Below are positions 1 to 64,000 of a stretch of 64,000 nucleotides of DNA, one piece after another. Numbering within the stretch: the first letter of the stretch is position 1; every line of letters starts with the position of its first letter. The notes below the pieces were generated by a model. The model was not told where the DNA came from. It did not search any database and saw nothing but the letters and a program-made list of their open reading frames with translations. The translations under genes were made by a program, and so were the position numbers. The stretch spans positions 62,001 to 126,000 of IMG/VR virus record IMGVR_UViG_3300046787_000286; one strand, given 5' to 3'.

Positions 1-164
1 GTCTTATCAGTGATCGCTCCCTTGCAGGAGTGAGCAGGCTTGCCTAAGTGAACTATTTTTAGTAGCGGAGTTATGTAGGCATACCTCCTTTGGCTGTGTC
101 ACCACAGTTATTCTTCACTAGATAGCAAGCTACCTAGTAGGACATTAAGCTGCCCTTATATTCT

Positions 165-193
165 ATTATAACATTGATTGCTGCACTTGTCAA
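165..193 (-). promoter_or_regulatory. sigma70-type early promoter
   Basis: TTGACA-17 bp-TATAAT on the minus strand, firing into a non-coding region at 1-155. Confidence 0.8.
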
Positions 194-222
194 CCATCAA
201 CATTACCAAATCTGTAAACAAC

Positions 223-296
223 TGCACACTTACAGGACTCGAACCTGACGACCAGGGCAATAGCCCTAGCTATGAATCCAACCATATCAGCGTGGC
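223..296 (-). pseudogene. tRNA-like element with contracted anticodon loop, no CCA
   Basis: T-arm CAGG-TTCGAGT-CCTG, D-arm-like GCTGATATGGTTGGATTCATAGC, hairpin TAGGGC-TATT-GCCCTG. Confidence 0.5.
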
Positions 297-347
297 CTAC
301 GCCTTTATGTGCATGTGTTTAAAGACTTTGTTACTGTCTAAGTATCT

Positions 348-376
348 ATTATAGCAAATTACGATATACTTGTCAA
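348..376 (-). promoter_or_regulatory. sigma70-type early promoter
   Basis: TTGACA-17-TATAAT. Confidence 0.8.
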
Positions 377-406
377 CTACTTTTTTGCATTTTGGGTAAA
401 GTGTTA

Positions 407-414
407 TATAAATA
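407..414 (+). promoter_or_regulatory. T4-type late promoter
   Basis: TATAAATA 8 nt upstream of ATG 422. Confidence 0.7.
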
Positions 415-421
415 TTCCACT

Positions 422-1600
422 ATGAATAAATCTAAAACTTTTTGTATAGCCACTCATGTTTGTATGGCAGTACAAAACGAAGTTGACTACTGTTGTTGCA
501 ACGCCAACAAAGAAAGTTGGAAAACAAATGACCACCAAGTCATGCGTGTAAACGAACACTCTCCCAAACAAGCCTGGAACAGCTATTCTCGTAAAATAAT
601 AAGAGAAGTATTAGATAATGGGCAACAACATCATTCGTGCCAGAAGTGTTGGGACATTGAGGCTGCTGGTAGCATAAGTCAACGTATGACATTGAATAAT
701 ATGTTTGTTGATGTTGAGTTACTCAACGACCAACCGCAGATTATAATTATAAAACCCGGAAATACTTGTAATTTTGCATGCCGAATGTGCAATCCTGAAA
801 CTAGCTCAAGCTGGTATTCGGATGCATACAAATTAGAAAAATCTACTTTGCCCTTTTCCGAATACACTCGTAAGTTTGAAACTATACGAAACAGTTTTAA
901 CCGTGATAATGAAAATTTTTGGAATACCTTCAAACAGTGGTTGCCAACTATAAAGTACATTGACATTTACGGCGGAGAACCATTCTTAGCTCCTGCATTG
1001 TTTGATCTACTAGAGCACGGAGTTAACATAGGTGCTGCAAAAGAAGTTTCTTTGCAACTGCATACAAATGCATCAATCATGAATCAACATTATCTTGATA
1101 TTTTAAGTCAGTACAAAAAAGTTACCTGTAAAGTAAGTATTGATTCAAGTGATCCGAAGAAAAACGATTACATACGGCATCAAGGAAACTTTGATAAAAC
1201 AATAGCTAATGCAAAATTATTCAAAACATTTTTTGATCAACATAAAAATTTAAATTTTGGAGTAACATACACACTTACGCCGTTGAATGTGTTCCATGTG
1301 GATCAAGATAAAGAACTTATTAGCGAACTATTAGAATTACCTAAAATAGATGTAAACATAGTAACTACACCAGAATACGACATACGTCACTTACCGATTC
1401 CAGTTAAGGACTTTCTAATTAATAATATTAACGATAGCTCGGTGAACAATTTTCTAAAACAAACTATACCAGGTTGCGACATTGAGTGGCCAAAATTCTG
1501 TAAAGTAACTGATGAGTTAGATGCCATACGCAACCAAAGTTTTGCCGAAACATTCCCCGAATGGTGGGAAATGCTCAAACCATACTGGGTGTCTCAATGA
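422..1600 (+). CDS. radical SAM protein with N-terminal Cys-rich (twitch/SPASM-like) segment
   Basis: GNTCNFACRMC (CxxxCxxC), GGEPF, TN, SID motifs; ATG 422 preferred to track start 392. Confidence 0.85.
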   Translation: MNKSKTFCIATHVCMAVQNEVDYCCCNANKESWKTNDHQVMRVNEHSPKQAWNSYSRKIIREVLDNGQQHHSCQKCWDIEAAGSISQRMTLNNMFVDVELLNDQPQIIIIKPGNTCNFACRMCNPETSSSWYSDAYKLEKSTLPFSEYTRKFETIRNSFNRDNENFWNTFKQWLPTIKYIDIYGGEPFLAPALFDLLEHGVNIGAAKEVSLQLHTNASIMNQHYLDILSQYKKVTCKVSIDSSDPKKNDYIRHQGNFDKTIANAKLFKTFFDQHKNLNFGVTYTLTPLNVFHVDQDKELISELLELPKIDVNIVTTPEYDIRHLPIPVKDFLINNINDSSVNNFLKQTIPGCDIEWPKFCKVTDELDAIRNQSFAETFPEWWEMLKPYWVSQ

Positions 1601-2028
1601 AACTATTACTAGGACTTAGGGGCACAGCAGAATGTAATGATGTTTGTGTTGAGGTTTTTGTAAATCAAAAATTAATTGCTCAACGCACATCTCAACTTGA
1701 CGAATTTATAACCGAACTAGTATTGCCAGAAAACCCTGCTGCTCATGTGGTAGAGATCTGCATATCTGGGAAAACAGAAAAACATACAGAAGTCGATGCA
1801 CAGGGCAACATTGTATCTGATGTAGCATTTATAATAGAAACGCTACAAATCGAAGACATAGACATGAAGCCAGTGTTCTGCCAAGGCAGACAGTGCTACT
1901 ATCACTCATCGAACATTCCCAATGGGCCAATAATTCAAGATGAGTTATACGATTATATAGGGTTTAACGGAAAAGTTCAACTCGAATTCTTTACACCTAT
2001 ATATCTATGGATGAGTGAATACTTTTGA
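1597..2028 (+). CDS. hypothetical protein
   Basis: ATGA overlap with the radical SAM stop. Confidence 0.7.
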   Translation: MKLLLGLRGTAECNDVCVEVFVNQKLIAQRTSQLDEFITELVLPENPAAHVVEICISGKTEKHTEVDAQGNIVSDVAFIIETLQIEDIDMKPVFCQGRQCYYHSSNIPNGPIIQDELYDYIGFNGKVQLEFFTPIYLWMSEYF

Positions 2029-2038
2029 ACTTTTCCTG

Positions 2039-2530
2039 TTACGCTACTTGAGCATGCCCGCGAGCATTGCCTAAGCTACGGAAGCGATCAGCTGCATAAG
2101 AAGCTGCAAACGCTTGTGGCTTAACTAAGGGTTCAACGTTGCATACGCCACGTATGTAACCGATAGCTTGGCTAACAACACAGCTTGAACCGTGCATTTC
2201 GTTAGGGTTAATATCCAAGTGAACTTCGACATCGCGACCTTCTAACACATCGGCTAACTTCAAATACAATGCTGACACTTTATAAACTTCAGTCATCAAG
2301 CGAGTGCTAGGACGGCTTGCACGTTGGTCATAATCGCGTTCGCGAGTTACTTCACCAAACAGCTTACAACCGTGGTTGCCATCGATATGAACCACAATGA
2401 CTGCTGTATAAACAGCATGCCATACGCCGTTGATTCTTGTACGTTCAGAGTCACAACCAATATAAATTTTAGTTTCTAGACTTTGTTCTACTATGAAGTC
2501 ACGGATTTCATCGATGTTAAATTTTGTCAT
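2039..2530 (-). CDS. YkuK/DUF458 RNase H-like protein
   Basis: IYIGCDSE ... EVHLDINP ... VKPQAFAASYAAD, typical of the YkuK family; AGAGG RBS. Confidence 0.75.
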   Translation of the reverse strand: MTKFNIDEIRDFIVEQSLETKIYIGCDSERTRINGVWHAVYTAVIVVHIDGNHGCKLFGEVTRERDYDQRASRPSTRLMTEVYKVSALYLKLADVLEGRDVEVHLDINPNEMHGSSCVVSQAIGYIRGVCNVEPLVKPQAFAASYAADRFRSLGNARGHAQVA

Positions 2531-2546
2531 TATTTCCTCTTTTATT

Positions 2547-2622
2547 TGGCGACCCCTGATGGATTCGAACCACCGACACGCGGCTTTGGAGACCGCTGTT
2601 CTGCCAACTGAACTAAGGAGCC
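2547..2622 (-). tRNA. trnW: tRNA-Trp(CCA)
   Basis: cloverleaf, loop CTCCAAA, encoded CCA. Confidence 0.95.
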
Positions 2623-2627
2623 ATTTT

Positions 2628-2701
2628 TGGTAGCCTGTAGAGGTTACGATCCTCTGTCGCTCGATTATCAGTCGAGTGCTCTACCATTGAGCTAACGGGC
2701 T
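2628..2701 (-). tRNA. trnI: tRNA-Ile(GAT)
   Basis: loop CTGATAA, encoded CCA. Confidence 0.9.
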
Positions 2702-2885
2702 ATTTTACTTTTACCTTTTGCAGGATATCTTTTCGCATCAAAAAGATTCTTGGGGAATTCTCTTGATGCACTGCAATATACTCTACCCCATCTATCCACT
2801 GGGAGAGTTTTGTGTTATCACATACAACACGTTCGCGATTTAGTTTATTCTCAAATGTCACGGGTTTCATCTCCTCCTCCCTTCA

Positions 2886-2960
2886 TGGCCGGTCCTGCAG
2901 GAATCGAACCCACATCTCCAAGTTCGAAGCATGGCATTCTATCCATTGAACTAAGGACCG
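2886..2960 (-). tRNA. trnR: tRNA-Arg(TCG)
   Basis: loop CTTCGAA, encoded CCA. Confidence 0.9.
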
Positions 2961-2964
2961 AAAA

Positions 2965-3144
2965 TTAATTACCTTCTAACTGCTCTATTTTATCGGCAGC
3001 TTCTTCAAGTAAGTCAGCAATGCGATCGGGCTTGCCCTCTTCTACACTCTTGCGTCCTTGAATCTGTCGCCTAATCTCTGCTCGCTTACGCAAGCGAAAG
3101 ACTAGGCTTTGTTCACTAACAGGTAGATGACTTTCGTCAATCAT
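2965..3144 (-). CDS. small hypothetical protein (59 aa, below track cut-off)
   Basis: MIDESHLPVSEQSLVFRLRKRAEIRRQIQGRKSVEEGKPDRIADLLEEAADKIEQLEGN; ATGA overlap with the ligase stop. Confidence 0.7.
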   Translation of the reverse strand: MIDESHLPVSEQSLVFRLRKRAEIRRQIQGRKSVEEGKPDRIADLLEEAADKIEQLEGN

Positions 3145-4046
3145 ACTGTTTCCATATAGTTACGTACCCACTCTAAACGAGCTTGCTCGTCCATAGCAGT
3201 ATACTCAACAATGTTAGCACGGATAGCATCCACTAGTGGATAGTATTCTTCGTCTAGTTGGTGCTTGATGTCTTTGTTCAAGTCTACTAACTTGTCTGTA
3301 CGTGGATTGCGAGCAACCCACTTTGAAGTCAAGTAGTATGGTGACTTGATTTTAGCACTCACACCTTCGTTAGTGTAGAATACAAAACCTTCGTGCTTGC
3401 ATTCCTTTGCTAAGTTCTTCAATGCAGCCATTGAAGTTGTTACACTTTCTGGCTTGTGACAGTTAAACAACAATGCTAAGTCTTGCAACACACATGGATC
3501 GTGCCCCACTTTAGATCCAAACTCGTTTTCGCGATAGCCTAAAACATACATGCCTGCCTTCTCTGGAACGATATGAGGGTCACTTGGGTGAACACACTCG
3601 AACATCACAGTCATACCGTCTAGTTCATCGTCACAAAATGCTATACGCCAATCAGCTAAAGAACCATGAGTCAACATCATTTCTTTTGCCAGGTCAACGT
3701 ATGGGCTGTCAGTGCTACCTGTAGTAGAAACTAGCACGTCGCCGTTATACCAAGTTATAGCAACCATAAAGCCGTTGACCTTACGATATGCTAGCACTTC
3801 TGTATCGTCGGCCAGCACTGGTGCTTCCTTTTCGATACCGTAGTTGTAGATCTTTGTGAATGGATATGACACTAGGTTGAAATCCTTGTCCACAATAGAC
3901 CCACGACATTCAGCAATGTATTCATTCCACAGGTTATCGTAGAACACTTTCTTCTTGTACTTTAGCACGTAGATACCGTCGCCGGCTTCCTTCATGTTAA
4001 CCAAGTTAGAAGTAGCTACATACTCCTTCAACTCATCTTTAAACAT
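3141..4046 (-). CDS. T4 Rnl1-like RNA ligase
   Basis: motif I RKVNGF, FECVHP, EGFV, KIKS; CRG and FTKIYNYG N-terminal motifs; likely start MFKDELKEY. Confidence 0.85.
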   Translation of the reverse strand: MFKDELKEYVATSNLVNMKEAGDGIYVLKYKKKVFYDNLWNEYIAECRGSIVDKDFNLVSYPFTKIYNYGIEKEAPVLADDTEVLAYRKVNGFMVAITWYNGDVLVSTTGSTDSPYVDLAKEMMLTHGSLADWRIAFCDDELDGMTVMFECVHPSDPHIVPEKAGMYVLGYRENEFGSKVGHDPCVLQDLALLFNCHKPESVTTSMAALKNLAKECKHEGFVFYTNEGVSAKIKSPYYLTSKWVARNPRTDKLVDLNKDIKHQLDEEYYPLVDAIRANIVEYTAMDEQARLEWVRNYMETV

Positions 4047-4500
4047 ACCAAATTTCCTTAAAGCCTTCTTCTTCAGTTGGCATTTCAAAATTGTTAATCA
4101 TTGAACGCATAACGTTCTCCGGAATTGCCTTACCTGGTCGGCTAGCTAATCGACGTTCGTGTTCTTCCTTTTCGGGAGTACGAAACACAACAGCAATCTT
4201 TTCATAGTTAGACAAAATTGCCAACTTAGACTTGCGAGATTTTGCGCTAGTATTAGTTTGATCCCAAATACAATCTACTTGGTTCGCGTGGCAAACTCGT
4301 GCTTGATTGTCCATCAACTTCATTGCAATAGGCGCATATTCTTTGAACACTTCGTTGTAAGTTTTACCTACACGTTCTGCATGCTCGTCAATAAAACGAT
4401 CGCTAGAGATAACCGGAACACCATCAGTCCAATTTTGTGCTTTGATCCAAGTGCTCTTACCTGAACCTGGCACACCAATTAACATGTAAACTTTTGGCAT
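4039..4500 (-). CDS. polynucleotide-kinase-like P-loop protein (AAA_33)
   Basis: GVPGSGKST, SSD, WDQTN, lid RLASR. Confidence 0.85.
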   Translation of the reverse strand: MPKVYMLIGVPGSGKSTWIKAQNWTDGVPVISSDRFIDEHAERVGKTYNEVFKEYAPIAMKLMDNQARVCHANQVDCIWDQTNTSAKSRKSKLAILSNYEKIAVVFRTPEKEEHERRLASRPGKAIPENVMRSMINNFEMPTEEEGFKEIWYV

Positions 4501-4509
4501 AATTACTCC

Positions 4510-5052
4510 TTAGTGGTGAGCTCGAATCTCACCTTTTAATGCGTCTGCAATCATGTCGTCCATGTTGCTAACCACACGACCTGTTGCGTCAAAAGCTACA
4601 TCACGGGCACGATACTTTTCCATGCCAGTCTTTGCACCATGTACATGACCGTAGAAGTGAACACTACCACGATGCATTTGGTCCCACTCCCAGATAGGGT
4701 AGTGCAACATGATAACAATTTGACCTTCATGGTTGTAACGCAAGTACTGATGCACTTCCTTAAACTCTGCACGGAATGCAGGGTCATTCAACAACTTGCG
4801 GTCATGATTGCCTTCAACCAAAATCTTACTACCATTCAACCGGCGCAAGATATCCACTGCGTCTTTTGCTGGCAAGAAAGCAAAGTCACCCAAGATGAAT
4901 GTTTCATCTTCTGGCGCAACACTTGCGTTCCATTCTTTAATCATCTTTTCTCGCATGTCAGCCACATCAGTGAAGCCTGCCCGAGTTACTGGGCAAAACT
5001 TCATAATGTTTGCGTGACCAAAATGCAAGTCACTTGTAATCCATTTTGTCAT
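4510..5052 (-). CDS. calcineurin-like metallophosphoesterase
   Basis: DLHFGH, LGDF, GNHD, HYP, GHVH motifs. Confidence 0.9.
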   Translation of the reverse strand: MTKWITSDLHFGHANIMKFCPVTRAGFTDVADMREKMIKEWNASVAPEDETFILGDFAFLPAKDAVDILRRLNGSKILVEGNHDRKLLNDPAFRAEFKEVHQYLRYNHEGQIVIMLHYPIWEWDQMHRGSVHFYGHVHGAKTGMEKYRARDVAFDATGRVVSNMDDMIADALKGEIRAHH

Positions 5053-5054
5053 TA

Positions 5055-5252
5055 TTATTCTCCGATGTATTCACGAACCCAATCAAAGTGAGCTTCGTCT
5101 GCTTTAACCCACTTGAACTGTTCTCGACGACGGTTGATTTTGTCAAAGTCAAAACAGATAAAGATCCAGCCCTTGTCCTCTGAGAACATGACGGTATTTT
5201 GGACTTTGACAATCTGTACGATTTTGTCTTTCATCTTTGCTACTATCATCAT
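5055..5252 (-). CDS. hypothetical protein
   Basis: operon position behind a sigma70 promoter. Confidence 0.6.
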   Translation of the reverse strand: MMIVAKMKDKIVQIVKVQNTVMFSEDKGWIFICFDFDKINRRREQFKWVKADEAHFDWVREYIGE

Positions 5253-5281
5253 GCTAGATCCTTTTGCTTTGTTATGTGTAT

Positions 5282-5310
5282 ATTATAGCAAATCGGGCAT
5301 TTTTGGTCAA
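5282..5310 (-). promoter_or_regulatory. sigma70-type early promoter of the RNA-repair operon
   Basis: TTGACC-17-TATAAT. Confidence 0.8.
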
Positions 5311-5330
5311 CCAAAAAATGTAGTACTTAA

Positions 5331-5813
5331 TTACACATCGCCTTCGCGGGTTGGACTATCTTCTAATCCCCACTCAACGCCATTGATTGTGTGGGGCTCT
5401 GCTTCGTCATAAGTCCAACCCAGCGCCTTCATCATCTTGTGCTTGACAAGTAAGTTAGGACTACGAAATGCTTCAGTGTCATCAAAGCCTAACATTACCC
5501 CAATTTCTGCAACTGCACCCGAACGGCACACTCCTGCGTGGCAATGAACAATAACGTTCATGCGTTGACCGTATGCTTTGAGCAACAAGTCAACCAATTG
5601 CTTGGCCTGTTCATCTGTGCATTTGCATTCGTCTGGAAAGTTATCTTTGTCCTCAGCATCCAAGAATTCAAACTGATGAACTTCACGGAATTCATACTTG
5701 GGAACAGGAAACTCGTATGCTGGATCTACAATCTGAATCAGCATAGAGTTAATGCCGGGGGTAATATGAAACCCTTGACGAATGTCACTCATGCTTACAT
5801 TTTGAATCCACAT
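5331..5813 (-). CDS. protein-tyrosine/dual-specificity phosphatase-like protein
   Basis: HCHAGVCRS (CX5R) and FLD acid loop. Confidence 0.8.
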   Translation of the reverse strand: MWIQNVSMSDIRQGFHITPGINSMLIQIVDPAYEFPVPKYEFREVHQFEFLDAEDKDNFPDECKCTDEQAKQLVDLLLKAYGQRMNVIVHCHAGVCRSGAVAEIGVMLGFDDTEAFRSPNLLVKHKMMKALGWTYDEAEPHTINGVEWGLEDSPTREGDV

Positions 5814-5835
5814 AAAAAATCTCCTTTAATGCGTT

Positions 5836-5864
5836 ATTATAACACTAAAGGAGATTTTGGTCAA
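5836..5864 (-). promoter_or_regulatory. sigma70-type early promoter
   Basis: TTGACC-17-TATAAT. Confidence 0.8.
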
Positions 5865-5889
5865 GTACTACCTTAGTACTACTTTTGTT

Positions 5890-5964
5890 TGGTACCTGGT
5901 GACGGTTTCGAACCGCCGACCCGCTGCGTGTAAAGCAGCCGCTCTCCCCCTGAGCTAACCAGGC
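5890..5964 (-). tRNA. trnV: tRNA-Val(TAC)
   Basis: loop TTTACAC, CCA. Confidence 0.95.
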
Positions 5965-5972
5965 AAATTGTT

Positions 5973-6046
5973 TGGAGCGGGGTGCGGGAATCGAACCCGC
6001 AACTTCAACTTGGAAGGATGGTGTTTTACCACTAAACTAACCCCGC
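5973..6046 (-). tRNA. trnG: tRNA-Gly(TCC)
   Basis: loop CTTCCAA, U73, CCA. Confidence 0.95.
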
Positions 6047-6054
6047 ATTAAATC

Positions 6055-6130
6055 TGGCTCCCCAGCGTGGGATCGAACCACGGACACCTTGATTAACAGT
6101 CAAGTGCAACTACCGCTGTGCTACTGGGGA
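6055..6130 (-). tRNA. trnN: tRNA-Asn(GTT)
   Basis: loop CTGTTAA, CCA. Confidence 0.95.
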
Positions 6131-6139
6131 ATATTTTTT

Positions 6140-6229
6140 TGGCGGTGCGAAAGAGACTCGAACTCTTAAAGCGGCTTTCACCACTCGACGGATTAGCAAT
6201 CCGCTCCAATACCATTATGGGACCGCACC
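6140..6229 (-). tRNA. trnS: tRNA-Ser(GCT)
   Basis: loop TTGCTAA, long variable arm, G73, CCA. Confidence 0.95.
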
Positions 6230-6233
6230 AAAC

Positions 6234-6608
6234 TTAACAAGGTATCGAACTTAGTTCATCTACCTGCTGCCTAGTAATATAATGAACTTTTTTACCGTCC
6301 ATAATACTTATAGGCATATAAACTACTCTATCTATGTCTGACAGATAAACTGCCCAACAGTCGATTAAATCTCTATTAATAGCAACACCCTTCCCGTTTA
6401 CCATAGAAGATGCTGCTATTTCATATCTATCACCTCTTCCCGGTGATCTATATTTTATTTGCAATCTAAACAATCTACCCTCTGAATCAACTGCTATACA
6501 GTCAACTGGATTATAGTCATCAAACGGTGTAAACGCGGTAAATCCTTTGGTGTATAAGTCTCCTATAACTTTAATAAGTCCTAGGTTGCCTTTTTCATTA
6601 ACATTCAT
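6234..6608 (-). CDS. free-standing PD-(D/E)XK homing endonuclease (I-Ssp6803I-like)
   Basis: GNLG...PFDD...VDCIA...LQIKY motif order; inserted between tRNA genes. Confidence 0.75.
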   Translation of the reverse strand: MNVNEKGNLGLIKVIGDLYTKGFTAFTPFDDYNPVDCIAVDSEGRLFRLQIKYRSPGRGDRYEIAASSMVNGKGVAINRDLIDCWAVYLSDIDRVVYMPISIMDGKKVHYITRQQVDELSSIPC

Positions 6609-6685
6609 GTGTATCTCCTGCTATGTTTATTTAGCAGATGATGCATCTGTTTGAATTACCGTCCTGCCCGTCTTCCAATTATTCT

Positions 6686-6714
6686 ATTATATATCCAACT
6701 GCATGTGCAGTCAA
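6686..6714 (-). promoter_or_regulatory. sigma70-type promoter inside the tRNA array
   Basis: TTGACT-17-TATAAT. Confidence 0.8.
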
Positions 6715-6720
6715 CTATTT

Positions 6721-6803
6721 TGGTACCCCTGGTCAGATTCGAACTGACATATTATACTCCTCTGTTTGAGAGAGGCGACTTTACCAAGTTTGTCCACAGG
6801 GGC
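6721..6803 (-). tRNA. trnL: tRNA-Leu(CAA)
   Basis: loop CTCAAAC, variable arm, CCA. Confidence 0.95.
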
Positions 6804-6808
6804 ATTTA

Positions 6809-6883
6809 TGGTGGATGTAGCTAGATTCGAACTAGCGGTAGGCACCGTATGAAGATGCTGCATTACCACTTTGCTATACATCC
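6809..6883 (-). tRNA. trnM: tRNA-Met(CAT), non-initiator type
   Basis: loop TTCATAC, no GGG/CCC anticodon stem, CCA. Confidence 0.85.
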
Positions 6884-7000
6884 ATATAGAAGCACTCTCA
6901 AATGCAGGCCTAGGAGGAGTCAAGCTCTGAAACCTTTGCGTATGCATCCACTAGGGTCTCTTCTCCCGCTTTGACTTATGCTAAGAATACTTCTATATGG
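6882..7000 (-). ncRNA. stem-clamped spacer RNA A (between His CCA and Met 5' end)
   Basis: about 17-bp terminal stem CCATATAGAAGTATTCT/AGAGTGCTTCTATATGG with G-U pairs on the minus strand. Confidence 0.65.
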
Positions 7001-7073
7001 GGTGTTAGATGGGGAACGATCCCATACTATCGCTTTCACAGAGCAATGTGCAGACCACTACACTACTAACACC
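6998..7073 (-). tRNA. trnH: tRNA-His(GTG)
   Basis: loop CTGTGAA, G-1/C73, CCA. Confidence 0.9.
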
Positions 7074-7085
7074 ATAAATATTTTT

Positions 7086-7250
7086 GTGAAAACTTACTAC
7101 AGTCAAACACCAGCCGGATTAGACTTTCAATTGAGTCTAAGTGATGATGGCGTGTGTTGCATTATAGTTTACGACACTTACGATTGTGAACTTGTCATGC
7201 GCTATTTCACTAACGTCAATCGAGCTCTACGCTTTATCAACAATCTCTAA
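7086..7250 (+). CDS. small antisense-orientation hypothetical protein (54 aa)
   Basis: GTG start 5 nt after the late-promoter motif ATAAATA (7074-7080); the rest of track ORF 6978-7250 overlaps tRNA-His. Confidence 0.5.
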   Translation: MKTYYSQTPAGLDFQLSLSDDGVCCIIVYDTYDCELVMRYFTNVNRALRFINNL

Positions 7251-7252
7251 TA

Positions 7253-7381
7253 CCATATAGAAACACATTCTTGACGTAAAGGGTCTTTTCATCGCGCTGG
7301 TTAGGCTGCTTCATAGTGAGACTCAACTATTAACCAAGTTGCTCGAAGTCTACTATCAATGATGAATGCATTTCTATATGG
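7253..7381 (-). ncRNA. stem-clamped spacer RNA B
   Basis: CCATATAGAAATGCATTC/GAATGTGTTTCTATATGG terminal stem. Confidence 0.65.
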
Positions 7382-7566
7382 CATTTGTAAAGCCGGCTCA
7401 CTTTGAGCACCCTCGTCCTCCACGGACGGAGTTCTATTGTCATCATCAGTAGCATCCAACAACGCAGGGCCCATTGTTATCTTACTCTACCAACTTATCG
7501 CGTCCCTTGCTCATACCCGTCGGTAATCACTCAGGCTTTCATTTAAACTACAGCTTAACAAATACC
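7379..7566 (-). ncRNA. 188-nt structured RNA closed by a GGTATTTGTTAAGC/GCTTTACAAATGCC stem
   Basis: 14-bp terminal stem ending in ...GCCA; internal hairpins; no plausible ORF. Confidence 0.5.
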
Positions 7567-7692
7567 ATATGAAAACATTCTGTTGTGCTTGAAACAGTGA
7601 CAACCCATCTTCCTGGCAACTTTTACCTGTATAGTCGACTTCAGGGTTACTCGATGAACTCCAGTGTAGTTGTTCAGAATGTTTACATATAG
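7565..7692 (-). ncRNA. stem-clamped spacer RNA C
   Basis: CTATATGTAAACATTCTG/CAGAATGTTTTCATATGG terminal stem. Confidence 0.65.
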
Positions 7693-7792
7693 CAAGCTCA
7701 TTGTAGGCAGGGCTCGAACCTGCACACAGTCCTTACGGATAATGTCGCCCCTATAACGGGGCAATGTCTACCAATTCCATCACTACGAGCTC
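7690..7792 (-). pseudogene. Leu-type class II tRNA-like RNA with non-canonical anticodon loop and a CTA end
   Basis: D-arm GTGATGGAATTGGTAGACA, T-arm GCAGG-TTCGAGC-CCTGC, GCCCC-GTTATA-GGGGC hairpin, bulged acceptor stem. Confidence 0.6.
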
Positions 7793-7840
7793 CTGGAGTT
7801 AATTACTCTCCAGCATGGGTGTTACCTGCAGATAACACTT

Positions 7841-7949
7841 ACCATATGTAAACACACTAACGAACCTGGCTGTGGGCCGCGAACCCACTGTTTTCGCGTG
7901 GCACCAGCAAGTATTGCCACAATTACTGGTTAATGTGTTTGCATATGGT
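7841..7949 (-). ncRNA. stem-clamped spacer RNA D (after Lys CCA)
   Basis: ACCATATGCAAACACATTA/TAGTGTGTTTACATATGGT terminal stem. Confidence 0.7.
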
Positions 7950-8019
7950 AGGGCTGCGGGGTAATGATCCCCGTTCTACTGGTTAAAAGCCAGTTGCTTC
8001 ACCTTAAAGCTTCAACCCC
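7946..8019 (-). tRNA. trnK: tRNA-Lys(TTT)
   Basis: loop CTTTTAA, CCA. Confidence 0.95.
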
Positions 8020-8022
8020 ATA

Positions 8023-8098
8023 TGGTCCCTCTGGTGGGAGTCGAACCCACACGTCACGGATTAAGAGTCCGGCATGCTGCCTTAACATCTCAAAGGGA
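8023..8098 (-). tRNA. trnK: tRNA-Lys(CTT)
   Basis: loop CTCTTAA, CCA. Confidence 0.95.
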
Positions 8099-8207
8099 TG
8101 GATTGTAAAAATTGTCTTTTACGTGCCATCCCGGACCATACAGGGTACAGGGATGACACTAACGTTTACCTGAACGTTTCATATCAAAGTTTCCTTATAA
8201 AAAATTT

Positions 8208-8283
8208 TGGTGCCGAAGAATGGATTTGAACCAGTGACACACGGATTTTCAATCCGCTGCTCTACCAACTGAGCTACATCGGC
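8208..8283 (-). tRNA. trnF: tRNA-Phe(GAA)
   Basis: loop TTGAAAA, CCA. Confidence 0.95.
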
Positions 8284-8290
8284 AATTGTT

Positions 8291-8364
8291 TGGTGCTCTC
8301 ACCAGGTATCGATCCTGGGTTTCTACATTACCAATGTAGTGTAATGCCTTTATACTATGAGAGC
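8291..8364 (-). tRNA. trnT: tRNA-Thr(GGT)
   Basis: loop TTGGTAA, CCA. Confidence 0.95.
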
Positions 8365-8619
8365 TTATTCTTCGTCGACTTCTTCTGAGTCGATTACTAC
8401 AATATCTTCTGCATCGATGTCTTCTTCATCGATTTCGTCGAGTACAACTTCTGCTTCTTCAACTACAGGTGCAGCCACAGGTTTCTTAGGTCTACCCCAT
8501 GCCGAGTAACTTGCACCTTCTACTCTACCGCTTACATTCGGTTCAATTTTTTGAATAGTGCCTCCACGAGCTAAGAACTCCTGGATAGCAAGGTCGGTTG
8601 AATTGTCTCTGTTACTCAT
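8365..8619 (-). CDS. hypothetical protein with acidic C-terminal tail
   Basis: AAGGA RBS, start MSNRDNST; IQEFLARGG motif; D/E-rich tail. Confidence 0.7.
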   Translation of the reverse strand: MSNRDNSTDLAIQEFLARGGTIQKIEPNVSGRVEGASYSAWGRPKKPVAAPVVEEAEVVLDEIDEEDIDAEDIVVIDSEEVDEE

Positions 8620-8637
8620 ATGTTCCTTTAAGTTAAT

Positions 8638-8713
8638 TGGTCCGGCGTGCAGGAATCGAACCCACATTCATGAGGTAGAAGCTCATTGTACTATCCATTG
8701 TACTAACGCCAGA
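8638..8713 (-). tRNA. trnR: tRNA-Arg(TCT)
   Basis: loop CTTCTAC, CCA. Confidence 0.95.
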
Positions 8714-8715
8714 TA

Positions 8716-8816
8716 TGGTAGGAGCGGTGGGAATTGAACCCACGTTAACTGCCTTATCTAGACAGTGCTTACGGCTGTATAAGGGCCGCCCTTAGGCCAA
8801 CATTAGCAACACTCCC
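8716..8816 (-). tRNA. atypical 101-nt class II tRNA with TAT anticodon
   Basis: 7-bp acceptor stem, T-arm GTGGG-TTCAATT-CCCAC, loop CTTATAC, about 28-nt variable arm, A73, CCA. Confidence 0.7.
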
Positions 8817-8907
8817 ATTGAAAAACACACTTAGACGTAGTAGTTCTTTAGTCCACTAAGATACACGACTACCACTCGTGTCATTAGTTAAATGTGTTTA
8901 TCAATGG
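8815..8907 (-). ncRNA. stem-clamped spacer RNA E (between Glu CCA and the TAT tRNA)
   Basis: CCATTGATAAACACATTT/AAGTGTGTTTTTCAATGG terminal stem. Confidence 0.65.
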
Positions 8908-8979
8908 AGTCGCATACGGGTTACGATCCCGTCTGGTCACCTTGAAAGGGTGATGACCTCACCAGAAGTCTAATGCGAC
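8905..8979 (-). tRNA. trnE: tRNA-Glu(TTC)
   Basis: loop CTTTCAA, CCA. Confidence 0.9.
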
Positions 8980-8988
8980 ATTGTTGAA

Positions 8989-9206
8989 TTTGTAAGTAGT
9001 TGAGCCACTTTTATCTCAACTTTTTTCCTGATTATACAAGTCCGGACAGGGGGCGGCATGACACTTGGGATACTAAGTCCAGCGTGGCAACCATACTGCA
9101 CCGATCCTTTCGGATCAGCCGGGAGTCGAACCCGCTTGCCTTTTACTACACAACACCTTCGAAGAATATTGAATAGCGTGACATTCTCTTGCTGACACTT
9201 ACAAAA
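8989..9206 (-). ncRNA. about 215-nt structured RNA with an internal T-arm
   Basis: terminal TTTGTAAGT/ACTTACAAA stem; GGG-TTCGACT-CCC at 9121-9133; GATCC-GAAA-GGATC hairpin. Confidence 0.55.
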
Positions 9207-9207
9207 T

Positions 9208-9281
9208 TGGTGGAGGATAACAGAATCGAACTGTTGCGAAAACCTTGCAAAGGTCCCAGGCTACCACTACATCAATCCCCC
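9208..9281 (-). tRNA. trnA: tRNA-Ala(TGC)
   Basis: loop TTTGCAA, GGG start, CCA. Confidence 0.95.
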
Positions 9282-9292
9282 GAATTTTTTAC

Positions 9293-9367
9293 TGGAGCCT
9301 TTGTAAAGAATCGAACTTCAGTTCCCGGCTTCGTAGACCAGTGTATTATCCATTATACGACAAAGGC
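9293..9367 (-). tRNA. trnR: tRNA-Arg(ACG)
   Basis: loop CTACGAA, CCA. Confidence 0.95.
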
Positions 9368-9374
9368 AAATTGT

Positions 9375-9447
9375 TAGGCCCCGGAGGGAGGAATCGAACC
9401 TCCATTGGTTGTATACGGACCGTGTTACCATTACACTACAACCGGGA
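9375..9447 (-). pseudogene. degenerate tRNA-like element
   Basis: intact D-arm GTGTAATGGTAACAC and T-arm GGAGG-TTCGATT-CCTCC; weak anticodon arm; ends in CCTA. Confidence 0.6.
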
Positions 9448-9453
9448 TATAGG

Positions 9454-9604
9454 TTTTTGAGAGTTCCAACTATCTTTCTCAAGGACTCGCCGGGCTTGTC
9501 TCGTATGAGGGAGTTTAAACTACCTTGTGTTGCTACTGGTGTGTCAGTCTCAAGAATAGGGACCTAGCGCACAAGGGACTCAACCTCTACGTCTATCTCA
9601 AAAA
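9454..9604 (-). ncRNA. about 150-nt spacer RNA closed by TTTTTGAGA/TCTCAAAAA
   Basis: 9-bp terminal inverted repeat directly after the tRNA-Thr CCA. Confidence 0.45.
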
Positions 9605-9605
9605 T

Positions 9606-9679
9606 TGGTGCCCCATAACAGAATCGAACTGCTATCCCCGGATTACAAAACCGGTGTTCTACCATTTAACTAATGGGGC
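9606..9679 (-). tRNA. trnT: tRNA-Thr(TGT)
   Basis: loop TTTGTAA, CCA. Confidence 0.95.
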
Positions 9680-9686
9680 AAATTGT

Positions 9687-9765
9687 TGGCTCCGTGTGTG
9701 AGATTCGAACTCACCTAGTCACTGATTAACAGTCAGGTCCTTGCACCTAGCTTGGATTTCACGGA
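9687..9765 (-). tRNA. trnN: tRNA-Asn(GTT), second copy
   Basis: loop CTGTTAA, CCA. Confidence 0.9.
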
Positions 9766-9772
9766 ATAAAAT

Positions 9773-9978
9773 TGGCGTTCCTTGTAGATTTTCACTACTG
9801 CTACACTAACGAGAGCGTTACAAGTCTTCCTTATCGTGCAGCTGGTTAGGCCTATTGTCAGGAGTTACGAAGCGTTTAGTATTCAGATCTGACCTGCGAC
9901 CAAGCAGCGATGCCTGTCAACTACTACTTCACCTTGCAGAGCACTGAGAGCTCGCTGTGTCATCCTTTACGGAGGAAC
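9773..9978 (-). ncRNA. 206-nt CCA-tailed RNA with acceptor/T-arm mimic
   Basis: GTTCCT/AGGAAC stem + G + CCA; GTAG-TGAAAAT-CTAC arm immediately 5' of the acceptor strand. Confidence 0.6.
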
Positions 9979-9985
9979 ATAAAAT

Positions 9986-10060
9986 TGGCGGTCCCAGGGG
10001 GTAACGATCCCCCTCCTCAGCAGTGACAGTGCTGTGTGCGTCCATGAACACCTTGAGACC
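9986..10060 (-). tRNA. trnD: tRNA-Asp(GTC)
   Basis: loop CTGTCAC, G73, CCA. Confidence 0.95.
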
Positions 10061-10065
10061 TAAAT

Positions 10066-10138
10066 TAAGAAAAACACATTGTAAGGGGTTCTCTGGTCAC
10101 CTCTACACGCTTTTGTATACGCAATGTGTCTTATATGG
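10066..10138 (-). ncRNA. stem-clamped spacer RNA F (after Tyr CCA)
   Basis: AAGACACATTG/CAATGTGTTTT stem. Confidence 0.5.
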
Positions 10139-10220
10139 TGGAGGTGGCTGGACTTGAACCAACAATGCACAAGGGCGGCGGATTTACAGTCCACTGGGGA
10201 TACCATTTTCCTACACCTCC
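10136..10220 (-). tRNA. trnY: tRNA-Tyr(GTA)
   Basis: loop CTGTAAA, variable arm, CCA. Confidence 0.95.
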
Positions 10221-10324
10221 ATAATTCTTCTGCCGACCGGACCTGCCCCGATAATATACTAGATACGTTAAATCTAGCCTTTCTAATGATACGTGCTTTC
10301 TTCACACGAATGACGACAAATTCT

Positions 10325-10408
10325 TGGTAGGACCGACCGGAATCGAACCGGTACGCATTACGCGGCAGATTTTAAGTCTGCTGTGGCTACCTATTACACC
10401 ACGGTCCC
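10325..10408 (-). tRNA. trnL: tRNA-Leu(TAA)
   Basis: loop CTTAAAA, variable arm, CCA. Confidence 0.95.
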
Positions 10409-10501
10409 ATAAATTGTTCTGGCGGTGCGAAACCATCTGCACACTTACGCCTCTTAGCTTCTCACACCCGGGTGTTTACGCTTGGGTCATCGCCTGAAAC
10501 T

Positions 10502-10592
10502 TGGTGGACAACAATGGGAATCTAACCCACTTCTCCCTCCTATGCTATTAGGAAGTTTCAGCACAGCATCAGTGCATCACGACAGTAAGTCC
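10502..10592 (-). ncRNA. CCA-tailed tRNA-like RNA with altered T-loop
   Basis: GGAC/GTCC + A + CCA; GTGGG-TTAGATT-CCCAT arm; no recognisable anticodon arm. Confidence 0.5.
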
Positions 10593-10599
10593 ATAAACT

Positions 10600-10630
10600 T
10601 GGAAGAGCGTAGGGGAGTCGAACCCCTCTA
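10600..10630 (-). pseudogene. orphan tRNA 3' fragment (T-arm, acceptor strand, U73, CCA), Cys-like
   Basis: AGGGG-TTCGACT-CCCCT-ACGCTCT-T-CCA fused to the HNH stop codon; no matching 5' half seen nearby. Confidence 0.6.
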
Positions 10631-11065
10631 CAAGTCTTCTAAATCTTTTATACTCAAACTGGCTCGGTTAGTTTTTCCACTGCCCCAGCCAGTTTGCAAT
10701 CCTTTTAGCATATTTGCTTTTGCCTCTGGGCTAGCGTTTCTGCTACCCCATGTGTCTGTTTGTGTATGACAGTTAGGACAAAGCCAAGTCACATTGTCAA
10801 TGGTATTGTTTTTTGGATCGCCGTCGATATGTTCTAACTGGAGAACTAATTTCTTGCCATTCCAATCACTAATACCACAACAACTGCACTTATACTCTGA
10901 AAATCTCTTTAGATAAGTTTTAGCATTGCCTTTATTGGCTTTGCCACTTTCCATTATAGTTTTTATCCTATAATCTTGAGTGCATTCTCTACTACAAAAA
11001 TGCCCTGATTGTTGCGAATCAAAATACTTGTATTCTGTGTTGCAACTTTTACACAATCCAATCAT
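10628..11065 (-). CDS. HNH homing endonuclease with Zn-ribbon N-terminus
   Basis: CxxC motifs; LQLEHIDGDPKNN...LCPNCH. Confidence 0.9.
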   Translation of the reverse strand: MIGLCKSCNTEYKYFDSQQSGHFCSRECTQDYRIKTIMESGKANKGNAKTYLKRFSEYKCSCCGISDWNGKKLVLQLEHIDGDPKNNTIDNVTWLCPNCHTQTDTWGSRNASPEAKANMLKGLQTGWGSGKTNRASLSIKDLEDL

Positions 11066-11107
11066 TGGTTAGTTCTCCTTGCATTTATTTAGCAAACTAA
11101 CCAATAA

Positions 11108-11182
11108 TGGTACTCCGAAGGAGAATCGAACTCCTCTTTCCGCCTTGAAAGGGCAGCGTCCTAACCGATAGACGACCGGAGC
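11108..11182 (-). tRNA. trnE: tRNA-Glu(TTC), second copy
   Basis: loop CTTTCAA, CCA. Confidence 0.95.
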
Positions 11183-11190
11183 ATAATAAA

Positions 11191-11425
11191 CACTATACAT
11201 AAACACATTGGGATGATTGACAACAACCTATCTAGGCTAACCACGCTATCGTCTAGCGACTGGCTGTCAAACACATTACAATCCTACCTGGTCCAGCGTG
11301 ACTACTGATCAAAGCCTAAGCCGATTTCCATCTTTCATGTAACATAGCACGGCTGACACGGCTGTCAACATCGCGATGCTATTGTTACCTACTGGGGCGG
11401 TAACCCAATGCGTTTGTGTATAGTG
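11191..11425 (-). ncRNA. stem-clamped RNA G (235 nt)
   Basis: CACTATACACAAACGCATTGGG/CCCAATGTGTTTATGTATAGTG, about 22-bp terminal stem. Confidence 0.65.
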
Positions 11426-11501
11426 TCCGGAACTGAATCCGGATTCACTATACAAAAATAAATTTTTAATGAACATTAGCTAGTTGCCTAACTAAGTGTC
11501 T

Positions 11502-11670
11502 AGTATAACATGATTGCCGATACTAGTCAATTTATTTGTTGCAAGTCCTTACACTTTGTAGGGTTACTTGGTATTCAGTTAGTTGCCTAACTTCCTAACT
11601 AGCCTCTAGTATAACACTCTTTTGATAAGTGGTCTACCACAAAATATTAACCCTACGCAATGTAGGGTTA
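11502..11670 (-). promoter_or_regulatory. tandem sigma70 promoters, each preceded by a palindromic box
   Basis: TTGACT-17-TATACT (11502-11530) and TAGACC-17-TATACT (11608-11636); TAACCCTAC-N5-GTAGGGTTA at 11648-11670 and a variant at about 11544-11566. Confidence 0.7.
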
Positions 11671-11691
11671 TGTAATACTTTTGTTTGTAGA

Positions 11692-11767
11692 TGGTCTCCA
11701 TAGAAGGATTTGAACCTTCACCACATGCTCCCAAAGCATGGACGCTACCAGGTTACGCCATACGGAG
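11692..11767 (-). tRNA. trnP: tRNA-Pro(TGG)
   Basis: loop TTTGGGA, CCA. Confidence 0.95.
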
Positions 11768-11772
11768 ATAAA

Positions 11773-11994
11773 TTATTTTACTTTTGGTTCTTTTGATTTG
11801 TCAAGCTCATGTGGCTCAGCAAATCTTGTAGGTGGATGGTCAAATGTTAGCCCCATCGACTTAAACCAACCTAATGGTTTCCAGTACTTGTGTATAATGT
11901 TGTTGACTATAACTAACCCAACAATGATTACAACAAAACCCATCATTGTCAATACTGACCCGGCTAAAAATACCGCTGCTTGATCCATGTCCAT
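11773..11994 (-). CDS. small single-pass membrane protein
   Basis: hydrophobic AAVFLAGSVLTMMGFVVIIVGLVIV stretch; AAGGA RBS. Confidence 0.65.
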   Translation of the reverse strand: MDMDQAAVFLAGSVLTMMGFVVIIVGLVIVNNIIHKYWKPLGWFKSMGLTFDHPPTRFAEPHELDKSKEPKVK

Positions 11995-12009
11995 AATTTT
12001 TAAAGTCCT

Positions 12010-12086
12010 TTGGAGCGGGCAAAGAGACTCGAACTCTCGACATCTTCCTTGGCAAGGAAGTGCTCTACCAACTGAGCTATACCCGC
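12010..12086 (-). tRNA. trnG: tRNA-Gly(GCC)
   Basis: loop TTGCCAA, U73, CCA. Confidence 0.95.
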
Positions 12087-12136
12087 ATTATATTTTACTT
12101 ATTATACAACACTCTTGCTGTGTTGTAAAGACATTT

Positions 12137-12213
12137 TGGTGCCGCCACGTGAACTCGAATCACGGACCTTCCGCTTATCAAGCGGATGCTCTAACCAACT
12201 GAGCTATGGAGGC
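12137..12213 (-). tRNA. trnI: tRNA-Ile(GAT), second copy
   Basis: loop TTGATAA, CCA. Confidence 0.95.
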
Positions 12214-12218
12214 ATATT

Positions 12219-12307
12219 TGGAGGAAGGATGGTAGAATCGAACTCCAACCGCTTTCGCAGTCCATCTGTTTTCAAGACAGTGCAGGGCCCAGCCCTGATA
12301 ACCTTCC
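12219..12307 (-). tRNA. trnS: tRNA-Ser(TGA)
   Basis: loop CTTGAAA, variable arm, CCA. Confidence 0.9.
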
Positions 12308-12313
12308 ATGTTG

Positions 12314-12387
12314 TGGTCTGGGTAGGAAGAATCGAACTTCCGCATCAAGTATCCAAGACTCGGAGACTACCACTATCTTATACCCAG
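12314..12387 (-). tRNA. trnP: tRNA-Pro(TGG), second copy
   Basis: loop CTTGGAT, CCA. Confidence 0.9.
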
Positions 12388-12394
12388 ATTGTTT

Positions 12395-12469
12395 TGGTGG
12401 ACCGTAGGAGAATCGAACTCCTGCTAAAGCGTTGCAAACGCCCTGTGCTACCATTATCACTAACAGCCC
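12395..12469 (-). tRNA. trnA: tRNA-Ala(TGC), second copy
   Basis: loop TTTGCAA, G3-U70, CCA. Confidence 0.95.
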
Positions 12470-12478
12470 ATAAATTGT

Positions 12479-12552
12479 TGGCACGGGAACTAGGGATCGA
12501 ACCTAGGACGACAGAGTCAAAGTCTGTTGTGTTACCTCTACACCATTCCCGA
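12479..12552 (-). tRNA. trnQ: tRNA-Gln(TTG)
   Basis: loop CTTTGAC, CCA. Confidence 0.95.
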
Positions 12553-12908
12553 ACAAATTTTTAACGCACTGTTGCCAATGCGTGTATTAAAAAGCACAGA
12601 TGTCTATGCTCTTTAATACGCTGGGTTTTTTCACACACCACAAAAGGTGCTTCTCATCCCCCAGGCCGCCCTCATTCTAGATTTTTATAGTGACTCTACG
12701 GCTCGCGTTGCCTAACCACTGTTGCTTAACCCAAGACCGGAGTCTTGCGTCTAGCCTTAAACTGTGCTGTTGCACGTTCTAGCTTCTGAGTAATGAGCGT
12801 TTGTCTTTGCTCAGAAGTTAAAGTATGCGTCCTCAACCAATCCTTCTTATCGTTGGGTATGGATTTTACTATGTCTGTCATTAATTGTCAATTCCTACTT
12901 TAGTTTTA

Positions 12909-12947
12909 CAAAACAAAAAACCCTAGGAGTTTTAGTCCTAGGGTCCT
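12909..12947 (-). terminator. intrinsic terminator (candidate attenuator)
   Basis: ACCCTAGGA-CTAAAAC-TCCTAGGGT followed by TTTTTGTTTT. Confidence 0.75.
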
Positions 12948-12969
12948 TTAGTTTGTAAGTTACTTGCTG

Positions 12970-13119
12970 TTAAGCGTAACCTGCTCCCTCGGACCCTAAG
13001 ATAATCTCTGGTGTGCGATCATTACTATTCATTCCTGATGCAAACCATACGGCGGGGCATGTGCCCAAGCCTTTAGCCTGTGTCTGGAGTGATAACGAAT
13101 AATAATGTATGTTGTTCAT
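12970..13119 (-). CDS. 49-aa leaderless leader-peptide candidate
   Basis: MNNIHYYSLSLQTQAKGLGTCPAVWFASGMNSNDRTPEIILGSEGAGYA; ATG is 6 nt after a TATAAT box. Confidence 0.55.
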   Translation of the reverse strand: MNNIHYYSLSLQTQAKGLGTCPAVWFASGMNSNDRTPEIILGSEGAGYA

Positions 13120-13125
13120 GTTAGT

Positions 13126-13154
13126 ATTATATGTGTTTATTTATACCTTGTCAA
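13126..13154 (-). promoter_or_regulatory. overlapping sigma70 and late promoter
   Basis: TTGACA-17-TATAAT with TATAAATA inside the spacer. Confidence 0.8.
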
Positions 13155-13204
13155 CCTAGTGTTGAGCTTTTATTTAGCCTTTTGGCAAAATTAGTTTGAT
13201 TATG

Positions 13205-13387
13205 TTATGATTTTCGTCTAGAACAGTTGGGATCATTGCAAACACTAATTCTCTTGCGATCACAGTGTGGACAATCTTTTGCGATCATCCATGTTTTTAA
13301 AAACATGGGTTTTTCATTCTTACCCGGTTTATCATTGCCTGAACATTGCGTGTAAATCATAATAGCCTCCTTGGCTACTATATACAA
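13205..13387 (-). CDS. small Cys-rich (Zn-finger-like) protein
   Basis: CPHC...CNDPNC. Confidence 0.45.
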   Translation of the reverse strand: MYIVAKEAIMIYTQCSGNDKPGKNEKPMFLKTWMIAKDCPHCDRKRISVCNDPNCSRRKS

Positions 13388-13421
13388 CGCCTTGCAAGTT
13401 ACTTACGTTGACACAAAAGGT

Positions 13422-13449
13422 AAAAAAGAATGCCCGCCGAAACGGGCAT
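13422..13449 (-). terminator. intrinsic terminator after the tmRNA coding piece
   Basis: ATGCCCG-TTTCGG-CGGGCAT-TCTTTTTT. Confidence 0.85.
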
Positions 13450-13835
13450 GGTTGTTTAGGTTACAAGGTAAGTCCTACCCCGGGTGCATGGGTTATTAAG
13501 CCAATACAGCAGCACGACGAGCGATTTTTACACCGCGAGCGTTGATAGCTACTTCACCTTTTGTATTTGCGTTTGCATTTACGTTTTTTTGCGTCTACGG
13601 CCGAGTTCCCCCAACCCTACGGCTTCTGCTTTGCCGAGCTGTCCACTTGTTTACTTGTTGCCCTGTCGAAACCATGGCAGGCCCATTATAAAACACACTA
13701 TTCCGTTATCCCACGTCTAGAACGATAACTGGGGCTCCGTAGAGCTAATGTGTTTTATGGTGGACCTGGCGGGAGTCGAACCCGCGTCCAGAACACTTTT
13801 CTCTTTGCTTCTTTCCTTACGGTTTTTACAGCAAT
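13450..13835 (-). ncRNA. ssrA: circularly permuted (two-piece) tmRNA
   Basis: acceptor piece ending GCGGGTTCGACTCCCGCCAGGTCCACCA (13758-13835) precedes the coding piece starting GGGCCTGCCATGGTTTCGAC (13684); G3-U70; tag ORF ANANTKGEVAINARGVKIARRAAVLA (13496-13576); promoter TTGACT-17-TATAAT at 13842-13870. Confidence 0.9.
13683..13760 (-). ncRNA. tmRNA intervening segment, equivalent to stem-clamped spacer I
   Basis: CCATAAAACACATTA/TAGTGTGTTTTATAATGG stem. Confidence 0.7.
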
Positions 13836-13872
13836 ACAACAATTATATATGACTTCTTTTAAAAAGTCAATA

Positions 13873-13895
13873 GAAAAGCCCACCGAAGTGGGCTT
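13873..13895 (-). terminator. intrinsic terminator
   Basis: AAGCCCAC-TTCG-GTGGGCTT-TTC. Confidence 0.8.
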
Positions 13896-13915
13896 AATAG
13901 TTAATCTAGTTTAGA

Positions 13916-14464
13916 TTAGAAGCCGAAACTTAGACCTAAACCAAATGCTTTCTCTTTGATATCCTGAGCAGAACGGCTTGCATTTAAGTTAACTGCAACA
14001 TTCTTTGCGACTGGCAAAGAGTATGTTGCAAATGAAACTGTTTGCTTAGTACGTGCGCCGTCTTCAGTTGAACCTACACGAGTCTTTGCACCCAACAACA
14101 AGAAGCCTGGACCGACTGGGCGACCATAAGTTGCACCAACTAAGCCATAGTTGAAACTTGCGCCACCGTTGAAGCCATTGTCATGACCAGCACCGATGAA
14201 TGGAGTAATACCTGCGATGTTAACCTTGTTGTTAGCAACAGTAGTTTCCAAACTGTTCACAACAACGCCGTCATTAAAACGTGCGGTTCGAGATTGCAAG
14301 TTGACTTGGTAGTCACCGAAGCCTTTTCCAGCACGAATATATTGGGCTGTGCTGTCAGTTGCACCTTTGCGACCTTGTACGTTTTCAACGTCAACTGATA
14401 CAAAGTCTACTGCAAAAGCAGAGCTAGAAATGGCCAAAGCCAAGATTGCGAAGATTTTTTTCAT
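13916..14464 (-). CDS. outer-membrane beta-barrel protein
   Basis: MKK signal peptide with AFA cleavage site, alternating beta-strands, C-terminal GLSFGF (BamA signal); sigma70 promoter at 14504-14532. Confidence 0.75.
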   Translation of the reverse strand: MKKIFAILALAISSSAFAVDFVSVDVENVQGRKGATDSTAQYIRAGKGFGDYQVNLQSRTARFNDGVVVNSLETTVANNKVNIAGITPFIGAGHDNGFNGGASFNYGLVGATYGRPVGPGFLLLGAKTRVGSTEDGARTKQTVSFATYSLPVAKNVAVNLNASRSAQDIKEKAFGLGLSFGF

Positions 14465-14546
14465 GTAATTTCCTTTTAGTTAAAATGACTTGCGTCACTT
14501 TACATTATATATTCGTAGCTACGTTAAGTCAAGTAAAAACGACAAA

Positions 14547-15101
14547 TTACTTGTTGGTGTCTTCTACAGGAACCCATCCTAATTTAAAAAAGTCTTCTCG
14601 GATCTCATCTGTGACACAGCTTTCACTAACATACTTGACAATGTCCATGCCTTGCTCTAGAGCCGATGCTATCTGCTGTTCAGTAAGCTCGCCTTTAATT
14701 CCTGAGCAGTACCAATCAATGTAGTCCCCAGACTCTACCATGTCAGCAACAATACCCCCGGCATAACGCCAGGAGCAAGAGTAAGTTTGCCCTTTCAGCA
14801 GCGGCCACACATCATTCTTTTGCCAGTCTTGATTGCACAAGGCAGCATAGATATTTTGTGCATAGCTTTCACGAGACTTAGCTTTGTCGCAGATCCACTC
14901 AGTGCTACGAAGATCATATTCCAAATTGTTCTGTTGCCACTCGGGCTCGGCTTCTTTTTTCTTAACCATATCACTCCACACACGCTCCCGCTCAATGGTT
15001 TGTCGAACTTCTTCATCAGTGTTGGGATCGCGCCCTTCTGCTATTACATCGTCGATGCGACACTTGCTGTGAAAGGTACCTTTAATGGGACTTGAGTTCA
15101 T
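14547..15101 (-). CDS. hypothetical phage protein
   Basis: long ORF downstream of a tRNA and promoter. Confidence 0.7.
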   Translation of the reverse strand: MNSSPIKGTFHSKCRIDDVIAEGRDPNTDEEVRQTIERERVWSDMVKKKEAEPEWQQNNLEYDLRSTEWICDKAKSRESYAQNIYAALCNQDWQKNDVWPLLKGQTYSCSWRYAGGIVADMVESGDYIDWYCSGIKGELTEQQIASALEQGMDIVKYVSESCVTDEIREDFFKLGWVPVEDTNK

Positions 15102-15119
15102 ATAGCTAAGAAAGTTAAA

Positions 15120-15194
15120 TGGTGCGACTGGAGGATTACGATACCTCGACCCAGCGATTATGAGTCGCTTGCTCTTCCTCTGAGCTACAGTCGC
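15120..15194 (-). tRNA. trnI: tRNA-Ile2(CAT), lysidine type
   Basis: AGCGA-CTCATAA-TCGCT arm typical of Ile2; CCA; promoter at 15203-15231. Confidence 0.8.
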
Positions 15195-15227
15195 TTATGT
15201 GTATTATACAACTATCCTAGATAATTG

Positions 15228-15611
15228 TCAATTGTAATTATCTAAAAACTTTTCCAAATCGCCGTATAAGTTAACTAACACAGCTTCACGGCTGCTAAAG
15301 AAAATTAGTTTAGCGACTCTTTGTTTTTCTACTTTGATGTAGTATGGCATTTGCAGCCTACGATCTAACTCTAAAATAGTTTTTTGGTTAAATCTAGACT
15401 TTGCCGGAATGTCAAATTCGTAGAACTCTATCTCTAACTCTTTAACAAATGCATCGTACCCATGTTTGGTTAAACGCATGCCACCGTTTTCTCTAAAGTT
15501 GTACCACCAAGTTATCCTTGCTTGGTCCACAGTCCAACTACCTGGTGGCAGTTTCTCCACCAGTTGTCGGGTGAGCTCTACCTTATCGCGCACCTGGGTA
15601 GATTTGTTCAC
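15228..15611 (-). CDS. hypothetical protein
   Basis: ORF in co-directional operon. Confidence 0.7.
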   Translation of the reverse strand: MNKSTQVRDKVELTRQLVEKLPPGSWTVDQARITWWYNFRENGGMRLTKHGYDAFVKELEIEFYEFDIPAKSRFNQKTILELDRRLQMPYYIKVEKQRVAKLIFFSSREAVLVNLYGDLEKFLDNYN

Positions 15612-15879
15612 CTTGTGTTAGTAACACTACAGTGAACTTGTCTGTTTTGAATTGAGTATTCAACTTCTTGGCCAAGTTAATAGCATGCCCTGGATTAGAG
15701 AATGATACCTTCTTATACTTCGGCCCTGGATATTGCACCAAAAGATTAGAAGTTTTAAGATTGATTGGCTTGTTATCATAGAACACTGCCCATACACCCT
15801 CACTGGCTAATACCTGCTCAGATTTGTATGTTGCTTTGTCTGTTAGTTCAACAAGAACTTTTGGTTTAGGTCTACTCAT
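15583..15879 (-). CDS. hypothetical protein
   Basis: late-promoter motif ATAAATA at 15885-15891. Confidence 0.75.
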   Translation of the reverse strand: MSRPKPKVLVELTDKATYKSEQVLASEGVWAVFYDNKPINLKTSNLLVQYPGPKYKKVSFSNPGHAINLAKKLNTQFKTDKFTVVLLTQGEQIYPGAR

Positions 15880-15909
15880 AACAATATTTATCCAAGAAAA
15901 CGGCGCAGT

Positions 15910-16119
15910 TTACTTAAACGTGCCGCCTTCTATGGAAACTTGTATTATTTCTTCTGCAGGCTTTGCAGCCATCTGCTCTCGGTAACTTTGTAACTCTAAC
16001 AAAATTCTTGTGATTTCAGCTGACATTGCCTTAGCATCAGACAACGGAATGCTCATGTCTCGTAGTCCACGAGCTTCCGTACCTTGTACCCTATCGATAA
16101 ACTTTTGTAAGTGTATCAT
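15910..16119 (-). CDS. hypothetical protein
   Basis: ATGA overlap with the upstream gene. Confidence 0.7.
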   Translation of the reverse strand: MIHLQKFIDRVQGTEARGLRDMSIPLSDAKAMSAEITRILLELQSYREQMAAKPAEEIIQVSIEGGTFK

Positions 16120-16478
16120 TGCTTTCTAACAAACGGTTTAAGATCAGGTGCTACCCAGCCCAGCGGCTTGAGTACTTTACCATCTTCGCGCTTGCGTACC
16201 ATACCTGTTTCACTGTCAATTTTAGCAAAGTTAGTTTTCATAACTTCTTTCCAGGCACCTTCGGCGTCTGCGCCCATTGAATGTATAGCACCAATAGTAA
16301 CAACTAAAATGTCAATCAATGCATCCAAGTCGTCTTCCATGGTAACAGAATCTTCTAATTCCTGCACTTCTTCTTTGATAAGATTAAAATAGAGTTTATA
16401 TTGCTCTATATTTTCGCCAGCAGTGGATTGACCACATGCTTGCATAAATTTTTGTTGGTCCTTAAATGGATTGGTCAT
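16116..16478 (-). CDS. MazG-like/PRA-PH nucleotide pyrophosphohydrolase
   Basis: LIKEEVQEL...DALIDILVVTIG, NFAK, GKVLKP; start MTNPFKDQ. Confidence 0.8.
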   Translation of the reverse strand: MTNPFKDQQKFMQACGQSTAGENIEQYKLYFNLIKEEVQELEDSVTMEDDLDALIDILVVTIGAIHSMGADAEGAWKEVMKTNFAKIDSETGMVRKREDGKVLKPLGWVAPDLKPFVRKQ

Positions 16479-16914
16479 TTGCTTCTTCCTTTGTATGAAA
16501 TGGTCCATGGTATTTGTAACGCTGTAGTGCAATCAACTTTGGGTTTTGAATTGTTTTCCAATTCTTGCCTCGTTGAATAGTATACCACCCGGCAGCGAAC
16601 CATGATTTAGATTTGTTAGATTTTGTAAACAACGGTAATCGATGTTTAACGTCCCAAATTGGATTGTAAATCCTACCGGCAGTTTCGTAACCGTGTACGT
16701 CACCTACCGCAGTTTTCTTTTTTGTTTTAGGAGGCTGCTCGAACACAATATTGTGTAGTTGAGTAACCATCTTGATAGATTTGTACTGCTGAATAGTATC
16801 GTTTAAACGAACTTGAAACCCGCCACTTTGACATGCTTCGACATTGCCTATTTTTTTGTCGTCTTGTTGTAGAATCCAAAACTGTTTATCAATTACTGGT
16901 TTAGCTACGATCAT
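16462..16914 (-). CDS. hypothetical protein
   Basis: coupled to the RNase H gene. Confidence 0.7.
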   Translation of the reverse strand: MIVAKPVIDKQFWILQQDDKKIGNVEACQSGGFQVRLNDTIQQYKSIKMVTQLHNIVFEQPPKTKKKTAVGDVHGYETAGRIYNPIWDVKHRLPLFTKSNKSKSWFAAGWYTIQRGKNWKTIQNPKLIALQRYKYHGPFHTKEEANDQSI

Positions 16915-17944
16915 TTAATACTCCTTTGTATGTTTCATTCATCCAGCGACTAATTGGATCAGCAAACTCACTCAACTTGTTAAGTTCGAATTTTCCACAG
17001 AACTTGAGAAAGTGCATGCCCACTTGCCCAACATCTTTGTGGCTAATTTGCTCTAAGATTGCTGCATCTACAGTTGCTTTGATGTCGTCGGGTTGAGCTG
17101 TTAAATCAATCAAGGTTCGATTGCGTTCGTAGTCGTCGAGAACTTTGTGCTCTTGTTCATTATGATCGGTCCAGCGTTGCAACATGAGATTGTTCCAAGA
17201 ATATCCTTTCTTGTCACGATCTTCAAACGCTTCTGTAAGACCTACTCGATTCTTGCTACCTTTGATAGGAGCACCAGGGTAAGCAGAAAATACATTATCG
17301 CCAGTATCACCTCGGATACATTTCAAGAACAATGCCCATTTGTGCCAGTTTGTGGGAGCCACAAAGCTGGGATCATGTTTTTCAACTTTAATCTTGCTGT
17401 CACTCTTAACTGTAAACTTCAACGAACGACCCTTGTCATCTTCTACCCCGTTGACAGTAAACAAGTGATCGGTGATACCATTATAGAGACTGACGTTTGG
17501 TGCAACCAATTGCACAAAATCAGAATCTGAACTTACAATAACATGTTCGTCTTGAGGGTGTAAAGCAATCCAACGTGCAATGATGTCATCAGCTTCTGCT
17601 GTAGCACAGCGAATAACACTACAGTTGGTTTTTGTAGACAAGTATTTAGTCATCTCGTCATACGTTTGCCAAAACAGGGTATCTTCTTCTGCTTCTGTTT
17701 CTGTCATTGCCTGGCGTGCTACTGTGCGATTGGCTTTGTAAGGCTTGTATGCGTCTTTGCGCCAGCTACGCCCTTCCAGTGCGAAAACCATGTGATCTGC
17801 GCCAAACTTGCGAGCTACTTTGTTTGCGCTCATCATTGTAACTTGCAACGAGAACCCTAATTTAGTCCAAGTATCACTAGCACGGTGCGCTGAATGACGG
17901 GCACGAAAAAACATATTGGATGTGTCAATTAGCACATATTTCAT
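16901..17944 (-). CDS. rnh: T4-type RNase H / 5'-3' exonuclease (FEN family)
   Basis: LIDTSN, EADDII, SSDSDFVQL, GDTGDN motifs. Confidence 0.9.
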   Translation of the reverse strand: MKYVLIDTSNMFFRARHSAHRASDTWTKLGFSLQVTMMSANKVARKFGADHMVFALEGRSWRKDAYKPYKANRTVARQAMTETEAEEDTLFWQTYDEMTKYLSTKTNCSVIRCATAEADDIIARWIALHPQDEHVIVSSDSDFVQLVAPNVSLYNGITDHLFTVNGVEDDKGRSLKFTVKSDSKIKVEKHDPSFVAPTNWHKWALFLKCIRGDTGDNVFSAYPGAPIKGSKNRVGLTEAFEDRDKKGYSWNNLMLQRWTDHNEQEHKVLDDYERNRTLIDLTAQPDDIKATVDAAILEQISHKDVGQVGMHFLKFCGKFELNKLSEFADPISRWMNETYKGVLNDRS

Positions 17945-17952
17945 TAGAAGCC

Positions 17953-18657
17953 TTAGATTATCTGGTTACGAACAATGTATTGTAGCATATAATTTGCCCA
18001 AAAGCAATGAGCGTCTTTACCAAAATGCCAAGAATCGGGCGCTACAGTTTGAAACCCGTTTTGTTGTAATACAGAAGTGTACGTTCCTGCACTGCTGTAA
18101 GGATCAATGTAACTTGTGCCCCAATCATGCTGATCTGAGATGGTGCTAAAGTCGTTGTTACCGTTAAAGAAAATGTGCGGGATTCCTTGATCTTCTAACT
18201 CAAGATGGAACTCCCAGATATTCTTGTGCCACTGCTGTGTACAAATATGCCAGTCTACGTTGGCAACAAAGTTTTTATAACGAAGTTTCATGCTATCAGG
18301 AACATCGTCAATTCCTGATGCATTGACTTGAAAATACGTACCGTTTTCGTCTTGCCATTCTTCTCGTTCCCATGTGCTCCATTGTATAACAACTAGTGCA
18401 TCTTGATTACGTGCATGATTTAACCATTCGCGTGTGGTACGTAGAATACGATGATTAGAACTTGCTGATTCAGCACCGCAATGAAAACTTGCTTTCAATG
18501 GCGTGCTTAATACTTTGCCCCAACTAACTGCTAGATTAGCAGGATGTGGGCTTCGTCCTAGATAAAATAATGCACCATCGTCCATTGCAAACGCATGGTT
18601 ATTCATTGCTTCTGCTGCGGCAGTGTGGCTATCACCATTGACGTATAGTATTGTCAT
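17953..18657 (-). CDS. SGNH-like hypothetical protein
   Basis: NGDSH block I, C-terminal HFGKDAH. Confidence 0.55.
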   Translation of the reverse strand: MTILYVNGDSHTAAAEAMNNHAFAMDDGALFYLGRSPHPANLAVSWGKVLSTPLKASFHCGAESASSNHRILRTTREWLNHARNQDALVVIQWSTWEREEWQDENGTYFQVNASGIDDVPDSMKLRYKNFVANVDWHICTQQWHKNIWEFHLELEDQGIPHIFFNGNNDFSTISDQHDWGTSYIDPYSSAGTYTSVLQQNGFQTVAPDSWHFGKDAHCFWANYMLQYIVRNQII

Positions 18658-18953
18658 TCTTGTTTTGCTAATTTTACAACAACTTCAAGGCGTCCTAACA
18701 TATCTGCTACTGCCGGCACATGGCGAAGTTTAAATGCTTCCTCTAGCATGCCGACTGTGTCATGCTCAAAGTCGTTCATAAACTGAAACAAGTAGGTAGA
18801 TCCGTCGCTGCATATATTGGCTAACACACCATTTCTACCGCGAATACTTACAGTAGTACCAGCGGCTGGCGGTGTTGAGAAGCTGATAGAGTTCTGCGTA
18901 GCGTGATAATCCGCACCAGGGCACTGCATAATCCCATTGACGTAAACTAGCAT
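18654..18953 (-). CDS. hypothetical protein
   Basis: overlapping start/stop junctions on both sides. Confidence 0.65.
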   Translation of the reverse strand: MLVYVNGIMQCPGADYHATQNSISFSTPPAAGTTVSIRGRNGVLANICSDGSTYLFQFMNDFEHDTVGMLEEAFKLRHVPAVADMLGRLEVVVKLAKQE

Positions 18954-19336
18954 TAGCTAACTTCTTTGCGACCGTTACCTAAATCTGTTGTTCTAACATA
19001 AATGCCCGAGTTACGCATAGCTTCTTCTTGTTCCCATGTTTCCATTACAACATGCCTACACACATTCTGGAACCAACGATCAACAATATCAGATTCGGTA
19101 TCGTCTGCTTTCATTTGATACCCGGCACGAACTAAATTGCTAACAAACTTATCATTCCAGTCTAGCTCAAACGCACCTTGGTGTAAGTTGTCGGGATCGA
19201 TTTCCATGCTAACCATACTTACATATGGTTCACCACGTTCGTTAGCCAACTCTTTTTCTGTTTTCTTTTTAGGCTTTGGTAAGTCAACTACTTTGGCCTC
19301 TGGCTTCTTCTTTTTAAATCTATCAAATATTCCCAT
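18953..19336 (-). CDS. conserved hypothetical phage protein
   Basis: AGGAG RBS 7 nt before MGIFDRF. Confidence 0.7.
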   Translation of the reverse strand: MGIFDRFKKKKPEAKVVDLPKPKKKTEKELANERGEPYVSMVSMEIDPDNLHQGAFELDWNDKFVSNLVRAGYQMKADDTESDIVDRWFQNVCRHVVMETWEQEEAMRNSGIYVRTTDLGNGRKEVS

Positions 19337-19802
19337 TGTCATTCTCCTTAATTTCTTGCCAGGTGTAATCACCTAACCACTTAACCCGGGTTATGTATTC
19401 ATAACCTTCAGGGATACCGGTGGTCCAATCAGATGGACCCAGGATGCTCAATCTAGTAATATTCTTTCGATGATCGCATATTAGCCAGTATATATTACCA
19501 TGCGCAATTTGAAAGTCGTATTTGGCTGCATGTACCATGTCAGTAACAGCTAATCTATGTTTAATATCGTCTGCTTGTTTTTGTAACACAGAAACTAGAT
19601 CCATAATACGGTTGTATTCTTGCTCGGCATGCATACGAGCAACATTGATCATGATATCTTTTTGCTGCTCAACAGGAACTAGATCAAATTTAACACTACC
19701 TGCTTCCGTAGGGTACGGCGACACATTTCTATTAAAAAACGCAACCAGTGTATTACCACTGGTTATGTCAAAACTTTCTCTGCCCTTGGATACATTGGAC
19801 AC
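19323..19802 (-). CDS. DUF2452-like hypothetical protein
   Basis: PYPTEAGSVKF...AKYDFQ...GNIYWL pattern. Confidence 0.6.
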   Translation of the reverse strand: MSNVSKGRESFDITSGNTLVAFFNRNVSPYPTEAGSVKFDLVPVEQQKDIMINVARMHAEQEYNRIMDLVSVLQKQADDIKHRLAVTDMVHAAKYDFQIAHGNIYWLICDHRKNITRLSILGPSDWTTGIPEGYEYITRVKWLGDYTWQEIKENDNGNI

Positions 19803-19813
19803 TATATTTACTC

Positions 19814-20602
19814 TTACTTTTTAAACACAGGAATTGGATTCATCTTGTGTATGTTGCGAGCACGAATCTCTCGATACTTCTTGAGTTGTGCTTTTTCTGT
19901 CTTGGTCAATGCTAGTGGATCCCATACACAGTTATCAGCTTGATCTAGTGCCATTGCATGTTCTAACTCTGGGTAAGTCATTCCTAACTGTGACTCGTCT
20001 GTGCGGTCGTCGTCCCATAACCCATCTGTTGGCGGTGCGTTAATGATCTCTTGCTCGATGCCCAATTCTCGAGCTATAGCCCACACTTCAGTTTTTAAGC
20101 AGTCGCCAATTGGGCTGATGTCTACACCGCCGTCGCCATACTTGGTAAAGAAGCCAACACCAAAGTCTTCTACTTTATTGCCAGTGCCTACAACAATACC
20201 GTTATGGCATTGTGCAATTTGATACAGCGTCATCATACGTAAACGAGCACGTGAGTTTGCTGATGCTAGCTTGTATGTATCATATGTGTCATCCTCGATT
20301 CCACAGAAAGGATCTACTTTCTTTTCGAATGCAGAAAACACTGGAGTTAAATCCATGCTCATGTGTGTAACGTTGTCAAACCGCTCTACTAGCCAACCGG
20401 CATGCAATGAGCTACGTTTGTCTAGCTTTTTATTCTGACGAATTGGCATTTGCACAACAATAGTTTTCAGCCCGGTCTTGGCACATAAAGTGCTAACAAC
20501 TGAGCTATCGATGCCGCCGGAGATACCAACAACTAGTGTAGTGACCTTTGCCTTCTTGGCATAGTCTTTGATCCATTTTGTAATTTGTGCGTGTAATTTC
20601 AT
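19814..20602 (-). CDS. nadE: NH3-dependent NAD+ synthetase
   Basis: SGGIDS PP-loop, NSRARLRM, GTGNKVE, FFTKYGDG, PTDGL...TDE...LG..Y; start MKLHAQ overlaps the queE stop. Confidence 0.88.
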   Translation of the reverse strand: MKLHAQITKWIKDYAKKAKVTTLVVGISGGIDSSVVSTLCAKTGLKTIVVQMPIRQNKKLDKRSSLHAGWLVERFDNVTHMSMDLTPVFSAFEKKVDPFCGIEDDTYDTYKLASANSRARLRMMTLYQIAQCHNGIVVGTGNKVEDFGVGFFTKYGDGGVDISPIGDCLKTEVWAIARELGIEQEIINAPPTDGLWDDDRTDESQLGMTYPELEHAMALDQADNCVWDPLALTKTEKAQLKKYREIRARNIHKMNPIPVFKK

Positions 20603-21459
20603 TATTTCCCCCAACCATTTCCCCACAAGTCGACGTGTAGTCGTGGACTGTAGTTGTAACCTTTGCTTAGTGCCCAATCTGCAACCTTAACACGGTTAGC
20701 AGCATAAGGAGTAACAACACCGCCTTGTGGCATTACATATACAACCCCAGTAAAGCCACCTGCTCTAAATTCTTTCACAGCACGTTCGACTTCGGCAAAG
20801 TGTTCTTCTGTTTCAACAACGAACTTAAGATACGTTGTACCATAGTCTTGATACATGCGTACAATTTCTGGGCGAATAGCTTCTTCCCACAGTTCACCAC
20901 TTGCACTTAGTTTAGCACTAACACTAAATGTAATTTCATTACCAGGACGATCACCCCAGTCTAACAAGTAGTCAATGAACTTAGGTTGCAAAGTTTGTGT
21001 GCCATTTGTTTCAAATGTAATATTCTTCAAGTCTGCCATATCCGGATGATCCAGCAGCTCTTGGTAAGCACGTTGCCAGCCTAACAAAGGCTCGCCACCT
21101 GTGATAACCAAATGTACATCGTTGCCGTTATCCTGTACCCAATGTTTGTTGGGAGTCAACGCCAACATTTGATCCACTAGGTCTTTGGTCTCAACCATCG
21201 GACTCAGTTCTTTAAACGCAGGATGCCAACTTGCGTAGCTGTCGCATCCAGTATTAACAAGGGGTAGACTAGTAAAATCCTTATACATCTCGATGTTCTT
21301 CGCCACGTCGTCTGCCTCTTTCGAAGTCTCGCCCGGCTTGCAACCGAAGCCCGAACAAGTAAAGTTACATCCGAAGGTTCGTAAGAATACTGAAGGAACG
21401 CCAACAAAGCGTCCTTCGCCCTGGGCAGAGTAAAAGAGTTCACTGATTTTTAATTTCAT
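20602..21459 (-). CDS. queE: 7-carboxy-7-deazaguanine synthase
   Basis: ELFYSAQGEGRFVGVPSVFLRTFGCNFTC...CDS, ITGGEP, ETNGT, RLHVDLWG. Confidence 0.92.
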   Translation of the reverse strand: MKLKISELFYSAQGEGRFVGVPSVFLRTFGCNFTCSGFGCKPGETSKEADDVAKNIEMYKDFTSLPLVNTGCDSYASWHPAFKELSPMVETKDLVDQMLALTPNKHWVQDNGNDVHLVITGGEPLLGWQRAYQELLDHPDMADLKNITFETNGTQTLQPKFIDYLLDWGDRPGNEITFSVSAKLSASGELWEEAIRPEIVRMYQDYGTTYLKFVVETEEHFAEVERAVKEFRAGGFTGVVYVMPQGGVVTPYAANRVKVADWALSKGYNYSPRLHVDLWGNGWGK

Positions 21460-21512
21460 AGTGTATTTAGACAAGATATTTTATATGCTATTATAATGGT
21501 TAAATAGATTTT

Positions 21513-22211
21513 ATGCAACCATTAAATTTACCAAAACTTATTGACAGTCCAGGCTTCATGTTAGCAGCCGATACTGTGTACTTTCAAAAATGGACAAAGT
21601 ATTTGTTCTTCAGTATTAAGAAACATGCACCTTGGGCGCACGTACATTTTCATGTGTTTGATCCAACTGCGGAAGATTTAGCCTGGTTGTCGGCAGCAGA
21701 TTGTAGTTATACATTTGAAACAACCCCATTAGATTATTGCCAGTCACACCAGGACAAGGTTGTGTATTGGTGCGCTGCAAGATATATTCGAACTACTGAA
21801 ATATACACTGATTCAACTCCTGTGATTAACCTAGATGCCGATAGCATTATGGTTTCTAGTTTAAGTCAAGAGCAATTTTTAAAAGACCTTGAACATAGCT
21901 GGGTACCAGTTGCTCCAAAGAGAGAAACTAGAAGTTTGTGTAGTGCGTTAGGTCTAGGGACTGATAACGGACGCTACGATGTTAGAAATGTATTACTAGA
22001 GGTATATAACAACTCTAGATTAACCTGGGCATTAGACCAACGACTATGCGATCAACTGCTAGACTCAGGCAAACTACAAGCAATGGACTTACGATACACA
22101 GATTTCAAAATGAAAGATACCTCTTACATCTGGACTGGTAAAGGAGACAGAGTTGATAAGTCTAGTTTCCAAAATGCACTGCGCCCGTATATAGGGTTAG
22201 TATCTCGCTAA
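21513..22211 (+). CDS. glycosyltransferase-like protein (GT-A, DAD motif)
   Basis: INLDADSI, DQ near the C-terminus, WTGKG; TTAAATA late motif upstream. Confidence 0.5.
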   Translation: MQPLNLPKLIDSPGFMLAADTVYFQKWTKYLFFSIKKHAPWAHVHFHVFDPTAEDLAWLSAADCSYTFETTPLDYCQSHQDKVVYWCAARYIRTTEIYTDSTPVINLDADSIMVSSLSQEQFLKDLEHSWVPVAPKRETRSLCSALGLGTDNGRYDVRNVLLEVYNNSRLTWALDQRLCDQLLDSGKLQAMDLRYTDFKMKDTSYIWTGKGDRVDKSSFQNALRPYIGLVSR

Positions 22212-22994
22212 TGATTCTTTAAGTCCTAGCAACGGAAGTTTATATTTTTCTAATTTGTCACCGTTGCCTGTGTAACTCATTCCTTGCTCAGTAACTTCGA
22301 TAAGAGATTTGTCTAGATTGTGTGTGTCGCAGTAGATACCTAATGTCTCGCTAAGGGTATACTTTTCAGCATACACACAGTTAATGTCTCGATCGATTAT
22401 GTTTCCATTGAGTACTGCATTAATGACCGTAGTAAAATCTTCGGCGCTGATCATATCAAATTTTCTATCAGTGATACTGAACTTATTGCCTTGCGCTAGA
22501 GAGGAATGTAATTTTTTAAGTAATCTAGCATTGTCTTCAGACGAGTCGAAACACCCAAACAATCGCAAATTATAACACATAGAATGTGTCCACAAGCATC
22601 TAGATATAAGATTTTTACTCATCCCGTAACTTTGTTGCGGTGAACAAGTGAATATGCTAGATTCTCTAGCACAATCAATTGGCTGACTAATATCAAACTC
22701 TGCACCTGTGCCGATATTAATTAATGTATCAAACTCACGACTATTAGACATGAGATTCATCACAGACAGAAGATTACTATTAACTATGTTACGATCTTCG
22801 GCCCATGGTGTGTTGCGACCAGCTGCACCACAATGGATTACTGCATCATATCTATTATGTTGAAAATGATTGTGTGTTGCTTCTGCGTCAGACAAGTCAA
22901 GTTCCTGTCGCGTAAGTGCAACGACATTGTATTGTAAATGTCTAGCAAGGTACGAGCCGAGGAATCCCCCGGCCCCTGTAATCAAAACCTTCAA
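22197..22994 (-). CDS. NAD-dependent sugar epimerase/reductase (extended SDR; YerF-like position)
   Basis: TGAGGFLG, YGMSK. Confidence 0.85.
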   Translation of the reverse strand: MKVLITGAGGFLGSYLARHLQYNVVALTRQELDLSDAEATHNHFQHNRYDAVIHCGAAGRNTPWAEDRNIVNSNLLSVMNLMSNSREFDTLINIGTGAEFDISQPIDCARESSIFTCSPQQSYGMSKNLISRCLWTHSMCYNLRLFGCFDSSEDNARLLKKLHSSLAQGNKFSITDRKFDMISAEDFTTVINAVLNGNIIDRDINCVYAEKYTLSETLGIYCDTHNLDKSLIEVTEQGMSYTGNGDKLEKYKLPLLGLKESLARY

Positions 22995-24751
22995 CGAATT
23001 CTTTCGTAGTTAAAGTAAGGATTGCCAGCTGCAAATTCTTCGTCGCTAACTAGTGGTGATTGATCGTTGATTGGGCGACCTTTCTCTAGCTTGGGCTCAA
23101 TTTGCACACCTGGGTGAATCTTGATTTCGATGATCCTACGTCCAGGTGCAAGCAATTCTGCGTTAATTTGATCTAGTGATGTAACTAGTTTGTAATCAAA
23201 GTCGAATGCTTCAGCAATTTTCTTAAAGTTAGGACGCCCCGGACCATTTTCTGTAGCAGCGTGTCGCCCATCCATGTAAGCATCTTGGAATTGACAAATC
23301 ATGCCTAGGCGATTGTTGTTAAACACAATGACTTTAATGTCTAGATCATATTCTTTGACTGTTTGCAATTCTTGCAAGTTCATCTGAATGCCGCCGTCAC
23401 CGTTAGAACAAATGTGTTGACGGTCTGGCGCTACTAATGCTGCACCAATTGATGCTGGCAACGCATATCCCATTGCATAATGCCCGGAACTTGTCATTAA
23501 CAACTGATCTTGGTCGCGATGGAAAGACTGGTAAACCCAACAGTGGTTGGCACCTGCATCCGTAGTAATAACAGCATTGGGTTCTGCTACTTTTTGTAAT
23601 TTTTCAACAACAAGATACGGACTCATTGTATCGTATTGCTTGCTATTTGAACTTGTATCTTTGTTAAAATACTTTGCTTTAAGTCCTTGACAATACTTTG
23701 GCCAGTCAGCATCAAACTTAGGCTTCTCTACTCCACGCAAGGCTTTCGAAAGATTGCGCAAATCAAAATGTAATCCTTTATAGTTTGCAGGATCTAGCTT
23801 TTCTAACTCGGCAGGATCGAGATCAACACACAATATTTCTGCATTGGGTGCAAAGTTTGCAGGGTTACCTGAACGCTGACGGTTGTCTAAACGTGATCCT
23901 AGCACAAGGATCTTGTCTGCGTTTTGAATTGCATTATTGCCTCCACGATTACCATATACACCAAAGTGACCAATGTAGTTAGGTGCTTCGTGATTAAAGT
24001 AGTTGAGTGCTGCCCAGGTAGCAACAAACGGAATTTTATTTGATTGCAACCAGCGTTCGAGTTCTACTTGTTGACCAGCAAGTCCAACACCTGCACCAAA
24101 GATAATCAATGGGCGATGTGCGCCTCCCAGGAATTGTTGGATTACTTTTCCTACTTGTTCAGGGGAGATACCTGTATCAACTGCTAACCACTTATCAGAG
24201 TCTGGCAATAACATAGTGCTATCTTCCATTTCTGCATTTTGCAAGTTCATTGGAATGTCAACTAGCACTGGGCCCATGCGACCTGAATATGCTTCTTCTA
24301 CTGCACGTTTTAATTCACGACGCATATCGTCATGTGTGGTTACGTTAACAGCATATTTGCAAACAGGTTTAACCATGCTAACAATATCCATTTGTTGGAA
24401 ACCTGCTTGACGCACAGCAGCACCACGATAGAGCTTTTGTTCTTCGTAGTTGACTTGTCCAGTAATATGCAAGCTAGGAATAGAATCATAATAACCACAC
24501 GCAATACCTGTGATTAAGTTAGATGCTCCTGGCCCTGATGTTGCCATTGACACACCTAGTTGCCCATTGGTACGCCATAATGCATCAGCTGCCATTGCTG
24601 CGGCTTGTTCGTGCTGGAAGCAAATAACATCCATGCCCTCCTCTAGTGCAATTTGATCAATTAAGAATGTGATTGCACCACCTTGCACTTGGAACACTTT
24701 GTTTGCACCAATTGCTTTTAAAAACTTAGCTACGTATTGACTACCTTTCAT
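22991..24751 (-). CDS. ThDP-dependent acetolactate-synthase-like enzyme (YerE-like)
   Basis: HEQAAAMAADA, TSGPGASN, GDGGIQMNLQEL...NN ThDP motif; sits among NDP-sugar genes. Confidence 0.88.
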   Translation of the reverse strand: MKGSQYVAKFLKAIGANKVFQVQGGAITFLIDQIALEEGMDVICFQHEQAAAMAADALWRTNGQLGVSMATSGPGASNLITGIACGYYDSIPSLHITGQVNYEEQKLYRGAAVRQAGFQQMDIVSMVKPVCKYAVNVTTHDDMRRELKRAVEEAYSGRMGPVLVDIPMNLQNAEMEDSTMLLPDSDKWLAVDTGISPEQVGKVIQQFLGGAHRPLIIFGAGVGLAGQQVELERWLQSNKIPFVATWAALNYFNHEAPNYIGHFGVYGNRGGNNAIQNADKILVLGSRLDNRQRSGNPANFAPNAEILCVDLDPAELEKLDPANYKGLHFDLRNLSKALRGVEKPKFDADWPKYCQGLKAKYFNKDTSSNSKQYDTMSPYLVVEKLQKVAEPNAVITTDAGANHCWVYQSFHRDQDQLLMTSSGHYAMGYALPASIGAALVAPDRQHICSNGDGGIQMNLQELQTVKEYDLDIKVIVFNNNRLGMICQFQDAYMDGRHAATENGPGRPNFKKIAEAFDFDYKLVTSLDQINAELLAPGRRIIEIKIHPGVQIEPKLEKGRPINDQSPLVSDEEFAAGNPYFNYERIR

Positions 24752-24760
24752 GGTATCTCC

Positions 24761-26080
24761 TTATTTGTATAAACTTAAGAAACCGCGAACAATTTTACCA
24801 ATGTAGGCAATTTGTTCGGGTGTGATTACAGGGCTAGTACCATGGAAGTAAGTATGGGTCATAGCATGTGTTGCGTTAGGGAAATTGTCCTTGGCCAGCT
24901 GCGGGTCCATTAAATGGCTATAAGCAGGCTGCAACATAATATTGCCAGCAAAGTAAGGACGAGTCTGGATCAAGTTCTCTTCTAGGTAATCCACAATGTC
25001 ACTGCGAGTAAACGGTGCATCTTTTCTAATAGTTAACGGGAACGCAAACCAGCTGGGATCACTCTTGGCAGTTGCTCTTGGCAAGTGGAAGAACTCTTCA
25101 TAGTCCTTGTAAATGTCAAACAGCAGTTGATAGTTACGTCGACGCAATGCGTGAATTTCTGGTAACTTTTTCAACTGTTCAAGACCCATAGCACACTGAA
25201 CTTCAATTGGTTTCATGTTGTAACCAATTTCGTCGTATACGTATTTGTGATCAAAAATTTCATCAGGTAAAGTAGGAATCCAGTTATTAAAACGATTGCC
25301 ACAAGTACCACACTTCAATTTGTTTGCTTCTGGCCCAACACAATAGCAGCCACGCCCCCATTCACGGAAGCTACGCAAGATAACATCTGTATTGGCATCG
25401 TTAGTTGCAACGTATCCACCTTCGCCCATGGTCATGTGATGTGCTGGATAGAAACTGCACGATGCCATTAAACCGTAACTGCCCAATGGCTTGCCATCAT
25501 ATGTGCTACCTAACGCATCACAGCAATCTTCTAGAAGAATCAAATTGTGTTGTTTCACTAATTCCATTAATCGATCCATTACTGGAGGATTACCTAGCAC
25601 GTGAGCAAACGTAATAACACGAATATCAGGGTTAGCTAATAAGGTTGACTCAACTTGATCTAAATCTAAGTTAAGTGTATCAAGTTCAATGTCTACAAAC
25701 ACTGGCTCAAAACCAACTTGCAATGTTGGGTTTAACGTTGTTGGAAATCCAGCAATAGGCATTAGAACTTTAGTGCCCTTGGGTAGGTTGTAGCCACGCT
25801 TGGATGTCAACGCTGACATCATTAATAAGTTACTAGATGATCCTGAGTTTGTTAAGATACCTTTGTCTTTACCAAAATACTTCGGAAACTCACGTTCAAA
25901 CTTTAGGCCATCGTCGCCCATAACAAGCCAACCCTTGAGCAAACTTGCGACCCCTGCTACAAATTCTTTTTCGTCAAAATATGACCCGGCATAGTTGACA
26001 AAATCTTTGCCAGCTACCCATGTTTTATTTTCTTGCTTTTGTTTAATGTGCTCTTGCACTAATTTAAGAATTTCTTCCAT
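24761..26080 (-). CDS. rfbH: CDP-4-keto-6-deoxyglucose 3-dehydratase (E1, RfbH/DdhC)
   Basis: NSGSSSNLL, SFYPAHHMTMGEGG (His in place of Lys), RDC-like GRGCYC...C, DHKYVYDEIGYN. Confidence 0.88.
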   Translation of the reverse strand: MEEILKLVQEHIKQKQENKTWVAGKDFVNYAGSYFDEKEFVAGVASLLKGWLVMGDDGLKFEREFPKYFGKDKGILTNSGSSSNLLMMSALTSKRGYNLPKGTKVLMPIAGFPTTLNPTLQVGFEPVFVDIELDTLNLDLDQVESTLLANPDIRVITFAHVLGNPPVMDRLMELVKQHNLILLEDCCDALGSTYDGKPLGSYGLMASCSFYPAHHMTMGEGGYVATNDANTDVILRSFREWGRGCYCVGPEANKLKCGTCGNRFNNWIPTLPDEIFDHKYVYDEIGYNMKPIEVQCAMGLEQLKKLPEIHALRRRNYQLLFDIYKDYEEFFHLPRATAKSDPSWFAFPLTIRKDAPFTRSDIVDYLEENLIQTRPYFAGNIMLQPAYSHLMDPQLAKDNFPNATHAMTHTYFHGTSPVITPEQIAYIGKIVRGFLSLYK

Positions 26081-26802
26081 TAGATAATACCTACTTCTTT
26101 ACTGATAAATTGCATTAAATTGATAACTTGTTGACTGCCACGGCTAGCATGGAAGTGTAAGATACGAGCGTCTTTAAGATTGATCCCATTCCAGTTATTG
26201 TGTTCAATAACTTCTTCAGGAGACAATGTTCTGAGTTTCATTGCCTGGTACGCCAGCCACGGATGTAAACGATCAGTGTCCGGTATGTCTTGTTTCCAGA
26301 ACATAGTGTTGTGTCGTAGTTGATCAAACCCCCAGTGTTGATCAGGATGACCTTCTCGTTGTTCCCACAACTGATCCCCTAGATCCCAAATATCCTGGCT
26401 CATAGTATGAGGGTAGTACTGAATGTCATCATTAAAGTAATTTGTAAATTCTTTATATGATTTGGGGTCCGTGTAATTGAATAAGCGATATTCCTTGAAC
26501 TTACTATCAAACAATTTAGTAGGTTGGGTCATCAGTGTATCGGCACCAGCCCAGAAAATATTACACGGCTCTTTGTGCCAAAGTTCCTTGATTGCATTCC
26601 AGTTTGCTACTGTATACTCATCGTTGTTTTTTACAGGTTCTGTCCAAAGCACTGCTTCAAACGGCTCCTCAACAAACTTCTGAAAGCTAGCCACACTTAG
26701 GTCATACATTTGCCTGTAGAACGTATAAAGATCAGTTCGTTTTTGATGTAGCCATCCGTCCTCAATTGGACGGACAGCGCAAACTAGATAATTTTTTACC
26801 AT
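26080..26802 (-). CDS. glycosyltransferase-like hypothetical protein
   Basis: in the sugar operon; FWAGADT and ILHFHASR motifs resemble GT-A enzymes. Confidence 0.5.
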   Translation of the reverse strand: MVKNYLVCAVRPIEDGWLHQKRTDLYTFYRQMYDLSVASFQKFVEEPFEAVLWTEPVKNNDEYTVANWNAIKELWHKEPCNIFWAGADTLMTQPTKLFDSKFKEYRLFNYTDPKSYKEFTNYFNDDIQYYPHTMSQDIWDLGDQLWEQREGHPDQHWGFDQLRHNTMFWKQDIPDTDRLHPWLAYQAMKLRTLSPEEVIEHNNWNGINLKDARILHFHASRGSQQVINLMQFISKEVGII

Positions 26803-27776
26803 ACAAAGTTCTCAATGTAATATTGTACTATCTCTTCTAGGGCTGTGTCAAAGACTGATTGCGGGTACCATCCCAGCCCCTTGAGTTTCGAGTCATCGAT
26901 TGCGTACCTTACATCTTGCCCCATACGCTGACTATCAAAAATATAATCTTCCCAATTATCCGAAGCATCTTCACCTTTGTAGATTTTTAGAAGCTTCTTG
27001 ATAACTTCTCGGTTGGGCATTTCGGCATTTCCTGAAATATTGTATATCTCATTAGTAACACCTGATTTGATAATAGTTACAACAGCAGTAGCAGTATCAG
27101 CAGCATGCAACCAAGTACGCACAGGTTTTCCTTGATCGTGAAGATCAATTTTCTTACCTAGCGTTAGGTATTTGATTGACTTAGGGATAAGTTTTTCAAC
27201 ATACTGTCCTGTGCCATAGTTATTGGTTGGTCGGACAATAACATACTTTAAGCCATATGTTCTAGCCCACGCAGTAATAAGCATGTCGGCAGCAGCTTTA
27301 CTTGCTGAGTATGGATTACTAGGCTTTAACAAATCTGTTTCTGAATGAGTACCTGCTTCAATGTCGCCGTAAACTTCGTCTGTTGAGAAATGTAAAAATA
27401 CAGGTTGCTTGTGTCGCGGCTGTTCTTTGATTAGTTCTAGTAGATGATGCACACCATTTACATTACTGTGCAAAAATACTCCACTGCTCATAATACTATT
27501 ATCAACGTGAGTTTCTGCAGCCATGTTAATAACATAGTCGCAATCGTGTAACCGATCTAGTTCATTGATATCAGTCTTGATAAACTTAAATGTTTTGTAT
27601 TTTTTAAATTTTTCTAAGAAGTGTTCATTACTAGCATAGGTACATTTATCTACACCTATAACATACCAACCCCGAGCTAGTAATTCGTGAGTCACATGCG
27701 ACCCCATAAACCCAAGGCATCCAGTTACATAAACTATCTTCTTCAAATCTTTCTCGCTTTGACTAATAAATGCCAT
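26796..27776 (-). CDS. rfbB: NDP-glucose 4,6-dehydratase (RmlB-like)
   Basis: TGCLGFMG, AAETHVDNSI, STDEVYG, PYSASKAA, NNYG. Confidence 0.9.
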   Translation of the reverse strand: MAFISQSEKDLKKIVYVTGCLGFMGSHVTHELLARGWYVIGVDKCTYASNEHFLEKFKKYKTFKFIKTDINELDRLHDCDYVINMAAETHVDNSIMSSGVFLHSNVNGVHHLLELIKEQPRHKQPVFLHFSTDEVYGDIEAGTHSETDLLKPSNPYSASKAAADMLITAWARTYGLKYVIVRPTNNYGTGQYVEKLIPKSIKYLTLGKKIDLHDQGKPVRTWLHAADTATAVVTIIKSGVTNEIYNISGNAEMPNREVIKKLLKIYKGEDASDNWEDYIFDSQRMGQDVRYAIDDSKLKGLGWYPQSVFDTALEEIVQYYIENFVW

Positions 27777-28522
27777 CCGAGATATTCTCGAACAGCTTCA
27801 CGCATTGCATCTGGCATAGCAGCAAACCATGGCTCTAATTCATAGCGGCCTGCCTTATACGCATCTACATTATACATAAAGCAATGATCCTGACGTACAC
27901 GTTCTATATGCCAGCCTGGACCCAACAACTCAGGAATTTCTTCTTTGGTGAAACTTTTAGCATACGGGCAACCAGCTTGTGCTTCGTATTGGTCAAGCCC
28001 TTTATAAATCATTGCTTGCTTCCAGGAATTCTTCGCGTATACCATGAAGCGGAACTCTCCACCAGGATTAAGCAACGAGTGTACATTGTTGATTATAGTA
28101 TTGATTGCTGGAAAGTGATGAATAACACCATAGCTGTAAACAAGATCAAATTTTCCCAGGTTTGCAGTGTCGGTGCTATTACTTGCATCAATGTTATGGA
28201 ATTCTCCATCGAGCCCTAGTACTTCAAAACGTTGTCGAGCAATTTCCACACTTTGGTCACTGTAGTCAATGCCTACATATTCTGCACCGTGCTTGGCAAA
28301 TTCTTCGCCGTCGCTAGCAATACCACATCCAACTTCTAAAACACGTTTGCCTTGCCACAAATGAAATCCAGCAAATTCTGGAATGTGCGGCTCCACTTGA
28401 TATCGACGTTCGCTAACTTGATGGAAAAACTTTGGTGTTCCAAACTCAGCTGTGCCGTGTTTGATATTACAAGGCTGTGCATTCCAATATTTTTTAATTC
28501 GTGCCTCTAACTCGTCACTCAT
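27743..28522 (-). CDS. class I SAM-dependent methyltransferase
   Basis: VLEVGCGIASDG, FDLVYSYGVIHH, LNPGG. Confidence 0.85.
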   Translation of the reverse strand: MSDELEARIKKYWNAQPCNIKHGTAEFGTPKFFHQVSERRYQVEPHIPEFAGFHLWQGKRVLEVGCGIASDGEEFAKHGAEYVGIDYSDQSVEIARQRFEVLGLDGEFHNIDASNSTDTANLGKFDLVYSYGVIHHFPAINTIINNVHSLLNPGGEFRFMVYAKNSWKQAMIYKGLDQYEAQAGCPYAKSFTKEEIPELLGPGWHIERVRQDHCFMYNVDAYKAGRYELEPWFAAMPDAMREAVREYLGWHLLVKARKI

Positions 28523-29349
28523 GCTGCACCCATCTTTGTCATTGGTATTTGGAATTGTTTGCATTGATTATTGGTATCATTTTCTTGTAGTTTAATCCAC
28601 GGGTCTTGTTTACCAGACTTGACGTTTGCCCACCAGGTGATATCCAAGTTCTTAGATGCCATGTAATCAGATAGCTTTTCAACGTCTTGCATTCTACGCA
28701 AGTGCCAACTCACGTGATGAAAATCTCTCGAGTCTGATGGATTGCCTTCGTACATAACACGATTTTTGTAAGTGTCATCATTGTTATTGCCAGTGAGATC
28801 ATGACGATCGTGTGTGACCCAAACAGGAACCCTTTCGAAAATATCCAACAAGTAAGCCTGTTGACTTAGCCAAGCATCAGAAATCTGATGTGGACTTAGA
28901 TATCCCAAATGGTCTAACCATTCTCGAGGGACGATAGGGAAAATTGAATATGGATGATCGTTGTGTGTATGAACAGCCAAACATTTAAACTCCCCTGTGT
29001 GTTTAGCAATAACCTTGTCCCACCCAGCGGTGTCCATCATTGCATCGTCGTTCCAGAACATTAACCAATCAGCGTCAGACGACACTGCAAGAGCGTTAAC
29101 ATATTCGTTTAATCTATTGTATCCAAGTCTTTCAAAAACTTGTGCATCATAGTTGACTTTTTTCTCAATTAACCACGGCTCCAATTCGTTTTGGAAATGT
29201 TCGATGCCAGGTGTATCATCGTGATCGAACCCTAGTAATAGTTGAACTGTGTTTAAATCAACTGCTCGGTTAATTAAACTCATTACGCTGCGGCTTAGCG
29301 CATCTGTGCGTCCTCGTGTGGGTAGTAAAATTGCAATGCTATATTTCAT
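28519..29349 (-). CDS. GT2-family glycosyltransferase
   Basis: LLPTRGR, FDHDD, WNDD motifs. Confidence 0.75.
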   Translation of the reverse strand: MKYSIAILLPTRGRTDALSRSVMSLINRAVDLNTVQLLLGFDHDDTPGIEHFQNELEPWLIEKKVNYDAQVFERLGYNRLNEYVNALAVSSDADWLMFWNDDAMMDTAGWDKVIAKHTGEFKCLAVHTHNDHPYSIFPIVPREWLDHLGYLSPHQISDAWLSQQAYLLDIFERVPVWVTHDRHDLTGNNNDDTYKNRVMYEGNPSDSRDFHHVSWHLRRMQDVEKLSDYMASKNLDITWWANVKSGKQDPWIKLQENDTNNQCKQFQIPMTKMGAA

Positions 29350-29386
29350 ATCATTATGTATCTATAAAATGAAGTACCGGCAATTT

Positions 29387-29884
29387 TTACGCAAATAGAT
29401 CTTCGTTCCATTCACGGTGGCCTTCTCGATACGCCATGTTGCTTTGTGTTTCGCGCACTTCAACACGATAGCACCATAAACGATCTGCTTCGCCAGGTCC
29501 CCACATCTCAGGAATGTAAACACCATTTACATACTTGTACAGCATGTCGCTTAGTGCTTCACAACCTAGTGCAGGTAGCACAACGATCTTGGCCATGTTC
29601 TTCTCTTGTAGCAGTTTAAATGTTTCCAACTCTGGATCATCTTGTGCAACAATAAGCGTATGGTCGAATTGGTCTTCCAGTGTCTTCTTTAGTTCCTTGA
29701 GACCGCCGTAGTCTGCGGCCCAGTTACGAACGTCTAGATCATTGGTTCCAAAATAGAACTTCATTGAAAAAGCGTAGCCGTGGATTAAGTTACAGTGACT
29801 ATCAGCACGCCATTGTCTGTAAGCAACAGGGAAGGCGTTGTGATACTCTTTTGTAGAGGTGTATTTGTATTGGATGGGTGTCAT
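29387..29884 (-). CDS. queD: 6-carboxy-5,6,7,8-tetrahydropterin synthase
   Basis: HCNLIHGY (CxxxHG), FDHT, VEVRET. Confidence 0.88.
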   Translation of the reverse strand: MTPIQYKYTSTKEYHNAFPVAYRQWRADSHCNLIHGYAFSMKFYFGTNDLDVRNWAADYGGLKELKKTLEDQFDHTLIVAQDDPELETFKLLQEKNMAKIVVLPALGCEALSDMLYKYVNGVYIPEMWGPGEADRLWCYRVEVRETQSNMAYREGHREWNEDLFA

Positions 29885-29894
29885 GCTTGTTTCT

Positions 29895-29957
29895 CCTATG
29901 TTAATTTTAGCATAGGCAGCAGAATTTGTATAGCGGGATGATGCTCTAAAGGCCGCT
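29895..29957 (-). promoter_or_regulatory. preQ1-I-like riboswitch candidate upstream of queD
   Basis: AGCGG-CCTTTAGAGCATCATC-CCGCT-ATACAAATTCTG, followed by a CCTATG/CATAGG hairpin over the RBS. Confidence 0.55.
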
Positions 29958-30081
29958 TAGAGAAATACTTATGCTAGTTCCACTAGATGGTATTTAGAAG
30001 CCGGATAATGTTCCTGTAGCCACTCCAATAACCCTTCTTGGTTTGGCAACTGAATTTCTCCAGTTTTGTTTGTTATCACAA

Positions 30082-30483
30082 TCATTTTGGTAACTGATAG
30101 CCGCCACTTTTGTAGTTTGCTTGCCCGTGAATAACACCACGCACACCGCCGATTGGGTTAGCACAGTCACCGGTTTTGCGAGGAATCAGATGCACATGCG
30201 GATACATTACTGTTTGGCCAGCAGCTTCGCCCATGTTGATTCCAACGTTGAATGCATCACACATGCCTTCATCAACTAGTTTCTGGCCATGATAAAATGC
30301 ACGTTTAAAACAGTGTTCGATTGTGGCGCCATTGTTTGTTACAGGCACAAACAACAAGTGTCCCTTAGCAACAGGAAATCTATCTTGAAATACTGCGACT
30401 TGTAGATCACTAAGTTCGTGAACTTTTAAATCCCAAGGCGCTACACCTGCTTGTGCGGCCTTGTCTAATGTATTGTATTTCAT
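30082..30483 (-). CDS. HIT-family hydrolase
   Basis: PVAKGHLL, AAGQTVMYPHVHLIPR (HxH triad region). Confidence 0.9.
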   Translation of the reverse strand: MKYNTLDKAAQAGVAPWDLKVHELSDLQVAVFQDRFPVAKGHLLFVPVTNNGATIEHCFKRAFYHGQKLVDEGMCDAFNVGINMGEAAGQTVMYPHVHLIPRKTGDCANPIGGVRGVIHGQANYKSGGYQLPK

Positions 30484-30486
30484 AGT

Positions 30487-31704
30487 TTATAATTCCTTTG
30501 TATAATATTTTCCATTAAGATATTGTAGCACATAGACCTTGTTGTTAGTAGTGTTTTGATAAACTGTGCCGTGCCCAATGTTCCAACTTCCTCGACCTGC
30601 CCCTGCTGTTGCAGCCATTGCATCTAATACGTCTTGTTTATAAGGAACCCATGAACCATTGACAATTTGATAAATTTTCATATGGCCATTATCGGCGCCG
30701 AACAATACAGTTGTATGCCCAGCTGTGAAGATAGTATGTGAATAATAAGCATTATTATTTTGGTTGTCAAACGCAGCCTGTGCTGTGAAGTTGCCTTGCC
30801 CGTCACCTAATAATACTTGCTTCGCCCCAGGCACGCCGGAAACAACATCGTTAAACACCGCTACAAAATCTGTGTGTCCATCATTGTTGATGTCCATTGC
30901 CCGACTATTAATCAAGTCAAATTCGGCGCCATTATTTGGTGCAGTGATACCTATGTTAGATAGCACACCAAGATTGTTGTCCAAATTAACAATGGAAGAT
31001 TTATAGCCAGCAACTAATCCTGACTGTCCCATTATGATAGAAATTGTATTATTTTGATTGTGAACTACACTACATGTAGCAAAATGATCGTTGGGTAATA
31101 CTGTTGTTTGGATTGTAAAGTTACGATTGCCATTATTAACGTATAAGCCACCATTGGCGCCACTTACTAATAAGTCAATATCGCCGTCGCGGTCAATATC
31201 GTCGTAGCAGGCACCATGTGCATACACTTGATCAGACAAGTCTTGTCGAATAAACTGTCCTGAATTGTTCCAGAAGAACACACTGTTAGCAAGCGGTTGA
31301 CCAGCACCGTCGTCAAACGCTGGAAAGAAAATATCATTGCGGCCATCGTTGTCAAAGTCTGCAATAAAAATACGTTGACTACCGCTGTAAGTGTTCGACG
31401 GAAGAACCTCAGTTGTTTTTTCAGTCAACGAGCCATCTGTGTTTTGATAAAATACATAGATGCGAGCAGTGTGAGTGCCGTCATTAACCCATCCACCTAC
31501 TACAATGTCATCAAGCCCGTCGTTGTTTAAGTCTCCTACTGCTAAAGTATTAACAAGATTTAGGCCTGTATTAGTTGTTCGCAATACTGTGTTTAGTCCA
31601 GCTGCTGGCACAACGCCAGTGGAAGACGATGACCCTCCGCCACCACCTCCGCAGCCAGTTAATACTAAAGTTAACAGAATAATAGTTACAGTACTTTTGA
31701 TCAT
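30487..31704 (-). CDS. FG-GAP/VCBS-repeat lipoprotein
   Basis: lipobox LTGC, Gly/Ser linker, repeated DxNxDGxxD motifs; promoter TTGACC-17-TATAAT at 31711-31739. Confidence 0.8.
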   Translation of the reverse strand: MIKSTVTIILLTLVLTGCGGGGGGSSSSTGVVPAAGLNTVLRTTNTGLNLVNTLAVGDLNNDGLDDIVVGGWVNDGTHTARIYVFYQNTDGSLTEKTTEVLPSNTYSGSQRIFIADFDNDGRNDIFFPAFDDGAGQPLANSVFFWNNSGQFIRQDLSDQVYAHGACYDDIDRDGDIDLLVSGANGGLYVNNGNRNFTIQTTVLPNDHFATCSVVHNQNNTISIIMGQSGLVAGYKSSIVNLDNNLGVLSNIGITAPNNGAEFDLINSRAMDINNDGHTDFVAVFNDVVSGVPGAKQVLLGDGQGNFTAQAAFDNQNNNAYYSHTIFTAGHTTVLFGADNGHMKIYQIVNGSWVPYKQDVLDAMAATAGAGRGSWNIGHGTVYQNTTNNKVYVLQYLNGKYYTKEL

Positions 31705-32288
31705 GCATGTATTATAACAGTTTGGGATTTATTGGTCAAACTATTCCAAAAGTATCAATGTTACACTATCAGATGTCTAAGCGACATCTTCTCTTTCGTC
31801 TTTGACTCAGAGAGTTTTGTAGCAAACGAAGTTGAGATATTTTCGCTAGATGCTTGATCCATACGACACCCTGATAAAGGGCGCAGTAAAAAGAATGTTG
31901 AGACATTCGCTGAGTGTTTCACTCACACTGACAATAGGTATTTGTGTTGTTCACGCTTCTGGGCTCTGTACCTTACCCCACCTACTACGATTTTTAAGAG
32001 AACCTCGGTGCCAATGTTCTCATGAGCGTATTAAACAATAAGTTGGATTACTCCACACTCAACCTGTTCCGACTACGCAAACGTAAAACCCACAGGGGCA
32101 ACATTTTAAGGCATCTCTAGTCAAGGCTAGAGGTAGTGCATAGAAGTCCTACTACAGCGGTAGGATTTGGTTGCCGTCACACATCAGAACGGATTCGCCA
32201 GCGGTATTACAATCGGCCCGCCACCCTTGGAGCTGTATTAAATGTCAAGTGAAAGCACGGGCGAACCGTGCTTACGCAAGTAGATTAA

Positions 32289-32990
32289 TTAACGTGGTGC
32301 AAACTCTTGTTGAAGTTTGATGTTGTCAAAGAACTCTTTCTTTACCGAAGCATCTGTCTTAAATGCACCATTAAGAACTGTCGTCTGGGTGAGACTAGAG
32401 TGAGCCATAATACCACGATTCTCACAGCATCCATGGGTAGCTTGGATATAAACTGCAACATCTTTGGATCCAGTTGCAAATTCAATTTCACGAGCGATGT
32501 CCATACAGAGTTCTTCTTGTAGTGTTCCTCGTCGAGCACACCATTGCGCAATTCGAGTGTATTTCGAAAGGCCAATGAGTTTTGGTCCAGCAATAATGCC
32601 AATATAAGCCACACCCGTAACAGGCTGGTGATGATGCGAACACATGCTCTTAAGCTCTGAACGCACAACCAACATACCATCGTAGGCTCCTTCTGTATCA
32701 TTGGGGAAAGCCGTAGCATTAGGGCTCTCCTCGTATCTGCCAGCCATGATTTCATATACATACATCTTTGCTAAACGGCGTGCTGTACCCATTGAGTTTG
32801 GATCGTTTTGTCGATCAATAATCAAACTGTCTAGCACACCTTCAAACTTGCCTGTGAGCTCATCCACTAGCAAGTCTTTTTCTTTATCAGTAATAAAGTC
32901 ACTGATGTTATCACCTGCCCAGTAACGCTTGTCTGCGTCAGTTAATCGTTTGCGAATTACTTGTGATAGGTTTAAACTGTTGTCTGTCAT
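32289..32990 (-). CDS. folE: GTP cyclohydrolase I
   Basis: SMCSHHHQP, GLSKYTR, QEEL, HGCCENRG. Confidence 0.95.
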   Translation of the reverse strand: MTDNSLNLSQVIRKRLTDADKRYWAGDNISDFITDKEKDLLVDELTGKFEGVLDSLIIDRQNDPNSMGTARRLAKMYVYEIMAGRYEESPNATAFPNDTEGAYDGMLVVRSELKSMCSHHHQPVTGVAYIGIIAGPKLIGLSKYTRIAQWCARRGTLQEELCMDIAREIEFATGSKDVAVYIQATHGCCENRGIMAHSSLTQTTVLNGAFKTDASVKKEFFDNIKLQQEFAPR

Positions 32991-32991
32991 A

Positions 32992-33585
32992 TTAGTCCTT
33001 AATTGTGATGGTTCTTAAATCTGGGTATTCAACTAGCTTGGGTTTAACTGGAAACTCTTTAATACCTTGCAGTAGTGCAATTCCTTTGACTGCTTCTTCT
33101 GGTGTAGGTTTATAGTGATAACCAACCCTAAACTCTTTCTGTTGTTCCCACGGTGATATATTTAGATCGCGACCGTCGTATCGCATACGAATTATTACAT
33201 CATACGCTGCTTTGTCATCTAACAGTATAGCACCACCACGGCCTATATGTAAAGGCTTTGTGTGCCCAAAGCTCAAACATTGCATTTGCCCTTCGCGATA
33301 CATGTTCTTTTCTAGTCTACGTGCTGAATCCCAAATTCGAGTTTTTCTAAACTTGTATTCGCCTACCCACTGTTCATTACCTTCGTAGTAGTATTGAATT
33401 TTCAACTTGTGCATTAGCATCGGAATACTCAAGTAAGTAAAAGGTGTGAACGCACAAAACTCAACCTTGTCATATCTCATACAAAGCTCAATAGCGTGAG
33501 TGCAACAATCGGTCATGATTGCATACGGTGCGCCAGTATATTCTGCTAGTGCGATTTCAAATCGATTAATATCGTCAAATGTCAT
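32992..33585 (-). CDS. short DegT/DnrJ-type PLP aminotransferase-like protein
   Basis: DCCTHAIEL, DSA, SFGHTKPL..GRGGAIL. Confidence 0.75.
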   Translation of the reverse strand: MTFDDINRFEIALAEYTGAPYAIMTDCCTHAIELCMRYDKVEFCAFTPFTYLSIPMLMHKLKIQYYYEGNEQWVGEYKFRKTRIWDSARRLEKNMYREGQMQCLSFGHTKPLHIGRGGAILLDDKAAYDVIIRMRYDGRDLNISPWEQQKEFRVGYHYKPTPEEAVKGIALLQGIKEFPVKPKLVEYPDLRTITIKD

Positions 33586-34532
33586 TTGTTATACCAATTC
33601 CATGCATGTTGAATCATTGCATCTAAATCGTGGTGACGCCAAGCTCCAGCTACTAAATCGAACTTAGCCGAAGTAGCAGTTAACGTTGCAGGATCTCCAG
33701 ACCGTGCTGCACTGATATGAATATTAGGACGCTTACCGGTAATTTCTGTTGCACGTAGTATCACCTGCTGAACTGAGTGTCCATGATTTGATCCAAGATT
33801 ATAGATACCTGCAGGAATCTTGTGATAGATCGCCAAAGCATGTGCTCTAGCAATGTCTTCAACATGAACATAATCACGAACGCAGGTACCGTCAGCAGTA
33901 GGGTAATCCATCCCATAAACCTCAAATGTAGATCCATCCTTTGCAGCCTCTAAGAATTTAGCAATTAAATGAGTAGCACCTGGCTCTTGTCCATGGCAGC
34001 CCTTTGGGTCAGCACCACAGGCATTAAAATAACGAAAGCTAACGTAGTCCAAGCCATATGCTCGATGATATGACTTTAGAATCATGTCAATCATATACTT
34101 GCTTTCGCCATAAGGACTAATAGGTAATTCCGGGAACGATTCGTCTATTGGATTCAGCACTGGCTCGCCGTATGTAGCTGCTGAAGAACTAAAAATAAAT
34201 TTAGTCTTAGGTAAACTCTTGCGAACAATGTCCAACAACTTTAGAGTTTTAACCACATTGTTGTTGTAGTATTCACTAGGATCTTTTACACTTGGTCCAA
34301 CAAGACTAGTGCCAGCACAGTGAATAATAGCATCAGGTTGTTTTGCAATAATCCAGCTTAGAGCCACATCGCTAGCAAAGTCCTGGTACAAGTATCCGTC
34401 GCACACGCCTAACAAATGCTTAGGCGGATCTCTACGATCGATGCCGTACACCACGTGCCCTGCGTCTTTCAACAACAGGGCAGTTTGTCCGCCAATGTAG
34501 CCGGCTGAGCCAGTAACAATTACAGTTGACAT
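33582..34532 (-). CDS. galE: UDP-glucose 4-epimerase
   Basis: GSAGYIG, SSSAATYG, PYGESK, RYFNACG, DGTCVRDYVHV. Confidence 0.9.
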   Translation of the reverse strand: MSTVIVTGSAGYIGGQTALLLKDAGHVVYGIDRRDPPKHLLGVCDGYLYQDFASDVALSWIIAKQPDAIIHCAGTSLVGPSVKDPSEYYNNNVVKTLKLLDIVRKSLPKTKFIFSSSAATYGEPVLNPIDESFPELPISPYGESKYMIDMILKSYHRAYGLDYVSFRYFNACGADPKGCHGQEPGATHLIAKFLEAAKDGSTFEVYGMDYPTADGTCVRDYVHVEDIARAHALAIYHKIPAGIYNLGSNHGHSVQQVILRATEITGKRPNIHISAARSGDPATLTATSAKFDLVAGAWRHHDLDAMIQHAWNWYNK

Positions 34533-35723
34533 TTAGTACTTTGCCCCAGCAACGTGGTCACGATAGCGGTTGCCCGATCGATCCCATTGAGTACCGTAAC
34601 CAGTGATGATATCAACAATGCGACCAACAGTTCCGTCGTTCCAATCACTAATCTTTCCAGCATCTGGGTGTAGTCCTGACATTAACATTTCAAGTTTTCT
34701 GATTGCGTCTGACTGACTCCATGGGATATATAAACGGTCAGGGCAGTTTGCAAATGTTTCAGGGAAACTGCGATAAGCAGGATACAGAACATTGCTTCCC
34801 AGAGTGTCAGCTTCTGAGACTGTGTTAGAGACCCAATCTTGTAAAGCACAATTAAAAAGCACACGGGTATCATTGAGTAGATTATAGTAATCATTTTTGC
34901 TCAGGTTGTCGTAGATCTTGATCTTACCTTGCTCTGCTAAAGTTCTTGCTCTTGAGACATACTCCGGATTGTTAGATCTTAACTCACCACCTTGAAAGAT
35001 AGCAAACTCCACGCCAGGAAATCTTTCTTGATATGCTTCAGCAAGATCCATAAAGAAGCCAGGTTGCTTTTCTTGGTCGAACCTGGCCGCAAAGCCAACA
35101 CGTAGAGACCGTTCTCCAAACGGCTTTTTATTTGCTTCGCCGCCGATGCGCTCAAGAACTTCTGCTTTTCCGAATGCAAGACCGGAAATGTTGTAGATTG
35201 GAGCAGTCCATCCAGCAATTCGCATATGGGCAACCATCTCTTCGTTGGTAGCAAGAACTGCACCACCGGATGTTTTAACCAGTTCATTAACCATCTGCTC
35301 ATACAAGCCCATCCATTTACTCATGCCCCATACATGGACAAAATCGTCTGGATCAATAGCTTGAGCCAAACAACGCACAAACACCCTTGGTCGCATACTA
35401 GCAGGAACTTGGTCCATGATGTACGGCAAGGATTCAATACCTGGTTGAAACATGTCTTCGAAGTAGATGACATCTTCATTAGTGACTTCGCCTTCGCGCA
35501 TCATCTTGACCAAGTTCATAAGTTGACTCATGCCAAAGTATGAGCGACCGTGTGCATCTAGCACTTGGCCCACAACAATGCTCTTTGAGTTATCTAGTGT
35601 GTTGCCGGGAACGTACACAACGTCTAGTCCACGTGAGTCAAACACACGCTTGTTCCATTCTGTTAGCTGTAGCGTATAACGGGCTTCGTAGCTCTCTAGG
35701 CCCATATAAAATAGTTTTCTCAT
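34533..35723 (-). CDS. GT-B (GT1/GT4-like) glycosyltransferase
   Basis: ARFDQEKQP, NCALQDWVSNTVSEA donor-binding pattern. Confidence 0.75.
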   Translation of the reverse strand: MRKLFYMGLESYEARYTLQLTEWNKRVFDSRGLDVVYVPGNTLDNSKSIVVGQVLDAHGRSYFGMSQLMNLVKMMREGEVTNEDVIYFEDMFQPGIESLPYIMDQVPASMRPRVFVRCLAQAIDPDDFVHVWGMSKWMGLYEQMVNELVKTSGGAVLATNEEMVAHMRIAGWTAPIYNISGLAFGKAEVLERIGGEANKKPFGERSLRVGFAARFDQEKQPGFFMDLAEAYQERFPGVEFAIFQGGELRSNNPEYVSRARTLAEQGKIKIYDNLSKNDYYNLLNDTRVLFNCALQDWVSNTVSEADTLGSNVLYPAYRSFPETFANCPDRLYIPWSQSDAIRKLEMLMSGLHPDAGKISDWNDGTVGRIVDIITGYGTQWDRSGNRYRDHVAGAKY

Positions 35724-35746
35724 ATAAGTTCTCTCATGTAAAAGTT

Positions 35747-36658
35747 TTAAATTTTATCTAATAACTGATGAAGTAATTTAGAATCAGTTGGGAAGGTATT
35801 TAGACTGTCGCAGCGGATTTCGTATCCAAGAGATCTTAGTCTTTGCTGTACAATAGCTTCTGCAATGATGTTAATCGGTTCCCATGCTAACGATTGATTG
35901 TTAATTGAACAGTCAACTATCTGGGATAATAAATTAAATTCATCTACAATGTACTGTTGTGCTACTCGCCATTGCTCGGCAAACTCTATTAGATTGCCTT
36001 GCAAAGTAAAGTTGCAATAGTTGATAATTTTGTTAAACGAGTCTAATGTGTTAGACAGTAATTCACCATTAGTTAACACCAGCCACTCAGGACCTGACAC
36101 ATGATCCGGCGCAGTAATAAACTCAGTAACAACCCCTGGATAGAACATACTAAACCATTCACGCAGTTCCCAAGATTGCATTTGCGACCAATGTGTATAA
36201 CTGCTATTCCATCCCGACAGATTGTTTCTGTTATCACCAATGATCAGTTCGATGCTATTACCTTCTATAGGGTTAACACATAATTTATGATACTTAAACA
36301 ACAAATTTAATTCTGCTTGCTCAATGTTGGGTTGATAAATTAATATTTTTTTATCTGTATTCCAAGTTGGAATAGTTGAAAAGTATTTTATGATTTCCGG
36401 TAGTTTACATTCTTTGAATGGATATGTCGGAGTTGTGATCGCATCTGTAGATCTATCAGTACCTAAAAAGTAATCGAGCTCAGCAAGGCTAGATATATGG
36501 CATTCTTTTTTAAACGAATGCATGGAGCCATTGGGCATAATATAGCCATCGATCTTGTTTTTATGATTGGTGTAGTTATGTAACACATATTCGATTGTGC
36601 TACCGAACGAACCACTATCATAAAATACATGTATCATTATAGTGTTCCTCTTGGCCAC
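35747..36658 (-). CDS. hypothetical protein, possibly sulfotransferase-like
   Basis: N-terminal beta-strand + SGSFGST loop; AT-rich. Confidence 0.45.
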   Translation of the reverse strand: MAKRNTIMIHVFYDSGSFGSTIEYVLHNYTNHKNKIDGYIMPNGSMHSFKKECHISSLAELDYFLGTDRSTDAITTPTYPFKECKLPEIIKYFSTIPTWNTDKKILIYQPNIEQAELNLLFKYHKLCVNPIEGNSIELIIGDNRNNLSGWNSSYTHWSQMQSWELREWFSMFYPGVVTEFITAPDHVSGPEWLVLTNGELLSNTLDSFNKIINYCNFTLQGNLIEFAEQWRVAQQYIVDEFNLLSQIVDCSINNQSLAWEPINIIAEAIVQQRLRSLGYEIRCDSLNTFPTDSKLLHQLLDKI

Positions 36659-37059
36659 TTGCCGCCGTTGAATGACATTGCAGTTTTTTGCGAAAGCTCA
36701 CGCACGAGATCTCGATCAATAGATTGTGCCATGTTTTGAGCAGCAGTCATGGTGTATTTGTCGTTCCAATCATATGCCTGGCGCGGTTCATATAGTTTGT
36801 TAGTAACATTACGAAGCTCTTCATCCATGCGACTCATACGTTGATTTAGATGATGCATGTCCTCAAACATTCTACGCAACGGTCCATGATTGCGATCGTG
36901 CCGTCCTGATGATTCAGGAGCAGTTAACGCAACAATCATCATTAACTTGCGTAGTGTTTCCACCACGCGAGGATCGCTACTGGTCATTGCAGTATCGAAC
37001 ATGTCGATAAAGCGTTCCAGGTCAAAGTCGGCCTGGTCCGACTCTCTTGCAGCACTCAT
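36637..37059 (-). CDS. hypothetical protein
   Basis: start MSAARES directly after the upstream stop. Confidence 0.65.
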   Translation of the reverse strand: MSAARESDQADFDLERFIDMFDTAMTSSDPRVVETLRKLMMIVALTAPESSGRHDRNHGPLRRMFEDMHHLNQRMSRMDEELRNVTNKLYEPRQAYDWNDKYTMTAAQNMAQSIDRDLVRELSQKTAMSFNGGKWPRGTL

Positions 37060-37061
37060 GA

Positions 37062-37283
37062 TTAGATCAAGCGACCAAGTCTGCGGGCATCTTCTTCCCA
37101 CATGTTCTTTGCGTACTTGCCTGACGTGTATTTAGAATACTGTTGCCATGCATAACTTTTAAAGTTATACAAGTCTGCTTCGTTGAAGCGGTAGCCGTAA
37201 CTGGCTACAAACTCTCGGAAGTTATCTAAATCCTCGAGGATTTGTTGGACTTTAGCATTATGCTTGATTTGAGGTTTGGACAT
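37062..37283 (-). CDS. hypothetical protein
   Basis: AAGGA RBS. Confidence 0.7.
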   Translation of the reverse strand: MSKPQIKHNAKVQQILEDLDNFREFVASYGYRFNEADLYNFKSYAWQQYSKYTSGKYAKNMWEEDARRLGRLI

Positions 37284-37294
37284 TGTTTTTCCTT

Positions 37295-37891
37295 TCAGTA
37301 GTAATTAATGTCGTTATTGATATGCCAGTGGTTGTGTAAAACTTGTGCTTGTTCCTGATCTACATTCTTATTTAGAAAAGTGTTAAGACCGGGAATAATA
37401 TCATGTGCGGTTAAGTTGGGATGCCAGAAGTCATTTAATGCTATAGTATAAATGTTTTCTGGTAGTCCTGTAAAGTACGTTTGGTAAAAGTAAGGCTGAT
37501 AAAGGTAAAGTTGCTCTTCGTCAAGATAGTACGGATGGCTCATTTGGCCTAATCTATTTTGTCGAATGTTAAGTAGATATCTATCTCGAGCGGTATCAAT
37601 AGTTACAACAATAAATTTTTTATCAACGATTGCGTTAATCTGATCTCTTTGGGTTGCTAACTCTCCAAAATGACCATGTATAATGTATTCACGATGAGGA
37701 TCTTGCGCCGCAGCTTCTACTCGAAACGGTTGCACGTTTCTGCCCGAGGTAGAATGAACCTCACGTTCGCCACAGGTGTACACTTCGATGTTGAGATCAC
37801 TACTGTTGCCAAAACTTTTATCAAGGCACAGTATATTTTTAAGATGATTACCTCCGCCGCTTGGCGGGTAGGCAATTACAAGTGCAGTCAT
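37295..37891 (-). CDS. hypothetical protein, possibly sulfotransferase-like
   Basis: IAYPPSGGGNHL loop. Confidence 0.45.
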   Translation of the reverse strand: MTALVIAYPPSGGGNHLKNILCLDKSFGNSSDLNIEVYTCGEREVHSTSGRNVQPFRVEAAAQDPHREYIIHGHFGELATQRDQINAIVDKKFIVVTIDTARDRYLLNIRQNRLGQMSHPYYLDEEQLYLYQPYFYQTYFTGLPENIYTIALNDFWHPNLTAHDIIPGLNTFLNKNVDQEQAQVLHNHWHINNDINYY

Positions 37892-38334
37892 TAGATTTTG
37901 ATATTGTTAGCAGGCTGTGTTAGTTCGTATTTGATTAATGCGCCGTTTTCGCCATCTTCGGCAACTTCGATCCATACTGCACGATTAGGAAAACGTTCTG
38001 CAATCTTTACATACAAGTCGTCACTCATCATTTCACATGACTTGAAGTCGAGTTGGAGAGTTCCGTCTCTGTAAAGATTTTCAAGCCATCGTTTAAACTG
38101 GATGAACTCGACATCTCTATCGTTGTGGAATACATCGAGCCAGACTCGAAAATGGAATATATGGCGGTGAGGCACACCAAGAAAACTAACATCATACTCA
38201 TCACCGGTCGCCAGTAATGGATCAGTAGCTGCGGCAGGATATTTGTGTATTCCTTCTTTGCGGAATGTAACCCAGATCTTTCGTTCTGCATGTTGCTTAA
38301 TTCTTTCAATTTGTTCTCGTTCTGCTTGTATCAT
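37891..38334 (-). CDS. dpdL: QueD-paralog T-fold protein, DpdL-like (CDG decarboxylase candidate)
   Basis: FLGVPHRHIF fits the LxxxHRHxF signature as recalled for DpdL; DRDVEFI, SCEM. Confidence 0.62.
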   Translation of the reverse strand: MIQAEREQIERIKQHAERKIWVTFRKEGIHKYPAAATDPLLATGDEYDVSFLGVPHRHIFHFRVWLDVFHNDRDVEFIQFKRWLENLYRDGTLQLDFKSCEMMSDDLYVKIAERFPNRAVWIEVAEDGENGALIKYELTQPANNIKI

Positions 38335-38600
38335 AATGCTTTCATACTTTCTGCTGTGATAATTTTACTAAGTTCTTCGCCGAGCTTGGCATCGTCGTGT
38401 ACAATGTAAAACCCGATAAAGCTCATGTCTTTAACTTTGTTGTATGTGGTTGTTTCGATTGCAACACCACCTGCACCTTTGTACACGTCAATGCGTATAG
38501 AGTTTGATTCTAGTACTCTGCCATCACGCCCTACTTCAATTGGATCTTCGTCAATTGACCAAGCCCAGTGCAATACTTTGCGTTTTAACCATTTGATCAT
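38331..38600 (-). CDS. hypothetical protein
   Basis: ATGA-coupled. Confidence 0.65.
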   Translation of the reverse strand: MIKWLKRKVLHWAWSIDEDPIEVGRDGRVLESNSIRIDVYKGAGGVAIETTTYNKVKDMSFIGFYIVHDDAKLGEELSKIITAESMKAL

Positions 38601-39106
38601 AATAGACTGTCTTTACTGTATTGATCCCATGACGTAAATGTTTCACGACTCATCAAGCTGTGTAGACTATGTGTCCATACCCCAGGATTAGTTGCATCGA
38701 AATCGTTGTCGTCAATCTTGATCATTGTGTTGTAGTTCCACAATTTAACGTAAGGGATACTTACACGAATTTGTGGGATGAAGTTGTTATATTCACACAA
38801 GCCAGAATCGTTAAACGTTTCTACGTGTGTAATTGGAATGTCTAGACTGCACATATACCCGCGATCTAAGAAGGCGGTAATCATGGTTTCCCAGCGTTGC
38901 CATTCTAGTGCGTTCTCGGGATGGAAGCTGTGATTAGCACCAAAGAAGATATGTTCAACTCCCCTAGGGTTCATATCGAAGTGATGCGCAATATCATCAA
39001 TTGACTGTACGCCAACCACGAACAAAGTTTGTTTTCCAAAAGCAGGAGTACGCTCTACCTCTTCACCAAAAAAGAAGTTAACGTTGTCATGGCCTTCACG
39101 ATTCAT
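38597..39106 (-). CDS. hypothetical protein between dpdA and dpdL
   Basis: coupled to dpdA; GANHSF motif. Confidence 0.7.
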   Translation of the reverse strand: MNREGHDNVNFFFGEEVERTPAFGKQTLFVVGVQSIDDIAHHFDMNPRGVEHIFFGANHSFHPENALEWQRWETMITAFLDRGYMCSLDIPITHVETFNDSGLCEYNNFIPQIRVSIPYVKLWNYNTMIKIDDNDFDATNPGVWTHSLHSLMSRETFTSWDQYSKDSLL

Positions 39107-40769
39107 TGTGTATATCCTCTTCCATTTTGTCTAGTGCTGTTGTATCTAATTGTACAGTATCATCTGTGGTTTCTGCAACCTCAGGTTCTTCTAAATCAAA
39201 CAATGCATTAAATTGAGTTCGGGCATTTAGAGCTTTTTTACCTTTGAAGCCTCGTGTGCCTACAATTTCCATCCAATATGTCGAGTATGTTTCAATGATA
39301 GCTTCAGCACTATCGCGATCTGGTGCAGCAAAGATAGCTTCTACAATGTCTTGAAAGCGAGCATAATCGCCAGTGCTGCGTCGCATCATCTTTGGATGTT
39401 GACCGGCGTCAAATCGTCGATTGGCTTCTTGTACAGCAGTCAGATGCATCCAAACATTATGGCCCATTAGTAATGCGTAGCTAAAACTATCCCAAGAAGT
39501 TTTACCTTCCTTGCCATTCTTATTTAGATCACCGGGCTTGTAGATACAGATGTCCTTCATTGTGAGCATATCACTAATTGGGCTATCTTCCCAACGAGGA
39601 TACACACCATCTGCAACTACTCCGTCCGACCATTTGCGTGTGTCTGTTGCGTACTTTTTGTCGTCTGCTGATGGGGCCATTCTGTAGCTCCACTTTTCGT
39701 CGTGTTCGTATACGTTCTCGAAGTAGACCTGCCCATTCGCAGTCGCCAGAAACGGACTGGCACAATCAAAAGAAATAGTAAAAGCAGGATTGACATATTT
39801 TCTTACAGCTCTCTGAATAACAGTGAGCAATACTGCCCACTCTAGTTTACTTGTACCCAAGAAGTGCATCCAATCATGCTTGCCCTCTTGTAACAAGTTA
39901 TCGTAACGCAATGCTACTAGGCGCTTTAACACCAAGTGTACGTCACACATGTTCTGGCCTCCCATTGACCAACCATCAAAATGCGTGTCGGGATACTTTA
40001 CAGGATCACAAAACTCTTTCATTTCGTGATACCATGCATCGGCAGAGCCGTGATTATCGCCCTGTAGCACGTTTAAGAATTTTGCACCGCCATTGGCAAC
40101 ACCTTTACGATGAGCCATAAAGTACAGGTTATTGTACTTTGTTGCAGCCACAGCTTCTTCTAATGTGGTAATGCCACAAGCGTTAGATGCTTTTTTATCA
40201 TGAATAACCCATGTAGGAATATCCAAGATCATGCCATAGTCGGCAATGTTGTCTAACCATTTAAGAACACCGTCGCGTTTTTTCTGAGCAGCGTCGATTA
40301 GTTTTTGATACTCAGCCGCAGGATCTTTCTTGGTTGTTTTGCCTTTGGCATTAACAGACTCAATTGGTCCAGCTGCTTTTAACGCAGAAAGTTTATCTTG
40401 AACTTCTTTACTTCCTGGATCTCGCCACTCGCCTTCCCAAAGACCTTTTGCGATCTGGAAACCGCCCGAGTCTCCTAAGATGAATGTGCCTGGTTCGCGG
40501 GAGCGTACCATATCCTCTGACCAGTCTTGTTTGGCAAGATCGAGGTTAGCATGTCCTCCAGAGTAGAGTGACCACTTATATGGAAAGAGTCCCTTAGTTG
40601 AGTTGAGCCAATTAAGCTGTTCCATGTCCGTAAGGCCTTGCGGAAATCTTGCTGGATCCACATACTGTTCATTTCTCTGTTTGCCTATAAATGTTCCGTA
40701 GAAGCCAGAGATAGCTGGTAAGAAAACAGCGTAGTCATTCTGCTTGGCAGTTAAGTTATCTTGTGTCAT
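39096..40769 (-). CDS. dpdA: TGT-fold deazapurine transglycosylase (DpdA-like)
   Basis: LGDSGGFQ, LDIP, LNVLQG, HFLG, SFDCASP motifs; co-located with folE/queD/queE. Confidence 0.8.
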   Translation of the reverse strand: MTQDNLTAKQNDYAVFLPAISGFYGTFIGKQRNEQYVDPARFPQGLTDMEQLNWLNSTKGLFPYKWSLYSGGHANLDLAKQDWSEDMVRSREPGTFILGDSGGFQIAKGLWEGEWRDPGSKEVQDKLSALKAAGPIESVNAKGKTTKKDPAAEYQKLIDAAQKKRDGVLKWLDNIADYGMILDIPTWVIHDKKASNACGITTLEEAVAATKYNNLYFMAHRKGVANGGAKFLNVLQGDNHGSADAWYHEMKEFCDPVKYPDTHFDGWSMGGQNMCDVHLVLKRLVALRYDNLLQEGKHDWMHFLGTSKLEWAVLLTVIQRAVRKYVNPAFTISFDCASPFLATANGQVYFENVYEHDEKWSYRMAPSADDKKYATDTRKWSDGVVADGVYPRWEDSPISDMLTMKDICIYKPGDLNKNGKEGKTSWDSFSYALLMGHNVWMHLTAVQEANRRFDAGQHPKMMRRSTGDYARFQDIVEAIFAAPDRDSAEAIIETYSTYWMEIVGTRGFKGKKALNARTQFNALFDLEEPEVAETTDDTVQLDTTALDKMEEDIHNES

Positions 40770-41449
40770 TTGGTAAATGCTTTGTTGATTAAATTATAGT
40801 CCTCTTTGTACGCTTCTTTAACACGTAGTAGTAGATCGGGTCTACTATCCAATAACTTTTTAAAAAAATCCTGGAGAACTTTTGTTTCGTTATTTGTTGC
40901 ACCATAATTGCGATCGAGGTCGACGCCGGGCAAAAGGCCATGGGGTGGAGCAAAATTTTTGTCAAAATTTTGATCTAGCATAAAATACTTTCTTTCCACA
41001 TATGGTCGAATATCTTGAATGAATGCATACTGTGGCCATACATGATCATCGAATCTATAGATATTATCAAATATCAATCTCTCAGTTGACAGATTGTAAA
41101 AATTAATAAATTCTTGTGCTGAAAGTGAAGCATTTGCATCGATGTTTGCCCAGGGAGAATTGGGCAGTATTGGGCCGTTTGGACCAATTGGGCATAACAC
41201 ATACGTTGTTAAATATTGTGCAATGCCGCTGATCCAGCGATCGACTGGATCTCTTAAAATAACGCTAATCTGATTAACGTTAGCCCAATTATCGCCGGTT
41301 AACTCTGCGGTTATCCATTCATATTGTCTTGCCCAGCTATGTACATAGCTACTGGCATTTTTTGGAATGTTAAGTATGAATTTTGTTTTGCTAGGACTTA
41401 GCAACCCAGAAGCCATCCCATACCCGCGATCCTTGAGCGTTACATTCAC
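40766..41449 (-). CDS. sulfotransferase family protein
   Basis: IPKNASS (5'-PSB) and RDPVDRWISG (3'-PB). Confidence 0.75.
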   Translation of the reverse strand: MNVTLKDRGYGMASGLLSPSKTKFILNIPKNASSYVHSWARQYEWITAELTGDNWANVNQISVILRDPVDRWISGIAQYLTTYVLCPIGPNGPILPNSPWANIDANASLSAQEFINFYNLSTERLIFDNIYRFDDHVWPQYAFIQDIRPYVERKYFMLDQNFDKNFAPPHGLLPGVDLDRNYGATNNETKVLQDFFKKLLDSRPDLLLRVKEAYKEDYNLINKAFTK

Positions 41450-42168
41450 TTGCTTTGTGCCGGAAGAATGAAGTTGTATGTAGCAATGCCTGAGTTAACA
41501 GTAATCATTGCAGCGCCATCGTCACTAACTTTCATGACCTTGTCACCTGTTAAGCTCAAAATTGAGATAACGGTGTTAATTGGCCATGACCATGCACGTT
41601 TGAGTTGGCCTTTAACGCCAGGTTCAAACACAAAACTACCTGAGTGGGTAGAATGGTCGCCGAAGCTAAACTTCAAGTCGCCGTTTTCTGTTTTTGCTTG
41701 GAACACAGTTTCTTCTGCGTTAGCTTGGGCCTGCATTTTTAAACGCATGATGCTAGCGGCACTAGGTTCGAATTCAATATGCCAGTTAACGCCTTTGAAC
41801 TTAACAGTTTTTAACTTTTCATTGATAATTTCACTAGACATGAAACGGTAGTTGTTCTTGAAGTCGCCTACGGCATTTTCAAAGTTGATACCATCTGGTT
41901 GTGCATCTGCTCGCTTGGTAATGCTTAACTTGGCATTCTCTTTATACTCTTGGATGTTAAGTAAGATTTTAAGTTTGTTCAAGTTCGGCATACCAAATGT
42001 GCCAATAAACTCTGGCACAGGTCCGGCATATTGCCCTTCGATAACAACACTTCGATCTTCTGCAAGACCAGCGATAGTAGTTGTAGTGTCGTCTCCGACA
42101 ATTTTAACTAGGTCAATACAGCCTAGGTCGTATGTGTGACTTACTAAGTCAAGTAAATGATCTCTCAT
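41446..42168 (-). CDS. probable sliding clamp (gp45-like)
   Basis: 240 aa, two-domain alpha/beta pattern, FGMPNLNKL, close to PolB. Confidence 0.5.
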   Translation of the reverse strand: MRDHLLDLVSHTYDLGCIDLVKIVGDDTTTTIAGLAEDRSVVIEGQYAGPVPEFIGTFGMPNLNKLKILLNIQEYKENAKLSITKRADAQPDGINFENAVGDFKNNYRFMSSEIINEKLKTVKFKGVNWHIEFEPSAASIMRLKMQAQANAEETVFQAKTENGDLKFSFGDHSTHSGSFVFEPGVKGQLKRAWSWPINTVISILSLTGDKVMKVSDDGAAMITVNSGIATYNFILPAQSK

Positions 42169-42211
42169 AATTTTCTCCTATTAATTAGTATACACGAAGT
42201 ATTTAGATTTT

Positions 42212-43156
42212 TCAAGTCTTATGGACAACTTTTGCAAGAGCTTGTCCTCCTCTTAAGCTACTTAATGTACCGGGCTTTTGTAGCTCGATCCATGTAGTTG
42301 GTAGATTGTCATTCCAGATAAAATAAATTTCGTATCCGATCTGACGAGCAATATCCTTTACTAGTTTTCCCGGAGTGTAGCATGCATAGTAACTTTCTGC
42401 TAACCTAACTGCTTTTTCATTGTCGCAGTCATTGAAGGTCATCATTAGTCTACCGCCAGGCTTTAGTTTGGAAAAGATTTCTTGTAACCATCTTTCGATT
42501 ACTTGCACAGGAGTAAACTCAAAAAAGTTATAAGCAACACATACTGCAAATTGCGAATCTGGTAACCGTTCTAGTATAGGTCTTGAATGATCACGATCGT
42601 CAACAATTACAGGGCGCAATCGACGCTGGTACTGATCCGGGAACCCAAGGGTACAAGGAAACAACATGTCATTGCTACGATCTATTAGATACAACGGATC
42701 AAAACTAACCATATGTTCAACAAATGTTTCTAGTCCAGGACGTATGATCATACCTGGATGTAAATTTGTACTGAAATTTTTAATACGTGCTCGGATAATG
42801 CTATCGTGCTCGGCTGTTAACACAGGTCTACGATTGAGTATATGCTCGTCTGTGTCGTTTACCATTTCTTGATCATACAAGCGATACGTTTCGTCGAGCC
42901 AGTACTGTTCTTTAAGATCGATTTCTTGCTGTGCTTCTGCTTTAGCTTGCGCAACAAGATCTACAAACCGATCAAACTCGTGATGCATCGATTGGTGAAC
43001 ATCGGCCATTTGTTGTTTAAGATTAGTTGGATCAAAGTCCTTGCTGTTAACAAGATGTTTAATTTGACTTAGATCTGTATCAACTTGAGACCGTGCTTCC
43101 TCGACATGAAGACGATTTAATTGATTGCGGTAAGCAACTAGTTCACTTAGTTTCAT
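42212..43156 (-). CDS. coiled-coil + methyltransferase-like protein
   Basis: YNFFEF...LKPGGRLMMTF Rossmann end. Confidence 0.6.
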   Translation of the reverse strand: MKLSELVAYRNQLNRLHVEEARSQVDTDLSQIKHLVNSKDFDPTNLKQQMADVHQSMHHEFDRFVDLVAQAKAEAQQEIDLKEQYWLDETYRLYDQEMVNDTDEHILNRRPVLTAEHDSIIRARIKNFSTNLHPGMIIRPGLETFVEHMVSFDPLYLIDRSNDMLFPCTLGFPDQYQRRLRPVIVDDRDHSRPILERLPDSQFAVCVAYNFFEFTPVQVIERWLQEIFSKLKPGGRLMMTFNDCDNEKAVRLAESYYACYTPGKLVKDIARQIGYEIYFIWNDNLPTTWIELQKPGTLSSLRGGQALAKVVHKT

Positions 43157-45816
43157 GTGAAATCAAACAAAGAAGTAAATGTATTATCTGTGTTAGTAGC
43201 AGACGCAAGATCCCACTCTAACACACCCAGCAAGTTATCAACTTTGCCATCAATAACAGTAGCTTCCATTAGCGAATCATCAAACGGCAACTCAGAGAAC
43301 CATTGTGGTAGACGTTGCTCGTCAGTAGGATAACCAATCGAAGTCCACCCTAGTGGATTATCCCGTAGTTTACATACAATAGTTTTCATGCCGTCAACAA
43401 TTTGCATCGAATAGTTGTCGCTATTCATGCGGCGCAACGTATTCCAGTTTAGTGCAGCTCTAACGTGCCCTGGCATGTTTGCTCGTCCTAGTCGTGCTTC
43501 TTCTGCACCGTACTTGGTCAAGTTGTTTACACGCTTGGGAGAACCCTTTTCCCAACCTGGGCGCTCTTTGAACTCGTATTTGAATTTGCGAATTTTCTCA
43601 ATGATATCGTCTCGCGACACACCGGTTAGAACGTCATACAAAATTCCACTCAAGAAGTCTTGAATAACTTTGGGAGTATCCGAACGTTTCAAGTCCAAGC
43701 CCATGGCTTTTACTTTGCCAGGCTTGCCGTCTGTGTCGACTCGTTTGCCTTCTTTGTCGATGATCATTACAGCATAACGCTTTTTAGTAATAAACAAACC
43801 TTTACTTGCAACTACTTCGCGCCCGCCCTTGATTACTGATCCCATTTCCCGTGGAACGTGGAAGGCTTGTTCCATAAAGCCCGGAAAACTAATATTAACC
43901 TGATCTGCAATAGAGTCATATAGCTGGATAGCAATATCTTTGCTCCACGCCATGCGCCCTTCTTCAACTTCCTTTTGGAGAACTGGCCAGGCTGAGAAAT
44001 AGCACGAATCGGTATCACCGTAGATGATCGTGTCACCAACATGATCATATTTGCCGGTAATGCATTCGTTGACATACGCATCCATGTGTTTCGCGATGCT
44101 ACGCCCAGTAAGAGTGGTTGATTGACCAATACGCTTGTCAAAGAAACGACAGCCCGCATTAAGGATGGCGCCATAAAGTGAGTTAAGGTTAATTTTCTTA
44201 ACCAGTTGTCGTTTGTCCCAGTATTCTTCATCTTCTTTAGTCTCGCACTGTTTGAGCTTGGCCTGCATTTCCTTACGTTCGGCATACCAACGCTTTAACA
44301 AGCCGGGGATAACACCTTCTTTTTCATAAGTGAAGATAGTACCGTTAGCACTGATACCCCAAGGTTGGTTTGAGTCAAAGATCATGTGCCAAACTTCGGC
44401 AGCACTGTGAACAGTTGATTCTCCGCCTTCCCAGTCGATTGTGATCTCTGTGCCTCGTTGTTGCTCCATTACAGCAGTATACTCTAATGTAGCAAACAAT
44501 CCTTCCCAGGCAGCAGCAAAGCTCATCTTCTGCTTTTCCATACGCTCTTTAATGAGCCTATCTGTCATTGTGAGTCTAAGCTGTCCGACAATCGTTTCCG
44601 GTCCCATGTTAAGAGCACGGATTGTTGACGGGTAGAGCGAGTTAATGTCAATGGACCCGACATACTCGTGGACTCCTTTTTTGGGATAAGCAACATAGGC
44701 ACCTGCGGCTTGTGTGTCTTCATCATTGAGTCTTTCTTTACGGTTGGGAACTACCATGCCACGTTCGTGGGCTTCGTTAATGATTGCTTGCTCTGTTACT
44801 GCTACAGCACCCATTGTGGTTTGTAGCAACACAGTGTTTTCGTGTGCCAGTGTATTGGCCAAGTCAAGGAACTTGAGTTTCTTGTCTAGCTTGGCTAACA
44901 ACACAGTATCTTGACGGTTGTAGTCAATGAACGTTTTGAAGTTCTGATTGTAAAGTTGATCCAGAGTACCTTCGTACTGCGTCTTACGCTCGTCGAGTTC
45001 GTACTCGCCGATAGCATCTAGTGAATAACTGTGACGCTCTTCGTATGTGTATTTGCGATACAGTTGCATATAGTCCAAATGCACACGACCTACTAGATCA
45101 AATGTTAGACTTTCTGTGCCGTAGCGTTCAAACATACGTTGTTTAGGTAACTGCCCCCACAAGCAAAAACGTCGAGTGTCGTCCTTGCTCAAGATTCGAG
45201 TAATACGCATCACAGTGTATGGAATATCGAAACCTTCTGAGTTCCAGCCACTAAGTGCATCTGCATCTTCGATTAGATCAAGGAATGTTTTTAACATATC
45301 CTCTTCCTTCTCAAACACCAGAGTGTTTTCAAACTCGCTAGCAATTTCTTGTGCTGTTTCCATACTCATGTGTCGAGGTGGAATAACCAAAGTGACTAGC
45401 TGTTCGAGCCAGTCAAGGTATACAGAGATAGCAGTGATTTTGTTAAAGGGATCGTCAGGTCGACTGTAACCCTTTACTGGATCAAAGTCGACCTCAATGT
45501 CGAAAAATGCTGTTTGCAGTTTCGGAGCATCCTGTCCTTTGAAGTTGTCTTCTAAACAACGAAAGATAGGATTGATGTCTGATTCATAAAGTTGCTTGCC
45601 GGAATGCATGCGAACTTCTTTGCGGAATTCCTTGTTAGTACGTGTACTAAATCTAGCAACTGGATTGCCAAAAATGTTTTGAAATTTACCGCGTGGGTCG
45701 TCGTAATAGAACACATAGTTAGCAGGGAACTCTTGATAGATTCTCTTGCCGTTCTTGCGTTCTACAACATGGATGCGATCGTGCTCACGATCAAATAGTG
45801 CGTCTACGTAACTCAT
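43153..45816 (-). CDS. family B DNA polymerase
   Basis: exo DIEVD, GWNSEGFDIPY, YNRQD; pol DINSLYPS, KINLNSLYG, YGDTDS; no intein. Confidence 0.97.
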   Translation of the reverse strand: MSYVDALFDREHDRIHVVERKNGKRIYQEFPANYVFYYDDPRGKFQNIFGNPVARFSTRTNKEFRKEVRMHSGKQLYESDINPIFRCLEDNFKGQDAPKLQTAFFDIEVDFDPVKGYSRPDDPFNKITAISVYLDWLEQLVTLVIPPRHMSMETAQEIASEFENTLVFEKEEDMLKTFLDLIEDADALSGWNSEGFDIPYTVMRITRILSKDDTRRFCLWGQLPKQRMFERYGTESLTFDLVGRVHLDYMQLYRKYTYEERHSYSLDAIGEYELDERKTQYEGTLDQLYNQNFKTFIDYNRQDTVLLAKLDKKLKFLDLANTLAHENTVLLQTTMGAVAVTEQAIINEAHERGMVVPNRKERLNDEDTQAAGAYVAYPKKGVHEYVGSIDINSLYPSTIRALNMGPETIVGQLRLTMTDRLIKERMEKQKMSFAAAWEGLFATLEYTAVMEQQRGTEITIDWEGGESTVHSAAEVWHMIFDSNQPWGISANGTIFTYEKEGVIPGLLKRWYAERKEMQAKLKQCETKEDEEYWDKRQLVKKINLNSLYGAILNAGCRFFDKRIGQSTTLTGRSIAKHMDAYVNECITGKYDHVGDTIIYGDTDSCYFSAWPVLQKEVEEGRMAWSKDIAIQLYDSIADQVNISFPGFMEQAFHVPREMGSVIKGGREVVASKGLFITKKRYAVMIIDKEGKRVDTDGKPGKVKAMGLDLKRSDTPKVIQDFLSGILYDVLTGVSRDDIIEKIRKFKYEFKERPGWEKGSPKRVNNLTKYGAEEARLGRANMPGHVRAALNWNTLRRMNSDNYSMQIVDGMKTIVCKLRDNPLGWTSIGYPTDEQRLPQWFSELPFDDSLMEATVIDGKVDNLLGVLEWDLASATNTDNTFTSLFDFT

Positions 45817-45869
45817 TTAACTCCGTTTGTGGCTGGAAAGCCGTGATACATGCCCGTAACGTGGGCGAT

Positions 45870-46496
45870 TCATTGATATTTATATTGGTTGCCACGGTGA
45901 TTCTCTTTTATATTTTTCAAATCACTCTCGACATTTTTTATAAAAAAATCATAGTCTTGAGCAGTAATACCTTTGGTACTAAGGTCAGAATACAAATCTC
46001 TCAAATGATCGATGTTAGCAATGAATAAATTAGCATCATACGGGGATTTTATTAATAAATTTTTAATATCGTAGTTGTGACCAAATTTAGAAAAAAGATA
46101 TTTTGGATCAGCTAGTAACTCTTCATATACAATTTCAACTGAGTTACCAAATTGTCTTGATTCTATGGCTTGGTAAAATGCTGTTTGAAAAATAAACATA
46201 TCTGTAAACTCTGTATTATTAATTTCAAATGAGTCAACATTGATATTTGAATCCACAGAGGTCCAATGGAATTTGTCTAGCTTAGACGCTACAAACATGC
46301 TTATTATAGCATCAAACATACTTCTTCGTCGACTGATTACAGGGATGGTATTCTCATCGGGCAACTCTAATAGAGGATTATGTGTTTGTGTTACACAAGT
46401 AGATTTAAAATAATGCGCTAGATTATTCTTAATCAAATGAGACCCAGTTCTCCCTGCACCAAACACTACAGCCGAAAACATCGAAGAGTTTTTCAT
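45870..46496 (-). CDS. Stf0-like sulfotransferase
   Basis: GAGRTGSHL, RRSMFDAIIS, YEEL. Confidence 0.6.
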   Translation of the reverse strand: MKNSSMFSAVVFGAGRTGSHLIKNNLAHYFKSTCVTQTHNPLLELPDENTIPVISRRRSMFDAIISMFVASKLDKFHWTSVDSNINVDSFEINNTEFTDMFIFQTAFYQAIESRQFGNSVEIVYEELLADPKYLFSKFGHNYDIKNLLIKSPYDANLFIANIDHLRDLYSDLSTKGITAQDYDFFIKNVESDLKNIKENHRGNQYKYQ

Positions 46497-46551
46497 AAAA
46501 TTGCCAAGATAGCCCTTGTATGTAACGTGACTACGGAATTATAATTTACAA

Positions 46552-47154
46552 TCATGATGCATCTCGTTTACTAATCACAGTGTCGATCAAACCGTATGCT
46601 AGTGCTTGTTCAGCTGACATGAATGTATCACGATCCATATCCTTCTCAAACTCTGCATAAGTCTTGCCTGCACTGTTATGGCTAACATAGATTTCAGTCA
46701 GTCGCTTTTTCAAGTAGGTGATTTCTTTGTAAGAAATTTCAATGTCACTTTGCATACCACGTGCGCCACCGGAGGGTTGGTGAATCATGTGTCGTGCATT
46801 TGGTAACATTTTACGTTTGCCCGGTGCACCTGCTTGTGCCAGCAGTGAGCCCATTGAGCAGGCCTGTCCCATTACAATAGTTTGCACATCGGGACGAATA
46901 AACTGCATGGTATCATAAATTGCCATGCCAGCAGTTACTGAACCACCTGGGCTATTGATATACATGTAGATATCGCTTTTTGGATCTTCGCTTTCGAGAT
47001 ACAACATCTGGGCAACAATCAAGTTTGCCATCTGATCATGCACTTCGCCTTCTAGCAAAATAACACGATCACGAAGCAAGCGTGAATAGATATCGTAGCT
47101 ACGTTCGCCTTTGCTGGTTTGTTCCAGCACCATTGGGACTAATGCCATATTCAA
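46552..47154 (-). CDS. clpP: ClpP protease subunit
   Basis: [26 protein letters not shown]. Confidence 0.97.
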
Positions 47155-47156
47155 CC

Positions 47157-47417
47157 TTACAGAGTTTTACCGACAGTTTCGAGGATTGTTTCGAGCAATT
47201 CGTGATCTTGCTTTTCTTTGCCAAACTCAGCTTTGTGTGCTAGCTTGATAGCCTTTTTAAGCACAGCTGGCTTGATTTCGAGTTCTTCTGCTACAGCTTT
47301 GATAGTGTCACTCAAGCCGCCTTGTAACGTATCAATCTCGTGCATGACTTGCATACCTTCGTTGATGATTTGGGTGAGTTTGATCTTTTGATCGCCGTTA
47401 AAAGTTTTTTCGCTCAT
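47157..47417 (-). CDS. DsbA/GapR-like dsDNA-binding protein
   Basis: coiled coil + [20 protein letters not shown]; sigma70 promoter at about 47438-47466. Confidence 0.55.
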
Positions 47418-47574
47418 AGAGTTCTCCGTAAAATTACTATTATACAGAGATAGTTTGCAAATGCAATAGCTTTGGTGAAAGTGCTACACTTTTGGATTCC
47501 CGGTAGCGAATCGGGCCGTCCAGGGCAGTAGCCTCCCCACACTACGGTAACTTAATACCGGTCCTAAGGTGTGT

Positions 47575-48153
47575 TCATTTTCGACCTATAACCATATATC
47601 TTGTGTACGTGGTTTCTGGGTCTTGTAAATCGATTTCCCCTTGATACAATACGTCATTCAACGGAAACTTTTTTAATATATCTTGTGTGCTATAAAACGG
47701 TGTGCGATCGACATTGTCGCGAGCTTGCATTACTACTAGAGTATCATCGGGAATGTTATCAAACCATTCGGTACCAGACATGTCTGTAAGGCTGTTGTTG
47801 ACCACAACGCTATCGGTATCAACTTGACGATAATCAAGTTTGTTCGCGTCCTGATTCATGTATTCTACATTTCGGGCACTAATATGATCCATCATGCGAC
47901 GACTTTGATCCAACATGCCTTTGTTAGTTTCGACGTTAATAAACTTGTTAACGTTTACTACAGGATCGAGAGTCATATACAGTGCAAGATTGCCATACCA
48001 CGATCCTAATATGTACATTGTAGAAATTTCTGGCTGCACCTTTGCTAATTCTTGCATCAACCAAACTTTACTTTTAGTTAAGTCGTGTGTGAAACTACCT
48101 TTAAGGCTGTGGCCACTAGACTCTGCTATTGCATAAAGTTCGTTGAGTATCAT
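47575..48153 (-). CDS. methyltransferase-fold protein with an N-terminal targeting-like peptide
   Basis: MILNELYAIAES leader; YILGSWYG, INVETN, VVVNNS. Confidence 0.6.
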   Translation of the reverse strand: MILNELYAIAESSGHSLKGSFTHDLTKSKVWLMQELAKVQPEISTMYILGSWYGNLALYMTLDPVVNVNKFINVETNKGMLDQSRRMMDHISARNVEYMNQDANKLDYRQVDTDSVVVNNSLTDMSGTEWFDNIPDDTLVVMQARDNVDRTPFYSTQDILKKFPLNDVLYQGEIDLQDPETTYTRYMVIGRK

Positions 48154-48162
48154 TACAACTAC

Positions 48163-51100
48163 TTAATCTTTTTTACTAGCCTCAATGGCAGCTAGGCGGC
48201 GTGCTAGGTCTGCAATATCAACTGGCTTAGACTTTTCTTGCTCTCTAGCTTTTTGTCCCATACGTTTGACCATGTCTTGATACTTGTTGCTGTAATTGGC
48301 TTCTTGCTCTTCGTCGTCGCCTTCGTGAACACGGTATGCTGATTGTGCTGCTTCTGGATCTTGGATTGCTTTTTTTGCAATTTTAGATGTTAAGTCGGCA
48401 TAGTAGCGTGGATCGGCATCACTCGCATTTGCCCTAGCAGCAGCGAATCGAGGATTTTGTTGTGATTGTGGAATAACAGGTTCTAGTACATTGTCACTTG
48501 GTTCAAACGATAATGCGTGTTGTCCGGACACTTTATCTGTAATAGAAGAATCGCCTTTGGTAATTCGTTGTGTCATTGCTGACATCGGATCAGCTTTAGG
48601 TGCTGCCAATTGTGTCGCGGTAGATTTCATGCTGGACTTAGCAGGTTGAGCTTTGGGGGTGGGCTTGTTTTTTGTCTTGGGTGCTGCTGGTTCAACAGTT
48701 GTTGTTGACACTGTTGTAGGGGCAACAGATGTATCAGCATCGGCAGCACTAGATTTTTTCTCCGATTTACGACCAGACATTGATGCAAGTTTCTTTTCCA
48801 GCTGACTATTAACATTTTGAAGTTGTCGTAGTCGTGAGCTCAGTGTTGAATTCTGATTTTCTAAGTCGCTGATCTCAGTGTTTTGTTCTTGGTCAATTTG
48901 ATCAATCTGTGCTAGCATTTGATCTTGCTTGCGTTCAGCTTGACGCATTTGATCAAACGCTTGCTGATCTTGATCTTGACTGCGCATAAAATCTTTAGCA
49001 AGTGCTTCAATCCCTGAGCCTGCTGTAGGGAAATCGGCTTTAGCACGACTAATTGCTCGTTGCAGGCCAACGTCTTTTACATCGGGCTCTGCTTCGCCGT
49101 CTTTTTTATCAGCTTCGACTACGCCTTGTTGTGGTACCATATTCGCCGCTGGCGCAGGTTGTGCGGCCATTCTACGTGCAACTTCTCTACGACCAACATA
49201 GTCACCGCTCTTGGGATCTGCCCAGCTTGGTGTAGCTGCTGGTTGTGCTGCCTGTTTTGTAGGTTGAGGGATGCCCGATGCATTAGCTGCGCCGCTATAA
49301 TTCCAGGCCGCTGCATTTGCCGGCATTTGACTTTTGACACTCGACGGAGATGTTGTGCTTGCAGCAGGGCGGCTAGTGGCAGCAGGTGTTGCAGTCATTG
49401 TTGGTTCGACTCTACCTTGTGGGCCAGTTTGTTGTGTAGGTATCTTCATAGAAGAATACACACTATTAATAACTTCTGGCGATACACCAGCGGCTACTAA
49501 TACTTGTCTGACTCCTTCTGAGTCCATTGGTTTTCTTGCTTTGTTCCAGGCTTGCAACAACTTGTCTAACGTAATCTTAGTTGTTAAGTTATGGCCTTTA
49601 GTTTGTGCCCAATTGCCTGCTTTGGCAGCAGCACCCTTAACTGAATCCCACATGCCTTCATTGAGTTTCTTTTGACCAGCAACCACTGAGTCAAACACCA
49701 TATAAATTTGACTTTCTTTTAACTTAGGTGCATTGAATTTCAAGAACCCAGGCTTCTCGGGATCATCTTTCCATCCTGGCATTAAGTTGCCGTCTTGGTC
49801 ATAAGGCACAGGTGATCCAGGATTCTTTGCTAACCAATCAGAATACTCTGCTGATGCTTTGACATTTTGTGTATTGATCTCTGCATTTTGTGCAGCAACG
49901 TCTGCATCAACCTTAGCATTGGCTCTATCCCAAGGATTGGTTTTAGAAGAAGCATAATCAACTTCGTTGCCCTTTGGTGTTATTGTTGGTCTATCGCTAG
50001 CATTGCCGCCCATTTTCATAAATTCTGAATCGGGCTTTAGCAGTGATGCACCATCGTCGAATGCAGGATCTTGTGGACGTCTCTCTCCGCCATCTGGGTC
50101 ATACATCGGAGCTTGATCAGCAGGAATTCTACCACTAGTTGGAACACTTGCTGTTCCACTTGACCCGCTAGGTGCGTTGTATTCTCCTGCACCAGGCAAG
50201 TTCCATTTTGCAGCTTGATTGCGGCTAATCTCACTTGGGGTGTATGCTCCACTCTTAACCTTATCCCATGTGTCGGCTGCTGTGCCTACACCGTCTGCAT
50301 AAGTTTGTGTTGGGCCCAAGCTGCCTGGCACATTTAATTTTTGTCCTGGTTGTAATACATCGGGGTTTGTGAGTTTTGTGCGAACATCATATGTTGGTTC
50401 AGATCCTGTGCCCGGAGGAACAGCATCGCCCATTGGGTTAATGTCAGTGAATGCATTTGGATCGTTCCAGGTTATACGATCACCAGTAGGAACAGTTTGA
50501 CCAGAGTTGGCGGCCATTAAATCTTTTACGCTAACACCATTCTTCTGAGCAATTTGACTTAGTGTGTCTCCCTTTTGCACAACATAATCAGTGCCGTCTG
50601 GTAATTTAGCAGGTGTACCAGTAGGAATTTGTGCATTCGGATTCTTGAAGTAATCAGCAATTGAATGAGCTGCCATTGCCAATGCGCCAGTTTTAGCGCC
50701 CTTGTATAGAGCAGAACTTGCTTTGTCACCTTGCAACAAACGATCTGTCATTTTTAACAGTCCAATTGCGCCAGCTCCGCCTAGCCCTGCGCCACTTAAC
50801 CCTGCGGCAGCAATTAGAGCAGCGTATACGGCGCTTTGAATATAAGGATGTTTTTTAGCAAAGTCACGATACTTGTTGACATATTGCATCACACCTTCGT
50901 CACCACCAGTTGCTGTTTTTAATTTAGCAGCAGCAGTGTCGTATAAATCATCAAATCCTTTAACTGGATGAGATTTCTGTATTTGGTCTTTTAGGCCTTC
51001 CCACGCTGCGTTGAGTTCTGATGCTTTATCAACGCCACGACCAGCTAATGTTCTGTTGTTGCCAGCTTGGGTAGCTGATTGTTCAACTCGTGAAAAAATG

Positions 51101-51807
51101 TCTTGAATTTGCTGAGGTGTTAAACGATACTCAACAAGTTGTGTACCTACTCGATTCCACTGTTCGTAGATCTGTTGGCGGTCTTCCTTAAGAAAGACAC
51201 TTTCATTTACTTTTTTTTTATTTTCTTGTTCTGCTTTCTTAGCAGCTTCACGCTTCTTGCGGAAGATTTCACGGAAGTAATCTTCATCGTCTGGGTTAAC
51301 ACCAGGTGTTTGTTGGCCACGATGTCTTGGCTTGGCTGGCGTATCACCTGGACGAGGATAATCGATTCCCGGTAAGTCGTATGGGCCACCTTCTGCTACA
51401 CTTTTTTTCTTGGCAGCATTCTTTTGACGCTCTTTTTCTAGCCTAGCATCGTCACGCTTGCTTTGCTTTTCTTGTTGTTCTTTGTCGTGGGCTCGACGCT
51501 CTTCGTCGCTCATGTCATTTAGCTCAGCACGTTTTTTATTGCCGGATCTAAATGATGCTGAAGCAGCACGGGCTTCTGACATACCTTGCTTGTGTAATTG
51601 CTTGTAAGCAGTGATTAAATCACTTTCAAAATCATCATCTATGAACTTATTACGGGCTACTGTGCGACCTAAATCTTTAACAACGATTTCCCACGCTGCA
51701 TCTAAAATATCATCATTGGACTGCAATCCTGCTGTTAATTTTTCTGCTACTTGTTCGTAGTAGTGGTGACTTGGGTTTGTGTTCTCATACAAGTTTGTGA
51801 TAATCAT
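48163..51807 (-). CDS. large probable virion-internal protein with Gly/Ala hydrophobic segment and LysM domain
   Basis: YVVQKGDTLSQIAQKNG...PDVLQPGQKLNVP; AALIAAAGLSGAGLGGAGAIG; many V/L-x-E sites. Confidence 0.7.
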   Translation of the reverse strand: MIITNLYENTNPSHHYYEQVAEKLTAGLQSNDDILDAAWEIVVKDLGRTVARNKFIDDDFESDLITAYKQLHKQGMSEARAASASFRSGNKKRAELNDMSDEERRAHDKEQQEKQSKRDDARLEKERQKNAAKKKSVAEGGPYDLPGIDYPRPGDTPAKPRHRGQQTPGVNPDDEDYFREIFRKKREAAKKAEQENKKKVNESVFLKEDRQQIYEQWNRVGTQLVEYRLTPQQIQDIFSRVEQSATQAGNNRTLAGRGVDKASELNAAWEGLKDQIQKSHPVKGFDDLYDTAAAKLKTATGGDEGVMQYVNKYRDFAKKHPYIQSAVYAALIAAAGLSGAGLGGAGAIGLLKMTDRLLQGDKASSALYKGAKTGALAMAAHSIADYFKNPNAQIPTGTPAKLPDGTDYVVQKGDTLSQIAQKNGVSVKDLMAANSGQTVPTGDRITWNDPNAFTDINPMGDAVPPGTGSEPTYDVRTKLTNPDVLQPGQKLNVPGSLGPTQTYADGVGTAADTWDKVKSGAYTPSEISRNQAAKWNLPGAGEYNAPSGSSGTASVPTSGRIPADQAPMYDPDGGERRPQDPAFDDGASLLKPDSEFMKMGGNASDRPTITPKGNEVDYASSKTNPWDRANAKVDADVAAQNAEINTQNVKASAEYSDWLAKNPGSPVPYDQDGNLMPGWKDDPEKPGFLKFNAPKLKESQIYMVFDSVVAGQKKLNEGMWDSVKGAAAKAGNWAQTKGHNLTTKITLDKLLQAWNKARKPMDSEGVRQVLVAAGVSPEVINSVYSSMKIPTQQTGPQGRVEPTMTATPAATSRPAASTTSPSSVKSQMPANAAAWNYSGAANASGIPQPTKQAAQPAATPSWADPKSGDYVGRREVARRMAAQPAPAANMVPQQGVVEADKKDGEAEPDVKDVGLQRAISRAKADFPTAGSGIEALAKDFMRSQDQDQQAFDQMRQAERKQDQMLAQIDQIDQEQNTEISDLENQNSTLSSRLRQLQNVNSQLEKKLASMSGRKSEKKSSAADADTSVAPTTVSTTTVEPAAPKTKNKPTPKAQPAKSSMKSTATQLAAPKADPMSAMTQRITKGDSSITDKVSGQHALSFEPSDNVLEPVIPQSQQNPRFAAARANASDADPRYYADLTSKIAKKAIQDPEAAQSAYRVHEGDDEEQEANYSNKYQDMVKRMGQKAREQEKSKPVDIADLARRLAAIEASKKD

Positions 51808-52655
51808 TATGCTTCCTCAATATAGTCTGCTGACTGGTCTGTTTTTTTACAATGTGCCATATACATTTCCATGGCCATACTAGCGTGATCTAAGTTTTTA
51901 AAGCGACTAGGCAAACGTCTGTTGCCGTGGCGAATTTCAAAGCCTGAACGTTCGTCGCCGTGAATTTCACAAATGCGACCATCTTCTAGTGCAATAGTTT
52001 TTACTGGGGCACTTGTTGCCGCAGCGTATGTGGGTTCTTGTATTGGTGCAACTGGTGTATCAGCAGCTGGTTCTGTCTCGGTTGGATCTTCGTCGAGTTC
52101 GTCTTGAACTGCTGAACCGGCAGCATGACCTGCAAGGCCAGCTAGCCCTCTTGTTACTGCACCTGCTCCGGCACCTGCTAATGCTCTGCCAGTTATAGCA
52201 CCTAGTGCAGGCAAAAACTCATCGAGTTGTTCTTCATCTAAATCGGGATTTTTAGAAATAATATCTTTGTCCGTAGCTTTTTTACCGATGTCACGATTCT
52301 TGGGCTTGTCTCCAATATCACGATCTTTCTTTTTAGCAACTGTGTCTTCGACTGAATCCAAGTAGTCAATAAAAGATTTTTTAACTTTATCTAACAACTT
52401 CTCTTCGTTGGCCACAGCCTCTTCGATTGATTCTTCGTTTTTTTCTTCTGACTCTGCGCCAACAAAGTAACCTTTGGTTACAGCAGGCTTGTCAGGATTG
52501 CCACCTAGTATAGGGCCACCTTTGCCTGGCTTGAATAGAGCAGGCAATTGATGCACTGACTTTTGTTGTGCATTTTGACTGCCACTAGGTTCAGCGGGAG
52601 TAATACGCCCTTCTAAAATAGCTAGTCTTTTGACTATGTCGTGCATGTTATTCAT
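51807..52655 (-). CDS. probable virion-internal protein
   Basis: AILEG, IEEA, LDEF, LDED, YIEEA motifs; Gly/Ala segment. Confidence 0.65.
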   Translation of the reverse strand: MNNMHDIVKRLAILEGRITPAEPSGSQNAQQKSVHQLPALFKPGKGGPILGGNPDKPAVTKGYFVGAESEEKNEESIEEAVANEEKLLDKVKKSFIDYLDSVEDTVAKKKDRDIGDKPKNRDIGKKATDKDIISKNPDLDEEQLDEFLPALGAITGRALAGAGAGAVTRGLAGLAGHAAGSAVQDELDEDPTETEPAADTPVAPIQEPTYAAATSAPVKTIALEDGRICEIHGDERSGFEIRHGNRRLPSRFKNLDHASMAMEMYMAHCKKTDQSADYIEEA

Positions 52656-52656
52656 A

Positions 52657-53100
52657 TTATGCTCTCTGATCTTTCAAGAAACTTCTCAACATCCAGCCGT
52701 GCTTGCCATGTGCGTCGATGCGTTCTGCTATAAAGTTAGCAATACCTTGTTGGTTTTCTTGTTCAGATACGGCAAATGTTTCGTTTAGAAGTTCGATCAT
52801 TTGTTCATTGTTGGCCAAAAGTTCTTCAATCATGAGTCGTGCGCGAGGAATCTTTGTTTGACCTGATATACGTGATAGTTCCATGAATCGTTCAAAACTA
52901 CCAGGAGCATAGTCATCTAGTGTACGAATGTATTCGGCTGTGCGGTCAATGGAGTTGTCATATACTTCTTCGTAGAGATCTCCGAAAAACTCGTGCAATT
53001 GTGCAAAGTCTGGCCCTTCTACATTCCAGTGAAACAACTGGGCCTTGATACTGAATGCATATTCAGTTGCTAATAGAGTTTTTAAACTGTCCGCGAGCAT
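52657..53100 (-). CDS. dps: Dps-family ferritin-like protein
   Basis: FHWNVEGPDF..LHEFF..LYE, D..AE.IR, HGWML. Confidence 0.9.
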   Translation of the reverse strand: MLADSLKTLLATEYAFSIKAQLFHWNVEGPDFAQLHEFFGDLYEEVYDNSIDRTAEYIRTLDDYAPGSFERFMELSRISGQTKIPRARLMIEELLANNEQMIELLNETFAVSEQENQQGIANFIAERIDAHGKHGWMLRSFLKDQRA

Positions 53101-53275
53101 TTTTATTCCTTTTATATTCCTTGGGCGTGTTAGGCGTAGGATCTGTAGTATATTTACCTGCCATTAAGTTTGCGCCATTTCTTGACACTATGCCCAACGA
53201 CGACTCTACTGGGGCCATGCCGCCAGCACAAGTGGCACCAACTGATGCAGATTCAACAATTTCACGCCATCTCAT
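53063..53275 (-). CDS. small protein with a targeting-like leader
   Basis: MRWREIVESA. Confidence 0.6.
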   Translation of the reverse strand: MRWREIVESASVGATCAGGMAPVESSLGIVSRNGANLMAGKYTTDPTPNTPKEYKRNKNARGQFKNSISN

Positions 53276-53558
53276 CTCTAATCCTTAGTAAATTACTGCC
53301 TTTGATATTAGCAGGGCCGTATTCTACACGCAAGTTTTCCATGCGCAAACTAGCTATTGCAGGTGGTACAAGTTCACAACGAATTGCGTATTTGCCTGCA
53401 GGCGCTTCGATTTGCAGCATTTCTTCTAGATATGCGTCAGTAAAATTAAATGTGCGCTCTGTAAAAAGTTCGTCGTTGACAAAAACACGATAGTCGGGCG
53501 CTTGCCCTGCCCACTCGCAATGCACATCAAATAAAACTTTAACAAAATGCCTAGTCAT
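53262..53558 (-). CDS. hypothetical protein
   Basis: late motif CTAAATA at 53564-53570. Confidence 0.7.
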   Translation of the reverse strand: MTRHFVKVLFDVHCEWAGQAPDYRVFVNDELFTERTFNFTDAYLEEMLQIEAPAGKYAIRCELVPPAIASLRMENLRVEYGPANIKGSNLLRIRDEMA

Positions 53559-53592
53559 GAATATATTTAGTTATTATGACAAAGGCGGTGAG

Positions 53593-53787
53593 TTACTTGA
53601 CTTGGCGGATACTTCCTATATGCCAGTCTTCTACTCCGTACTGTGCCTTCATTAGTTGTCGTGCTTGATTGGCATTGTTGGCAGTAACAGTAACGTCTAT
53701 ACGGCCAACATAGTTAGGGTGTTGAATACGAACAGATGCTGTCCATAGTAGGCTTTTTATCTTGGGTAAAACTTCTTTTGCTTTCAT
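53593..53787 (-). CDS. small protein (MKAKEVL start)
   Basis: overlap junction with the upstream gene; ANNANQARQLM motif resembles repeats in 55691-60649. Confidence 0.6.
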   Translation of the reverse strand: MKAKEVLPKIKSLLWTASVRIQHPNYVGRIDVTVTANNANQARQLMKAQYGVEDWHIGSIRQVK

Positions 53788-54188
53788 GTTACAGGGCCAC
53801 CTTCTACCCAGGCATCGCATGTTCGTTTTGCAGCACATTTAAACTTTAAAAATTTGCAATATCCCAATTGCCCAGCATCTATAGTATCGTGTGGATCCGA
53901 CCCAGGCTCTTCTCCAATGCCCTTGGCAATGCAATCTTGCATGTCTTCAGAGATGTCAAATGCTGCACAATTGCCACAACGATTTTGTTTTACTGATTCA
54001 ATATCATCTGTGTTCCATTTATCGGCAAGTTCTGCCCAGTACTCGTCGTTGGGCTCGTTGGGGTTAAGTGGGCCATAGTGATATTCGTCTATGGCCTTTT
54101 GACGATTTTTTAAATTTAGTTCAATGCTTTGTGTAGCAGGTGGACAGCCTTTTTCGATGGCTTCTAATAGATTAATAAAGTTTCTCAT
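53784..54188 (-). CDS. HiPIP-like Cys-rich protein
   Basis: CGNCAAF...GYCKF...TCDAW; leader MRNFINLLEA. Confidence 0.5.
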   Translation of the reverse strand: MRNFINLLEAIEKGCPPATQSIELNLKNRQKAIDEYHYGPLNPNEPNDEYWAELADKWNTDDIESVKQNRCGNCAAFDISEDMQDCIAKGIGEEPGSDPHDTIDAGQLGYCKFLKFKCAAKRTCDAWVEGGPVT

Positions 54189-55219
54189 TTTTTCTTCCCT
54201 GATTTCATGTTCGCGCACCAATGGTACATTCTAGCCTTTTCGCCTGACGCATTTTTAGCACGTTGACGTAAATCTGTAACTGATCCATTGCAACTAGCAC
54301 CTGCACGTTTTACACGTCCGGGGCGACTCTTGCCTTTGACTTTTCCATCTGCAAAGTTTTCTGCTACTGAGTTTGCTCTAGTTAATTTGTATCTAACTGC
54401 ATCACCATCGTCTTGGTGCTGGGCACTATATCCCCAAGCGGCCGCATATCGTTGAACTAGTCTGTTATATAACTTAGCACGACTTTCTGGATTTGGAACA
54501 GGATCGTCGGGTCCGTAGTATGTAGTTGGGTCAACTTCTTTACTGGCTGAAAAGATTAAGTTTTGGGGTTTGTATTTTTTAATGTATTTTTGTATAGCAG
54601 CTAATACAGTGGCAAATATTCTTTGTGCGTCACCTTCGCCTGTTACTTCTTGGCTGTTGTTTCTATGAAAGTCGACCTGTATAACTTCATTACCTTCGCC
54701 ATCGTATTCTTGATTGAACATGATGTTGAGATATGTGCCGTCTGGTAGTTTTGTATTTGCATCAACATCACCGTACTCTGACGTTTCCCATTTGGATTTG
54801 TAAGGTTGATCAAATGCTTCGTCTACGCTTTGTTTCACGGGTATGTTCTTGAGTGCAGCAGCGACACCTGGGTGCATCGGTGCAGGCCAATCGCCAGCTT
54901 CTACCCAGCAATAGTCTTGCCATTCTGGATTGGCACGTGGCTCAAACTCACTTGGTACCGTACCCAAGAATGTAACATACTTGGCGTTTTCGCCAATGCG
55001 CTTTAGCTTGATAGGTCCAGTGTATCCACCTTCTTCGGCTAGTTCTCTGCGAGCGCATTGCTCCAGTGATTCACCAGGCTCTCTGCCACCGCCCCATGCT
55101 GCCCATAGCCCGGGATCGTTAATATCGTTGCTACGCTGTTGCAAGCCATAACGACCCGTGTCTTCTGCGTAGAGCACAATGCCTGCGGCACCTTGGTCTG
55201 TAAATTCGTGTGCTCTCAT
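54185..55219 (-). CDS. Nudix hydrolase + two further domains
   Basis: Nudix box GGREPGESLEQCARRELAEEGG; VDEA and VAEN junctions. Confidence 0.85.
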   Translation of the reverse strand: MRAHEFTDQGAAGIVLYAEDTGRYGLQQRSNDINDPGLWAAWGGGREPGESLEQCARRELAEEGGYTGPIKLKRIGENAKYVTFLGTVPSEFEPRANPEWQDYCWVEAGDWPAPMHPGVAAALKNIPVKQSVDEAFDQPYKSKWETSEYGDVDANTKLPDGTYLNIMFNQEYDGEGNEVIQVDFHRNNSQEVTGEGDAQRIFATVLAAIQKYIKKYKPQNLIFSASKEVDPTTYYGPDDPVPNPESRAKLYNRLVQRYAAAWGYSAQHQDDGDAVRYKLTRANSVAENFADGKVKGKSRPGRVKRAGASCNGSVTDLRQRAKNASGEKARMYHWCANMKSGKKK

Positions 55220-55686
55220 ATTTTTTTAACTACCTTAATCTGTGCTTTTCTAGGATCGACAATTCTAACTTCTTGTTCGTGATGTTGCTGGGCAAAGTTA
55301 ACACCGTGATTGGTAATGTTATTAGGACCAACAGTGGCAGACAATATGTATGCGTGTGGCTGCTCATCTAAGTCCATGTCCATAGCCGCATACTCACCAG
55401 CTTCTGATTGCAAATATTCCTCAGCCGATTTTGGAGTTAAAGTCCAGTGCAATCCGGGCTGTTGTAGATTTGGCTGCTGGCCAGGGACTACCCAGATAGC
55501 ACGATATACTATACCACCTTGTGCTACTAACTTATCTACCGCAGCCATATACGCATCCAGTATTTGGTGTGCTTCTTTTTCGGAATCGTAATAGTCTGTT
55601 AGATAGGCAATTGCATCGACTATGCGCTCTGGCTCGTGCAGCGTATTCAGTTGAACATTTTCTACAACAAACTCGTTTGCTCTCAT
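55216..55686 (-). CDS. ADP-ribosyltransferase-like protein
   Basis: VYRA, GLHWT, EQEVR order fits the R-S/T-E ART fold; leader MRANEFVVE. Confidence 0.5.
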   Translation of the reverse strand: MRANEFVVENVQLNTLHEPERIVDAIAYLTDYYDSEKEAHQILDAYMAAVDKLVAQGGIVYRAIWVVPGQQPNLQQPGLHWTLTPKSAEEYLQSEAGEYAAMDMDLDEQPHAYILSATVGPNNITNHGVNFAQQHHEQEVRIVDPRKAQIKVVKKI

Positions 55687-55690
55687 AGTA

Positions 55691-58600
55691 TTATCCCATC
55701 TCCGGTACTACTGTAACACCATCTACTAGTTGTTGTGGATTCTGTGTTAGCCAAGCCATTGCAATACGGTTAGCATCGCTTTGAGCATTGCCGATACCGC
55801 CAAATCTATAAATCACTTGATTGTTGGGATTTAATATCAACCACTGTCCAGTAAATGATCCTGTGCCCGATGGATTGTAAGTTTGCCCAACCTGGCTACC
55901 TGTCGCAGGTTCGTTTGCTGTAGTAATGATGCCACCTTGTGCTGCATCGGCTCCAGACCCAATTGATTGAACTGTATAGTTATCACCCACAAAATCGTTA
56001 TCGTCGTAAAAATCGCCTGCTATGATAGCAGCTTCTTGGCGGTCGGGTGCATAAAACTGATGCACTAAACGATTAGTGCTGCCGTCTCGAATTTCCCAGT
56101 TAGGGGCTTGTTGTGAAACACTTTCGCGAGTTCTTACAACAAATTCAGCAGGATCGAGCCCTGTTTGTTGTATCCAAGCTCTTGCTTCGGTTTCGGCTGT
56201 TTGACGATCTGTGCTTGTGGGATTAAAGTAAACTTGGTTGTTGGCCATACTAGCAAGTTCCCACGGGCCCGGGCCATGTGGGATTAAATTGTTTACTCCA
56301 GACGATTGCTGTGCAGGTTCAATTTCGCGAACTTCGATATCGGTGCGCATGTTAGGACGCTCAGCACGTTGTTGTTCTATCCAAGATTCAGCAGCTTCTT
56401 GGCTTGGGAATCTATACAATGGTGGCGTTTCACCTCTTGAGTATGTGCCAGGCTGATTAGCAAAGCGGTCGTTTGCGTTGATCCAAATACCCCAGTTGCC
56501 TTGATTTTGTTGTGCCGGTGGTTGTGCAGTTGGTGTAATTTCGCCGGATGCTGATACTCTACCAACTTCTTGACCTTGCGGGTTTCTAACAACAACATCA
56601 ACATCACGGCGTTGTGCCCAATATTGTGCTCTTTGCAATGCTGTCTGATCATTGCCATACTCATCACCTGCAATCAGTCCACCGCCTGTGGTAGTTATTC
56701 TGTAAGTCCCGCCACCTTGTGGTGTGGGTTCAGCACGACCGTGTCCATACATAGCATTGATGTTGCTGTTGGGGTTCTCTTGTTTCCATTGCTGTAATAC
56801 GCCGTATGCGTCTGCATAATCAGAAGCATTAAATCTATAGAAGATCTCATTGGTATCACCATTCTTCAAATACCAATCGCCATCGGGATTGTTTGGACGG
56901 CCTGCTACTGTTGTGCCTTGCGTCTGTGGCTTCTCTTCGTATGGACGAAGTGGCTCAGCAGTCATGCTGTTGATTGCAGTAGGACCTGGTGCAAGTCCCC
57001 ACTCTCGTGCGGCTGTTGTTTTAGCTTCGCTTTCATTGTCAGCAACAACTTCCATACGCTGGCCGTTGTATTTTACATTCCACCACATCTTGCCGGTGTT
57101 TTCGCCCTTGGCCACTTTGCGTTGTAATTGTGCTTGTCTAAGGAAACTCTTTAGTGCAGCCTTGGGCATTTCGCCAGCAGCATAACGACTAAAGATATTC
57201 AACAAGTCTTTATCACCCGGAGTTGCGATCTTATTAGGTGTGATGCTATATTCAGACTGAGTTGAATCGGCTGGCAAGTTTGCTTTAACTTTTTCCCATG
57301 CTTCCTTGGCAGTTTTTGCTTCAACGTTGGTCTTGAACGCAGGCATTTGTCTGCGAGTATCTTTGTCCCACACAGTAGCATTGGATGTAACAGTCCATTC
57401 TACTTCGCCAGTCTTTCCTCTACGTGATCCTATGTCACCAGTTAATACTTTGTAGAGTTTCTTTTGATACTCTTCCTTATACTTGTTAGGATCCATAGCA
57501 GCATCCATTGCCACAACCATACGATTGATTGTGTCCTGCATCTTTTTAGGATTTTCGGCAATGTCAGTTAGGTAGTCGCCACCCGGGGAACGGAACTCAA
57601 TACGATTGTCCTTGGTATTGATACTGGTGAACTTGTCTGTGACGCCAGAGTGTAATATCTTAGATGCCGCAGCGTCAAGGTGAGACTTCATCTTGTCTAA
57701 CAACTCTTTGGCTTTTTCTGGCTTGTCTCTTGCTAATTGCTTAACTTTTTCAATAGCAGGTTTAGCGTATGAGTTTCCAATACGATCAAACTGGCGTAAT
57801 ACGTGTTCGTCGCCTAGTAATAATGCAGCCTTTAAGTAATCTAGTTTGTCAAGATCGTAGCCTGGAATTGAAATGTTTGTGTGCATACTAGTCTTGTTGT
57901 TCTTGCCGGTATACACGCCATTGTCAGCGGCCCAGGCTTGTACCTTTTTCATTACTGTGCCAATATCTTCTAGAGGGATAGGCGGACTTACAAATTCCAA
58001 TCCAGTGTCGCCCTCGTTATCAGGAGTGTCTAAACTGCCGTCCGGTTCGATAGTAAAGCAATCGTCTGGCTTGTTGCTGCCAACCGATACCCACCCGTTG
58101 CCCACCCACTTTTTATAGCCACCGCCGTAGCCGTGGTAGTTAGAGCTGTATGCTACACTATCCATGCCCATGGCATTCATAAAGTCTAACGCAACATTTT
58201 CAATATCGCCTGCTGAGTCACTGCTGCTGGTATAATACGGCCAGACCACATTACCGTAATTGCCTTCGACGTCAGACGCATAACTAATGCTAATACTGTC
58301 TAGCCAGTCACTTTCAGAGTACTCGTCTCTTTTTTCGGCTTCAAATTCTTCCTGGGCATAGTCATAACTGCGACCTTGTGCTTCCCAAGTCTCTACATAG
58401 TATTCTGCGTTGATTTCGCGTAACTTTTCTGCTACTAACTCTCCAAACTCTTCTGATGTAGGGTCTAGATCAGGGTAATCGGCCTTTACTTCATCTTCGG
58501 CTCGTTCTTGGTAGTCCTCAGGATCAAAAGGTTCTTCACGGTCTAAGTATTCCTGGAAGAACTCAAAACCGTTGTTGTGCCAGTCTTGATCTATTTGTTC

Positions 58601-60649
58601 CGTTTGCCAGTCAAAGTAATCAGATTCCATTTGCTCACGAAGTCTGCGGATTTCATTGCGTCCGTTGTAATCACCATCATCAAAAAAGTTCACAGCATCA
58701 TCAATATCACGAACACGCTCGTCCTGATCGTAGTCAGGTTCCTGGTCGCGGTCTTCATCGTTGCTTACGTTGGGAACATACATTTCAAACTCTAAACCAA
58801 CTTTAGCACCTTTGATATCTTTGGCTAGATTAGCCAAGTTTTTAGAAGTCATCTTGACTTCAAACAAGTCTTGTTCCTTGAATGCTTGTAACTCTTCAGC
58901 CAGTGCCTTGTTTAAATGCTTGCCTGTAACATCTTCCCCGCCTTCAACATCAGGATCTAGATCATGTGTTTTTAATCCAAGACGTTTGAATTGTTTTAGA
59001 TAGCCTTGTTCAGCTTCGTCTGATGGAAAAGTAATAACTGTTTGCGGTGGCCCTTGATTGTAGTCCTTTGGATCAGCATCATCCATGTCTGAAATATCCA
59101 TGCCCAGTCTATACCAATCAGTTAAGTCGGTAACATCTACTTTGGTTGTGCCTGCTGGCATCTGTGGCTCAAACTCTGGCCCCGTAGCTTCTTGATTTCC
59201 GAGCTCGTCTTCTTGCTCGCCGGGTGCTTGACTTAATGGAGTTGAATTGTAACCATAACTCTTTTTAGCAGTGGCTTCCTGTAAGTTTGCTGACTTGATC
59301 AACAACTCTGGCTTGCCTTGCTTGTCTGTTTTAAGAGCCATCTTGTTGGCTTCTTTGCCTGTTTGACCAGGATGCACATCCACAGTTAGTGCCATATTGA
59401 AACGTGGATCTTTTGCTTGGGCTCGAGTAGGAATATATCCTGATGCTTCGTTAACAGCTACATCTTCGAAGTATTCTGGGTGCATGCCTGCATAGTCACG
59501 CATTAACACACCAGCACGGGCATTTGCTTCGTTTTCATAGGCAGAACCTGTTTCGCCTGCATCCAGGGGCATAGATTCTGTTTCGTCTTGTTTGCGATGA
59601 GTAAGTTCGTGTGCTAGGGTGCGCAATATGTCCATGATATGACGGTTGCCTAGAGCTACTATTAATTCACCTGTAGCTGCATCGTAACGACCAAAACTCT
59701 TGTTGCGAATTGACCACTCGGGATCTTTCTTGAGGCGCAACTTTGGAACATTGTCGATTTCTAATTCTTCAACAGCAAAGTTTAAAAAATCTCTAATAAT
59801 CTCTTCTTGTGTAGGGGTAGGCTTCTCACTCAAGAACATTCTAGTACTAGCACCGACTCCGTCTGGGGTAGCAGTGGCATCTTCGGCCACGTGCTTGTAT
59901 CCGTAAATAAAAGGCTTTTTAACTTTAACTTTGTTTTGTTCTGCTAAACTCAGTTCAGCATCTCTTGCAGCGGCCTTTGCATCGTATAACTTTGTGATGT
60001 AACCTTGTGTGCGCAACATTTTGTAAGCAAGATTCTCTGGGCCTAGTTCTCCGTGTGCATCTAGGCCTGCTTGGCGATATGTTTTGATCTTTCGAGCTAG
60101 ACTATCAATACGCTCCATGTCGTTGCTTTTTACAGCATCGTCAATTCTGTGCTTAAAATCTTCGTACTTGCTGCGAACTGCATCGTCATCTACTGTGGAC
60201 TTGCGATATCTAGGAATGTTGATCCAGTCGTTGTTTAGTACAGAGAACACACCTTGGCTTACTGGAGGCTTGTTTGCATTTTCTACATACAACTCTACAT
60301 CATAACCGCCAATTTTGATATTGTGCAAGTCGTTATATTGATATTTCTTTGCGTCAAACAATTCACGATAAACATCATCAGAGTCTGCTTGTGGAATATC
60401 AACCACTAGGTGTAAGTCGATGTCTGAATATGGTGTATATGTGTAGCCTGCATTTGATCCTGATACAGTTATGTCTTTTACTTCTAAATCAGAAAGTCCC
60501 AGGAACTCTTTGAAATCGGCAGCAATTTCAAGTAACTTGTCACGTACTTCAGGGCGCATCTGTTCTTTTTGCCACAGGCGTGGGTTCAACTGTTTGTTGA
60601 ATTTAACTGCATCAGCAAGGTTATAGGAATCAAGTTCTTGTAAGTTCAT
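55691..60649 (-). CDS. 1652-aa polyvalent protein: Pol-beta NTase + HExxH metallopeptidase + amidoligase + C-terminal repeats
   Basis: SGSNAGY...SDIDLH; LAHELTH; GLEFEM, EPDGSL, LEFVSPP, SMHTNIS, RIEFRSPG; about 8 short A-x3-EA repeats; late motif at 60675-60681. Confidence 0.8.
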   Translation of the reverse strand: MNLQELDSYNLADAVKFNKQLNPRLWQKEQMRPEVRDKLLEIAADFKEFLGLSDLEVKDITVSGSNAGYTYTPYSDIDLHLVVDIPQADSDDVYRELFDAKKYQYNDLHNIKIGGYDVELYVENANKPPVSQGVFSVLNNDWINIPRYRKSTVDDDAVRSKYEDFKHRIDDAVKSNDMERIDSLARKIKTYRQAGLDAHGELGPENLAYKMLRTQGYITKLYDAKAAARDAELSLAEQNKVKVKKPFIYGYKHVAEDATATPDGVGASTRMFLSEKPTPTQEEIIRDFLNFAVEELEIDNVPKLRLKKDPEWSIRNKSFGRYDAATGELIVALGNRHIMDILRTLAHELTHRKQDETESMPLDAGETGSAYENEANARAGVLMRDYAGMHPEYFEDVAVNEASGYIPTRAQAKDPRFNMALTVDVHPGQTGKEANKMALKTDKQGKPELLIKSANLQEATAKKSYGYNSTPLSQAPGEQEDELGNQEATGPEFEPQMPAGTTKVDVTDLTDWYRLGMDISDMDDADPKDYNQGPPQTVITFPSDEAEQGYLKQFKRLGLKTHDLDPDVEGGEDVTGKHLNKALAEELQAFKEQDLFEVKMTSKNLANLAKDIKGAKVGLEFEMYVPNVSNDEDRDQEPDYDQDERVRDIDDAVNFFDDGDYNGRNEIRRLREQMESDYFDWQTEQIDQDWHNNGFEFFQEYLDREEPFDPEDYQERAEDEVKADYPDLDPTSEEFGELVAEKLREINAEYYVETWEAQGRSYDYAQEEFEAEKRDEYSESDWLDSISISYASDVEGNYGNVVWPYYTSSSDSAGDIENVALDFMNAMGMDSVAYSSNYHGYGGGYKKWVGNGWVSVGSNKPDDCFTIEPDGSLDTPDNEGDTGLEFVSPPIPLEDIGTVMKKVQAWAADNGVYTGKNNKTSMHTNISIPGYDLDKLDYLKAALLLGDEHVLRQFDRIGNSYAKPAIEKVKQLARDKPEKAKELLDKMKSHLDAAASKILHSGVTDKFTSINTKDNRIEFRSPGGDYLTDIAENPKKMQDTINRMVVAMDAAMDPNKYKEEYQKKLYKVLTGDIGSRRGKTGEVEWTVTSNATVWDKDTRRQMPAFKTNVEAKTAKEAWEKVKANLPADSTQSEYSITPNKIATPGDKDLLNIFSRYAAGEMPKAALKSFLRQAQLQRKVAKGENTGKMWWNVKYNGQRMEVVADNESEAKTTAAREWGLAPGPTAINSMTAEPLRPYEEKPQTQGTTVAGRPNNPDGDWYLKNGDTNEIFYRFNASDYADAYGVLQQWKQENPNSNINAMYGHGRAEPTPQGGGTYRITTTGGGLIAGDEYGNDQTALQRAQYWAQRRDVDVVVRNPQGQEVGRVSASGEITPTAQPPAQQNQGNWGIWINANDRFANQPGTYSRGETPPLYRFPSQEAAESWIEQQRAERPNMRTDIEVREIEPAQQSSGVNNLIPHGPGPWELASMANNQVYFNPTSTDRQTAETEARAWIQQTGLDPAEFVVRTRESVSQQAPNWEIRDGSTNRLVHQFYAPDRQEAAIIAGDFYDDNDFVGDNYTVQSIGSGADAAQGGIITTANEPATGSQVGQTYNPSGTGSFTGQWLILNPNNQVIYRFGGIGNAQSDANRIAMAWLTQNPQQLVDGVTVVPEMG

Positions 60650-60717
60650 AGGTATATATTAGAATATCAACTTGTATTTATTCATAGCATAGTTTACAGG
60701 ATATAGATGCTGAAGTC

Positions 60718-60742
60718 AAAAAAAAGCCCCTTGCGGGGCTTT
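60718..60742 (-). terminator. intrinsic terminator
   Basis: AAGCCCC-GCAA-GGGGCTT-TTTTT. Confidence 0.85.
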
Positions 60743-60744
60743 AG

Positions 60745-61674
60745 TTATGCTTCCTTCTTCAAGGACTTGCCTTTAACAGGAGCAGGAGGTTCTGCTGGTG
60801 CACCACTTGTGGCAACCACTTGTGGCGTAGGGGATGAATTAACCGGTAACGTATATTGAGTTGTTGCTTGTCCTGCTGCATCTACAGGTGCAACCGGTGC
60901 ATTAGCCAGGGCCATTGCATGCAATTCACGATACACGTTTTCTTGTGCTTGATAGTCAAACACATAAGTGCCTGTGTGACGCAATAACACACGCTTGTCT
61001 ACCCATACTTTACCACCAACATCGCGCCAGTTTTCGCAGAAGCTCCAGTCTTCTGAGTAGTAACGATTTTCACGCACACCTGTGTCAAAGTAGGTTTTCA
61101 TATGAGGATCCAAGTCTGCTGACAATCCAATGTCGTTCTTGAACGATTTAACATTGGGATGCGAGTTCATCTTTTCAAACACATGCTTCTTGATTAACAA
61201 GAAACCTGTACCTGTTTTAGTAACTTCTTGTAGGCCTTCTGGGCCTTCTTCTGCACCTTCGAATCCGTTAACACACCATTTGATTGGCAAGGATTTCATT
61301 GGGTATAAGCCACCAATAACATCAACGTCGCGATTCAACAATACCAACAAGTGCCATGGTTCCCAGCCAATGTCTGCATCAATAAACATCAAGTGAGTTG
61401 AGTCTGGGTTTGTTAAGAACTTGGCTGTTAGTGTATTACGAGCACGAGTAATTAGCGACTCGTTTGTCATTGTTTCCATGGTCCATTCGATACCCAATTG
61501 ACGAGCGGTGTTACTCCATTTAATAAAGCTCATAAAGGTAGATTCAGTAAGCATGCCGCCGTAGCATGGCATACAAATATGAACACGGGTAGTACGTAGA
61601 TAATCTACATTGACTTGAATTTGTTGTTGCCCAGGTGCTGCTGGGGCTTCGGTTGTGGGTTGGTTATCAGCCAT
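60745..61674 (-). CDS. GT-A glycosyltransferase-like protein
   Basis: CMPCYGG, ESLITRARN, FIDADI, GTGFLLI, SEDWSFC; late motif TTAAATA at 61701. Confidence 0.75.
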   Translation of the reverse strand: MADNQPTTEAPAAPGQQQIQVNVDYLRTTRVHICMPCYGGMLTESTFMSFIKWSNTARQLGIEWTMETMTNESLITRARNTLTAKFLTNPDSTHLMFIDADIGWEPWHLLVLLNRDVDVIGGLYPMKSLPIKWCVNGFEGAEEGPEGLQEVTKTGTGFLLIKKHVFEKMNSHPNVKSFKNDIGLSADLDPHMKTYFDTGVRENRYYSEDWSFCENWRDVGGKVWVDKRVLLRHTGTYVFDYQAQENVYRELHAMALANAPVAPVDAAGQATTQYTLPVNSSPTPQVVATSGAPAEPPAPVKGKSLKKEA

Positions 61675-61725
61675 TGTTTCCTCTTAAGTATTAAGTGAAA
61701 TATTTAAGAGGAATTTACTAGTGGC

Positions 61726-63729
61726 TTATTTTTTCTCGTCTACGTAGTCTTCGTCAACGGATTGTTGCACAGGGCTTGTGCCCAAAACGGTTGCATTTTT
61801 ACTATCGGCCCAGGCGTGTGCAGCTTCAGCTGATGGGAACGTCTTGCGCCACATCACACGTTGGTCACGGCGGTCGTAAACATAACCATATGCTTCCACT
61901 GGTCCTGCTTCCTCTGCTACTTGTTCTGGTTTGAATTCCAAAGCACCTTGTGTATTGCCCATAATGATATTGGCAATCTTGTAGATGTTGTCAAACGTCA
62001 AATCAAAGTGACGCTCAAACGGATGTCCTTTTAGTAAACTAAATGTAGTAAGTAGTTTACCTTTTATTTGTCCGGTAAGGCCGCCTCCGGTATACTTGCC
62101 AACTTGAATACTACCGCGTGTGCTTACTGCACCTTTGTTACGTCCACCCGCTCTAGTCTCATAGTATGAGTAAAGCATTGTTGGGCCATACTCCATTGGG
62201 TCGTGTGGAACAAAGCGGGCTTTGATTGTTGTCTTTACAACGTTTTCTACACAGTCGAAGTCTTTGGCTACAATTTGTTTTACTTGTTCAATGAATTCGG
62301 GCCATGGAATAAACTTACGTGATCCACCACCTTCATCCGGAACAAATTCGGTTAAGTGGGCTTCGTTCATTTTACCATCACTACTAAATCCATAATATTT
62401 CGCTACATCTTGTAAATCACTAGGACGGTACTTGTTGAGAAAGTCTGATATTAAATCGTGGATGTGTCCGGAGTTCCCTGCTTGGTCTAATGCACCGGGC
62501 AAAGGTATTTCACCATATTTCCATCTAATATGCACACCACCAGGACTGTCTATGTACCAACGTCTTCCGTCCCAGTCTAAACCAAATTTATCTACTGTTA
62601 CTTTTAGTTGTATGTCTTTGGCCGGAGTACCTGGCACAGTCTCGCACCATATGTCAAATTGATTGTTGCGTAGATATCTTGATTTGTATGGCTTGCCGAA
62701 GTTTGGCGGCACATATCTGTCTCCATCATCGCCATTACCTGGAGCGAACTCGTTTAGTTGGTCAGCTAGTTGTTCTTCACTCCAGCCAATGTAGCTATCA
62801 CTATCATCGTCGCCGATACGCATAACATACGCACCGCCTTCCTCGCTTTCAAGCTCGCCAATTTCCCAACCGACTTTGGCTAAGGCTTGTTCTACTCGAC
62901 GTTGTGTAGCTACATCTGGGGCAGAATACCACATTTTAGCAAATCGAAGTAACACATCTTCGGGGTCATTTTCTCTGTCGTTACCACTGCCGGGTGCAAA
63001 TTCGTTTAGTTCTTCATCTTCAGTCATGCTAAAGTCCTTCTTCATGAAGTCCTTGGTTCTAGACACTGCTGGCTGTATTTTTTTAAGTTTAGGTGGCTTG
63101 CTTCTAAACATCACAGAACCTAGCATATTACTTTCGTCTAGCGTGGTACCCATGGCTGCGTCTAGCATTTTAACAACAGTAGCAGCAAGTTTAGGATTTA
63201 TTTGTGTTTTTGGGTACAAACTCATTACAAGAGCTGTCTTACGTCTAGTATCCAATGTGGGCCATGCTGTGCGTATTTCTGTAGCACTAGTCATACCAGG
63301 ACCAAACTCCACTGTGGGCAAGTAAGCCATGTAAGCATGCTTATTCATCGGAGCAAGTTCATCTTGTCCTTCATAAGGTTGCAAGTATGCAGGGTTGCCA
63401 TCTTTTTTAACGCCGCCTGCTTGTGGTGGTTTGTTTGCGTCCTTTTCCGAACGTACAAAAATTAATTGGGTGGTTTCGGGATCAAAGTGATCTGTAACTT
63501 CTCGTGCTTGAAACGGTGACTTAACTTGTATGAATTTACCAGGATTAACGCCTGCTAGTTTAGCAAGTTTTTCTTTAACAGCAAACGGGAATGGTCTAGC
63601 GGATGTGTCGTTGGTTGCAGCCACATAGACATCTGCGCCGGGGAAAGCATCTTGTGCTTGTTGGTATAGTGCGTAATGGCCAGCGTGGAACGGATGAAAT
63701 CCGCCTGGCATGATAATAACTTGCTTCAT
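61726..63729 (-). CDS. HIGH-motif cytidylyltransferase-family domain + modular C-terminal segments
   Basis: PGGFHPFHAGH, SATEIR; three L(N/T)EF(A/V)P-headed segments; late motif CTAAATA at 63736. Confidence 0.75.
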   Translation of the reverse strand: MKQVIIMPGGFHPFHAGHYALYQQAQDAFPGADVYVAATNDTSARPFPFAVKEKLAKLAGVNPGKFIQVKSPFQAREVTDHFDPETTQLIFVRSEKDANKPPQAGGVKKDGNPAYLQPYEGQDELAPMNKHAYMAYLPTVEFGPGMTSATEIRTAWPTLDTRRKTALVMSLYPKTQINPKLAATVVKMLDAAMGTTLDESNMLGSVMFRSKPPKLKKIQPAVSRTKDFMKKDFSMTEDEELNEFAPGSGNDRENDPEDVLLRFAKMWYSAPDVATQRRVEQALAKVGWEIGELESEEGGAYVMRIGDDDSDSYIGWSEEQLADQLNEFAPGNGDDGDRYVPPNFGKPYKSRYLRNNQFDIWCETVPGTPAKDIQLKVTVDKFGLDWDGRRWYIDSPGGVHIRWKYGEIPLPGALDQAGNSGHIHDLISDFLNKYRPSDLQDVAKYYGFSSDGKMNEAHLTEFVPDEGGGSRKFIPWPEFIEQVKQIVAKDFDCVENVVKTTIKARFVPHDPMEYGPTMLYSYYETRAGGRNKGAVSTRGSIQVGKYTGGGLTGQIKGKLLTTFSLLKGHPFERHFDLTFDNIYKIANIIMGNTQGALEFKPEQVAEEAGPVEAYGYVYDRRDQRVMWRKTFPSAEAAHAWADSKNATVLGTSPVQQSVDEDYVDEKK

Positions 63730-63757
63730 AGCAAGTATTTAGTTTACATGGTTTCTA

Positions 63758-64000
63758 TTAGTACACGACTGTGATTGAATCAATTTGCCCGGCACTAAAG
63801 TCTGTAATTTTAACACGCAGCCAAGTATAGTTGCCAGTTAGTGACACAGGGTAAACACCTGACACAATAGTAGATGCATCGCCGAATGTGTTTACATCTA
63901 CCCAGTTTGCTACTTCCCAGTTTTGATCAAGCGTGGCTTGAACAGTAATCACACCCTGGAATCCAGTGATGCGTTGATAAACTGTTTGTATTGCACCCTG
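63758..64000 (-). CDS. partial hypothetical (probably structural) protein
   Basis: open frame continues past the window edge. Confidence 0.5.
   Translation of the reverse strand, partial: QGAIQTVYQRITGFQGVITVQATLDQNWEVANWVDVNTFGDASTIVSGVYPVSLTGNYTWLRVKITDFSAGQIDSITVVY

What the first reader, a model, noticed from the sequence alone, without database searches (positions are those of the whole stretch)
8716..8816. Class II (long variable arm) tRNA body carrying a UAU anticodon
Seen: loop CU-UAU-AC, a variable arm of about 28 nt, a Tyr/Ser-like D-loop (GGCCTAAGG) and A73. Established: bacteria read AUA with lysidine-modified tRNA-Ile2(CAU), which is also present here (15120); Ile tRNAs are class I. 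Inference: this tRNA may be charged by a class II-arm synthetase (Leu/Ser/Tyr) and misread AUA, bypass TilS dependence, or act as a decoy.
Basis: partly seen in the sequence, partly recalled or inferred. Interest (0 to 1): 0.6.

Follow-up and report, generated by a model that had tools for sequence, protein, structure and literature searches.

The report
Phage isoleucine tRNA with two anticodon arms
The flagged 101-base stretch is a real tRNA gene from a large, largely unannotated family carried by phages and mobile elements, which has two isoleucine-type anticodon hairpins (a normal UAU one and a near-copy of the GAU one) and can be drawn as two alternative cloverleaves, an architecture I found described nowhere.

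Summary
Window 8716-8816 (minus strand) is a genuine tRNA gene inside a 33-gene phage tRNA cluster. It is not a one-off. I collected about 200 distinct homologues from viral contigs, a few cultured phages and 69 bacterial genomes.

All four stems covary strongly. A Levitt-type tertiary pair covaries without exception (G-C 24, A-U 38).

Two 7-nt loops are invariant:
- Loop 1 is CUUAUAM, a canonical anticodon loop with anticodon UAU.
- Loop 2 is YAGAUAA, the tRNA-Ile(GAU) anticodon loop with U33 replaced by A.

In the window's subtype, the segment between the two hairpins is a second copy of the D-stem 3' strand. It covaries with positions 10-13. Two near-isoenergetic cloverleaves therefore exist:
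- Fold 1: UAU arm as anticodon arm, hairpin 2 as a long variable arm.
- Fold 2: GAU-like arm as anticodon arm, UAU hairpin as a D-loop insertion.

Best reading (inferred, not shown): an AUA-reading isoleucine tRNA independent of TilS, whose second arm supplies the anticodon identity that ordinary bacterial IleRS fails to see in UAU. Charging by Leu/Ser/Tyr synthetases is not supported.

The parts
8716..8816 (-). Whole tRNA gene, 101 nt, CCA encoded. It lies 3 nt upstream of tRNA-Arg(UCU) (8712-8638) in a minus-strand tRNA cluster.
   Evidence: Rfam tRNA 38.5 bits; own covariance model R1 112 bits
8810..8816 (-). Acceptor stem 5' strand (RNA 1-7). It pairs with 8720-8726.
   Evidence: all 7 pairs show compensatory changes, 99.8% paired in 62 sequences
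8805..8807 (-). D-stem 5' strand G10 C11 U12. It has two possible partners: AGG at 8790-8792 and AGC at 8767-8769.
   Evidence: downstream partner paired in 100% of 87 sequences, with G-C>U-A once and U-A>C-G six times; upstream partner pairs G10 in only 26 of 87
8789..8804 (-). Nearly invariant D-loop block AAUGUUGGCCUAAGGG (A14, G18 G19). G at 8801 forms the Levitt-type pair with C at 8744.
   Evidence: G-C 24, A-U 38, no exception in alignment A2
8772..8788 (-). Hairpin 1: 4 bp plus a C.A mismatch, loop CUUAUAC (8777-8783), anticodon UAU at 8779-8781.
   Evidence: all 5 pairs covary; the 31-39 pair is mismatched in 41 of 62; the loop is invariant in scans that did not require it
8766..8771 (-). 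Linker UA, second copy of the D-stem 3' strand AGC (8767-8769), and A (8766) in the place of nucleotide 26.
8749..8765 (-). Hairpin 2: 5 bp, loop UAGAUAA (8754-8760). This is the tRNA-Ile(GAU) anticodon loop with A at position 33.
   Evidence: all 5 pairs covary; loop present in 15/15, 30/30 and 29/29 sequences found by patterns that did not include it; Rfam aligns it as the anticodon arm
8744..8748 (-). Five nucleotides UUAAC between hairpin 2 and the T stem, the length of a class I variable loop.
   Evidence: 5 nt in 104 of 142 switch-type members
8727..8743 (-). T arm (GUGGG / UUCAAUU / CCCAC).
   Evidence: 99.7% paired, 3 pairs with compensatory changes
8716..8726 (-). Acceptor 3' strand (8720-8726), discriminator A73 (8719), CCA (8716-8718).
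   Evidence: A73 invariant in A2

Best explanation
It is a functional isoleucine tRNA of a widespread phage and mobile-element family. The family is built as a normal tRNA with a duplicated module: D-stem 3' strand, nucleotide 26, anticodon arm.

- Hairpin 1 carries a canonical UAU anticodon loop and reads the AUA codon without needing lysidine or TilS.
- Hairpin 2 is a copy of the tRNA-Ile(GAU) anticodon stem-loop with A33.

The D-stem 5' strand can pair with either copy of its partner, so the RNA has two cloverleaves. In fold 2 the host IleRS sees G34 A35 U36 A37 A38, A73 and U12-A23 in the usual places and charges the tRNA with isoleucine. In fold 1 the UAU arm sits in the anticodon position and the other hairpin lies where class II tRNAs carry their long variable arm, which ribosomes tolerate.

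Shown: the gene, the family, the four stems, the tertiary pair, the two invariant loops, the two alternative D-stem pairings, and that AUA behaves as an Ile codon in carrier phages.

Inferred: expression, charging with Ile, the division of labour between the arms, and actual switching between folds.
For: Structure:
- Covariation in all stems.
- Levitt-type pair G-C 24, A-U 38, no exceptions.
- Rfam tRNA model above its gathering score, aligned in fold 2.
- The downstream D helix is 100% paired, with compensatory changes at positions 10, 12 and 13 across subfamilies: GCU/AGC, GCUU/AAGC, GCUC/GAGC, GCC/GGC, GCUG/CAGC.
- The upstream partner is also kept. C11-G24 pairs in 87 of 87 and U12-A23 in 80 of 87. 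It is a perfect match in the Xanthomonad and Rhodanobacter subtypes.
- Nearest-neighbour energies of the two folds lie within 1-3 kcal/mol.

Loops:
- Loop 2 is invariant where it was not used as a search criterion.
- Its closing pair covaries C-G, A-U, G-C.
- tRNA-Ile(GAU) genes in the same phage loci have YUGAUAA.

UAU arm as the decoder:
- About 50 'V-type' members have a perfect canonical D arm, and the UAU arm is unambiguously in the anticodon position. ARAGORN calls one of them tRNA-Ile(tat).
- T1-like phages carry only this gene plus tRNA-Arg(UCU or CCU). They use AUA at about 10 per 1000 codons, and AUA aligns with Ile.
- The window phage uses AUA for 16.8% of Ile codons.

Why a second arm could be needed:
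- E. coli IleRS has a 360-fold lower kcat/Km for UAU than for the lysidine anticodon (PMC3575796).
- The anticodon loop, t6A37 and A73 are the strong Ile determinants (PMC9976931).
- No TilS and no class Ia synthetase in the held 214 kb.
Against: - No expression or charging data. Four freshwater metatranscriptomes had no contig over 8728-8821, although they hold only relatives of this phage.
- Plain 75-78-nt tRNA(UAU) genes are common in viral contigs (108 of 119 sampled hits), so an extra arm is not generally required.
- V-type members lack the second D-strand copy and have only a 3-bp hairpin 2. There the loop would have to act from the variable-arm position, which a class I synthetase is not expected to reach (established knowledge of class I docking).
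- The invariant A33 of loop 2 is unexplained.
- The window phage also has a tRNA-Ile2-like CAU gene, so it is not dependent on this tRNA for AUA.
- All five bacterial carriers tested have TilS.
Confidence: 0.42

Rival explanations
1. Bifunctional isoleucine tRNA. Both arms decode: by alternating between the two cloverleaves, one gene reads AUA (UAU arm) and AUC/AUU (GAU arm).
For: - Both loops are Ile anticodon loops and both are invariant.
- In types A and B, hairpin 2 has exactly the spacing of a class I anticodon arm: 1 nt, 5 bp, 7 nt, 5 bp, 5-nt variable loop.
- The two folds are near-isoenergetic.
Against: - Loop 2 always has A33 instead of the near-universal U33 needed for the U-turn.
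- V-type members have only a 3-bp hairpin 2.
- Many carrier phages also have an ordinary tRNA-Ile(GAU): 36 of 144 loci, the window twice, and Vibrio phage WD615 right next to it.
Confidence: 0.15
2. Only fold 2 matters. It is a tRNA-Ile(GAU-like) whose UAU hairpin is an accessory arm inserted in the D loop, for example a handle for another factor, and not an anticodon.
For: - Rfam's tRNA model aligns it this way.
- In types A and B, G10 pairs only with the downstream partner.
- ARAGORN calls the Stenotrophomonas copy tRNA-Ile(gat) using hairpin 2.
Against: - In V-type members the UAU arm is the only possible anticodon arm.
- Loop 1 has every canonical anticodon-loop feature (C32, U33, A37), while loop 2 lacks U33.
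- The gene pairs with rare-codon tRNA-Arg in small phages rich in AUA.
Confidence: 0.12
3. Not primarily a translation adaptor. It is a decoy or shield against a host factor that acts on tRNA-Ile, such as an anticodon nuclease or a toxin that acetylates Ile-tRNA. Alternatively loop 2 (which contains AUA) masks the UAU anticodon by loop-loop pairing.
For: - Loop 2 AUAA is complementary to loop 1 UUAU (sequence).
- Vibrio phage WD615 carries only two tRNAs, both Ile.
- The Stenotrophomonas copy abuts a defence-type island with an OLD-family nuclease.
Against: - The loop-loop helix would be only 4 A-U pairs, because the G after AUAA is a covarying stem base.
- No Ile-specific anticodon nuclease is known to me.
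- The intact acceptor stem, A73, CCA and tertiary pair argue for a chargeable tRNA.
Confidence: 0.12
4. One reading: a class II tRNA charged by LeuRS, SerRS or TyrRS that inserts the wrong amino acid at AUA.
For: - A long extra arm and A73, which also fits Leu.
- Precedents exist. Nematode nev-tRNA(UAU) is leucylated in vitro (PMC3333845). Bacterial allo-tRNA(UAU) also exists (PMC5389517).
Against: - The extra arm's loop copies the Ile anticodon loop.
- The structure is 7/5, not 8/4.
- There is no G73 for SerRS and no U35 for TyrRS.
- AUA aligns with Ile in carrier phages.
- The D stem and Levitt pair do not follow the tRNA-Leu pattern.
Confidence: 0.05
5. A degenerate tRNA pseudogene or a chance tRNA-like sequence.
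For: ARAGORN does not call it.
Against: About 200 distinct homologues with compensatory changes in every stem and invariant loops.
Confidence: 0.01

Closest known systems
tRNA-Ile(UAU) of Mycoplasma mobile and other bacteria lacking tilS (PMC3575796)
   Same: A bacterial-type tRNA that reads AUA with an unmodified-C-free UAU anticodon, independent of lysidine.
   Different: That tRNA is an ordinary class I tRNA, and the organism's IleRS has changed (Arg865) to accept UAU. Here the tRNA carries a second arm that mimics GAU, and the carriers tested keep TilS.
Bacterial tRNA-Ile2 (CAU modified to lysidine)
   Same: The minor AUA decoder. Phages often carry one, and this window probably does at 15120-15194.
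   Different: The anticodon is CAU and it needs TilS. It is class I with no extra arm.
Class II tRNAs (Leu, Ser, Tyr), nematode nev-tRNA-Ile(UAU), bacterial allo-tRNA(UAU)
   Same: In fold 1 there is a long stem-loop between the anticodon and T arms. nev- and allo-tRNAs combine such an arm with UAU.
   Different: - Those variable loops are short (3-5 nt) and variable.
- Here the loop is 7 nt, invariant and anticodon-like, and is flanked by 6-7 and 5 unpaired nt.
- Allo-tRNAs are 8/4 or 9/3; this is 7/5.
- nev-tRNAs are eukaryotic.
tRNAs that need help to choose between two folds (for example human mitochondrial tRNA-Lys, PMC9976931)
   Same: Two competing secondary structures of one tRNA.
   Different: There one fold is inactive and is suppressed by a modification. 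Here both pairings are kept by selection and each gives a complete cloverleaf.

Membership tests
tRNA (Rfam RF00005) | Score at or above the curated gathering score (29 bits) | tested here: met
   38.5 bits, E 3e-7, full model 1-71, when 8700-8830 is searched alone. In the 16-kb search the hit was hidden by clan competition.
tRNA (Rfam RF00005) | Cloverleaf stems supported by compensatory changes, and an L-shape tertiary pair (15-48) | tested here: met
Class II (long variable arm) tRNA | Stem-loop of more than 10 nt between the anticodon stem and the T stem, with a canonical D arm 5' of the anticodon arm | tested here: inconclusive
   The 28-nt region with a 5-bp hairpin is present. In the window's subtype the canonical D stem has only 2 Watson-Crick pairs plus a G.G mismatch, while an alternative partner downstream pairs perfectly. 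V-type relatives do meet the definition.
Allo-tRNA (Mukai et al., PMC5389517) | 8/4 or 9/3 acceptor/T-stem configuration | tested here: not met
   7-bp acceptor and 5-bp T stem, both covarying
tRNA-Ile2 (lysidine type) | CAU anticodon | tested here: not met
   Loop 1 is CUUAUAC and loop 2 is UAGAUAA
Isoleucine-accepting tRNA (E. coli identity set, PMC9976931) | A73; anticodon loop G34 (or lysidine) A35 U36 A37 A38; U12-A23; C29-G41; C4-G69 | tested here: inconclusive
   - A73 and U12-A23 are present, and loop 2 has G A U A A.
- C29-G41 is present in hairpin 2 of the enterobacterial phage copies and in 24 of 62 type-A sequences, but not in the window (G-C).
- C4-G69 is absent in the window (A-U).
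- Actual charging cannot be tested here.
tmRNA | Rfam gathering score, tag reading frame | tested here: not met
   21-22 bits against a gathering score of 47, only through the acceptor/T part. The real permuted tmRNA is at 13405-13850.

The most novel reading that the evidence does not exclude
A natural tRNA separates the two jobs of the anticodon. One arm, a GAU mimic blinded for decoding by A33, is shown to the synthetase. A second arm (UAU) is shown to the ribosome. The molecule switches between two complete cloverleaves by re-pairing its D-stem strand with one of two duplicated partners. Phages use this to read AUA without the host's lysidine pathway and without a changed IleRS.
Probability: 0.33. 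Interest if true: 0.92.

Novelty: new variant of a known kind. Interest (0 to 1): 0.8.

Why it matters
AUA is the one sense codon whose reading in bacteria depends on an essential modification enzyme (TilS). The UAU anticodon is normally barred because IleRS does not accept it.

A tRNA that carries its own 'identity arm' would be a new solution to that problem. It would also be the first natural case of a tRNA with two anticodon-type arms and two selectable cloverleaves.

Practical consequences:
- These genes are missed or mis-called by standard tRNA finders. ARAGORN gives no call, '???', Ile(gat) or Ile(tat) for different members. Phage tRNA inventories and codon-supply analyses are therefore incomplete.
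- The design could be of use for reassigning AUA in engineered laboratory strains.

Tried and rejected
- **ARAGORN.** It does not call the gene on the window. On relatives it gives inconsistent calls.
- **The 15-mer scan of viral contigs.** About 100 hits were expected by chance. Only 10 new true members came out.
- **Loop-loop kissing.** I considered pairing of 5 bp between the loops. I rejected 5 bp because the G that follows AUAA is a covarying stem base, which leaves 4 A-U pairs.
- **Core gene of Xanthomonadaceae.** Rejected: found in 4 of 141 genomes sampled. Only 28 candidates per genome were scored, so this is 'not found', not 'absent'.
- **Replacement for a lost TilS.** Rejected for the five bacterial carriers tested.
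- **Phage-encoded TilS or IleRS.** None in the held 214 kb. The record is only about 62% complete.
- **Expression.** Four metatranscriptome runs gave no contig over the gene. They hold only related sequence, so this says nothing.
- **Literature.** Seven full-text searches found no description of the family. Subscription journals are not covered.
- **Further pairings.** A mutual-information scan found only the Levitt-type pair and one subfamily-linked pair: the nucleotide after hairpin 1 with nucleotide 47, U-A 68 and C-G 13. I do not trust the latter.
- **MFE folding of the single sequence.** It gives non-conserved pairs in the D region and is not informative.
- **Not used.** No structure prediction of RNA or protein-RNA complexes is available. 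Complex prediction and the big protein searches were not used.

Full report
**1. What is in the window**

On the minus strand, 8816 to 8716 reads as a 101-nt RNA. Its parts in order:
- a 7-bp acceptor stem (G1.U72);
- U8 U9;
- the block GCUAAUGUUGGCCUAAGGG;
- a hairpin with loop CUUAUAC, with a C.A mismatch at the loop end;
- UA-AGC-A;
- a 5-bp hairpin with loop UAGAUAA;
- UUAAC;
- a normal T arm;
- A73 and an encoded CCA.

It sits in a run of 33 tRNA or tmRNA genes on that strand, 3 nt upstream of tRNA-Arg(UCU). ARAGORN does not call it. In a 16-kb Rfam scan only a weak tmRNA hit survived. Searched alone, Rfam's tRNA model gives 38.5 bits against a gathering score of 29.

The window belongs to a 214-kb IMG/VR virus record, about 62% complete, with 42.5% G+C. 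Near-identical DNA occurs in freshwater and lake metagenomes. No cultured phage is close to it.

**2. It is a member of a large family**

- blastn against cultured phages found the same roughly 100-nt element in Xanthomonas jumbo phage Xoo-sp13, Vibrio phage vB_ValC_WD615, and T1-like coliphages and Klebsiella phages.
- That is 10 of 50,697 records. Four are annotated 'tRNA-Ile' and six are unannotated.
- Pattern scans of IMG/VR gave well over 200 contigs.
- A scan of one genome per prokaryotic species gave 69 genomes, mostly Xanthomonadales/Lysobacterales, some Acidobacteria and Verrucomicrobia.
- After parsing I hold 200 distinct sequences.
- In viral loci the element usually lies in tRNA clusters. 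104 of 144 loci have three or more other tRNAs in the flank.
- In Xanthomonadaceae it is accessory, found in 4 of 141 genomes sampled. In a Stenotrophomonas chromosome it borders an island with KfrA-like and OLD-family nuclease genes.

**3. Structure that is shown**

On 62 distinct sequences of the window's subtype (type A, alignment A2):
- 96.7% of cells pair.
- 21 of 25 pairs have compensatory double changes.
- No shuffle of 500 reaches any measure except one.

The same holds on 87 sequences across subtypes. Acceptor stem, hairpin 1, hairpin 2 and T stem are all individually supported.

The purine in AAURUUGG and the base just before the T stem covary perfectly: G-C 24, A-U 38, no exceptions. 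This is the Levitt pair of the tRNA core, so the RNA folds as a tRNA.

Two loops are invariant:
- Loop 1 is CUUAUAM, with C32, U33, UAU, A37.
- Loop 2 is YAGAUAA.

Most of my scans demanded these motifs, so I checked scans that did not. Loop 2 was present in 15 of 15 type A, 30 of 30 type B and 29 of 29 type C sequences. The pair closing loop 2 covaries (C-G, A-U, G-C), so the loop is exactly 7 nt.

Ordinary tRNA-Ile(GAU) genes in the same phage loci have loop YUGAUAA. Loop 2 is that loop with U33 changed to A.

**4. Two cloverleaves**

The three or four bases between the hairpins are a second copy of the D-stem 3' strand.
- They pair with positions 10-12 in 100% of 87 sequences.
- They change together with positions 10-13 between subfamilies: GCU/AGC, GCUU/AAGC, GCUC/GAGC, GCC/GGC, GCUG/CAGC, and UCU/AGA in one type-A member.
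- The usual partner, 5' of hairpin 1, is also kept. C11-G24 is kept in all and U12-A23 in 80 of 87.
- In types A and B, however, G10 faces a purine there. G10 pairs in 26 of 87, mainly the Xanthomonad and Rhodanobacter subtypes, where both partners are perfect.

Hence there are two folds:
- Fold 1: the UAU arm is in the anticodon position and hairpin 2 is a long variable arm.
- Fold 2: hairpin 2 is in the anticodon position. It has exactly one nucleotide before it and a 5-nt variable loop after it, and hairpin 1 is a 32-nt insertion in the D loop. This is Rfam's alignment, with spacing.

Nearest-neighbour energies differ by 1-3 kcal/mol either way.

About 50 shorter members (90-94 nt, 'V-type') have a perfect canonical D arm, no second D-strand copy and a 3-bp hairpin 2. 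There only fold 1 can be drawn.

**5. What it most likely does**

The UAU arm is the decoder, for these reasons:
- It is the only possible anticodon arm in V-type members.
- It has all canonical loop features.
- In small T1-like phages the gene is one of only two tRNAs, the other being tRNA-Arg(UCU) or (CCU). These are the decoders of E. coli's rarest codons.
- Those phages use AUA at 9-10 per 1000 codons, about 15% of Ile.
- Their AUA codons align with Ile in the orthologue. When the codon differs, partners are Ile 50, Leu 18, Val 13. This is like AUU and AUC, and unlike CUA and UUA.

The window phage uses AUA for 16.8% of Ile codons.

Why a second Ile-type loop?
- E. coli IleRS discriminates 360-fold against UAU (PMC3575796).
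- The anticodon loop with t6A37 and A73 are the strong Ile determinants (PMC9976931).
- Loop 2 offers G34 A35 U36 A37 A38. In fold 2 it offers them at the normal place.
- In the enterobacterial phage copies, hairpin 2 also has C29-G41.

I therefore propose that hairpin 2 is the synthetase's handle and hairpin 1 the ribosome's anticodon. This step is inference.

Weak points:
- Plain tRNA(UAU) genes are common in viral contigs.
- V-type members cannot adopt fold 2.
- A33 is unexplained.
- There are no expression data.
- Carriers keep TilS.

**6. Comparison with what is known**

- It meets the tests for 'tRNA'.
- It fails the allo-tRNA test (7/5, not 8/4).
- It is not a lysidine-type tRNA-Ile2.
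- It works like the Mycoplasma mobile tRNA-Ile(UAU), but with the adaptation placed in the tRNA rather than in IleRS.
- nev-tRNA and allo-tRNA are the only described tRNAs that join a long arm to UAU. Their arms are not anticodon mimics.
- Seven full-text searches found no description of this family. Paywalled literature was not searched.

**7. Verdict**

TilS independence is plausible. Leu/Ser/Tyr charging is not supported.
- The object is a new architectural variant of tRNA, widespread in phages, and of high interest.

Noticed in passing
window 7699-7789 (-): ARAGORN 'tRNA-???'. It has a tRNA-Leu-like D loop (GGAAUUGGUAGAC) and a long variable arm. A 5-bp stem closes a 6-nt loop GUUAUA, which again contains UAU. 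The acceptor stem is interrupted by 3 extra bases.
   Followed up: partly
window 224-312 (-): A second ARAGORN 'tRNA-???' with a 2-base 'anticodon' and an imperfect acceptor stem.
   Followed up: no
window 12223-12307 (-): Matches Rfam tRNA-Sec at 45.9 bits (gathering score 47) but has loop CUUGAAA (anticodon UGA, Ser). It looks like the 8/4-type tRNA-Ser reported from phages of alpha-proteobacteria (PMC5389517).
   Followed up: partly
window 13405-13850 (-): A permuted (two-piece type) tmRNA gene in the phage tRNA cluster, 91 bits. This type is known from alpha- and some beta-proteobacteria and cyanobacteria, which hints at the host.
   Followed up: no
window about 8984-9190: The spacer between tRNA-Ala and tRNA-Glu is covered by very deep RNA contigs at 97-98% identity in freshwater metatranscriptomes, with adapter-flanked ends near 9040 and 9188. 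It contains a T-arm-like hairpin. No Rfam family matches and no cultured phage matches. It may be a stable small RNA like the T4 species 1 and 2 RNAs.
   Followed up: partly
window 9379-9445 and 9690-9765 (-): Weak Rfam tRNA matches (32.8 and 26.3 bits) that ARAGORN does not call.
   Followed up: no
   Followed up: partly
L549 (phage PCEc3) and L550 (phage Opt-79): The tRNA-Arg anticodon tracks codon use. The phage with UCU uses AGA at 12.1 and AGG at 8.5 per 1000 codons. The phage with CCU uses AGG at 12.2 and AGA at 5.4 per 1000.
   Followed up: partly
L399 3397-6974 (Stenotrophomonas chromosome): Directly 3' of the two-armed tRNA lies an island with a SEC-C-motif protein, a KfrA-like protein and an OLD-family (AAA plus TOPRIM) nuclease. 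The tRNA may serve as an integration site.
   Followed up: partly

Follow-up and report, generated by a model that had tools for sequence, protein, structure and literature searches.

A 206-nt unit of a freshwater phage tRNA array joins a tRNA-like acceptor/T-arm end to a covarying non-tRNA interior

Genomic setting

The element described here lies in a 214-kb IMG/VR virus record (IMGVR_UViG_3300046787_000286), which comes from fresh water and is estimated to be about 62% complete. We analyzed bases 62001 to 126000 of that record, a stretch of 64,000 nucleotides that we call the window. The window carries a large tRNA array on its minus strand, extending from about 2547 to 15194. The 33 genes that ARAGORN identified in the window all lie on the minus strand; they comprise 32 tRNA calls, one of which (224-312) is located outside the array, and a permuted tmRNA. 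In nearly all of the tRNA calls whose 3' end was read, an encoded CCA is followed by a short A/U-rich spacer. A search of the 214-kb record (~62% complete) detected no gene for a CCA-adding enzyme. The permuted tmRNA is of the two-piece type (13405-13850, minus strand) and matches RF04321 with 91 bits. The tRNA arrays of related phages are heavily rearranged. The following open reading frames (ORFs) are interspersed with the tRNAs.

2039-2530, minus strand: RNase H-like ORF, between tRNA blocks
3141-4088, minus strand: Rnl1-family RNA ligase, between tRNA blocks; conserved in 186 viral contigs
5331-5813, minus strand: DSP/PTP-like phosphatase ORF, between tRNA blocks
6234-6608, minus strand: PD-(D/E)XK nuclease, between tRNA blocks
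10628-11065, minus strand: HNH endonuclease ORF, inside the array, 650 nt upstream of the 206-nt element

A 206-nt unit with tRNA-like ends

One unit of the array, at 9773-9978, received no call from ARAGORN or from Rfam, either at gathering thresholds or at E < 10 on the isolated stretch. On the minus strand it reads 5'-GUUCCUCCG...GUAG-UGAAAAU-CUAC-A-AGGAAC-G-CCA-3'. The original prediction, which was made from the sequence without database searches, had described a GTTCCT...AGGAAC-G-CCA closure with a GTAG-TGAAAAT-CTAC arm in the position of a T arm, along with the spacing of a regular array member. Both descriptions held. The closure and the arm are present on the minus strand, and homologs have identical ends. 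The element sits between a tRNA-Asp gene (ending in GCCA) upstream and a tRNA-Asn-like unit downstream, with the same 7-nt AUUUUAU on both sides, so that its spacers and boundaries are those of the neighboring tRNAs. Its parts are listed below in 5' to 3' order, where element position p corresponds to window position 9979-p.

9773-9978, minus strand: whole 206-nt RNA unit; homologs end identically
9979-9985, minus strand: 5' leader/spacer AUUUUAU, after the CCA of tRNA-Asp; U at -1
9973-9978, minus strand: acceptor 5' strand GUUCCU (positions 1-6), pairing with 9777-9782; invariant in all copies
9963-9972, minus strand: 10-nt linker CCGUAAAGGA, where a D arm would be; GG (positions 14-15) invariant
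9933-9962, minus strand: 5' strand of rod P2, with P2a UGACACAGCGAG, bulge CUCUC, P2b AGUG, bulge CUC, and P2c UGCAAG (RNAalifold)
9869-9930, minus strand: long hairpin P3, with a variable but paired stem and the invariant loop UUGGUC (9898-9903)
9864-9868, minus strand: junction strand GUAAC, from P3 to P4; invariant in genomic copies
9828-9863, minus strand: hairpin P4, with UCCU/AGGA, a 7x8-nt internal loop, GGC/GCY, and the loop CUAACCA (9843-9849) (RNAalifold)
9799-9824, minus strand: 3' strand of rod P2, abutting the T arm directly, without a variable loop
9784-9798, minus strand: hairpin GUAG-UGAAAAU-CUAC at the T-arm position; covarying stem, invariant loop
9773-9783, minus strand: A196 (facing C7), acceptor 3' strand AGGAAC, discriminator G, and encoded CCA; 100% invariant
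9766-9772, minus strand: 3' spacer AUUUUAU, preceding the tRNA-Asn-like unit at 9690-9765

The closure consists of six Watson-Crick pairs (G1-C202 to U6-A197) followed by a C7.A196 mismatch, and the hairpin at the T position has four base pairs and a 7-nt loop with U at loop position 1 and A at position 5. The stem of this hairpin covaries: it is GUAG/CUAC or GUGG/CCAC in genomic copies and AUAG/CUAU in a transcript contig (X22). Directly 5' of G1, UUUAU is found in all three genomic copies. Bacterial RNase P prefers U at -1, a G1-C72 pair, a purine at position 73, and CCA. In the element, U(-1), G1-C72, G73, and CCA are invariant among copies, and we therefore read the termini as a handle for processing and stability.

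The resemblance to tRNA is confined to the ends and is imperfect there. Whereas a standard tRNA has a 7-bp acceptor stem and a 5-bp T stem, the element has 6 bp, a C.A mismatch, and 4 bp. Its T-loop, UGAAAAU, contains the equivalents of U54 and A58 only, without those of U55 and C56. The pair equivalent to 3:70 is U3-A200, a U-A pair that is invariant in all copies, and no D stem can be drawn in the 10-nt linker. We also counted a composite pattern (a 6-bp closure, N-CCA, and an in-register hairpin within a span of 100 to 300 nt), which matched once in the 64-kb window, at the element itself, versus 0.13 expected per shuffled window. This count is weak on its own because the pattern was chosen after the fact; it is the homologs that decide.

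Homologs, contexts, and distribution

An exact-word scan of metagenome contigs, using a word that is unchanged in transcript variants, returned three homologous loci (L088:256-461, L089:962-1168, and L090:7281-7487). Since L089 and L090 represent the same phage (99.99% identical), the number of independent genomic copies is three: those of the window, L088, and L089, which are about 85% identical. Elsewhere, the L089/L090 phage and the genome of the window have proteins in common at 75 to 83% identity. A covariance model built for the element (R1) scored 224 to 254 bits on the four copies.

Similarity among the copies starts at G1 and stops at A206, and the flanks are unrelated. In the window the element stands between tRNA-Asp and the tRNA-Asn-like unit, in L088 it stands between tRNA-Ile and tRNA-Asn, and in a fourth context, a metatranscriptome contig (X36), it is flanked by two other tRNAs. 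In L089 a TATAAT box lies 6 nt upstream of G1 and another promoter lies downstream. Because its ends are exact in these differing contexts, the element behaves as a discrete module that is relocated in the manner of a tRNA gene.

The element has a sporadic distribution. We ran R1 on 90 sources, on 21 records, and then on 50 records. Among 71 related phage records, R1 found the element in one, which was the window's own, and it is missing from the other 70, two of which are near complete. The element is therefore dispensable for the lineage. Nor did a blastn comparison with 80 loci anchored on the neighboring RNA ligase detect a relative, and a DNA search of 20 whole related records revealed no copy beyond that of the window. 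Matches in INPHARED phage genomes were to the flanking tRNAs only. Three exact patterns had no match in viral contigs, and two exact-pattern scans of genome contigs likewise returned none. Two other candidates were rejected: a fourth exact pattern hit one viral contig (L092), a chance match that R1 did not confirm, and an 8-bit R1 score on L093 was noise.

A covarying interior

We derived a consensus fold by running RNAalifold on an alignment of the element copies (A1). It consists of the acceptor/T minihelix, the rod P2, and the hairpins P3 and P4, which branch from a three-way junction. The rod occupies the place of the D and anticodon arms. It is made up of three segments separated by pyrimidine bulges, and the three-way junction is located at its distal end. 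P3 is a hairpin of about 22 bp with internal loops.

Covariation across copies supports this fold. In the three distinct sequences, pairing holds in 97.9% of cells and nine pairs have both sides changed, versus about 40% pairing and zero to two double-change pairs in a partner-sliding control. Compensatory changes occur in four helices. In P2 they fall at alignment columns 17:182, 18:181, and 20:177, while in P4 the pair 127:139 is found as G-U, G-C, and A-U. A transcript variant (X15, X23, and X24) contributes three more in P3, at 59:99 (U-A to G-C), 68:92 (A-U to G-C), and 74:83 (G-C to C-G). The search for covariation among homologs that the original prediction had proposed thus returned nine compensatory pairs from genomic copies plus three from metatranscriptome variants. 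Conservation is distributed unevenly over the element, which is 80% invariant overall. P4 and the junction are 93% invariant, whereas in P3 only 44 to 53% of the stem columns are invariant compared with 100% of the loop.

Folding energy gave a different answer. When single sequences were folded, the stability of the element was no better than that of shuffles (z = -0.06), and the claim of a structured interior consequently rests on covariation, not on energy. The prediction of a structured, non-tRNA interior is therefore upheld by covariation and finds no backing in folding energy. For L088 and L089, the minimum-energy fold of the single sequence all but coincides with the consensus. The window copy has an alternative fold that is 12 kcal/mol better than the consensus, but the variants nearest to it (V1 and V4) break this alternative and fit the consensus. 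Many G.U pairs fit the minus strand only, and we accordingly assign the RNA to that strand.

Signal in RNA libraries

Element sequences are present in environmental RNA. Seventeen RNA-seq libraries from freshwater, riverine, and marine metatranscriptomes contained 10 to 40% of the element's sampled words, and freshwater metatranscriptome contigs carried variants at 85 to 97% identity. Some contigs lie entirely within the element. In X15, such a contig had a depth of 160 versus 14 to 53 on the flanking tRNAs, and in X23 the corresponding depths were 22.6 versus 2 to 5. These within-element contigs are 150 to 167 nt long and reach up to 10-fold the depth of the flanking tRNAs, while in other runs the element was not higher. 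No joint that skips the interior was seen among the RNA contigs, a result that covers assembled contigs only and is to that extent a weak point. We conclude that the element is likely transcribed as a discrete RNA, judging from assembled contigs of relatives in which DNA carry-over is uncontrolled. Within 8900-11300 there was no match to a minus-strand promoter or terminator, which fits cotranscription of the element with the tRNAs.

Comparison with known RNAs

Several established RNA classes were considered as identities for the element and rejected. The element is not a tmRNA: it has U3-A200 in place of G3.U70, a noncanonical T-loop, and no conserved tag frame, and no tmRNA call was made by ARAGORN or Rfam. 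To our knowledge, every tmRNA carries the G3.U70 alanine identity pair. No pseudoknots were predicted in the element, and it contains no ORF of at least 60 amino acids. We also rejected a short ORF or tag peptide following the Shine-Dalgarno-like AAGGUGA, as the base at which it would start belongs to a covarying stem and the copies encode unrelated peptides. The only short frame that recurs (9 to 14 codons) shifts its register by one nucleotide between copies across an invariant loop. An internal reading frame, which the original prediction had raised as something to look for, is therefore not conserved. Descent from a tRNA that shares this acceptor stem found no support either, since among 516 tRNAs GUUCC starts only copies of tRNA-Phe, which are otherwise unrelated. 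The junction, with its GGU-loop hairpin, GUAA linker, and ACC-loop hairpin, bears what we take to be a resemblance to the 5' domain of the SRP Alu RNA. We make no claim of this likeness, given that no SRP model matched and that P3 is far too long.

Judged by analogy of parts, the closest analog of the element is species 1 RNA (rnaC) of phage T4, by design and not by sequence. Both are small RNA members of a phage tRNA gene cluster; rnaC adjoins the homing endonuclease gene segB, and the array of the element contains an HNH endonuclease ORF. In T4 as in the window, an acceptor-like stem closes the RNA, a T arm stands just before the 3' strand, and the interior holds long hairpins. For rnaC-like RNAs, which have no curated family, we took as defining features a location in a phage tRNA cluster, a closing stem at the ends, and a T arm next to it, all of which are found in the element. 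As for processing by RNase P into a discrete stable RNA, the element has the favorable determinants U(-1), G1-C72, G73, and CCA, and RNA libraries contain high-depth contigs confined to it. The two RNAs differ in their details. T4 rnaC is 139 nt long and has a canonical T arm (GGUUCGAAUCC), no encoded CCA, and two hairpins side by side, whereas the element has a noncanonical T-loop, an encoded GCCA, a rod with a three-way junction, and a tmRNA-like topology. There was no homology when R1 was run over the T4 tRNA region with filters off, where the best score on rnaC was 3.6 bits (E = 0.87). In T4, species 2 RNA (rnaD) is the neighbor of species 1, the function of which was still reported as unknown in 2022 (PMC9697503).

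Three other systems share parts of the design. The tRNA-like domain of tmRNA (SsrA) has the same order as the element: an acceptor 5' strand, an unpaired D-loop analog, a long helix abutting the T arm, an acceptor 3' strand, and NCCA. The original prediction had called the element tmRNA-like in design, and in this order of parts the description was apt; however, the element lacks G3.U70, a canonical T-loop, predicted pseudoknots, and a conserved tag frame. In tRNA scaffolds, a cargo is placed inside a tRNA-type framework, and tRNA processing provides defined ends and stability. The element appears to be a natural counterpart of such a scaffold, which was engineered for recombinant RNA expression in Escherichia coli (PMC3753655). 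The engineered version keeps the D and T arms and carries its cargo in the anticodon stem, whereas all that remains of a tRNA in the element is the acceptor and a T-like arm. Finally, YrlA and the element are both noncoding RNAs with a tRNA-mimicking module, and the YrlA of Mycobacterium smegmatis is a substrate of RNase P and acquires CCA (PMC4201824). The bacterial and phage YrlA RNAs (RF02553), however, carry their tRNA-like domain internally, complete with D and T arms, and are associated with a Ro60/Rsr gene. We rejected a Y RNA identity because the element does not match RF02553 and no Ro60 (TROVE) gene or protein was found in the record's 214 kb (~62% complete).

A proposed tRNA-like handle for a non-tRNA cargo

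What has been shown is the layout of the element, its precise ends, its covariation, its placement as a module, and its occurrence in RNA libraries. On balance, we lean toward reading the element as a stable noncoding phage RNA with a tRNA-like handle that enables its excision and end protection by the tRNA-processing machinery. It would form a single unit within the polycistronic transcript of the tRNA array, with termini that make up a tRNA-type acceptor/T-arm minihelix ending in an encoded G-CCA. Host RNase P would then cut between U(-1) and G1, and 3' trimming by an exonuclease would halt at the CCA. The paired, CCA-ended termini could in turn shield the RNA from decay. The functional cargo, and presumably the active part, would be the 174-nt non-tRNA interior made up of P2, the junction, and P3/P4. 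This cargo probably acts via the invariant UUGGUC, CUAACCA, and GUAAC, which may contact a protein or RNA partner or each other.

The original prediction had included an RNase P-processed carrier RNA. Its anatomical side stands, with a minihelix, an encoded CCA, and invariant determinants, while we infer the processing itself. Given the 11-layer stack (6 bp, C.A, and 4 bp) and the noncanonical T-loop, the efficiency and site of RNase P cleavage are uncertain. Moreover, P2 abuts the T stem without a spacer, so that P2 may stack on the T stem instead of the acceptor doing so. In L089, where a promoter lies just upstream, 5' processing may be superfluous or may take off no more than about 6 nt.

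The element is an RNA family absent from Rfam and built on an old phage design. That phage tRNA clusters contain stable RNAs other than tRNAs, such as species 1 and 2 of T4, has been known since the 1970s. Here, an independent example of the same design, unrelated in sequence to those of T4, is found in an uncultured freshwater giant phage, suggesting that launching a non-tRNA RNA from a tRNA operon by means of a tRNA-like handle is a recurrent phage strategy and not an oddity of T4. The element offers a structure backed by covariation, candidate functional sites in the form of invariant loops on variable stems, and environmental RNA signals, and it gives concrete mutational targets toward the function of such RNAs. 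For the annotation of phage tRNA arrays, it adds an RNA family, and at least one more conserved non-tRNA RNA is present in the same array (9446-9605).

Alternative readings

The original prediction had also suggested an aminoacylatable RNA and a decoy for tRNA-targeting defenses, neither of which gained support here. It is possible, but unlikely, that the element is instead a decoy or sponge whose minihelix titrates factors that recognize acceptor ends, such as a host tRNA-binding enzyme or defense toxins that cleave or modify the acceptor stem or CCA end, leaving the genuine tRNAs free to function. An RNA of high depth that carries only the acceptor, T, and CCA portion of a tRNA would suit this role, and the sporadic distribution is typical for counterdefense genes. 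T4 uses genes of the RNA ligase and phosphatase types against tRNA-cleaving defenses, and the array region of the window contains the Rnl1-type ligase (3141-4088), the phosphatase-like ORF (5331-5813), and nucleases, although this evidence is circumstantial. Anticodon nucleases are excluded as targets since the element has no anticodon loop. Furthermore, a decoy would have no need for a 174-nt interior in which P4 is 93% invariant and P3 covaries.

We consider it improbable that the element is an aminoacylatable tRNA-like or mini-tmRNA-like carrier. Here, a host synthetase would charge the GCCA end, EF-Tu would bind the acceptor/T stack, and the charged RNA would act on the ribosome or donate its amino acid elsewhere. 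The topology is that of the tmRNA tRNA-like domain (acceptor, unpaired linker, helix abutting the T arm, and NCCA), the CCA is encoded, G1-C72 and G73 are invariant, and the same phage is rich in translation RNAs, with more than 30 tRNAs and a permuted tmRNA. Against this, the 3:70 pair is U-A and not G.U, the T-loop lacks the equivalents of U55 and C56 on a stack of 6 + 4 bp, and the tmRNA models of ARAGORN and Rfam are silent on the element. The recurrent frame of 9 to 14 codons changes register between copies and encodes unrelated peptides. In addition, a search of the record's 214 kb (~62% complete) turned up no SmpB gene.

There is a similarly slim chance that the element is no passive scaffold for a cargo but binds or mimics tRNA ends in trans and thereby, in the course of infection, senses, sequesters, or shields the 3' ends of uncharged tRNAs. 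The UGGU of the P3 loop is complementary to ACCA, which is found in the P4 loop and at the 3' end of most tRNAs; allowing one G.U pair, it is also complementary to the element's own GCCA. UGGU is, moreover, the motif that pairs with the NCCA end of tRNA in RNase P RNA (L15) and in T-box leaders. Because both loops are invariant, pairing between UGGU and ACCA is beyond the reach of covariation. The terminus itself, judging from its sequence, resembles a chargeable GCCA minihelix. Alternatively, the element may shield phage tRNAs from defense toxins directed at acceptor ends. In either role, it would represent a new class of phage RNA that acts on the tRNA pool.

The element is very unlikely to be a decaying tRNA pseudogene or nonfunctional filler of a rearranging array. 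Arrays are indeed highly rearranged among relatives, most of which lack the element, and this array has other odd or truncated tRNA-like pieces. But decay would hardly keep 80% of a sequence invariant, hold its boundaries exact where the flanks are unrelated, change four helices in a compensatory manner, and leave loops invariant on stems that vary. The words of the element also occur in many RNA libraries.

Least credible of all is a tRNA with an unrecognized intron or mobile insertion whose spliced product is a normal tRNA: the ends are tRNA-like, an HNH endonuclease ORF lies 650 nt upstream, and 11-nt and 7-nt stretches match the end of that ORF, but no D arm follows the acceptor strand, positions 17-46 pair with 155-180 and covary, neither an anticodon nor a variable loop can be drawn, no cloverleaf forms from the flanks of any interior deletion, no group I or other Rfam model matches at E < 10, the interior is at the highest depth in RNA contigs with no joint deleting it, and the HNH similarity is nonsignificant (37 of 300 shuffles as good). 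The original prediction had named an intron-bearing tRNA as the finding that would overturn it; we looked for a D arm, an anticodon loop, a group I core, and spliced joints and found none of them. On the same pairing of 17-46 with 155-180, and with no D arm, anticodon arm, or variable loop, a plain tRNA identity (RF00005) was rejected. Descent from the nearby HNH gene, suggested by the shared GAAGACUUGUA and ACGCUCU, was rejected on the shuffle result just given.

Other unusual units in the array

The array contains further units that depart from ordinary tRNAs, all on the minus strand. The ARAGORN call at 7699-7789 is a "tRNA-???" with a 2-base anticodon, the Rfam tRNA match at 8719-8816 is overly long (98 nt, 38.5 bits), and a tRNA-Sec-like match at 12223-12307 scores 45.9 bits against a threshold of 47. 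Two inter-tRNA stretches, 8098-8207 and 7790-7945, are found at 80 to 87% identity in 11 and 5 related loci, respectively. Two more CCA-ended units with AGUUU-type spacers lie within 10423-10591 (at about 10500-10591 and at 10423-10499); neither received a tRNA call from ARAGORN or Rfam, and no homolog was found in related loci.

At 10598-11065, an orphan T arm comes directly after the HNH ORF and is itself followed by a 7-nt strand and CCA (AGGGGUUCGACUCCCCU-ACGCUCU-U-CCA). No matching 5' acceptor strand lies upstream, and the orphan T arm may therefore be the 3' half of a tRNA left by an insertion. The ribosome-binding site of the HNH ORF is located in the loop of a 10-bp hairpin.

The tRNA-Asn-like unit downstream of the element (9690-9765) has the anticodon loop CUGUUAA and was missed by ARAGORN; its 26.3 bits fall under the Rfam tRNA threshold. 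At 82% identity, it matches a stretch of Acinetobacter phage ZZ1 that carries no annotation, as well as annotated tRNA-Asn genes of other Acinetobacter phages.

A 228-nt inter-tRNA stretch at 8980-9207 includes an internal T-arm-like sequence (GCGGGUUCGACUCCCGGC) and a weak tRNA-Sec-like match (9114-9196, 21 bits). It has eight homologs with about 73 to 75% identity, one of which (L089:734-821) lies just upstream of the homolog of the 206-nt element.

Last, the unit at 9446-9605 is a conserved non-tRNA RNA of about 155 nt that is closed by UUUYGAGA/UCUCRAAA, has no CCA end, and has no match in Rfam. It has 15 homologs in related phage loci (85 to 89% identity), and 11 of its 47 predicted pairs show compensatory changes. 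In metatranscriptome contigs this RNA is deep, with depths of 64 to 94 in X15 and about 88 in X19.

What the first reader, a model, noticed from the sequence alone, without database searches (positions are those of the whole stretch)
12909..13154. Leaderless leader peptide + terminator/antiterminator at the head of the tRNA array
Seen: a consensus TTGACA-17-TATAAT promoter (with TATAAATA in the spacer) puts +1 at the ATG of a 49-codon ORF. CTTAGGGTCC inside the ORF (12991-13000) can pair over 10 bp with the 5' arm (GGACCCTAGG) of the downstream U-tailed terminator. Established: this is the layout of ribosome-mediated attenuators. Inference: ribosome stalling (e.g. after host anticodon nucleases deplete tRNA) frees the antiterminator and increases read-through into the tRNA genes, making a translation-stress sensor for tRNA supply. 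Caveat: a second promoter (TTGACA-17-TAAAAT, 12863-12891) lies just past the terminator.
Basis: partly seen in the sequence, partly recalled or inferred. Interest (0 to 1): 0.75.

Follow-up and report, generated by a model that had tools for sequence, protein, structure and literature searches.

The report
Phage leader-peptide transcription attenuator
A short translated reading frame in a giant freshwater phage overlaps an RNA switch that can form either a transcription stop signal or a competing hairpin, and 93 related phage sequences keep it inside their tRNA gene region; this looks like a ribosome-controlled gate of a kind so far known from bacterial amino-acid operons.

Summary
On the minus strand a 12/12 promoter (13154-13126) lies 6 nt before the ATG (13119) of a 49-codon ORF. 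The ORF is followed by a 15-bp U-tailed terminator (12950-12914). An in-ORF box (13001-12991) pairs over 11 bp with the terminator's 5' arm; 11 of 5000 shuffles do as well.

Ninety-three distinct homologues from freshwater phage contigs all keep the ORF open (43-52 codons). The box:arm helix covaries as strongly as the terminator: 97% of cells paired, 6 of 8 pairs with changes on both sides, 0 of 500 shuffles as good.

The box is the base of a three-tier antiterminator hairpin, and the ORF's stop codon sits at its apex (within 6 nt in 73 of 83). A ribosome reaching the stop would therefore melt the antiterminator and let the terminator form. Slow or absent translation should give read-through. 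That direction is inferred, not shown.

- Only about a third of the family is leaderless.
- There is no run of regulatory codons.
- A tRNA-Met and a tmRNA lie upstream of the element.
- The gene directly downstream is a small conserved ORF, not a tRNA.
- In this clade a second promoter feeds the tRNAs independently.

The idea of a tRNA-depletion sensor is untested. I rate this a new variant of ribosome-mediated attenuation.

The parts
13126..13154 (-). Promoter P1: TTGACA-17-TATAAT, with a conserved TAAATAA motif in the spacer.
   Evidence: 12/12 consensus match. The -35, spacer motif and -10 are conserved in relatives. The spacer motif occurs in none of the other 11 consensus-type promoters of the window and in 48 of 82 family promoters.
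12970..13119 (-). Leader ORF of 49 codons. Its ATG (13119-13117) lies 6 nt after the -10 element, so the predicted mRNA is leaderless with no Shine-Dalgarno sequence. Stop TAA at 12972-12970.
   Evidence: Homologous ORFs are open in all 93 distinct relatives, at 43-52 codons. The ATG-to-21-mer distance takes nine different lengths, all multiples of three. No Pfam or PHROG family matches.
13020..13107 (-). Large irregular hairpin inside the ORF (RNA nt 13-100). Codons about 5-9 pair with the 5' half of the conserved 21-mer; the apical part is CCAA..GGC-loop-GCC..UUGG-like.
   Evidence: MFE folds, z = -3.16 for the ORF alone. The same architecture appears in 27 relatives. 21-mer nt 2-10 pair with the first 45 nt in 76 of 83 sequences; median z = -3.3.
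13006..13026 (-). Near-invariant 21-mer AGTAATGATCGCACACCAGAG, encoding S-N-D-R-T-P-E. The 5' half is the 3' strand of the big hairpin; the 3' half is predicted to be single-stranded.
   Evidence: Invariant in five relatives that were found independently of it. A scan degenerate at third codon positions found only single or double synonymous variants: CGC/CGT, GAG/GAA, and once each AGC and CCC. AAT, GAT and ACA never vary.
12991..13001 (-). Box: the 5' strand of the antiterminator base helix (AT1), TCTTAGGGTCC, inside the ORF at codons 40-43.
   Evidence: Pairs over 11 bp with 12946-12936. The core 7 bp is present in 83 of 83 relatives. Covariation.
12936..13001 (-). Antiterminator hairpin in three tiers: AT1 (box with the terminator's 5' arm), AT2 (purine-rich GGAG-like stretch with CUCC-like stretch), and AT3, an apical hairpin with the stop codon UAA in its tetraloop.
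   Evidence: In nascent RNA ending at the 5' arm, P(box:arm) is 0.83-1.00 in 27 of 27 sequences. The three-tier fold is found in 27 of 27; interior z averages -3.4. Median dG is -26.9 kcal/mol over 83 sequences, and the stop lies within 6 nt of the apex in 73 of 83.
12910..12950 (-). Intrinsic terminator: 15-bp stem (12950-12936 with 12928-12914), 7-nt loop, U-tract 12920-12910.
   Evidence: Across relatives the helix is 99.6% paired, 5 of 11 pairs show changes on both sides, and 0 of 500 shuffles do as well.
12863..12891 (-). Second promoter P2: TTGACA-17-TAAAAT. Its spacer contains the ATG of the downstream ORF.
   Evidence: 11/12 match. It is conserved only in the window's clade of five sequences. 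Other clades have a Shine-Dalgarno sequence plus ATG directly after the terminator and no promoter.
12726..12881 (-). Downstream 51-codon ORF of a family with the motif ..EHTLT.EQ..LI..KLERA... It is the gene directly behind the terminator.
   Evidence: Follows the terminator, with an AAGGAG-type Shine-Dalgarno sequence, in 20 of 27 relatives. Its ATG lies 24-27 nt after the start of the 3'-arm GGG(U) core in the 15 of those that lack P2. Synonymous changes and a preserved stop are seen against L003. It belongs to clusters of hypothetical proteins in the ESM Atlas.
12553..12725 (-). Structured non-coding stretch between the downstream ORF and the first tRNA (tRNA-Gln, 12552-12479).
   Evidence: dG -59.9 kcal/mol, z = -4.56. 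Only one change against L003. A conserved motif recurs in relatives. No Rfam match.

Best explanation
This is a conserved, phage-borne, ribosome-dependent transcription attenuator.

How it is built. Host RNA polymerase starts at the consensus promoter P1. The first ~150 nt encode a short peptide (49 codons here). In this clade the mRNA is predicted to be leaderless. The last ~10 codons and the stop codon form the 5' half of a three-tier antiterminator hairpin. The base of that hairpin (the box, 13001-12991) pairs with the 5' arm of the downstream intrinsic terminator.

How it most likely works. If no ribosome has reached the box when the 5' arm emerges, the antiterminator forms and holds that arm. 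Polymerase then reads through into the conserved small ORF, the structured non-coding RNA and the tRNAs. If a ribosome follows the polymerase closely and translates to the stop codon at the hairpin apex, it unwinds the whole 5' half of the antiterminator. The terminator then forms and a ~205-nt RNA is released. Read-through would thus rise when translation of the leader is slow, stalled or not started.

Shown: the promoter, ORF, terminator and alternative pairing exist and are under selection. Inferred: the transcription start at the ATG, actual translation of the ORF, and the direction of control. Speculative: that the physiological signal is tRNA supply.
For: 1. Anatomy at the stated coordinates. 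Eleven contiguous pairs between the box and the 5' arm; 11 of 5000 shuffles match this.

2. The ORF is maintained. It is open in 93 of 93 distinct homologues despite about 50% sequence divergence. Indels preserve the frame, giving nine ATG-to-21-mer lengths that are all multiples of three. The other two frames are closed early. Some clades have a 50-63-nt leader with an upstream AGGA instead of a leaderless start, yet keep the ORF.

3. The antiterminator base helix covaries. On the anchored table (83 sequences) position -1 is GC 63, AT 17, GU 2, with one mismatch. CG to UA arose independently in two clades (L080, L094). In those cases the box changed with the 5' arm while the 3' arm did not need to change. 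L092 changed two pairs. On the model-based alignment 97% of cells pair against 89.6% in shuffles (0 of 500 as high). Six of eight pairs show changes on both sides, and slid controls reach 60% at most. The terminator helix has equal support.

4. Predicted P(box:arm) in nascent RNA is 0.83-1.00 in 27 of 27 sequences. The box-to-arm segment folds into the same three-tier hairpin in 27 of 27, although the interior sequences differ; interior z averages -3.4.

5. The stop codon lies between box and arm in every sequence, and within 6 nt of the apical loop centre in 73 of 83. In the window it is the first three nt of the apical tetraloop.

6. In clades without P2 the terminator is followed directly by the Shine-Dalgarno sequence and ATG of the next gene. 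There is no promoter in between, so that gene depends on read-through.

7. The element always lies in the 5' part of a phage tRNA cluster.
Against: - No experimental transcription start, translation or termination data exist. The metatranscriptome contigs were too fragmentary to help.
- There is no run of codons for one amino acid, as classical attenuators have. The conserved codons are common ones.
- No convincing anti-antiterminator (1:2) helix was found. RNAalifold proposes only 4 bp, GAUC with GGUC.
- The amino-acid constraint (pN/pS 0.3-0.7) matches that of the neighbouring small gene. It therefore cannot separate a leader peptide from a functional small protein.
- In the window's clade P2 can feed the tRNAs without read-through.
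- With the terminal U-tract largely left out, the folding model often prefers the antiterminator even in full-length RNA. Efficient termination may therefore need more than a passing ribosome.
Confidence: 0.6

Rival explanations
1. This is an ordinary small-protein gene of about 45 aa, with the motif ..P-x-Y-W..SNDRTPE.., and its own promoter and terminator. The peptide is the functional product. The box:arm pairing would serve something other than termination control, such as mRNA stability or control of translation termination.
For: The ORF is conserved in 93 of 93 homologues with a recognisable motif. pN/pS of 0.3-0.7 is like that of the neighbouring real small gene. The unit is a compact promoter-ORF-terminator module.
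Against: The reading frame over the box differs between clades (LGSE versus G-x-G-V-x-E) while the nucleotides stay the same. The box covaries with the terminator's 5' arm, a pairing that excludes the terminator. The stop codon is pinned to the hairpin apex. Synonymous sites of the conserved heptad are frozen. The Atlas language-model recognition score is low and no family matches. A functional peptide and an attenuator are not mutually exclusive.
Confidence: 0.12
2. This is mainly a structured small RNA, the ~205-nt terminated transcript. Its invariant single-stranded CGCACACCAGAG would act in trans on a host or phage target, as the Sinorhizobium attenuator RNA rnTrpL does. Under this reading the ORF is secondary.
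For: A consensus promoter plus a strong terminator should yield an abundant short RNA. The fold is strong, z = -6.55. The 21-mer is conserved at the nucleotide level beyond what coding requires. A precedent exists for an attenuator RNA acting in trans (PMC6614838, listed).
Against: The ORF is kept open with frame-preserving indels in every homologue, which a pure non-coding RNA would not need. No complementary target with two or fewer mismatches exists in the phage genome. The host is unknown, so host targets cannot be tested. This could be an added function rather than a rival.
Confidence: 0.12
3. This is a factor-dependent antitermination switch of the riboswitch, T-box or protein-binding type. 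The big 5' hairpin plus the 21-mer would be the sensor for a protein, a tRNA or a small molecule that decides between antiterminator and terminator. Translation would be irrelevant.
For: A large conserved hairpin and an invariant 21-mer precede the expression platform. The 21-mer contains ACCA, which resembles a tRNA 3' end (sequence reading only). The element sits within a tRNA cluster.
Against: No Rfam family, T-box included, matches even at E up to 10. There is no UGGN bulge in the antiterminator (reading of the folds). The ORF and the apex position of its stop are conserved, which such a switch would not require.
Confidence: 0.1
4. The complementarity arose by chance next to an ordinary terminator.
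For: Short complementarities are common.
Against: 11 of 5000 shuffles match it in the window alone. It is conserved, with compensatory changes, across 83 complete homologues.
Confidence: 0.01

Closest known systems
Leader-peptide (ribosome-mediated) attenuators of enterobacterial amino-acid operons: trpL, hisL, pheL, thrL, leuL, ilv leaders (Rfam Trp_leader, His_leader and others)
   Same: A short ORF lies between a promoter and an intrinsic terminator. An antiterminator helix shares one strand with the terminator. The ORF overlaps the antiterminator's 5' strand. Geometry predicts that a ribosome reaching the end of the ORF favours termination and a lagging ribosome favours read-through.
   Different: - No tandem regulatory codons for one amino acid.
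- No clear 1:2 anti-antiterminator, so the untranslated default is predicted to be read-through rather than super-attenuation.
- The stop codon sits at the apex of a three-tier antiterminator.
- The start is leaderless in about a third of members.
- The setting is a phage genome in front of a small ORF, a non-coding RNA and tRNAs, not biosynthetic genes.
- No sequence or model match to the Rfam leader families.
pyrBI and pyrE attenuators of E. coli (control by transcription-translation coupling)
   Same: The outcome depends on how closely the leading ribosome follows RNA polymerase, not on charging of one tRNA. This fits an element that has no regulatory codon run.
   Different: In pyrBI a closely following ribosome prevents terminator formation, so tight coupling gives read-through. 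Here the geometry predicts the opposite sign, because the ribosome melts an antiterminator.
rnTrpL of Sinorhizobium meliloti, an attenuator RNA that also acts as a trans sRNA (PMC6614838)
   Same: A terminated leader transcript that is itself a stable, structured RNA encoding a leader peptide. A dual role is conceivable here.
   Different: No trans target is known or was found here. There is no sequence relation.
Phage antitermination systems: lambda N/nut, Q/qut, HK022 put RNA
   Same: Phage-encoded control of read-through at intrinsic terminators.
   Different: Those systems modify RNA polymerase through a protein or an RNA element. They do not use an alternative hairpin that competes for the terminator's arm, nor a translated leader.

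Membership tests
Ribosome-mediated (leader-peptide) transcription attenuator | A short ORF in the transcript between the promoter and the terminator, maintained by selection. | tested here: met
   49 codons in the window. The ORF is open in 93 of 93 distinct homologues, with frame-preserving indels.
Ribosome-mediated (leader-peptide) transcription attenuator | An intrinsic terminator downstream of the ORF and upstream of the regulated genes. | tested here: met
   15-bp stem plus U-tract. The helix is 99.6% paired and covaries. In the 15 of 27 relatives that have the downstream gene but no second promoter, its ATG starts 24-27 nt after the start of the 3'-arm core.
Ribosome-mediated (leader-peptide) transcription attenuator | An antiterminator pairing that excludes the terminator, supported by covariation. 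| tested here: met
   A 7-12-bp box:5'-arm helix in 83 of 83 sequences. Six of eight pairs show changes on both sides, 0 of 500 shuffles do as well, and the events are independent on a tree.
Ribosome-mediated (leader-peptide) transcription attenuator | The ORF overlaps the antiterminator, so that ribosome position decides which structure forms. | tested here: met
   The box lies inside the ORF in all sequences. The stop lies between box and arm in all, and at the hairpin apex (within 6 nt) in 73 of 83. This shows the geometry only; the functional dependence was not tested.
Ribosome-mediated (leader-peptide) transcription attenuator | A run of regulatory codons cognate to the regulated pathway. 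| tested here: not met
   No tandem codons. The conserved heptad holds seven different codons, all common in the phage.
Ribosome-mediated (leader-peptide) transcription attenuator | An upstream pause or anti-antiterminator (1:2) hairpin. | tested here: inconclusive
   A large conserved hairpin ends in the 21-mer and could act as a pause hairpin. Pairing of the 21-mer with the box is only 4 bp in the consensus and cannot covary, because the 21-mer is invariant.
Ribosome-mediated (leader-peptide) transcription attenuator | Read-through depends on translation of the leader. | not testable with these tools
   This needs reporter or in vitro coupled assays. The metatranscriptome contigs were uninformative.
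Leaderless mRNA | The transcription start coincides with the A of the start codon, with no Shine-Dalgarno sequence. | tested here: inconclusive
   The window has 6 nt between the -10 element and the ATG and no Shine-Dalgarno sequence. In 27 of 83 relatives the distance is 10 nt or less; in 46 of 83 it is 50-63 nt. No start-site mapping is available.
Rfam leader, riboswitch or T-box families | A match to a curated covariance model. | tested here: not met
   There is no match at gathering thresholds over 1-17000. Over 12450-13450 the only sub-threshold hits touching the element were two weak, far-below-gathering chance matches on the terminator hairpin (NsiR1 and a plant microRNA family). No leader, riboswitch or T-box family matched even at E up to 10.

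The most novel reading that the evidence does not exclude
The element is a translation-capacity gate specific to giant phages. Transcripts started at P1 carry a 5'-terminal AUG, are translated, and are mostly terminated, yielding a ~205-nt RNA. Two kinds of transcript would fold the antiterminator by default and read through: those whose leader is not translated in time because ribosomes or tRNAs are limiting, and those arriving from upstream promoters, where the AUG is internal and has no Shine-Dalgarno sequence. Both would continue into the small ORF, the structured RNA and the tRNA genes. The frozen codons AGU AAU GAU CGY just upstream of the box would be the sensing site. This would be the first translation-sensing attenuator known to govern a virus's own translation-supply genes.
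Probability: 0.25. Interest if true: 0.85.

Novelty: new variant of a known kind. Interest (0 to 1): 0.7.

Why it matters
Leader-peptide attenuation is a textbook mechanism tied to bacterial amino-acid and pyrimidine operons. In two full-text literature searches I found no report of it in front of a phage tRNA cluster.

Phage tRNA sets are now discussed as a counter-measure to host tRNA-cleaving defences (PMC10264068, PMC11464382, PMC11555353, listed). How their expression is regulated is largely unknown.

This element gives a concrete cis-regulatory unit with simple predictions that can be tested in a surrogate host. At least 93 natural variants already serve as a mutational series. It also provides a natural case in which leaderless and leadered versions of the same regulatory ORF can be compared.

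Tried and rejected
- Close and distant DNA searches of deposited phage genomes found nothing. All relatives had to come from IMG/VR and metagenome contigs.
- Rfam at gathering thresholds and at E up to 10 gave no family for the element. The only sub-threshold hits on it were two weak, far-below-gathering chance matches on the terminator hairpin.
- Pfam, PHROGs and the ESM Atlas gave no family for the leader peptide.
- Metatranscriptome contigs matched mainly conserved tRNA, tmRNA and terminator pieces of relatives. They gave no usable 5' or 3' ends.
- pN/pS did not separate the leader from the neighbouring small gene.
- MAFFT misaligned the box in several rows. I therefore anchored the pairing by motif in a script and re-aligned the sequences with a covariance model. 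That alignment leans towards the structure. The anchored table and the slid controls agree with it.
- A classical 1:2 anti-antiterminator was looked for and found weak.
- I read the 21-mer by eye for the elemental pause consensus (G at -10, pyrimidine at -1, G at +1) and found no fit.
- No complement of the 21-mer occurs in the phage genome.
- The only bacterial-genome hit to the 21-mer (Algoriella, L106) lacks the ATG, box and terminator, and is a chance match.
- The conserved codons are not rare codons.

Full report
**1. What is in the window**

All features are on the minus strand.

- A 12/12 sigma-70-type promoter, TTGACA (13154-13149), 17 nt, TATAAT (13131-13126), lies 6 nt before an ATG (13119-13117).
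- A 49-codon ORF runs to TAA at 12972-12970.
- Nineteen nt later a 15-bp stem (12950-12936 with 12928-12914), a 7-nt loop and the tail TTTTTTGTTTTG make a strong intrinsic-terminator-like site.
- TCTTAGGGTCC (13001-12991, codons 40-43) pairs over 11 contiguous positions, one of them G-U, with the terminator's 5' arm (12946-12936). Only 11 of 5000 dinucleotide-preserving shuffles of the upstream 169 nt reach this.
- The RNA from +1 to the terminator folds far better than shuffles (-72.2 kcal/mol, z = -6.55). The ORF part alone also does (z = -3.16).

**2. Context**

- The window is part of a 214-kb IMG/VR viral record estimated to be 62% complete. It encodes phage proteins such as a family-B DNA polymerase.
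- The window holds about 31 tRNA genes on the minus strand.
- The element is not strictly at the head of this region. A tRNA-Met (15194-15120) and a permuted tmRNA (13812-13528, Rfam RF04321, 91 bits) lie upstream, each with its own consensus promoter.
- Downstream of the terminator come, in order:
  - P2;
  - a 51-codon ORF (12881-12726);
  - about 170 nt of structured non-coding sequence (12725-12553, z = -4.56);
  - tRNA-Gln (12552), the first tRNA of the continuous array.

**3. Relatives**

- Deposited phage genomes gave no match.
- IMG/VR contigs were found through neighbouring proteins.
- An alignment of the first five relatives showed an invariant 21-mer, AGTAATGATCGCACACCAGAG.
- Further members came from an exact scan for that 21-mer and from a scan degenerate at third codon positions.
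- A metagenome scan brought the total to 93 distinct homologues, 83 of them complete.
- The single bacterial-genome hit is a chance match.
- Sequencing runs that hold the window's sequence are labelled freshwater, lake-water, riverine or wetland metagenomes. The longest related viral contigs are 339-374 kb.
- The element always lies in the 5' part of a tRNA cluster, with one or two tRNAs (Met, Leu) upstream.
- It occurs once in the window's own genome.

**4. The ORF is real**

- It is open in every homologue, at 43-52 codons from the conserved ATG. The other two frames close early.
- The distance from the ATG to the 21-mer takes nine different values between 72 and 96 nt, all multiples of three.
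- Members with a 50-63-nt leader and an upstream AGGA still keep the ORF.
- The peptide sequence is only loosely conserved outside ..YW.. and SNDRTPE. pN/pS is 0.3-0.7, the same range as the neighbouring small gene, so this measure does not discriminate.
- Synonymous divergence is lower in the leader than in the neighbouring gene.
- The seven conserved codons are almost frozen at their third positions. AAU, GAU and ACA never vary in 83 sequences, although AAC and GAC make up 44-52% of the phage's own usage.
- This points to RNA-level constraint on top of coding. Indeed, the reading frame across the box differs between clades while the nucleotides stay the same.

**5. The alternative pairing is real**

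- Anchored on the motifs, the box and the terminator's 5' arm form a 7-bp core helix in 83 of 83 sequences. The helix reaches 11 bp in the window and 12 bp in L080 and L094.
- Pair types by position (83 sequences):

| Position | Pair types |
|---|---|
| -1 | GC 63, AU 17, GU 2, one mismatch |
| 1 | GC 82, AU 1 |
| 4 | CG 80, UA 3 |
| 5 | CG 78, UA 1, UG 1, CA 3 |

- A tree was built without the box and terminator columns. On it, CG to UA at position 4 arose twice (L080, L094), and L092 changed two pairs.
- In the position-4 cases the 3' arm of the terminator did not need to change, because a G-U pair became A-U. The box therefore tracked the 5' arm itself and was not merely copying the 3' arm.
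- On a covariance-model alignment 97% of cells pair, against 89.6% in shuffles (0 of 500 as high). Six of eight pairs show changes on both sides. Sliding the partner by one column drops pairing to 60%.
- The terminator helix scores alike: 99.6% paired, 5 of 11 pairs with changes on both sides, 0 of 500 shuffles.

**6. The antiterminator is a three-tier hairpin with the stop codon at its apex**

- Folding each sequence from box to 5' arm gives the same architecture in 27 of 27:
  - AT1: box with arm.
  - AT2: a purine-rich GGAG-like stretch with a CUCC-like stretch.
  - AT3: an apical hairpin whose sequence differs between clades.
- The interior is more stable than shuffled interiors (mean z = -3.4; 24 of 27 below -2). 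Median dG over 83 sequences is -26.9 kcal/mol.
- In nascent RNA ending at the 5' arm, P(box:arm) is 0.83-1.00 in all 27 sequences.
- The ORF's stop codon lies between box and arm in every sequence, and within 6 nt of the apical-loop centre in 73 of 83 (median -2.5). In the window UAA is the first three nt of the apical tetraloop.
- The stop is UAA in 79 of 83 and never UGA. A GGAG-type motif ends 5-8 nt before the last sense codon in 71 of 83.

**7. The mechanism this implies**

- A ribosome translating to the stop unwinds the 5' strands of AT1, AT2 and AT3. That frees the 5' arm to form the terminator.
- Without a ribosome at that place and time, the antiterminator forms first and polymerase reads through. 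This direction is inferred from geometry.
- It resembles the logic of the trp leader, where a lagging ribosome gives read-through. Two things are missing: a demonstrable 1:2 helix (only 4 bp in the consensus) and a run of regulatory codons.
- The untranslated default should therefore be read-through. A start-codon mutant would separate this model from a trp-type one.
- The large hairpin inside the ORF has its 3' strand in the invariant 21-mer. The 21-mer pairs with the first 45 nt in 76 of 83 sequences.
- The role of this hairpin and of the following single-stranded CGCACACCAGAG is unexplained. Possibilities include:
  - a pause hairpin that synchronises ribosome and polymerase;
  - a sensing site, since a ribosome stalled at AGU AAU GAU CGY would leave the box free;
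  - a seed for trans action.

  None of these could be tested here.

**8. What is regulated**

- In 20 of 27 relatives the terminator is followed by an AAGGAG-type Shine-Dalgarno sequence and the ATG of a conserved 51-54-codon ORF. In the 15 of those that lack P2 there is no promoter in between, and the ATG lies 24-27 nt after the start of the 3'-arm core.
- In two relatives (L081, L092) the structured non-coding motif follows directly.
- In the window's clade P2 has been added, and its spacer contains that ORF's ATG. P2 transcripts therefore cannot express the small ORF but can express the tRNAs.
- So in this genome the attenuator most directly controls the small ORF and adds to tRNA transcription. 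In other clades it gates everything up to the next promoter.

**9. Leaderless start**

- By spacing, the window's +1 falls at the A of the ATG, and there is no Shine-Dalgarno sequence.
- Among 83 relatives the distance from the -10 element to the ATG is 10 nt or less in 27, 20-42 nt in 9, and 50-63 nt in 46. One relative had no recognisable promoter.
- Leaderless initiation is therefore a feature of some clades, not a defining one, and it has not been confirmed experimentally.
- The promoter's spacer motif TAAATAA is found only in this promoter within the window and recurs in 48 of 82 family promoters. It is unexplained.

**10. Comparison and verdict**

- No Rfam, Pfam or PHROG family matches.
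- Two full-text literature searches found no phage tRNA-cluster attenuator.
- The element meets four structural criteria of a ribosome-mediated attenuator. It fails the regulatory-codon-run criterion and is inconclusive for the 1:2 hairpin. Dependence on translation cannot be tested here.
- I file it as a new variant of a known kind.

Confidence, by claim:

| Claim | Confidence |
|---|---|
| ORF plus alternative antiterminator and terminator are real and selected | about 0.9 |
| Translation of the ORF sets the choice, in the stated direction | about 0.6 |
| The element senses tRNA depletion caused by host nucleases | about 0.15 |

Noticed in passing
window 13528-13812 (-), promoter 13870-13842, terminator 13449-13430: A phage-encoded permuted (two-piece) tmRNA: Rfam RF04321, 91 bits, E = 8e-17. 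It has its own consensus-like promoter and terminator. ARAGORN also calls permuted tmRNAs in relatives L073 and L080.
   Followed up: partly
window 12553-12725 (-): A highly conserved, strongly structured non-coding stretch (z = -4.56) lies between the small ORF and tRNA-Gln. The motif GAGGGCGGC-N5-GGATGAGAAG recurs in the window's clade and in L081, where it follows the terminator directly; a variant follows the terminator in L092. There is no Rfam match. It may be an unknown RNA that is part of the regulated unit.
   Followed up: partly
window 13132-13148 (-), spacer of P1: The spacer motif TAAATAA is conserved in 48 of 82 family promoters and absent from the other 11 consensus-type promoters of the window. 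It may be a regulator site or a promoter-specific feature.
   Followed up: partly
window 12973-12990 (-), and homologues: A Shine-Dalgarno-like GGAG(G)/GGGA motif follows the box in 82 of 83 sequences. It ends 5-8 nt before the last sense codon in 71. The stop is UAA in 79 of 83 and never UGA, and the last sense codon is GUG in 35 of 83. This might hold the terminating ribosome at the hairpin apex.
   Followed up: partly
L099:7753-8013: A natural deletion variant. The sequence from the box to the terminator's 5' arm is missing, fusing the box to the 3' arm. The whole antiterminator is lost but a short hairpin and U-tract remain. An assembly artefact is not excluded.
   Followed up: no
L093, about 80 nt after its terminator: A 130-aa ORF with CxxC...HH...CxxCH motifs, resembling an HNH homing endonuclease, replaces the usual small downstream ORF.
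   Followed up: no
window 224-312, 7699-7789, 8719-8816, 9379-9445 (-): ARAGORN calls two tRNA-like genes with abnormal anticodon loops (2-nt 'anticodons'). Rfam calls two further tRNA matches (38.5 and 32.8 bits) that ARAGORN does not report. These may be degenerate, intron-bearing or unusual tRNAs.
   Followed up: no
window 13205-13360 (-) and 13916-14464 (-): A 51-aa ORF with two CxxC pairs and an AGGAGG Shine-Dalgarno sequence lies just upstream of P1. A 182-aa protein with a signal peptide and no family match is conserved at 57-87% identity in more than 25 large phage contigs.
   Followed up: no
window 12916-12948; run X18: A metatranscriptome contig from a relative covers the terminator hairpin and continues on one side into an AGGAA-ATGATGACAGA start resembling the downstream small ORF. 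This hints at read-through RNA, but DNA carry-over is not excluded.
   Followed up: partly
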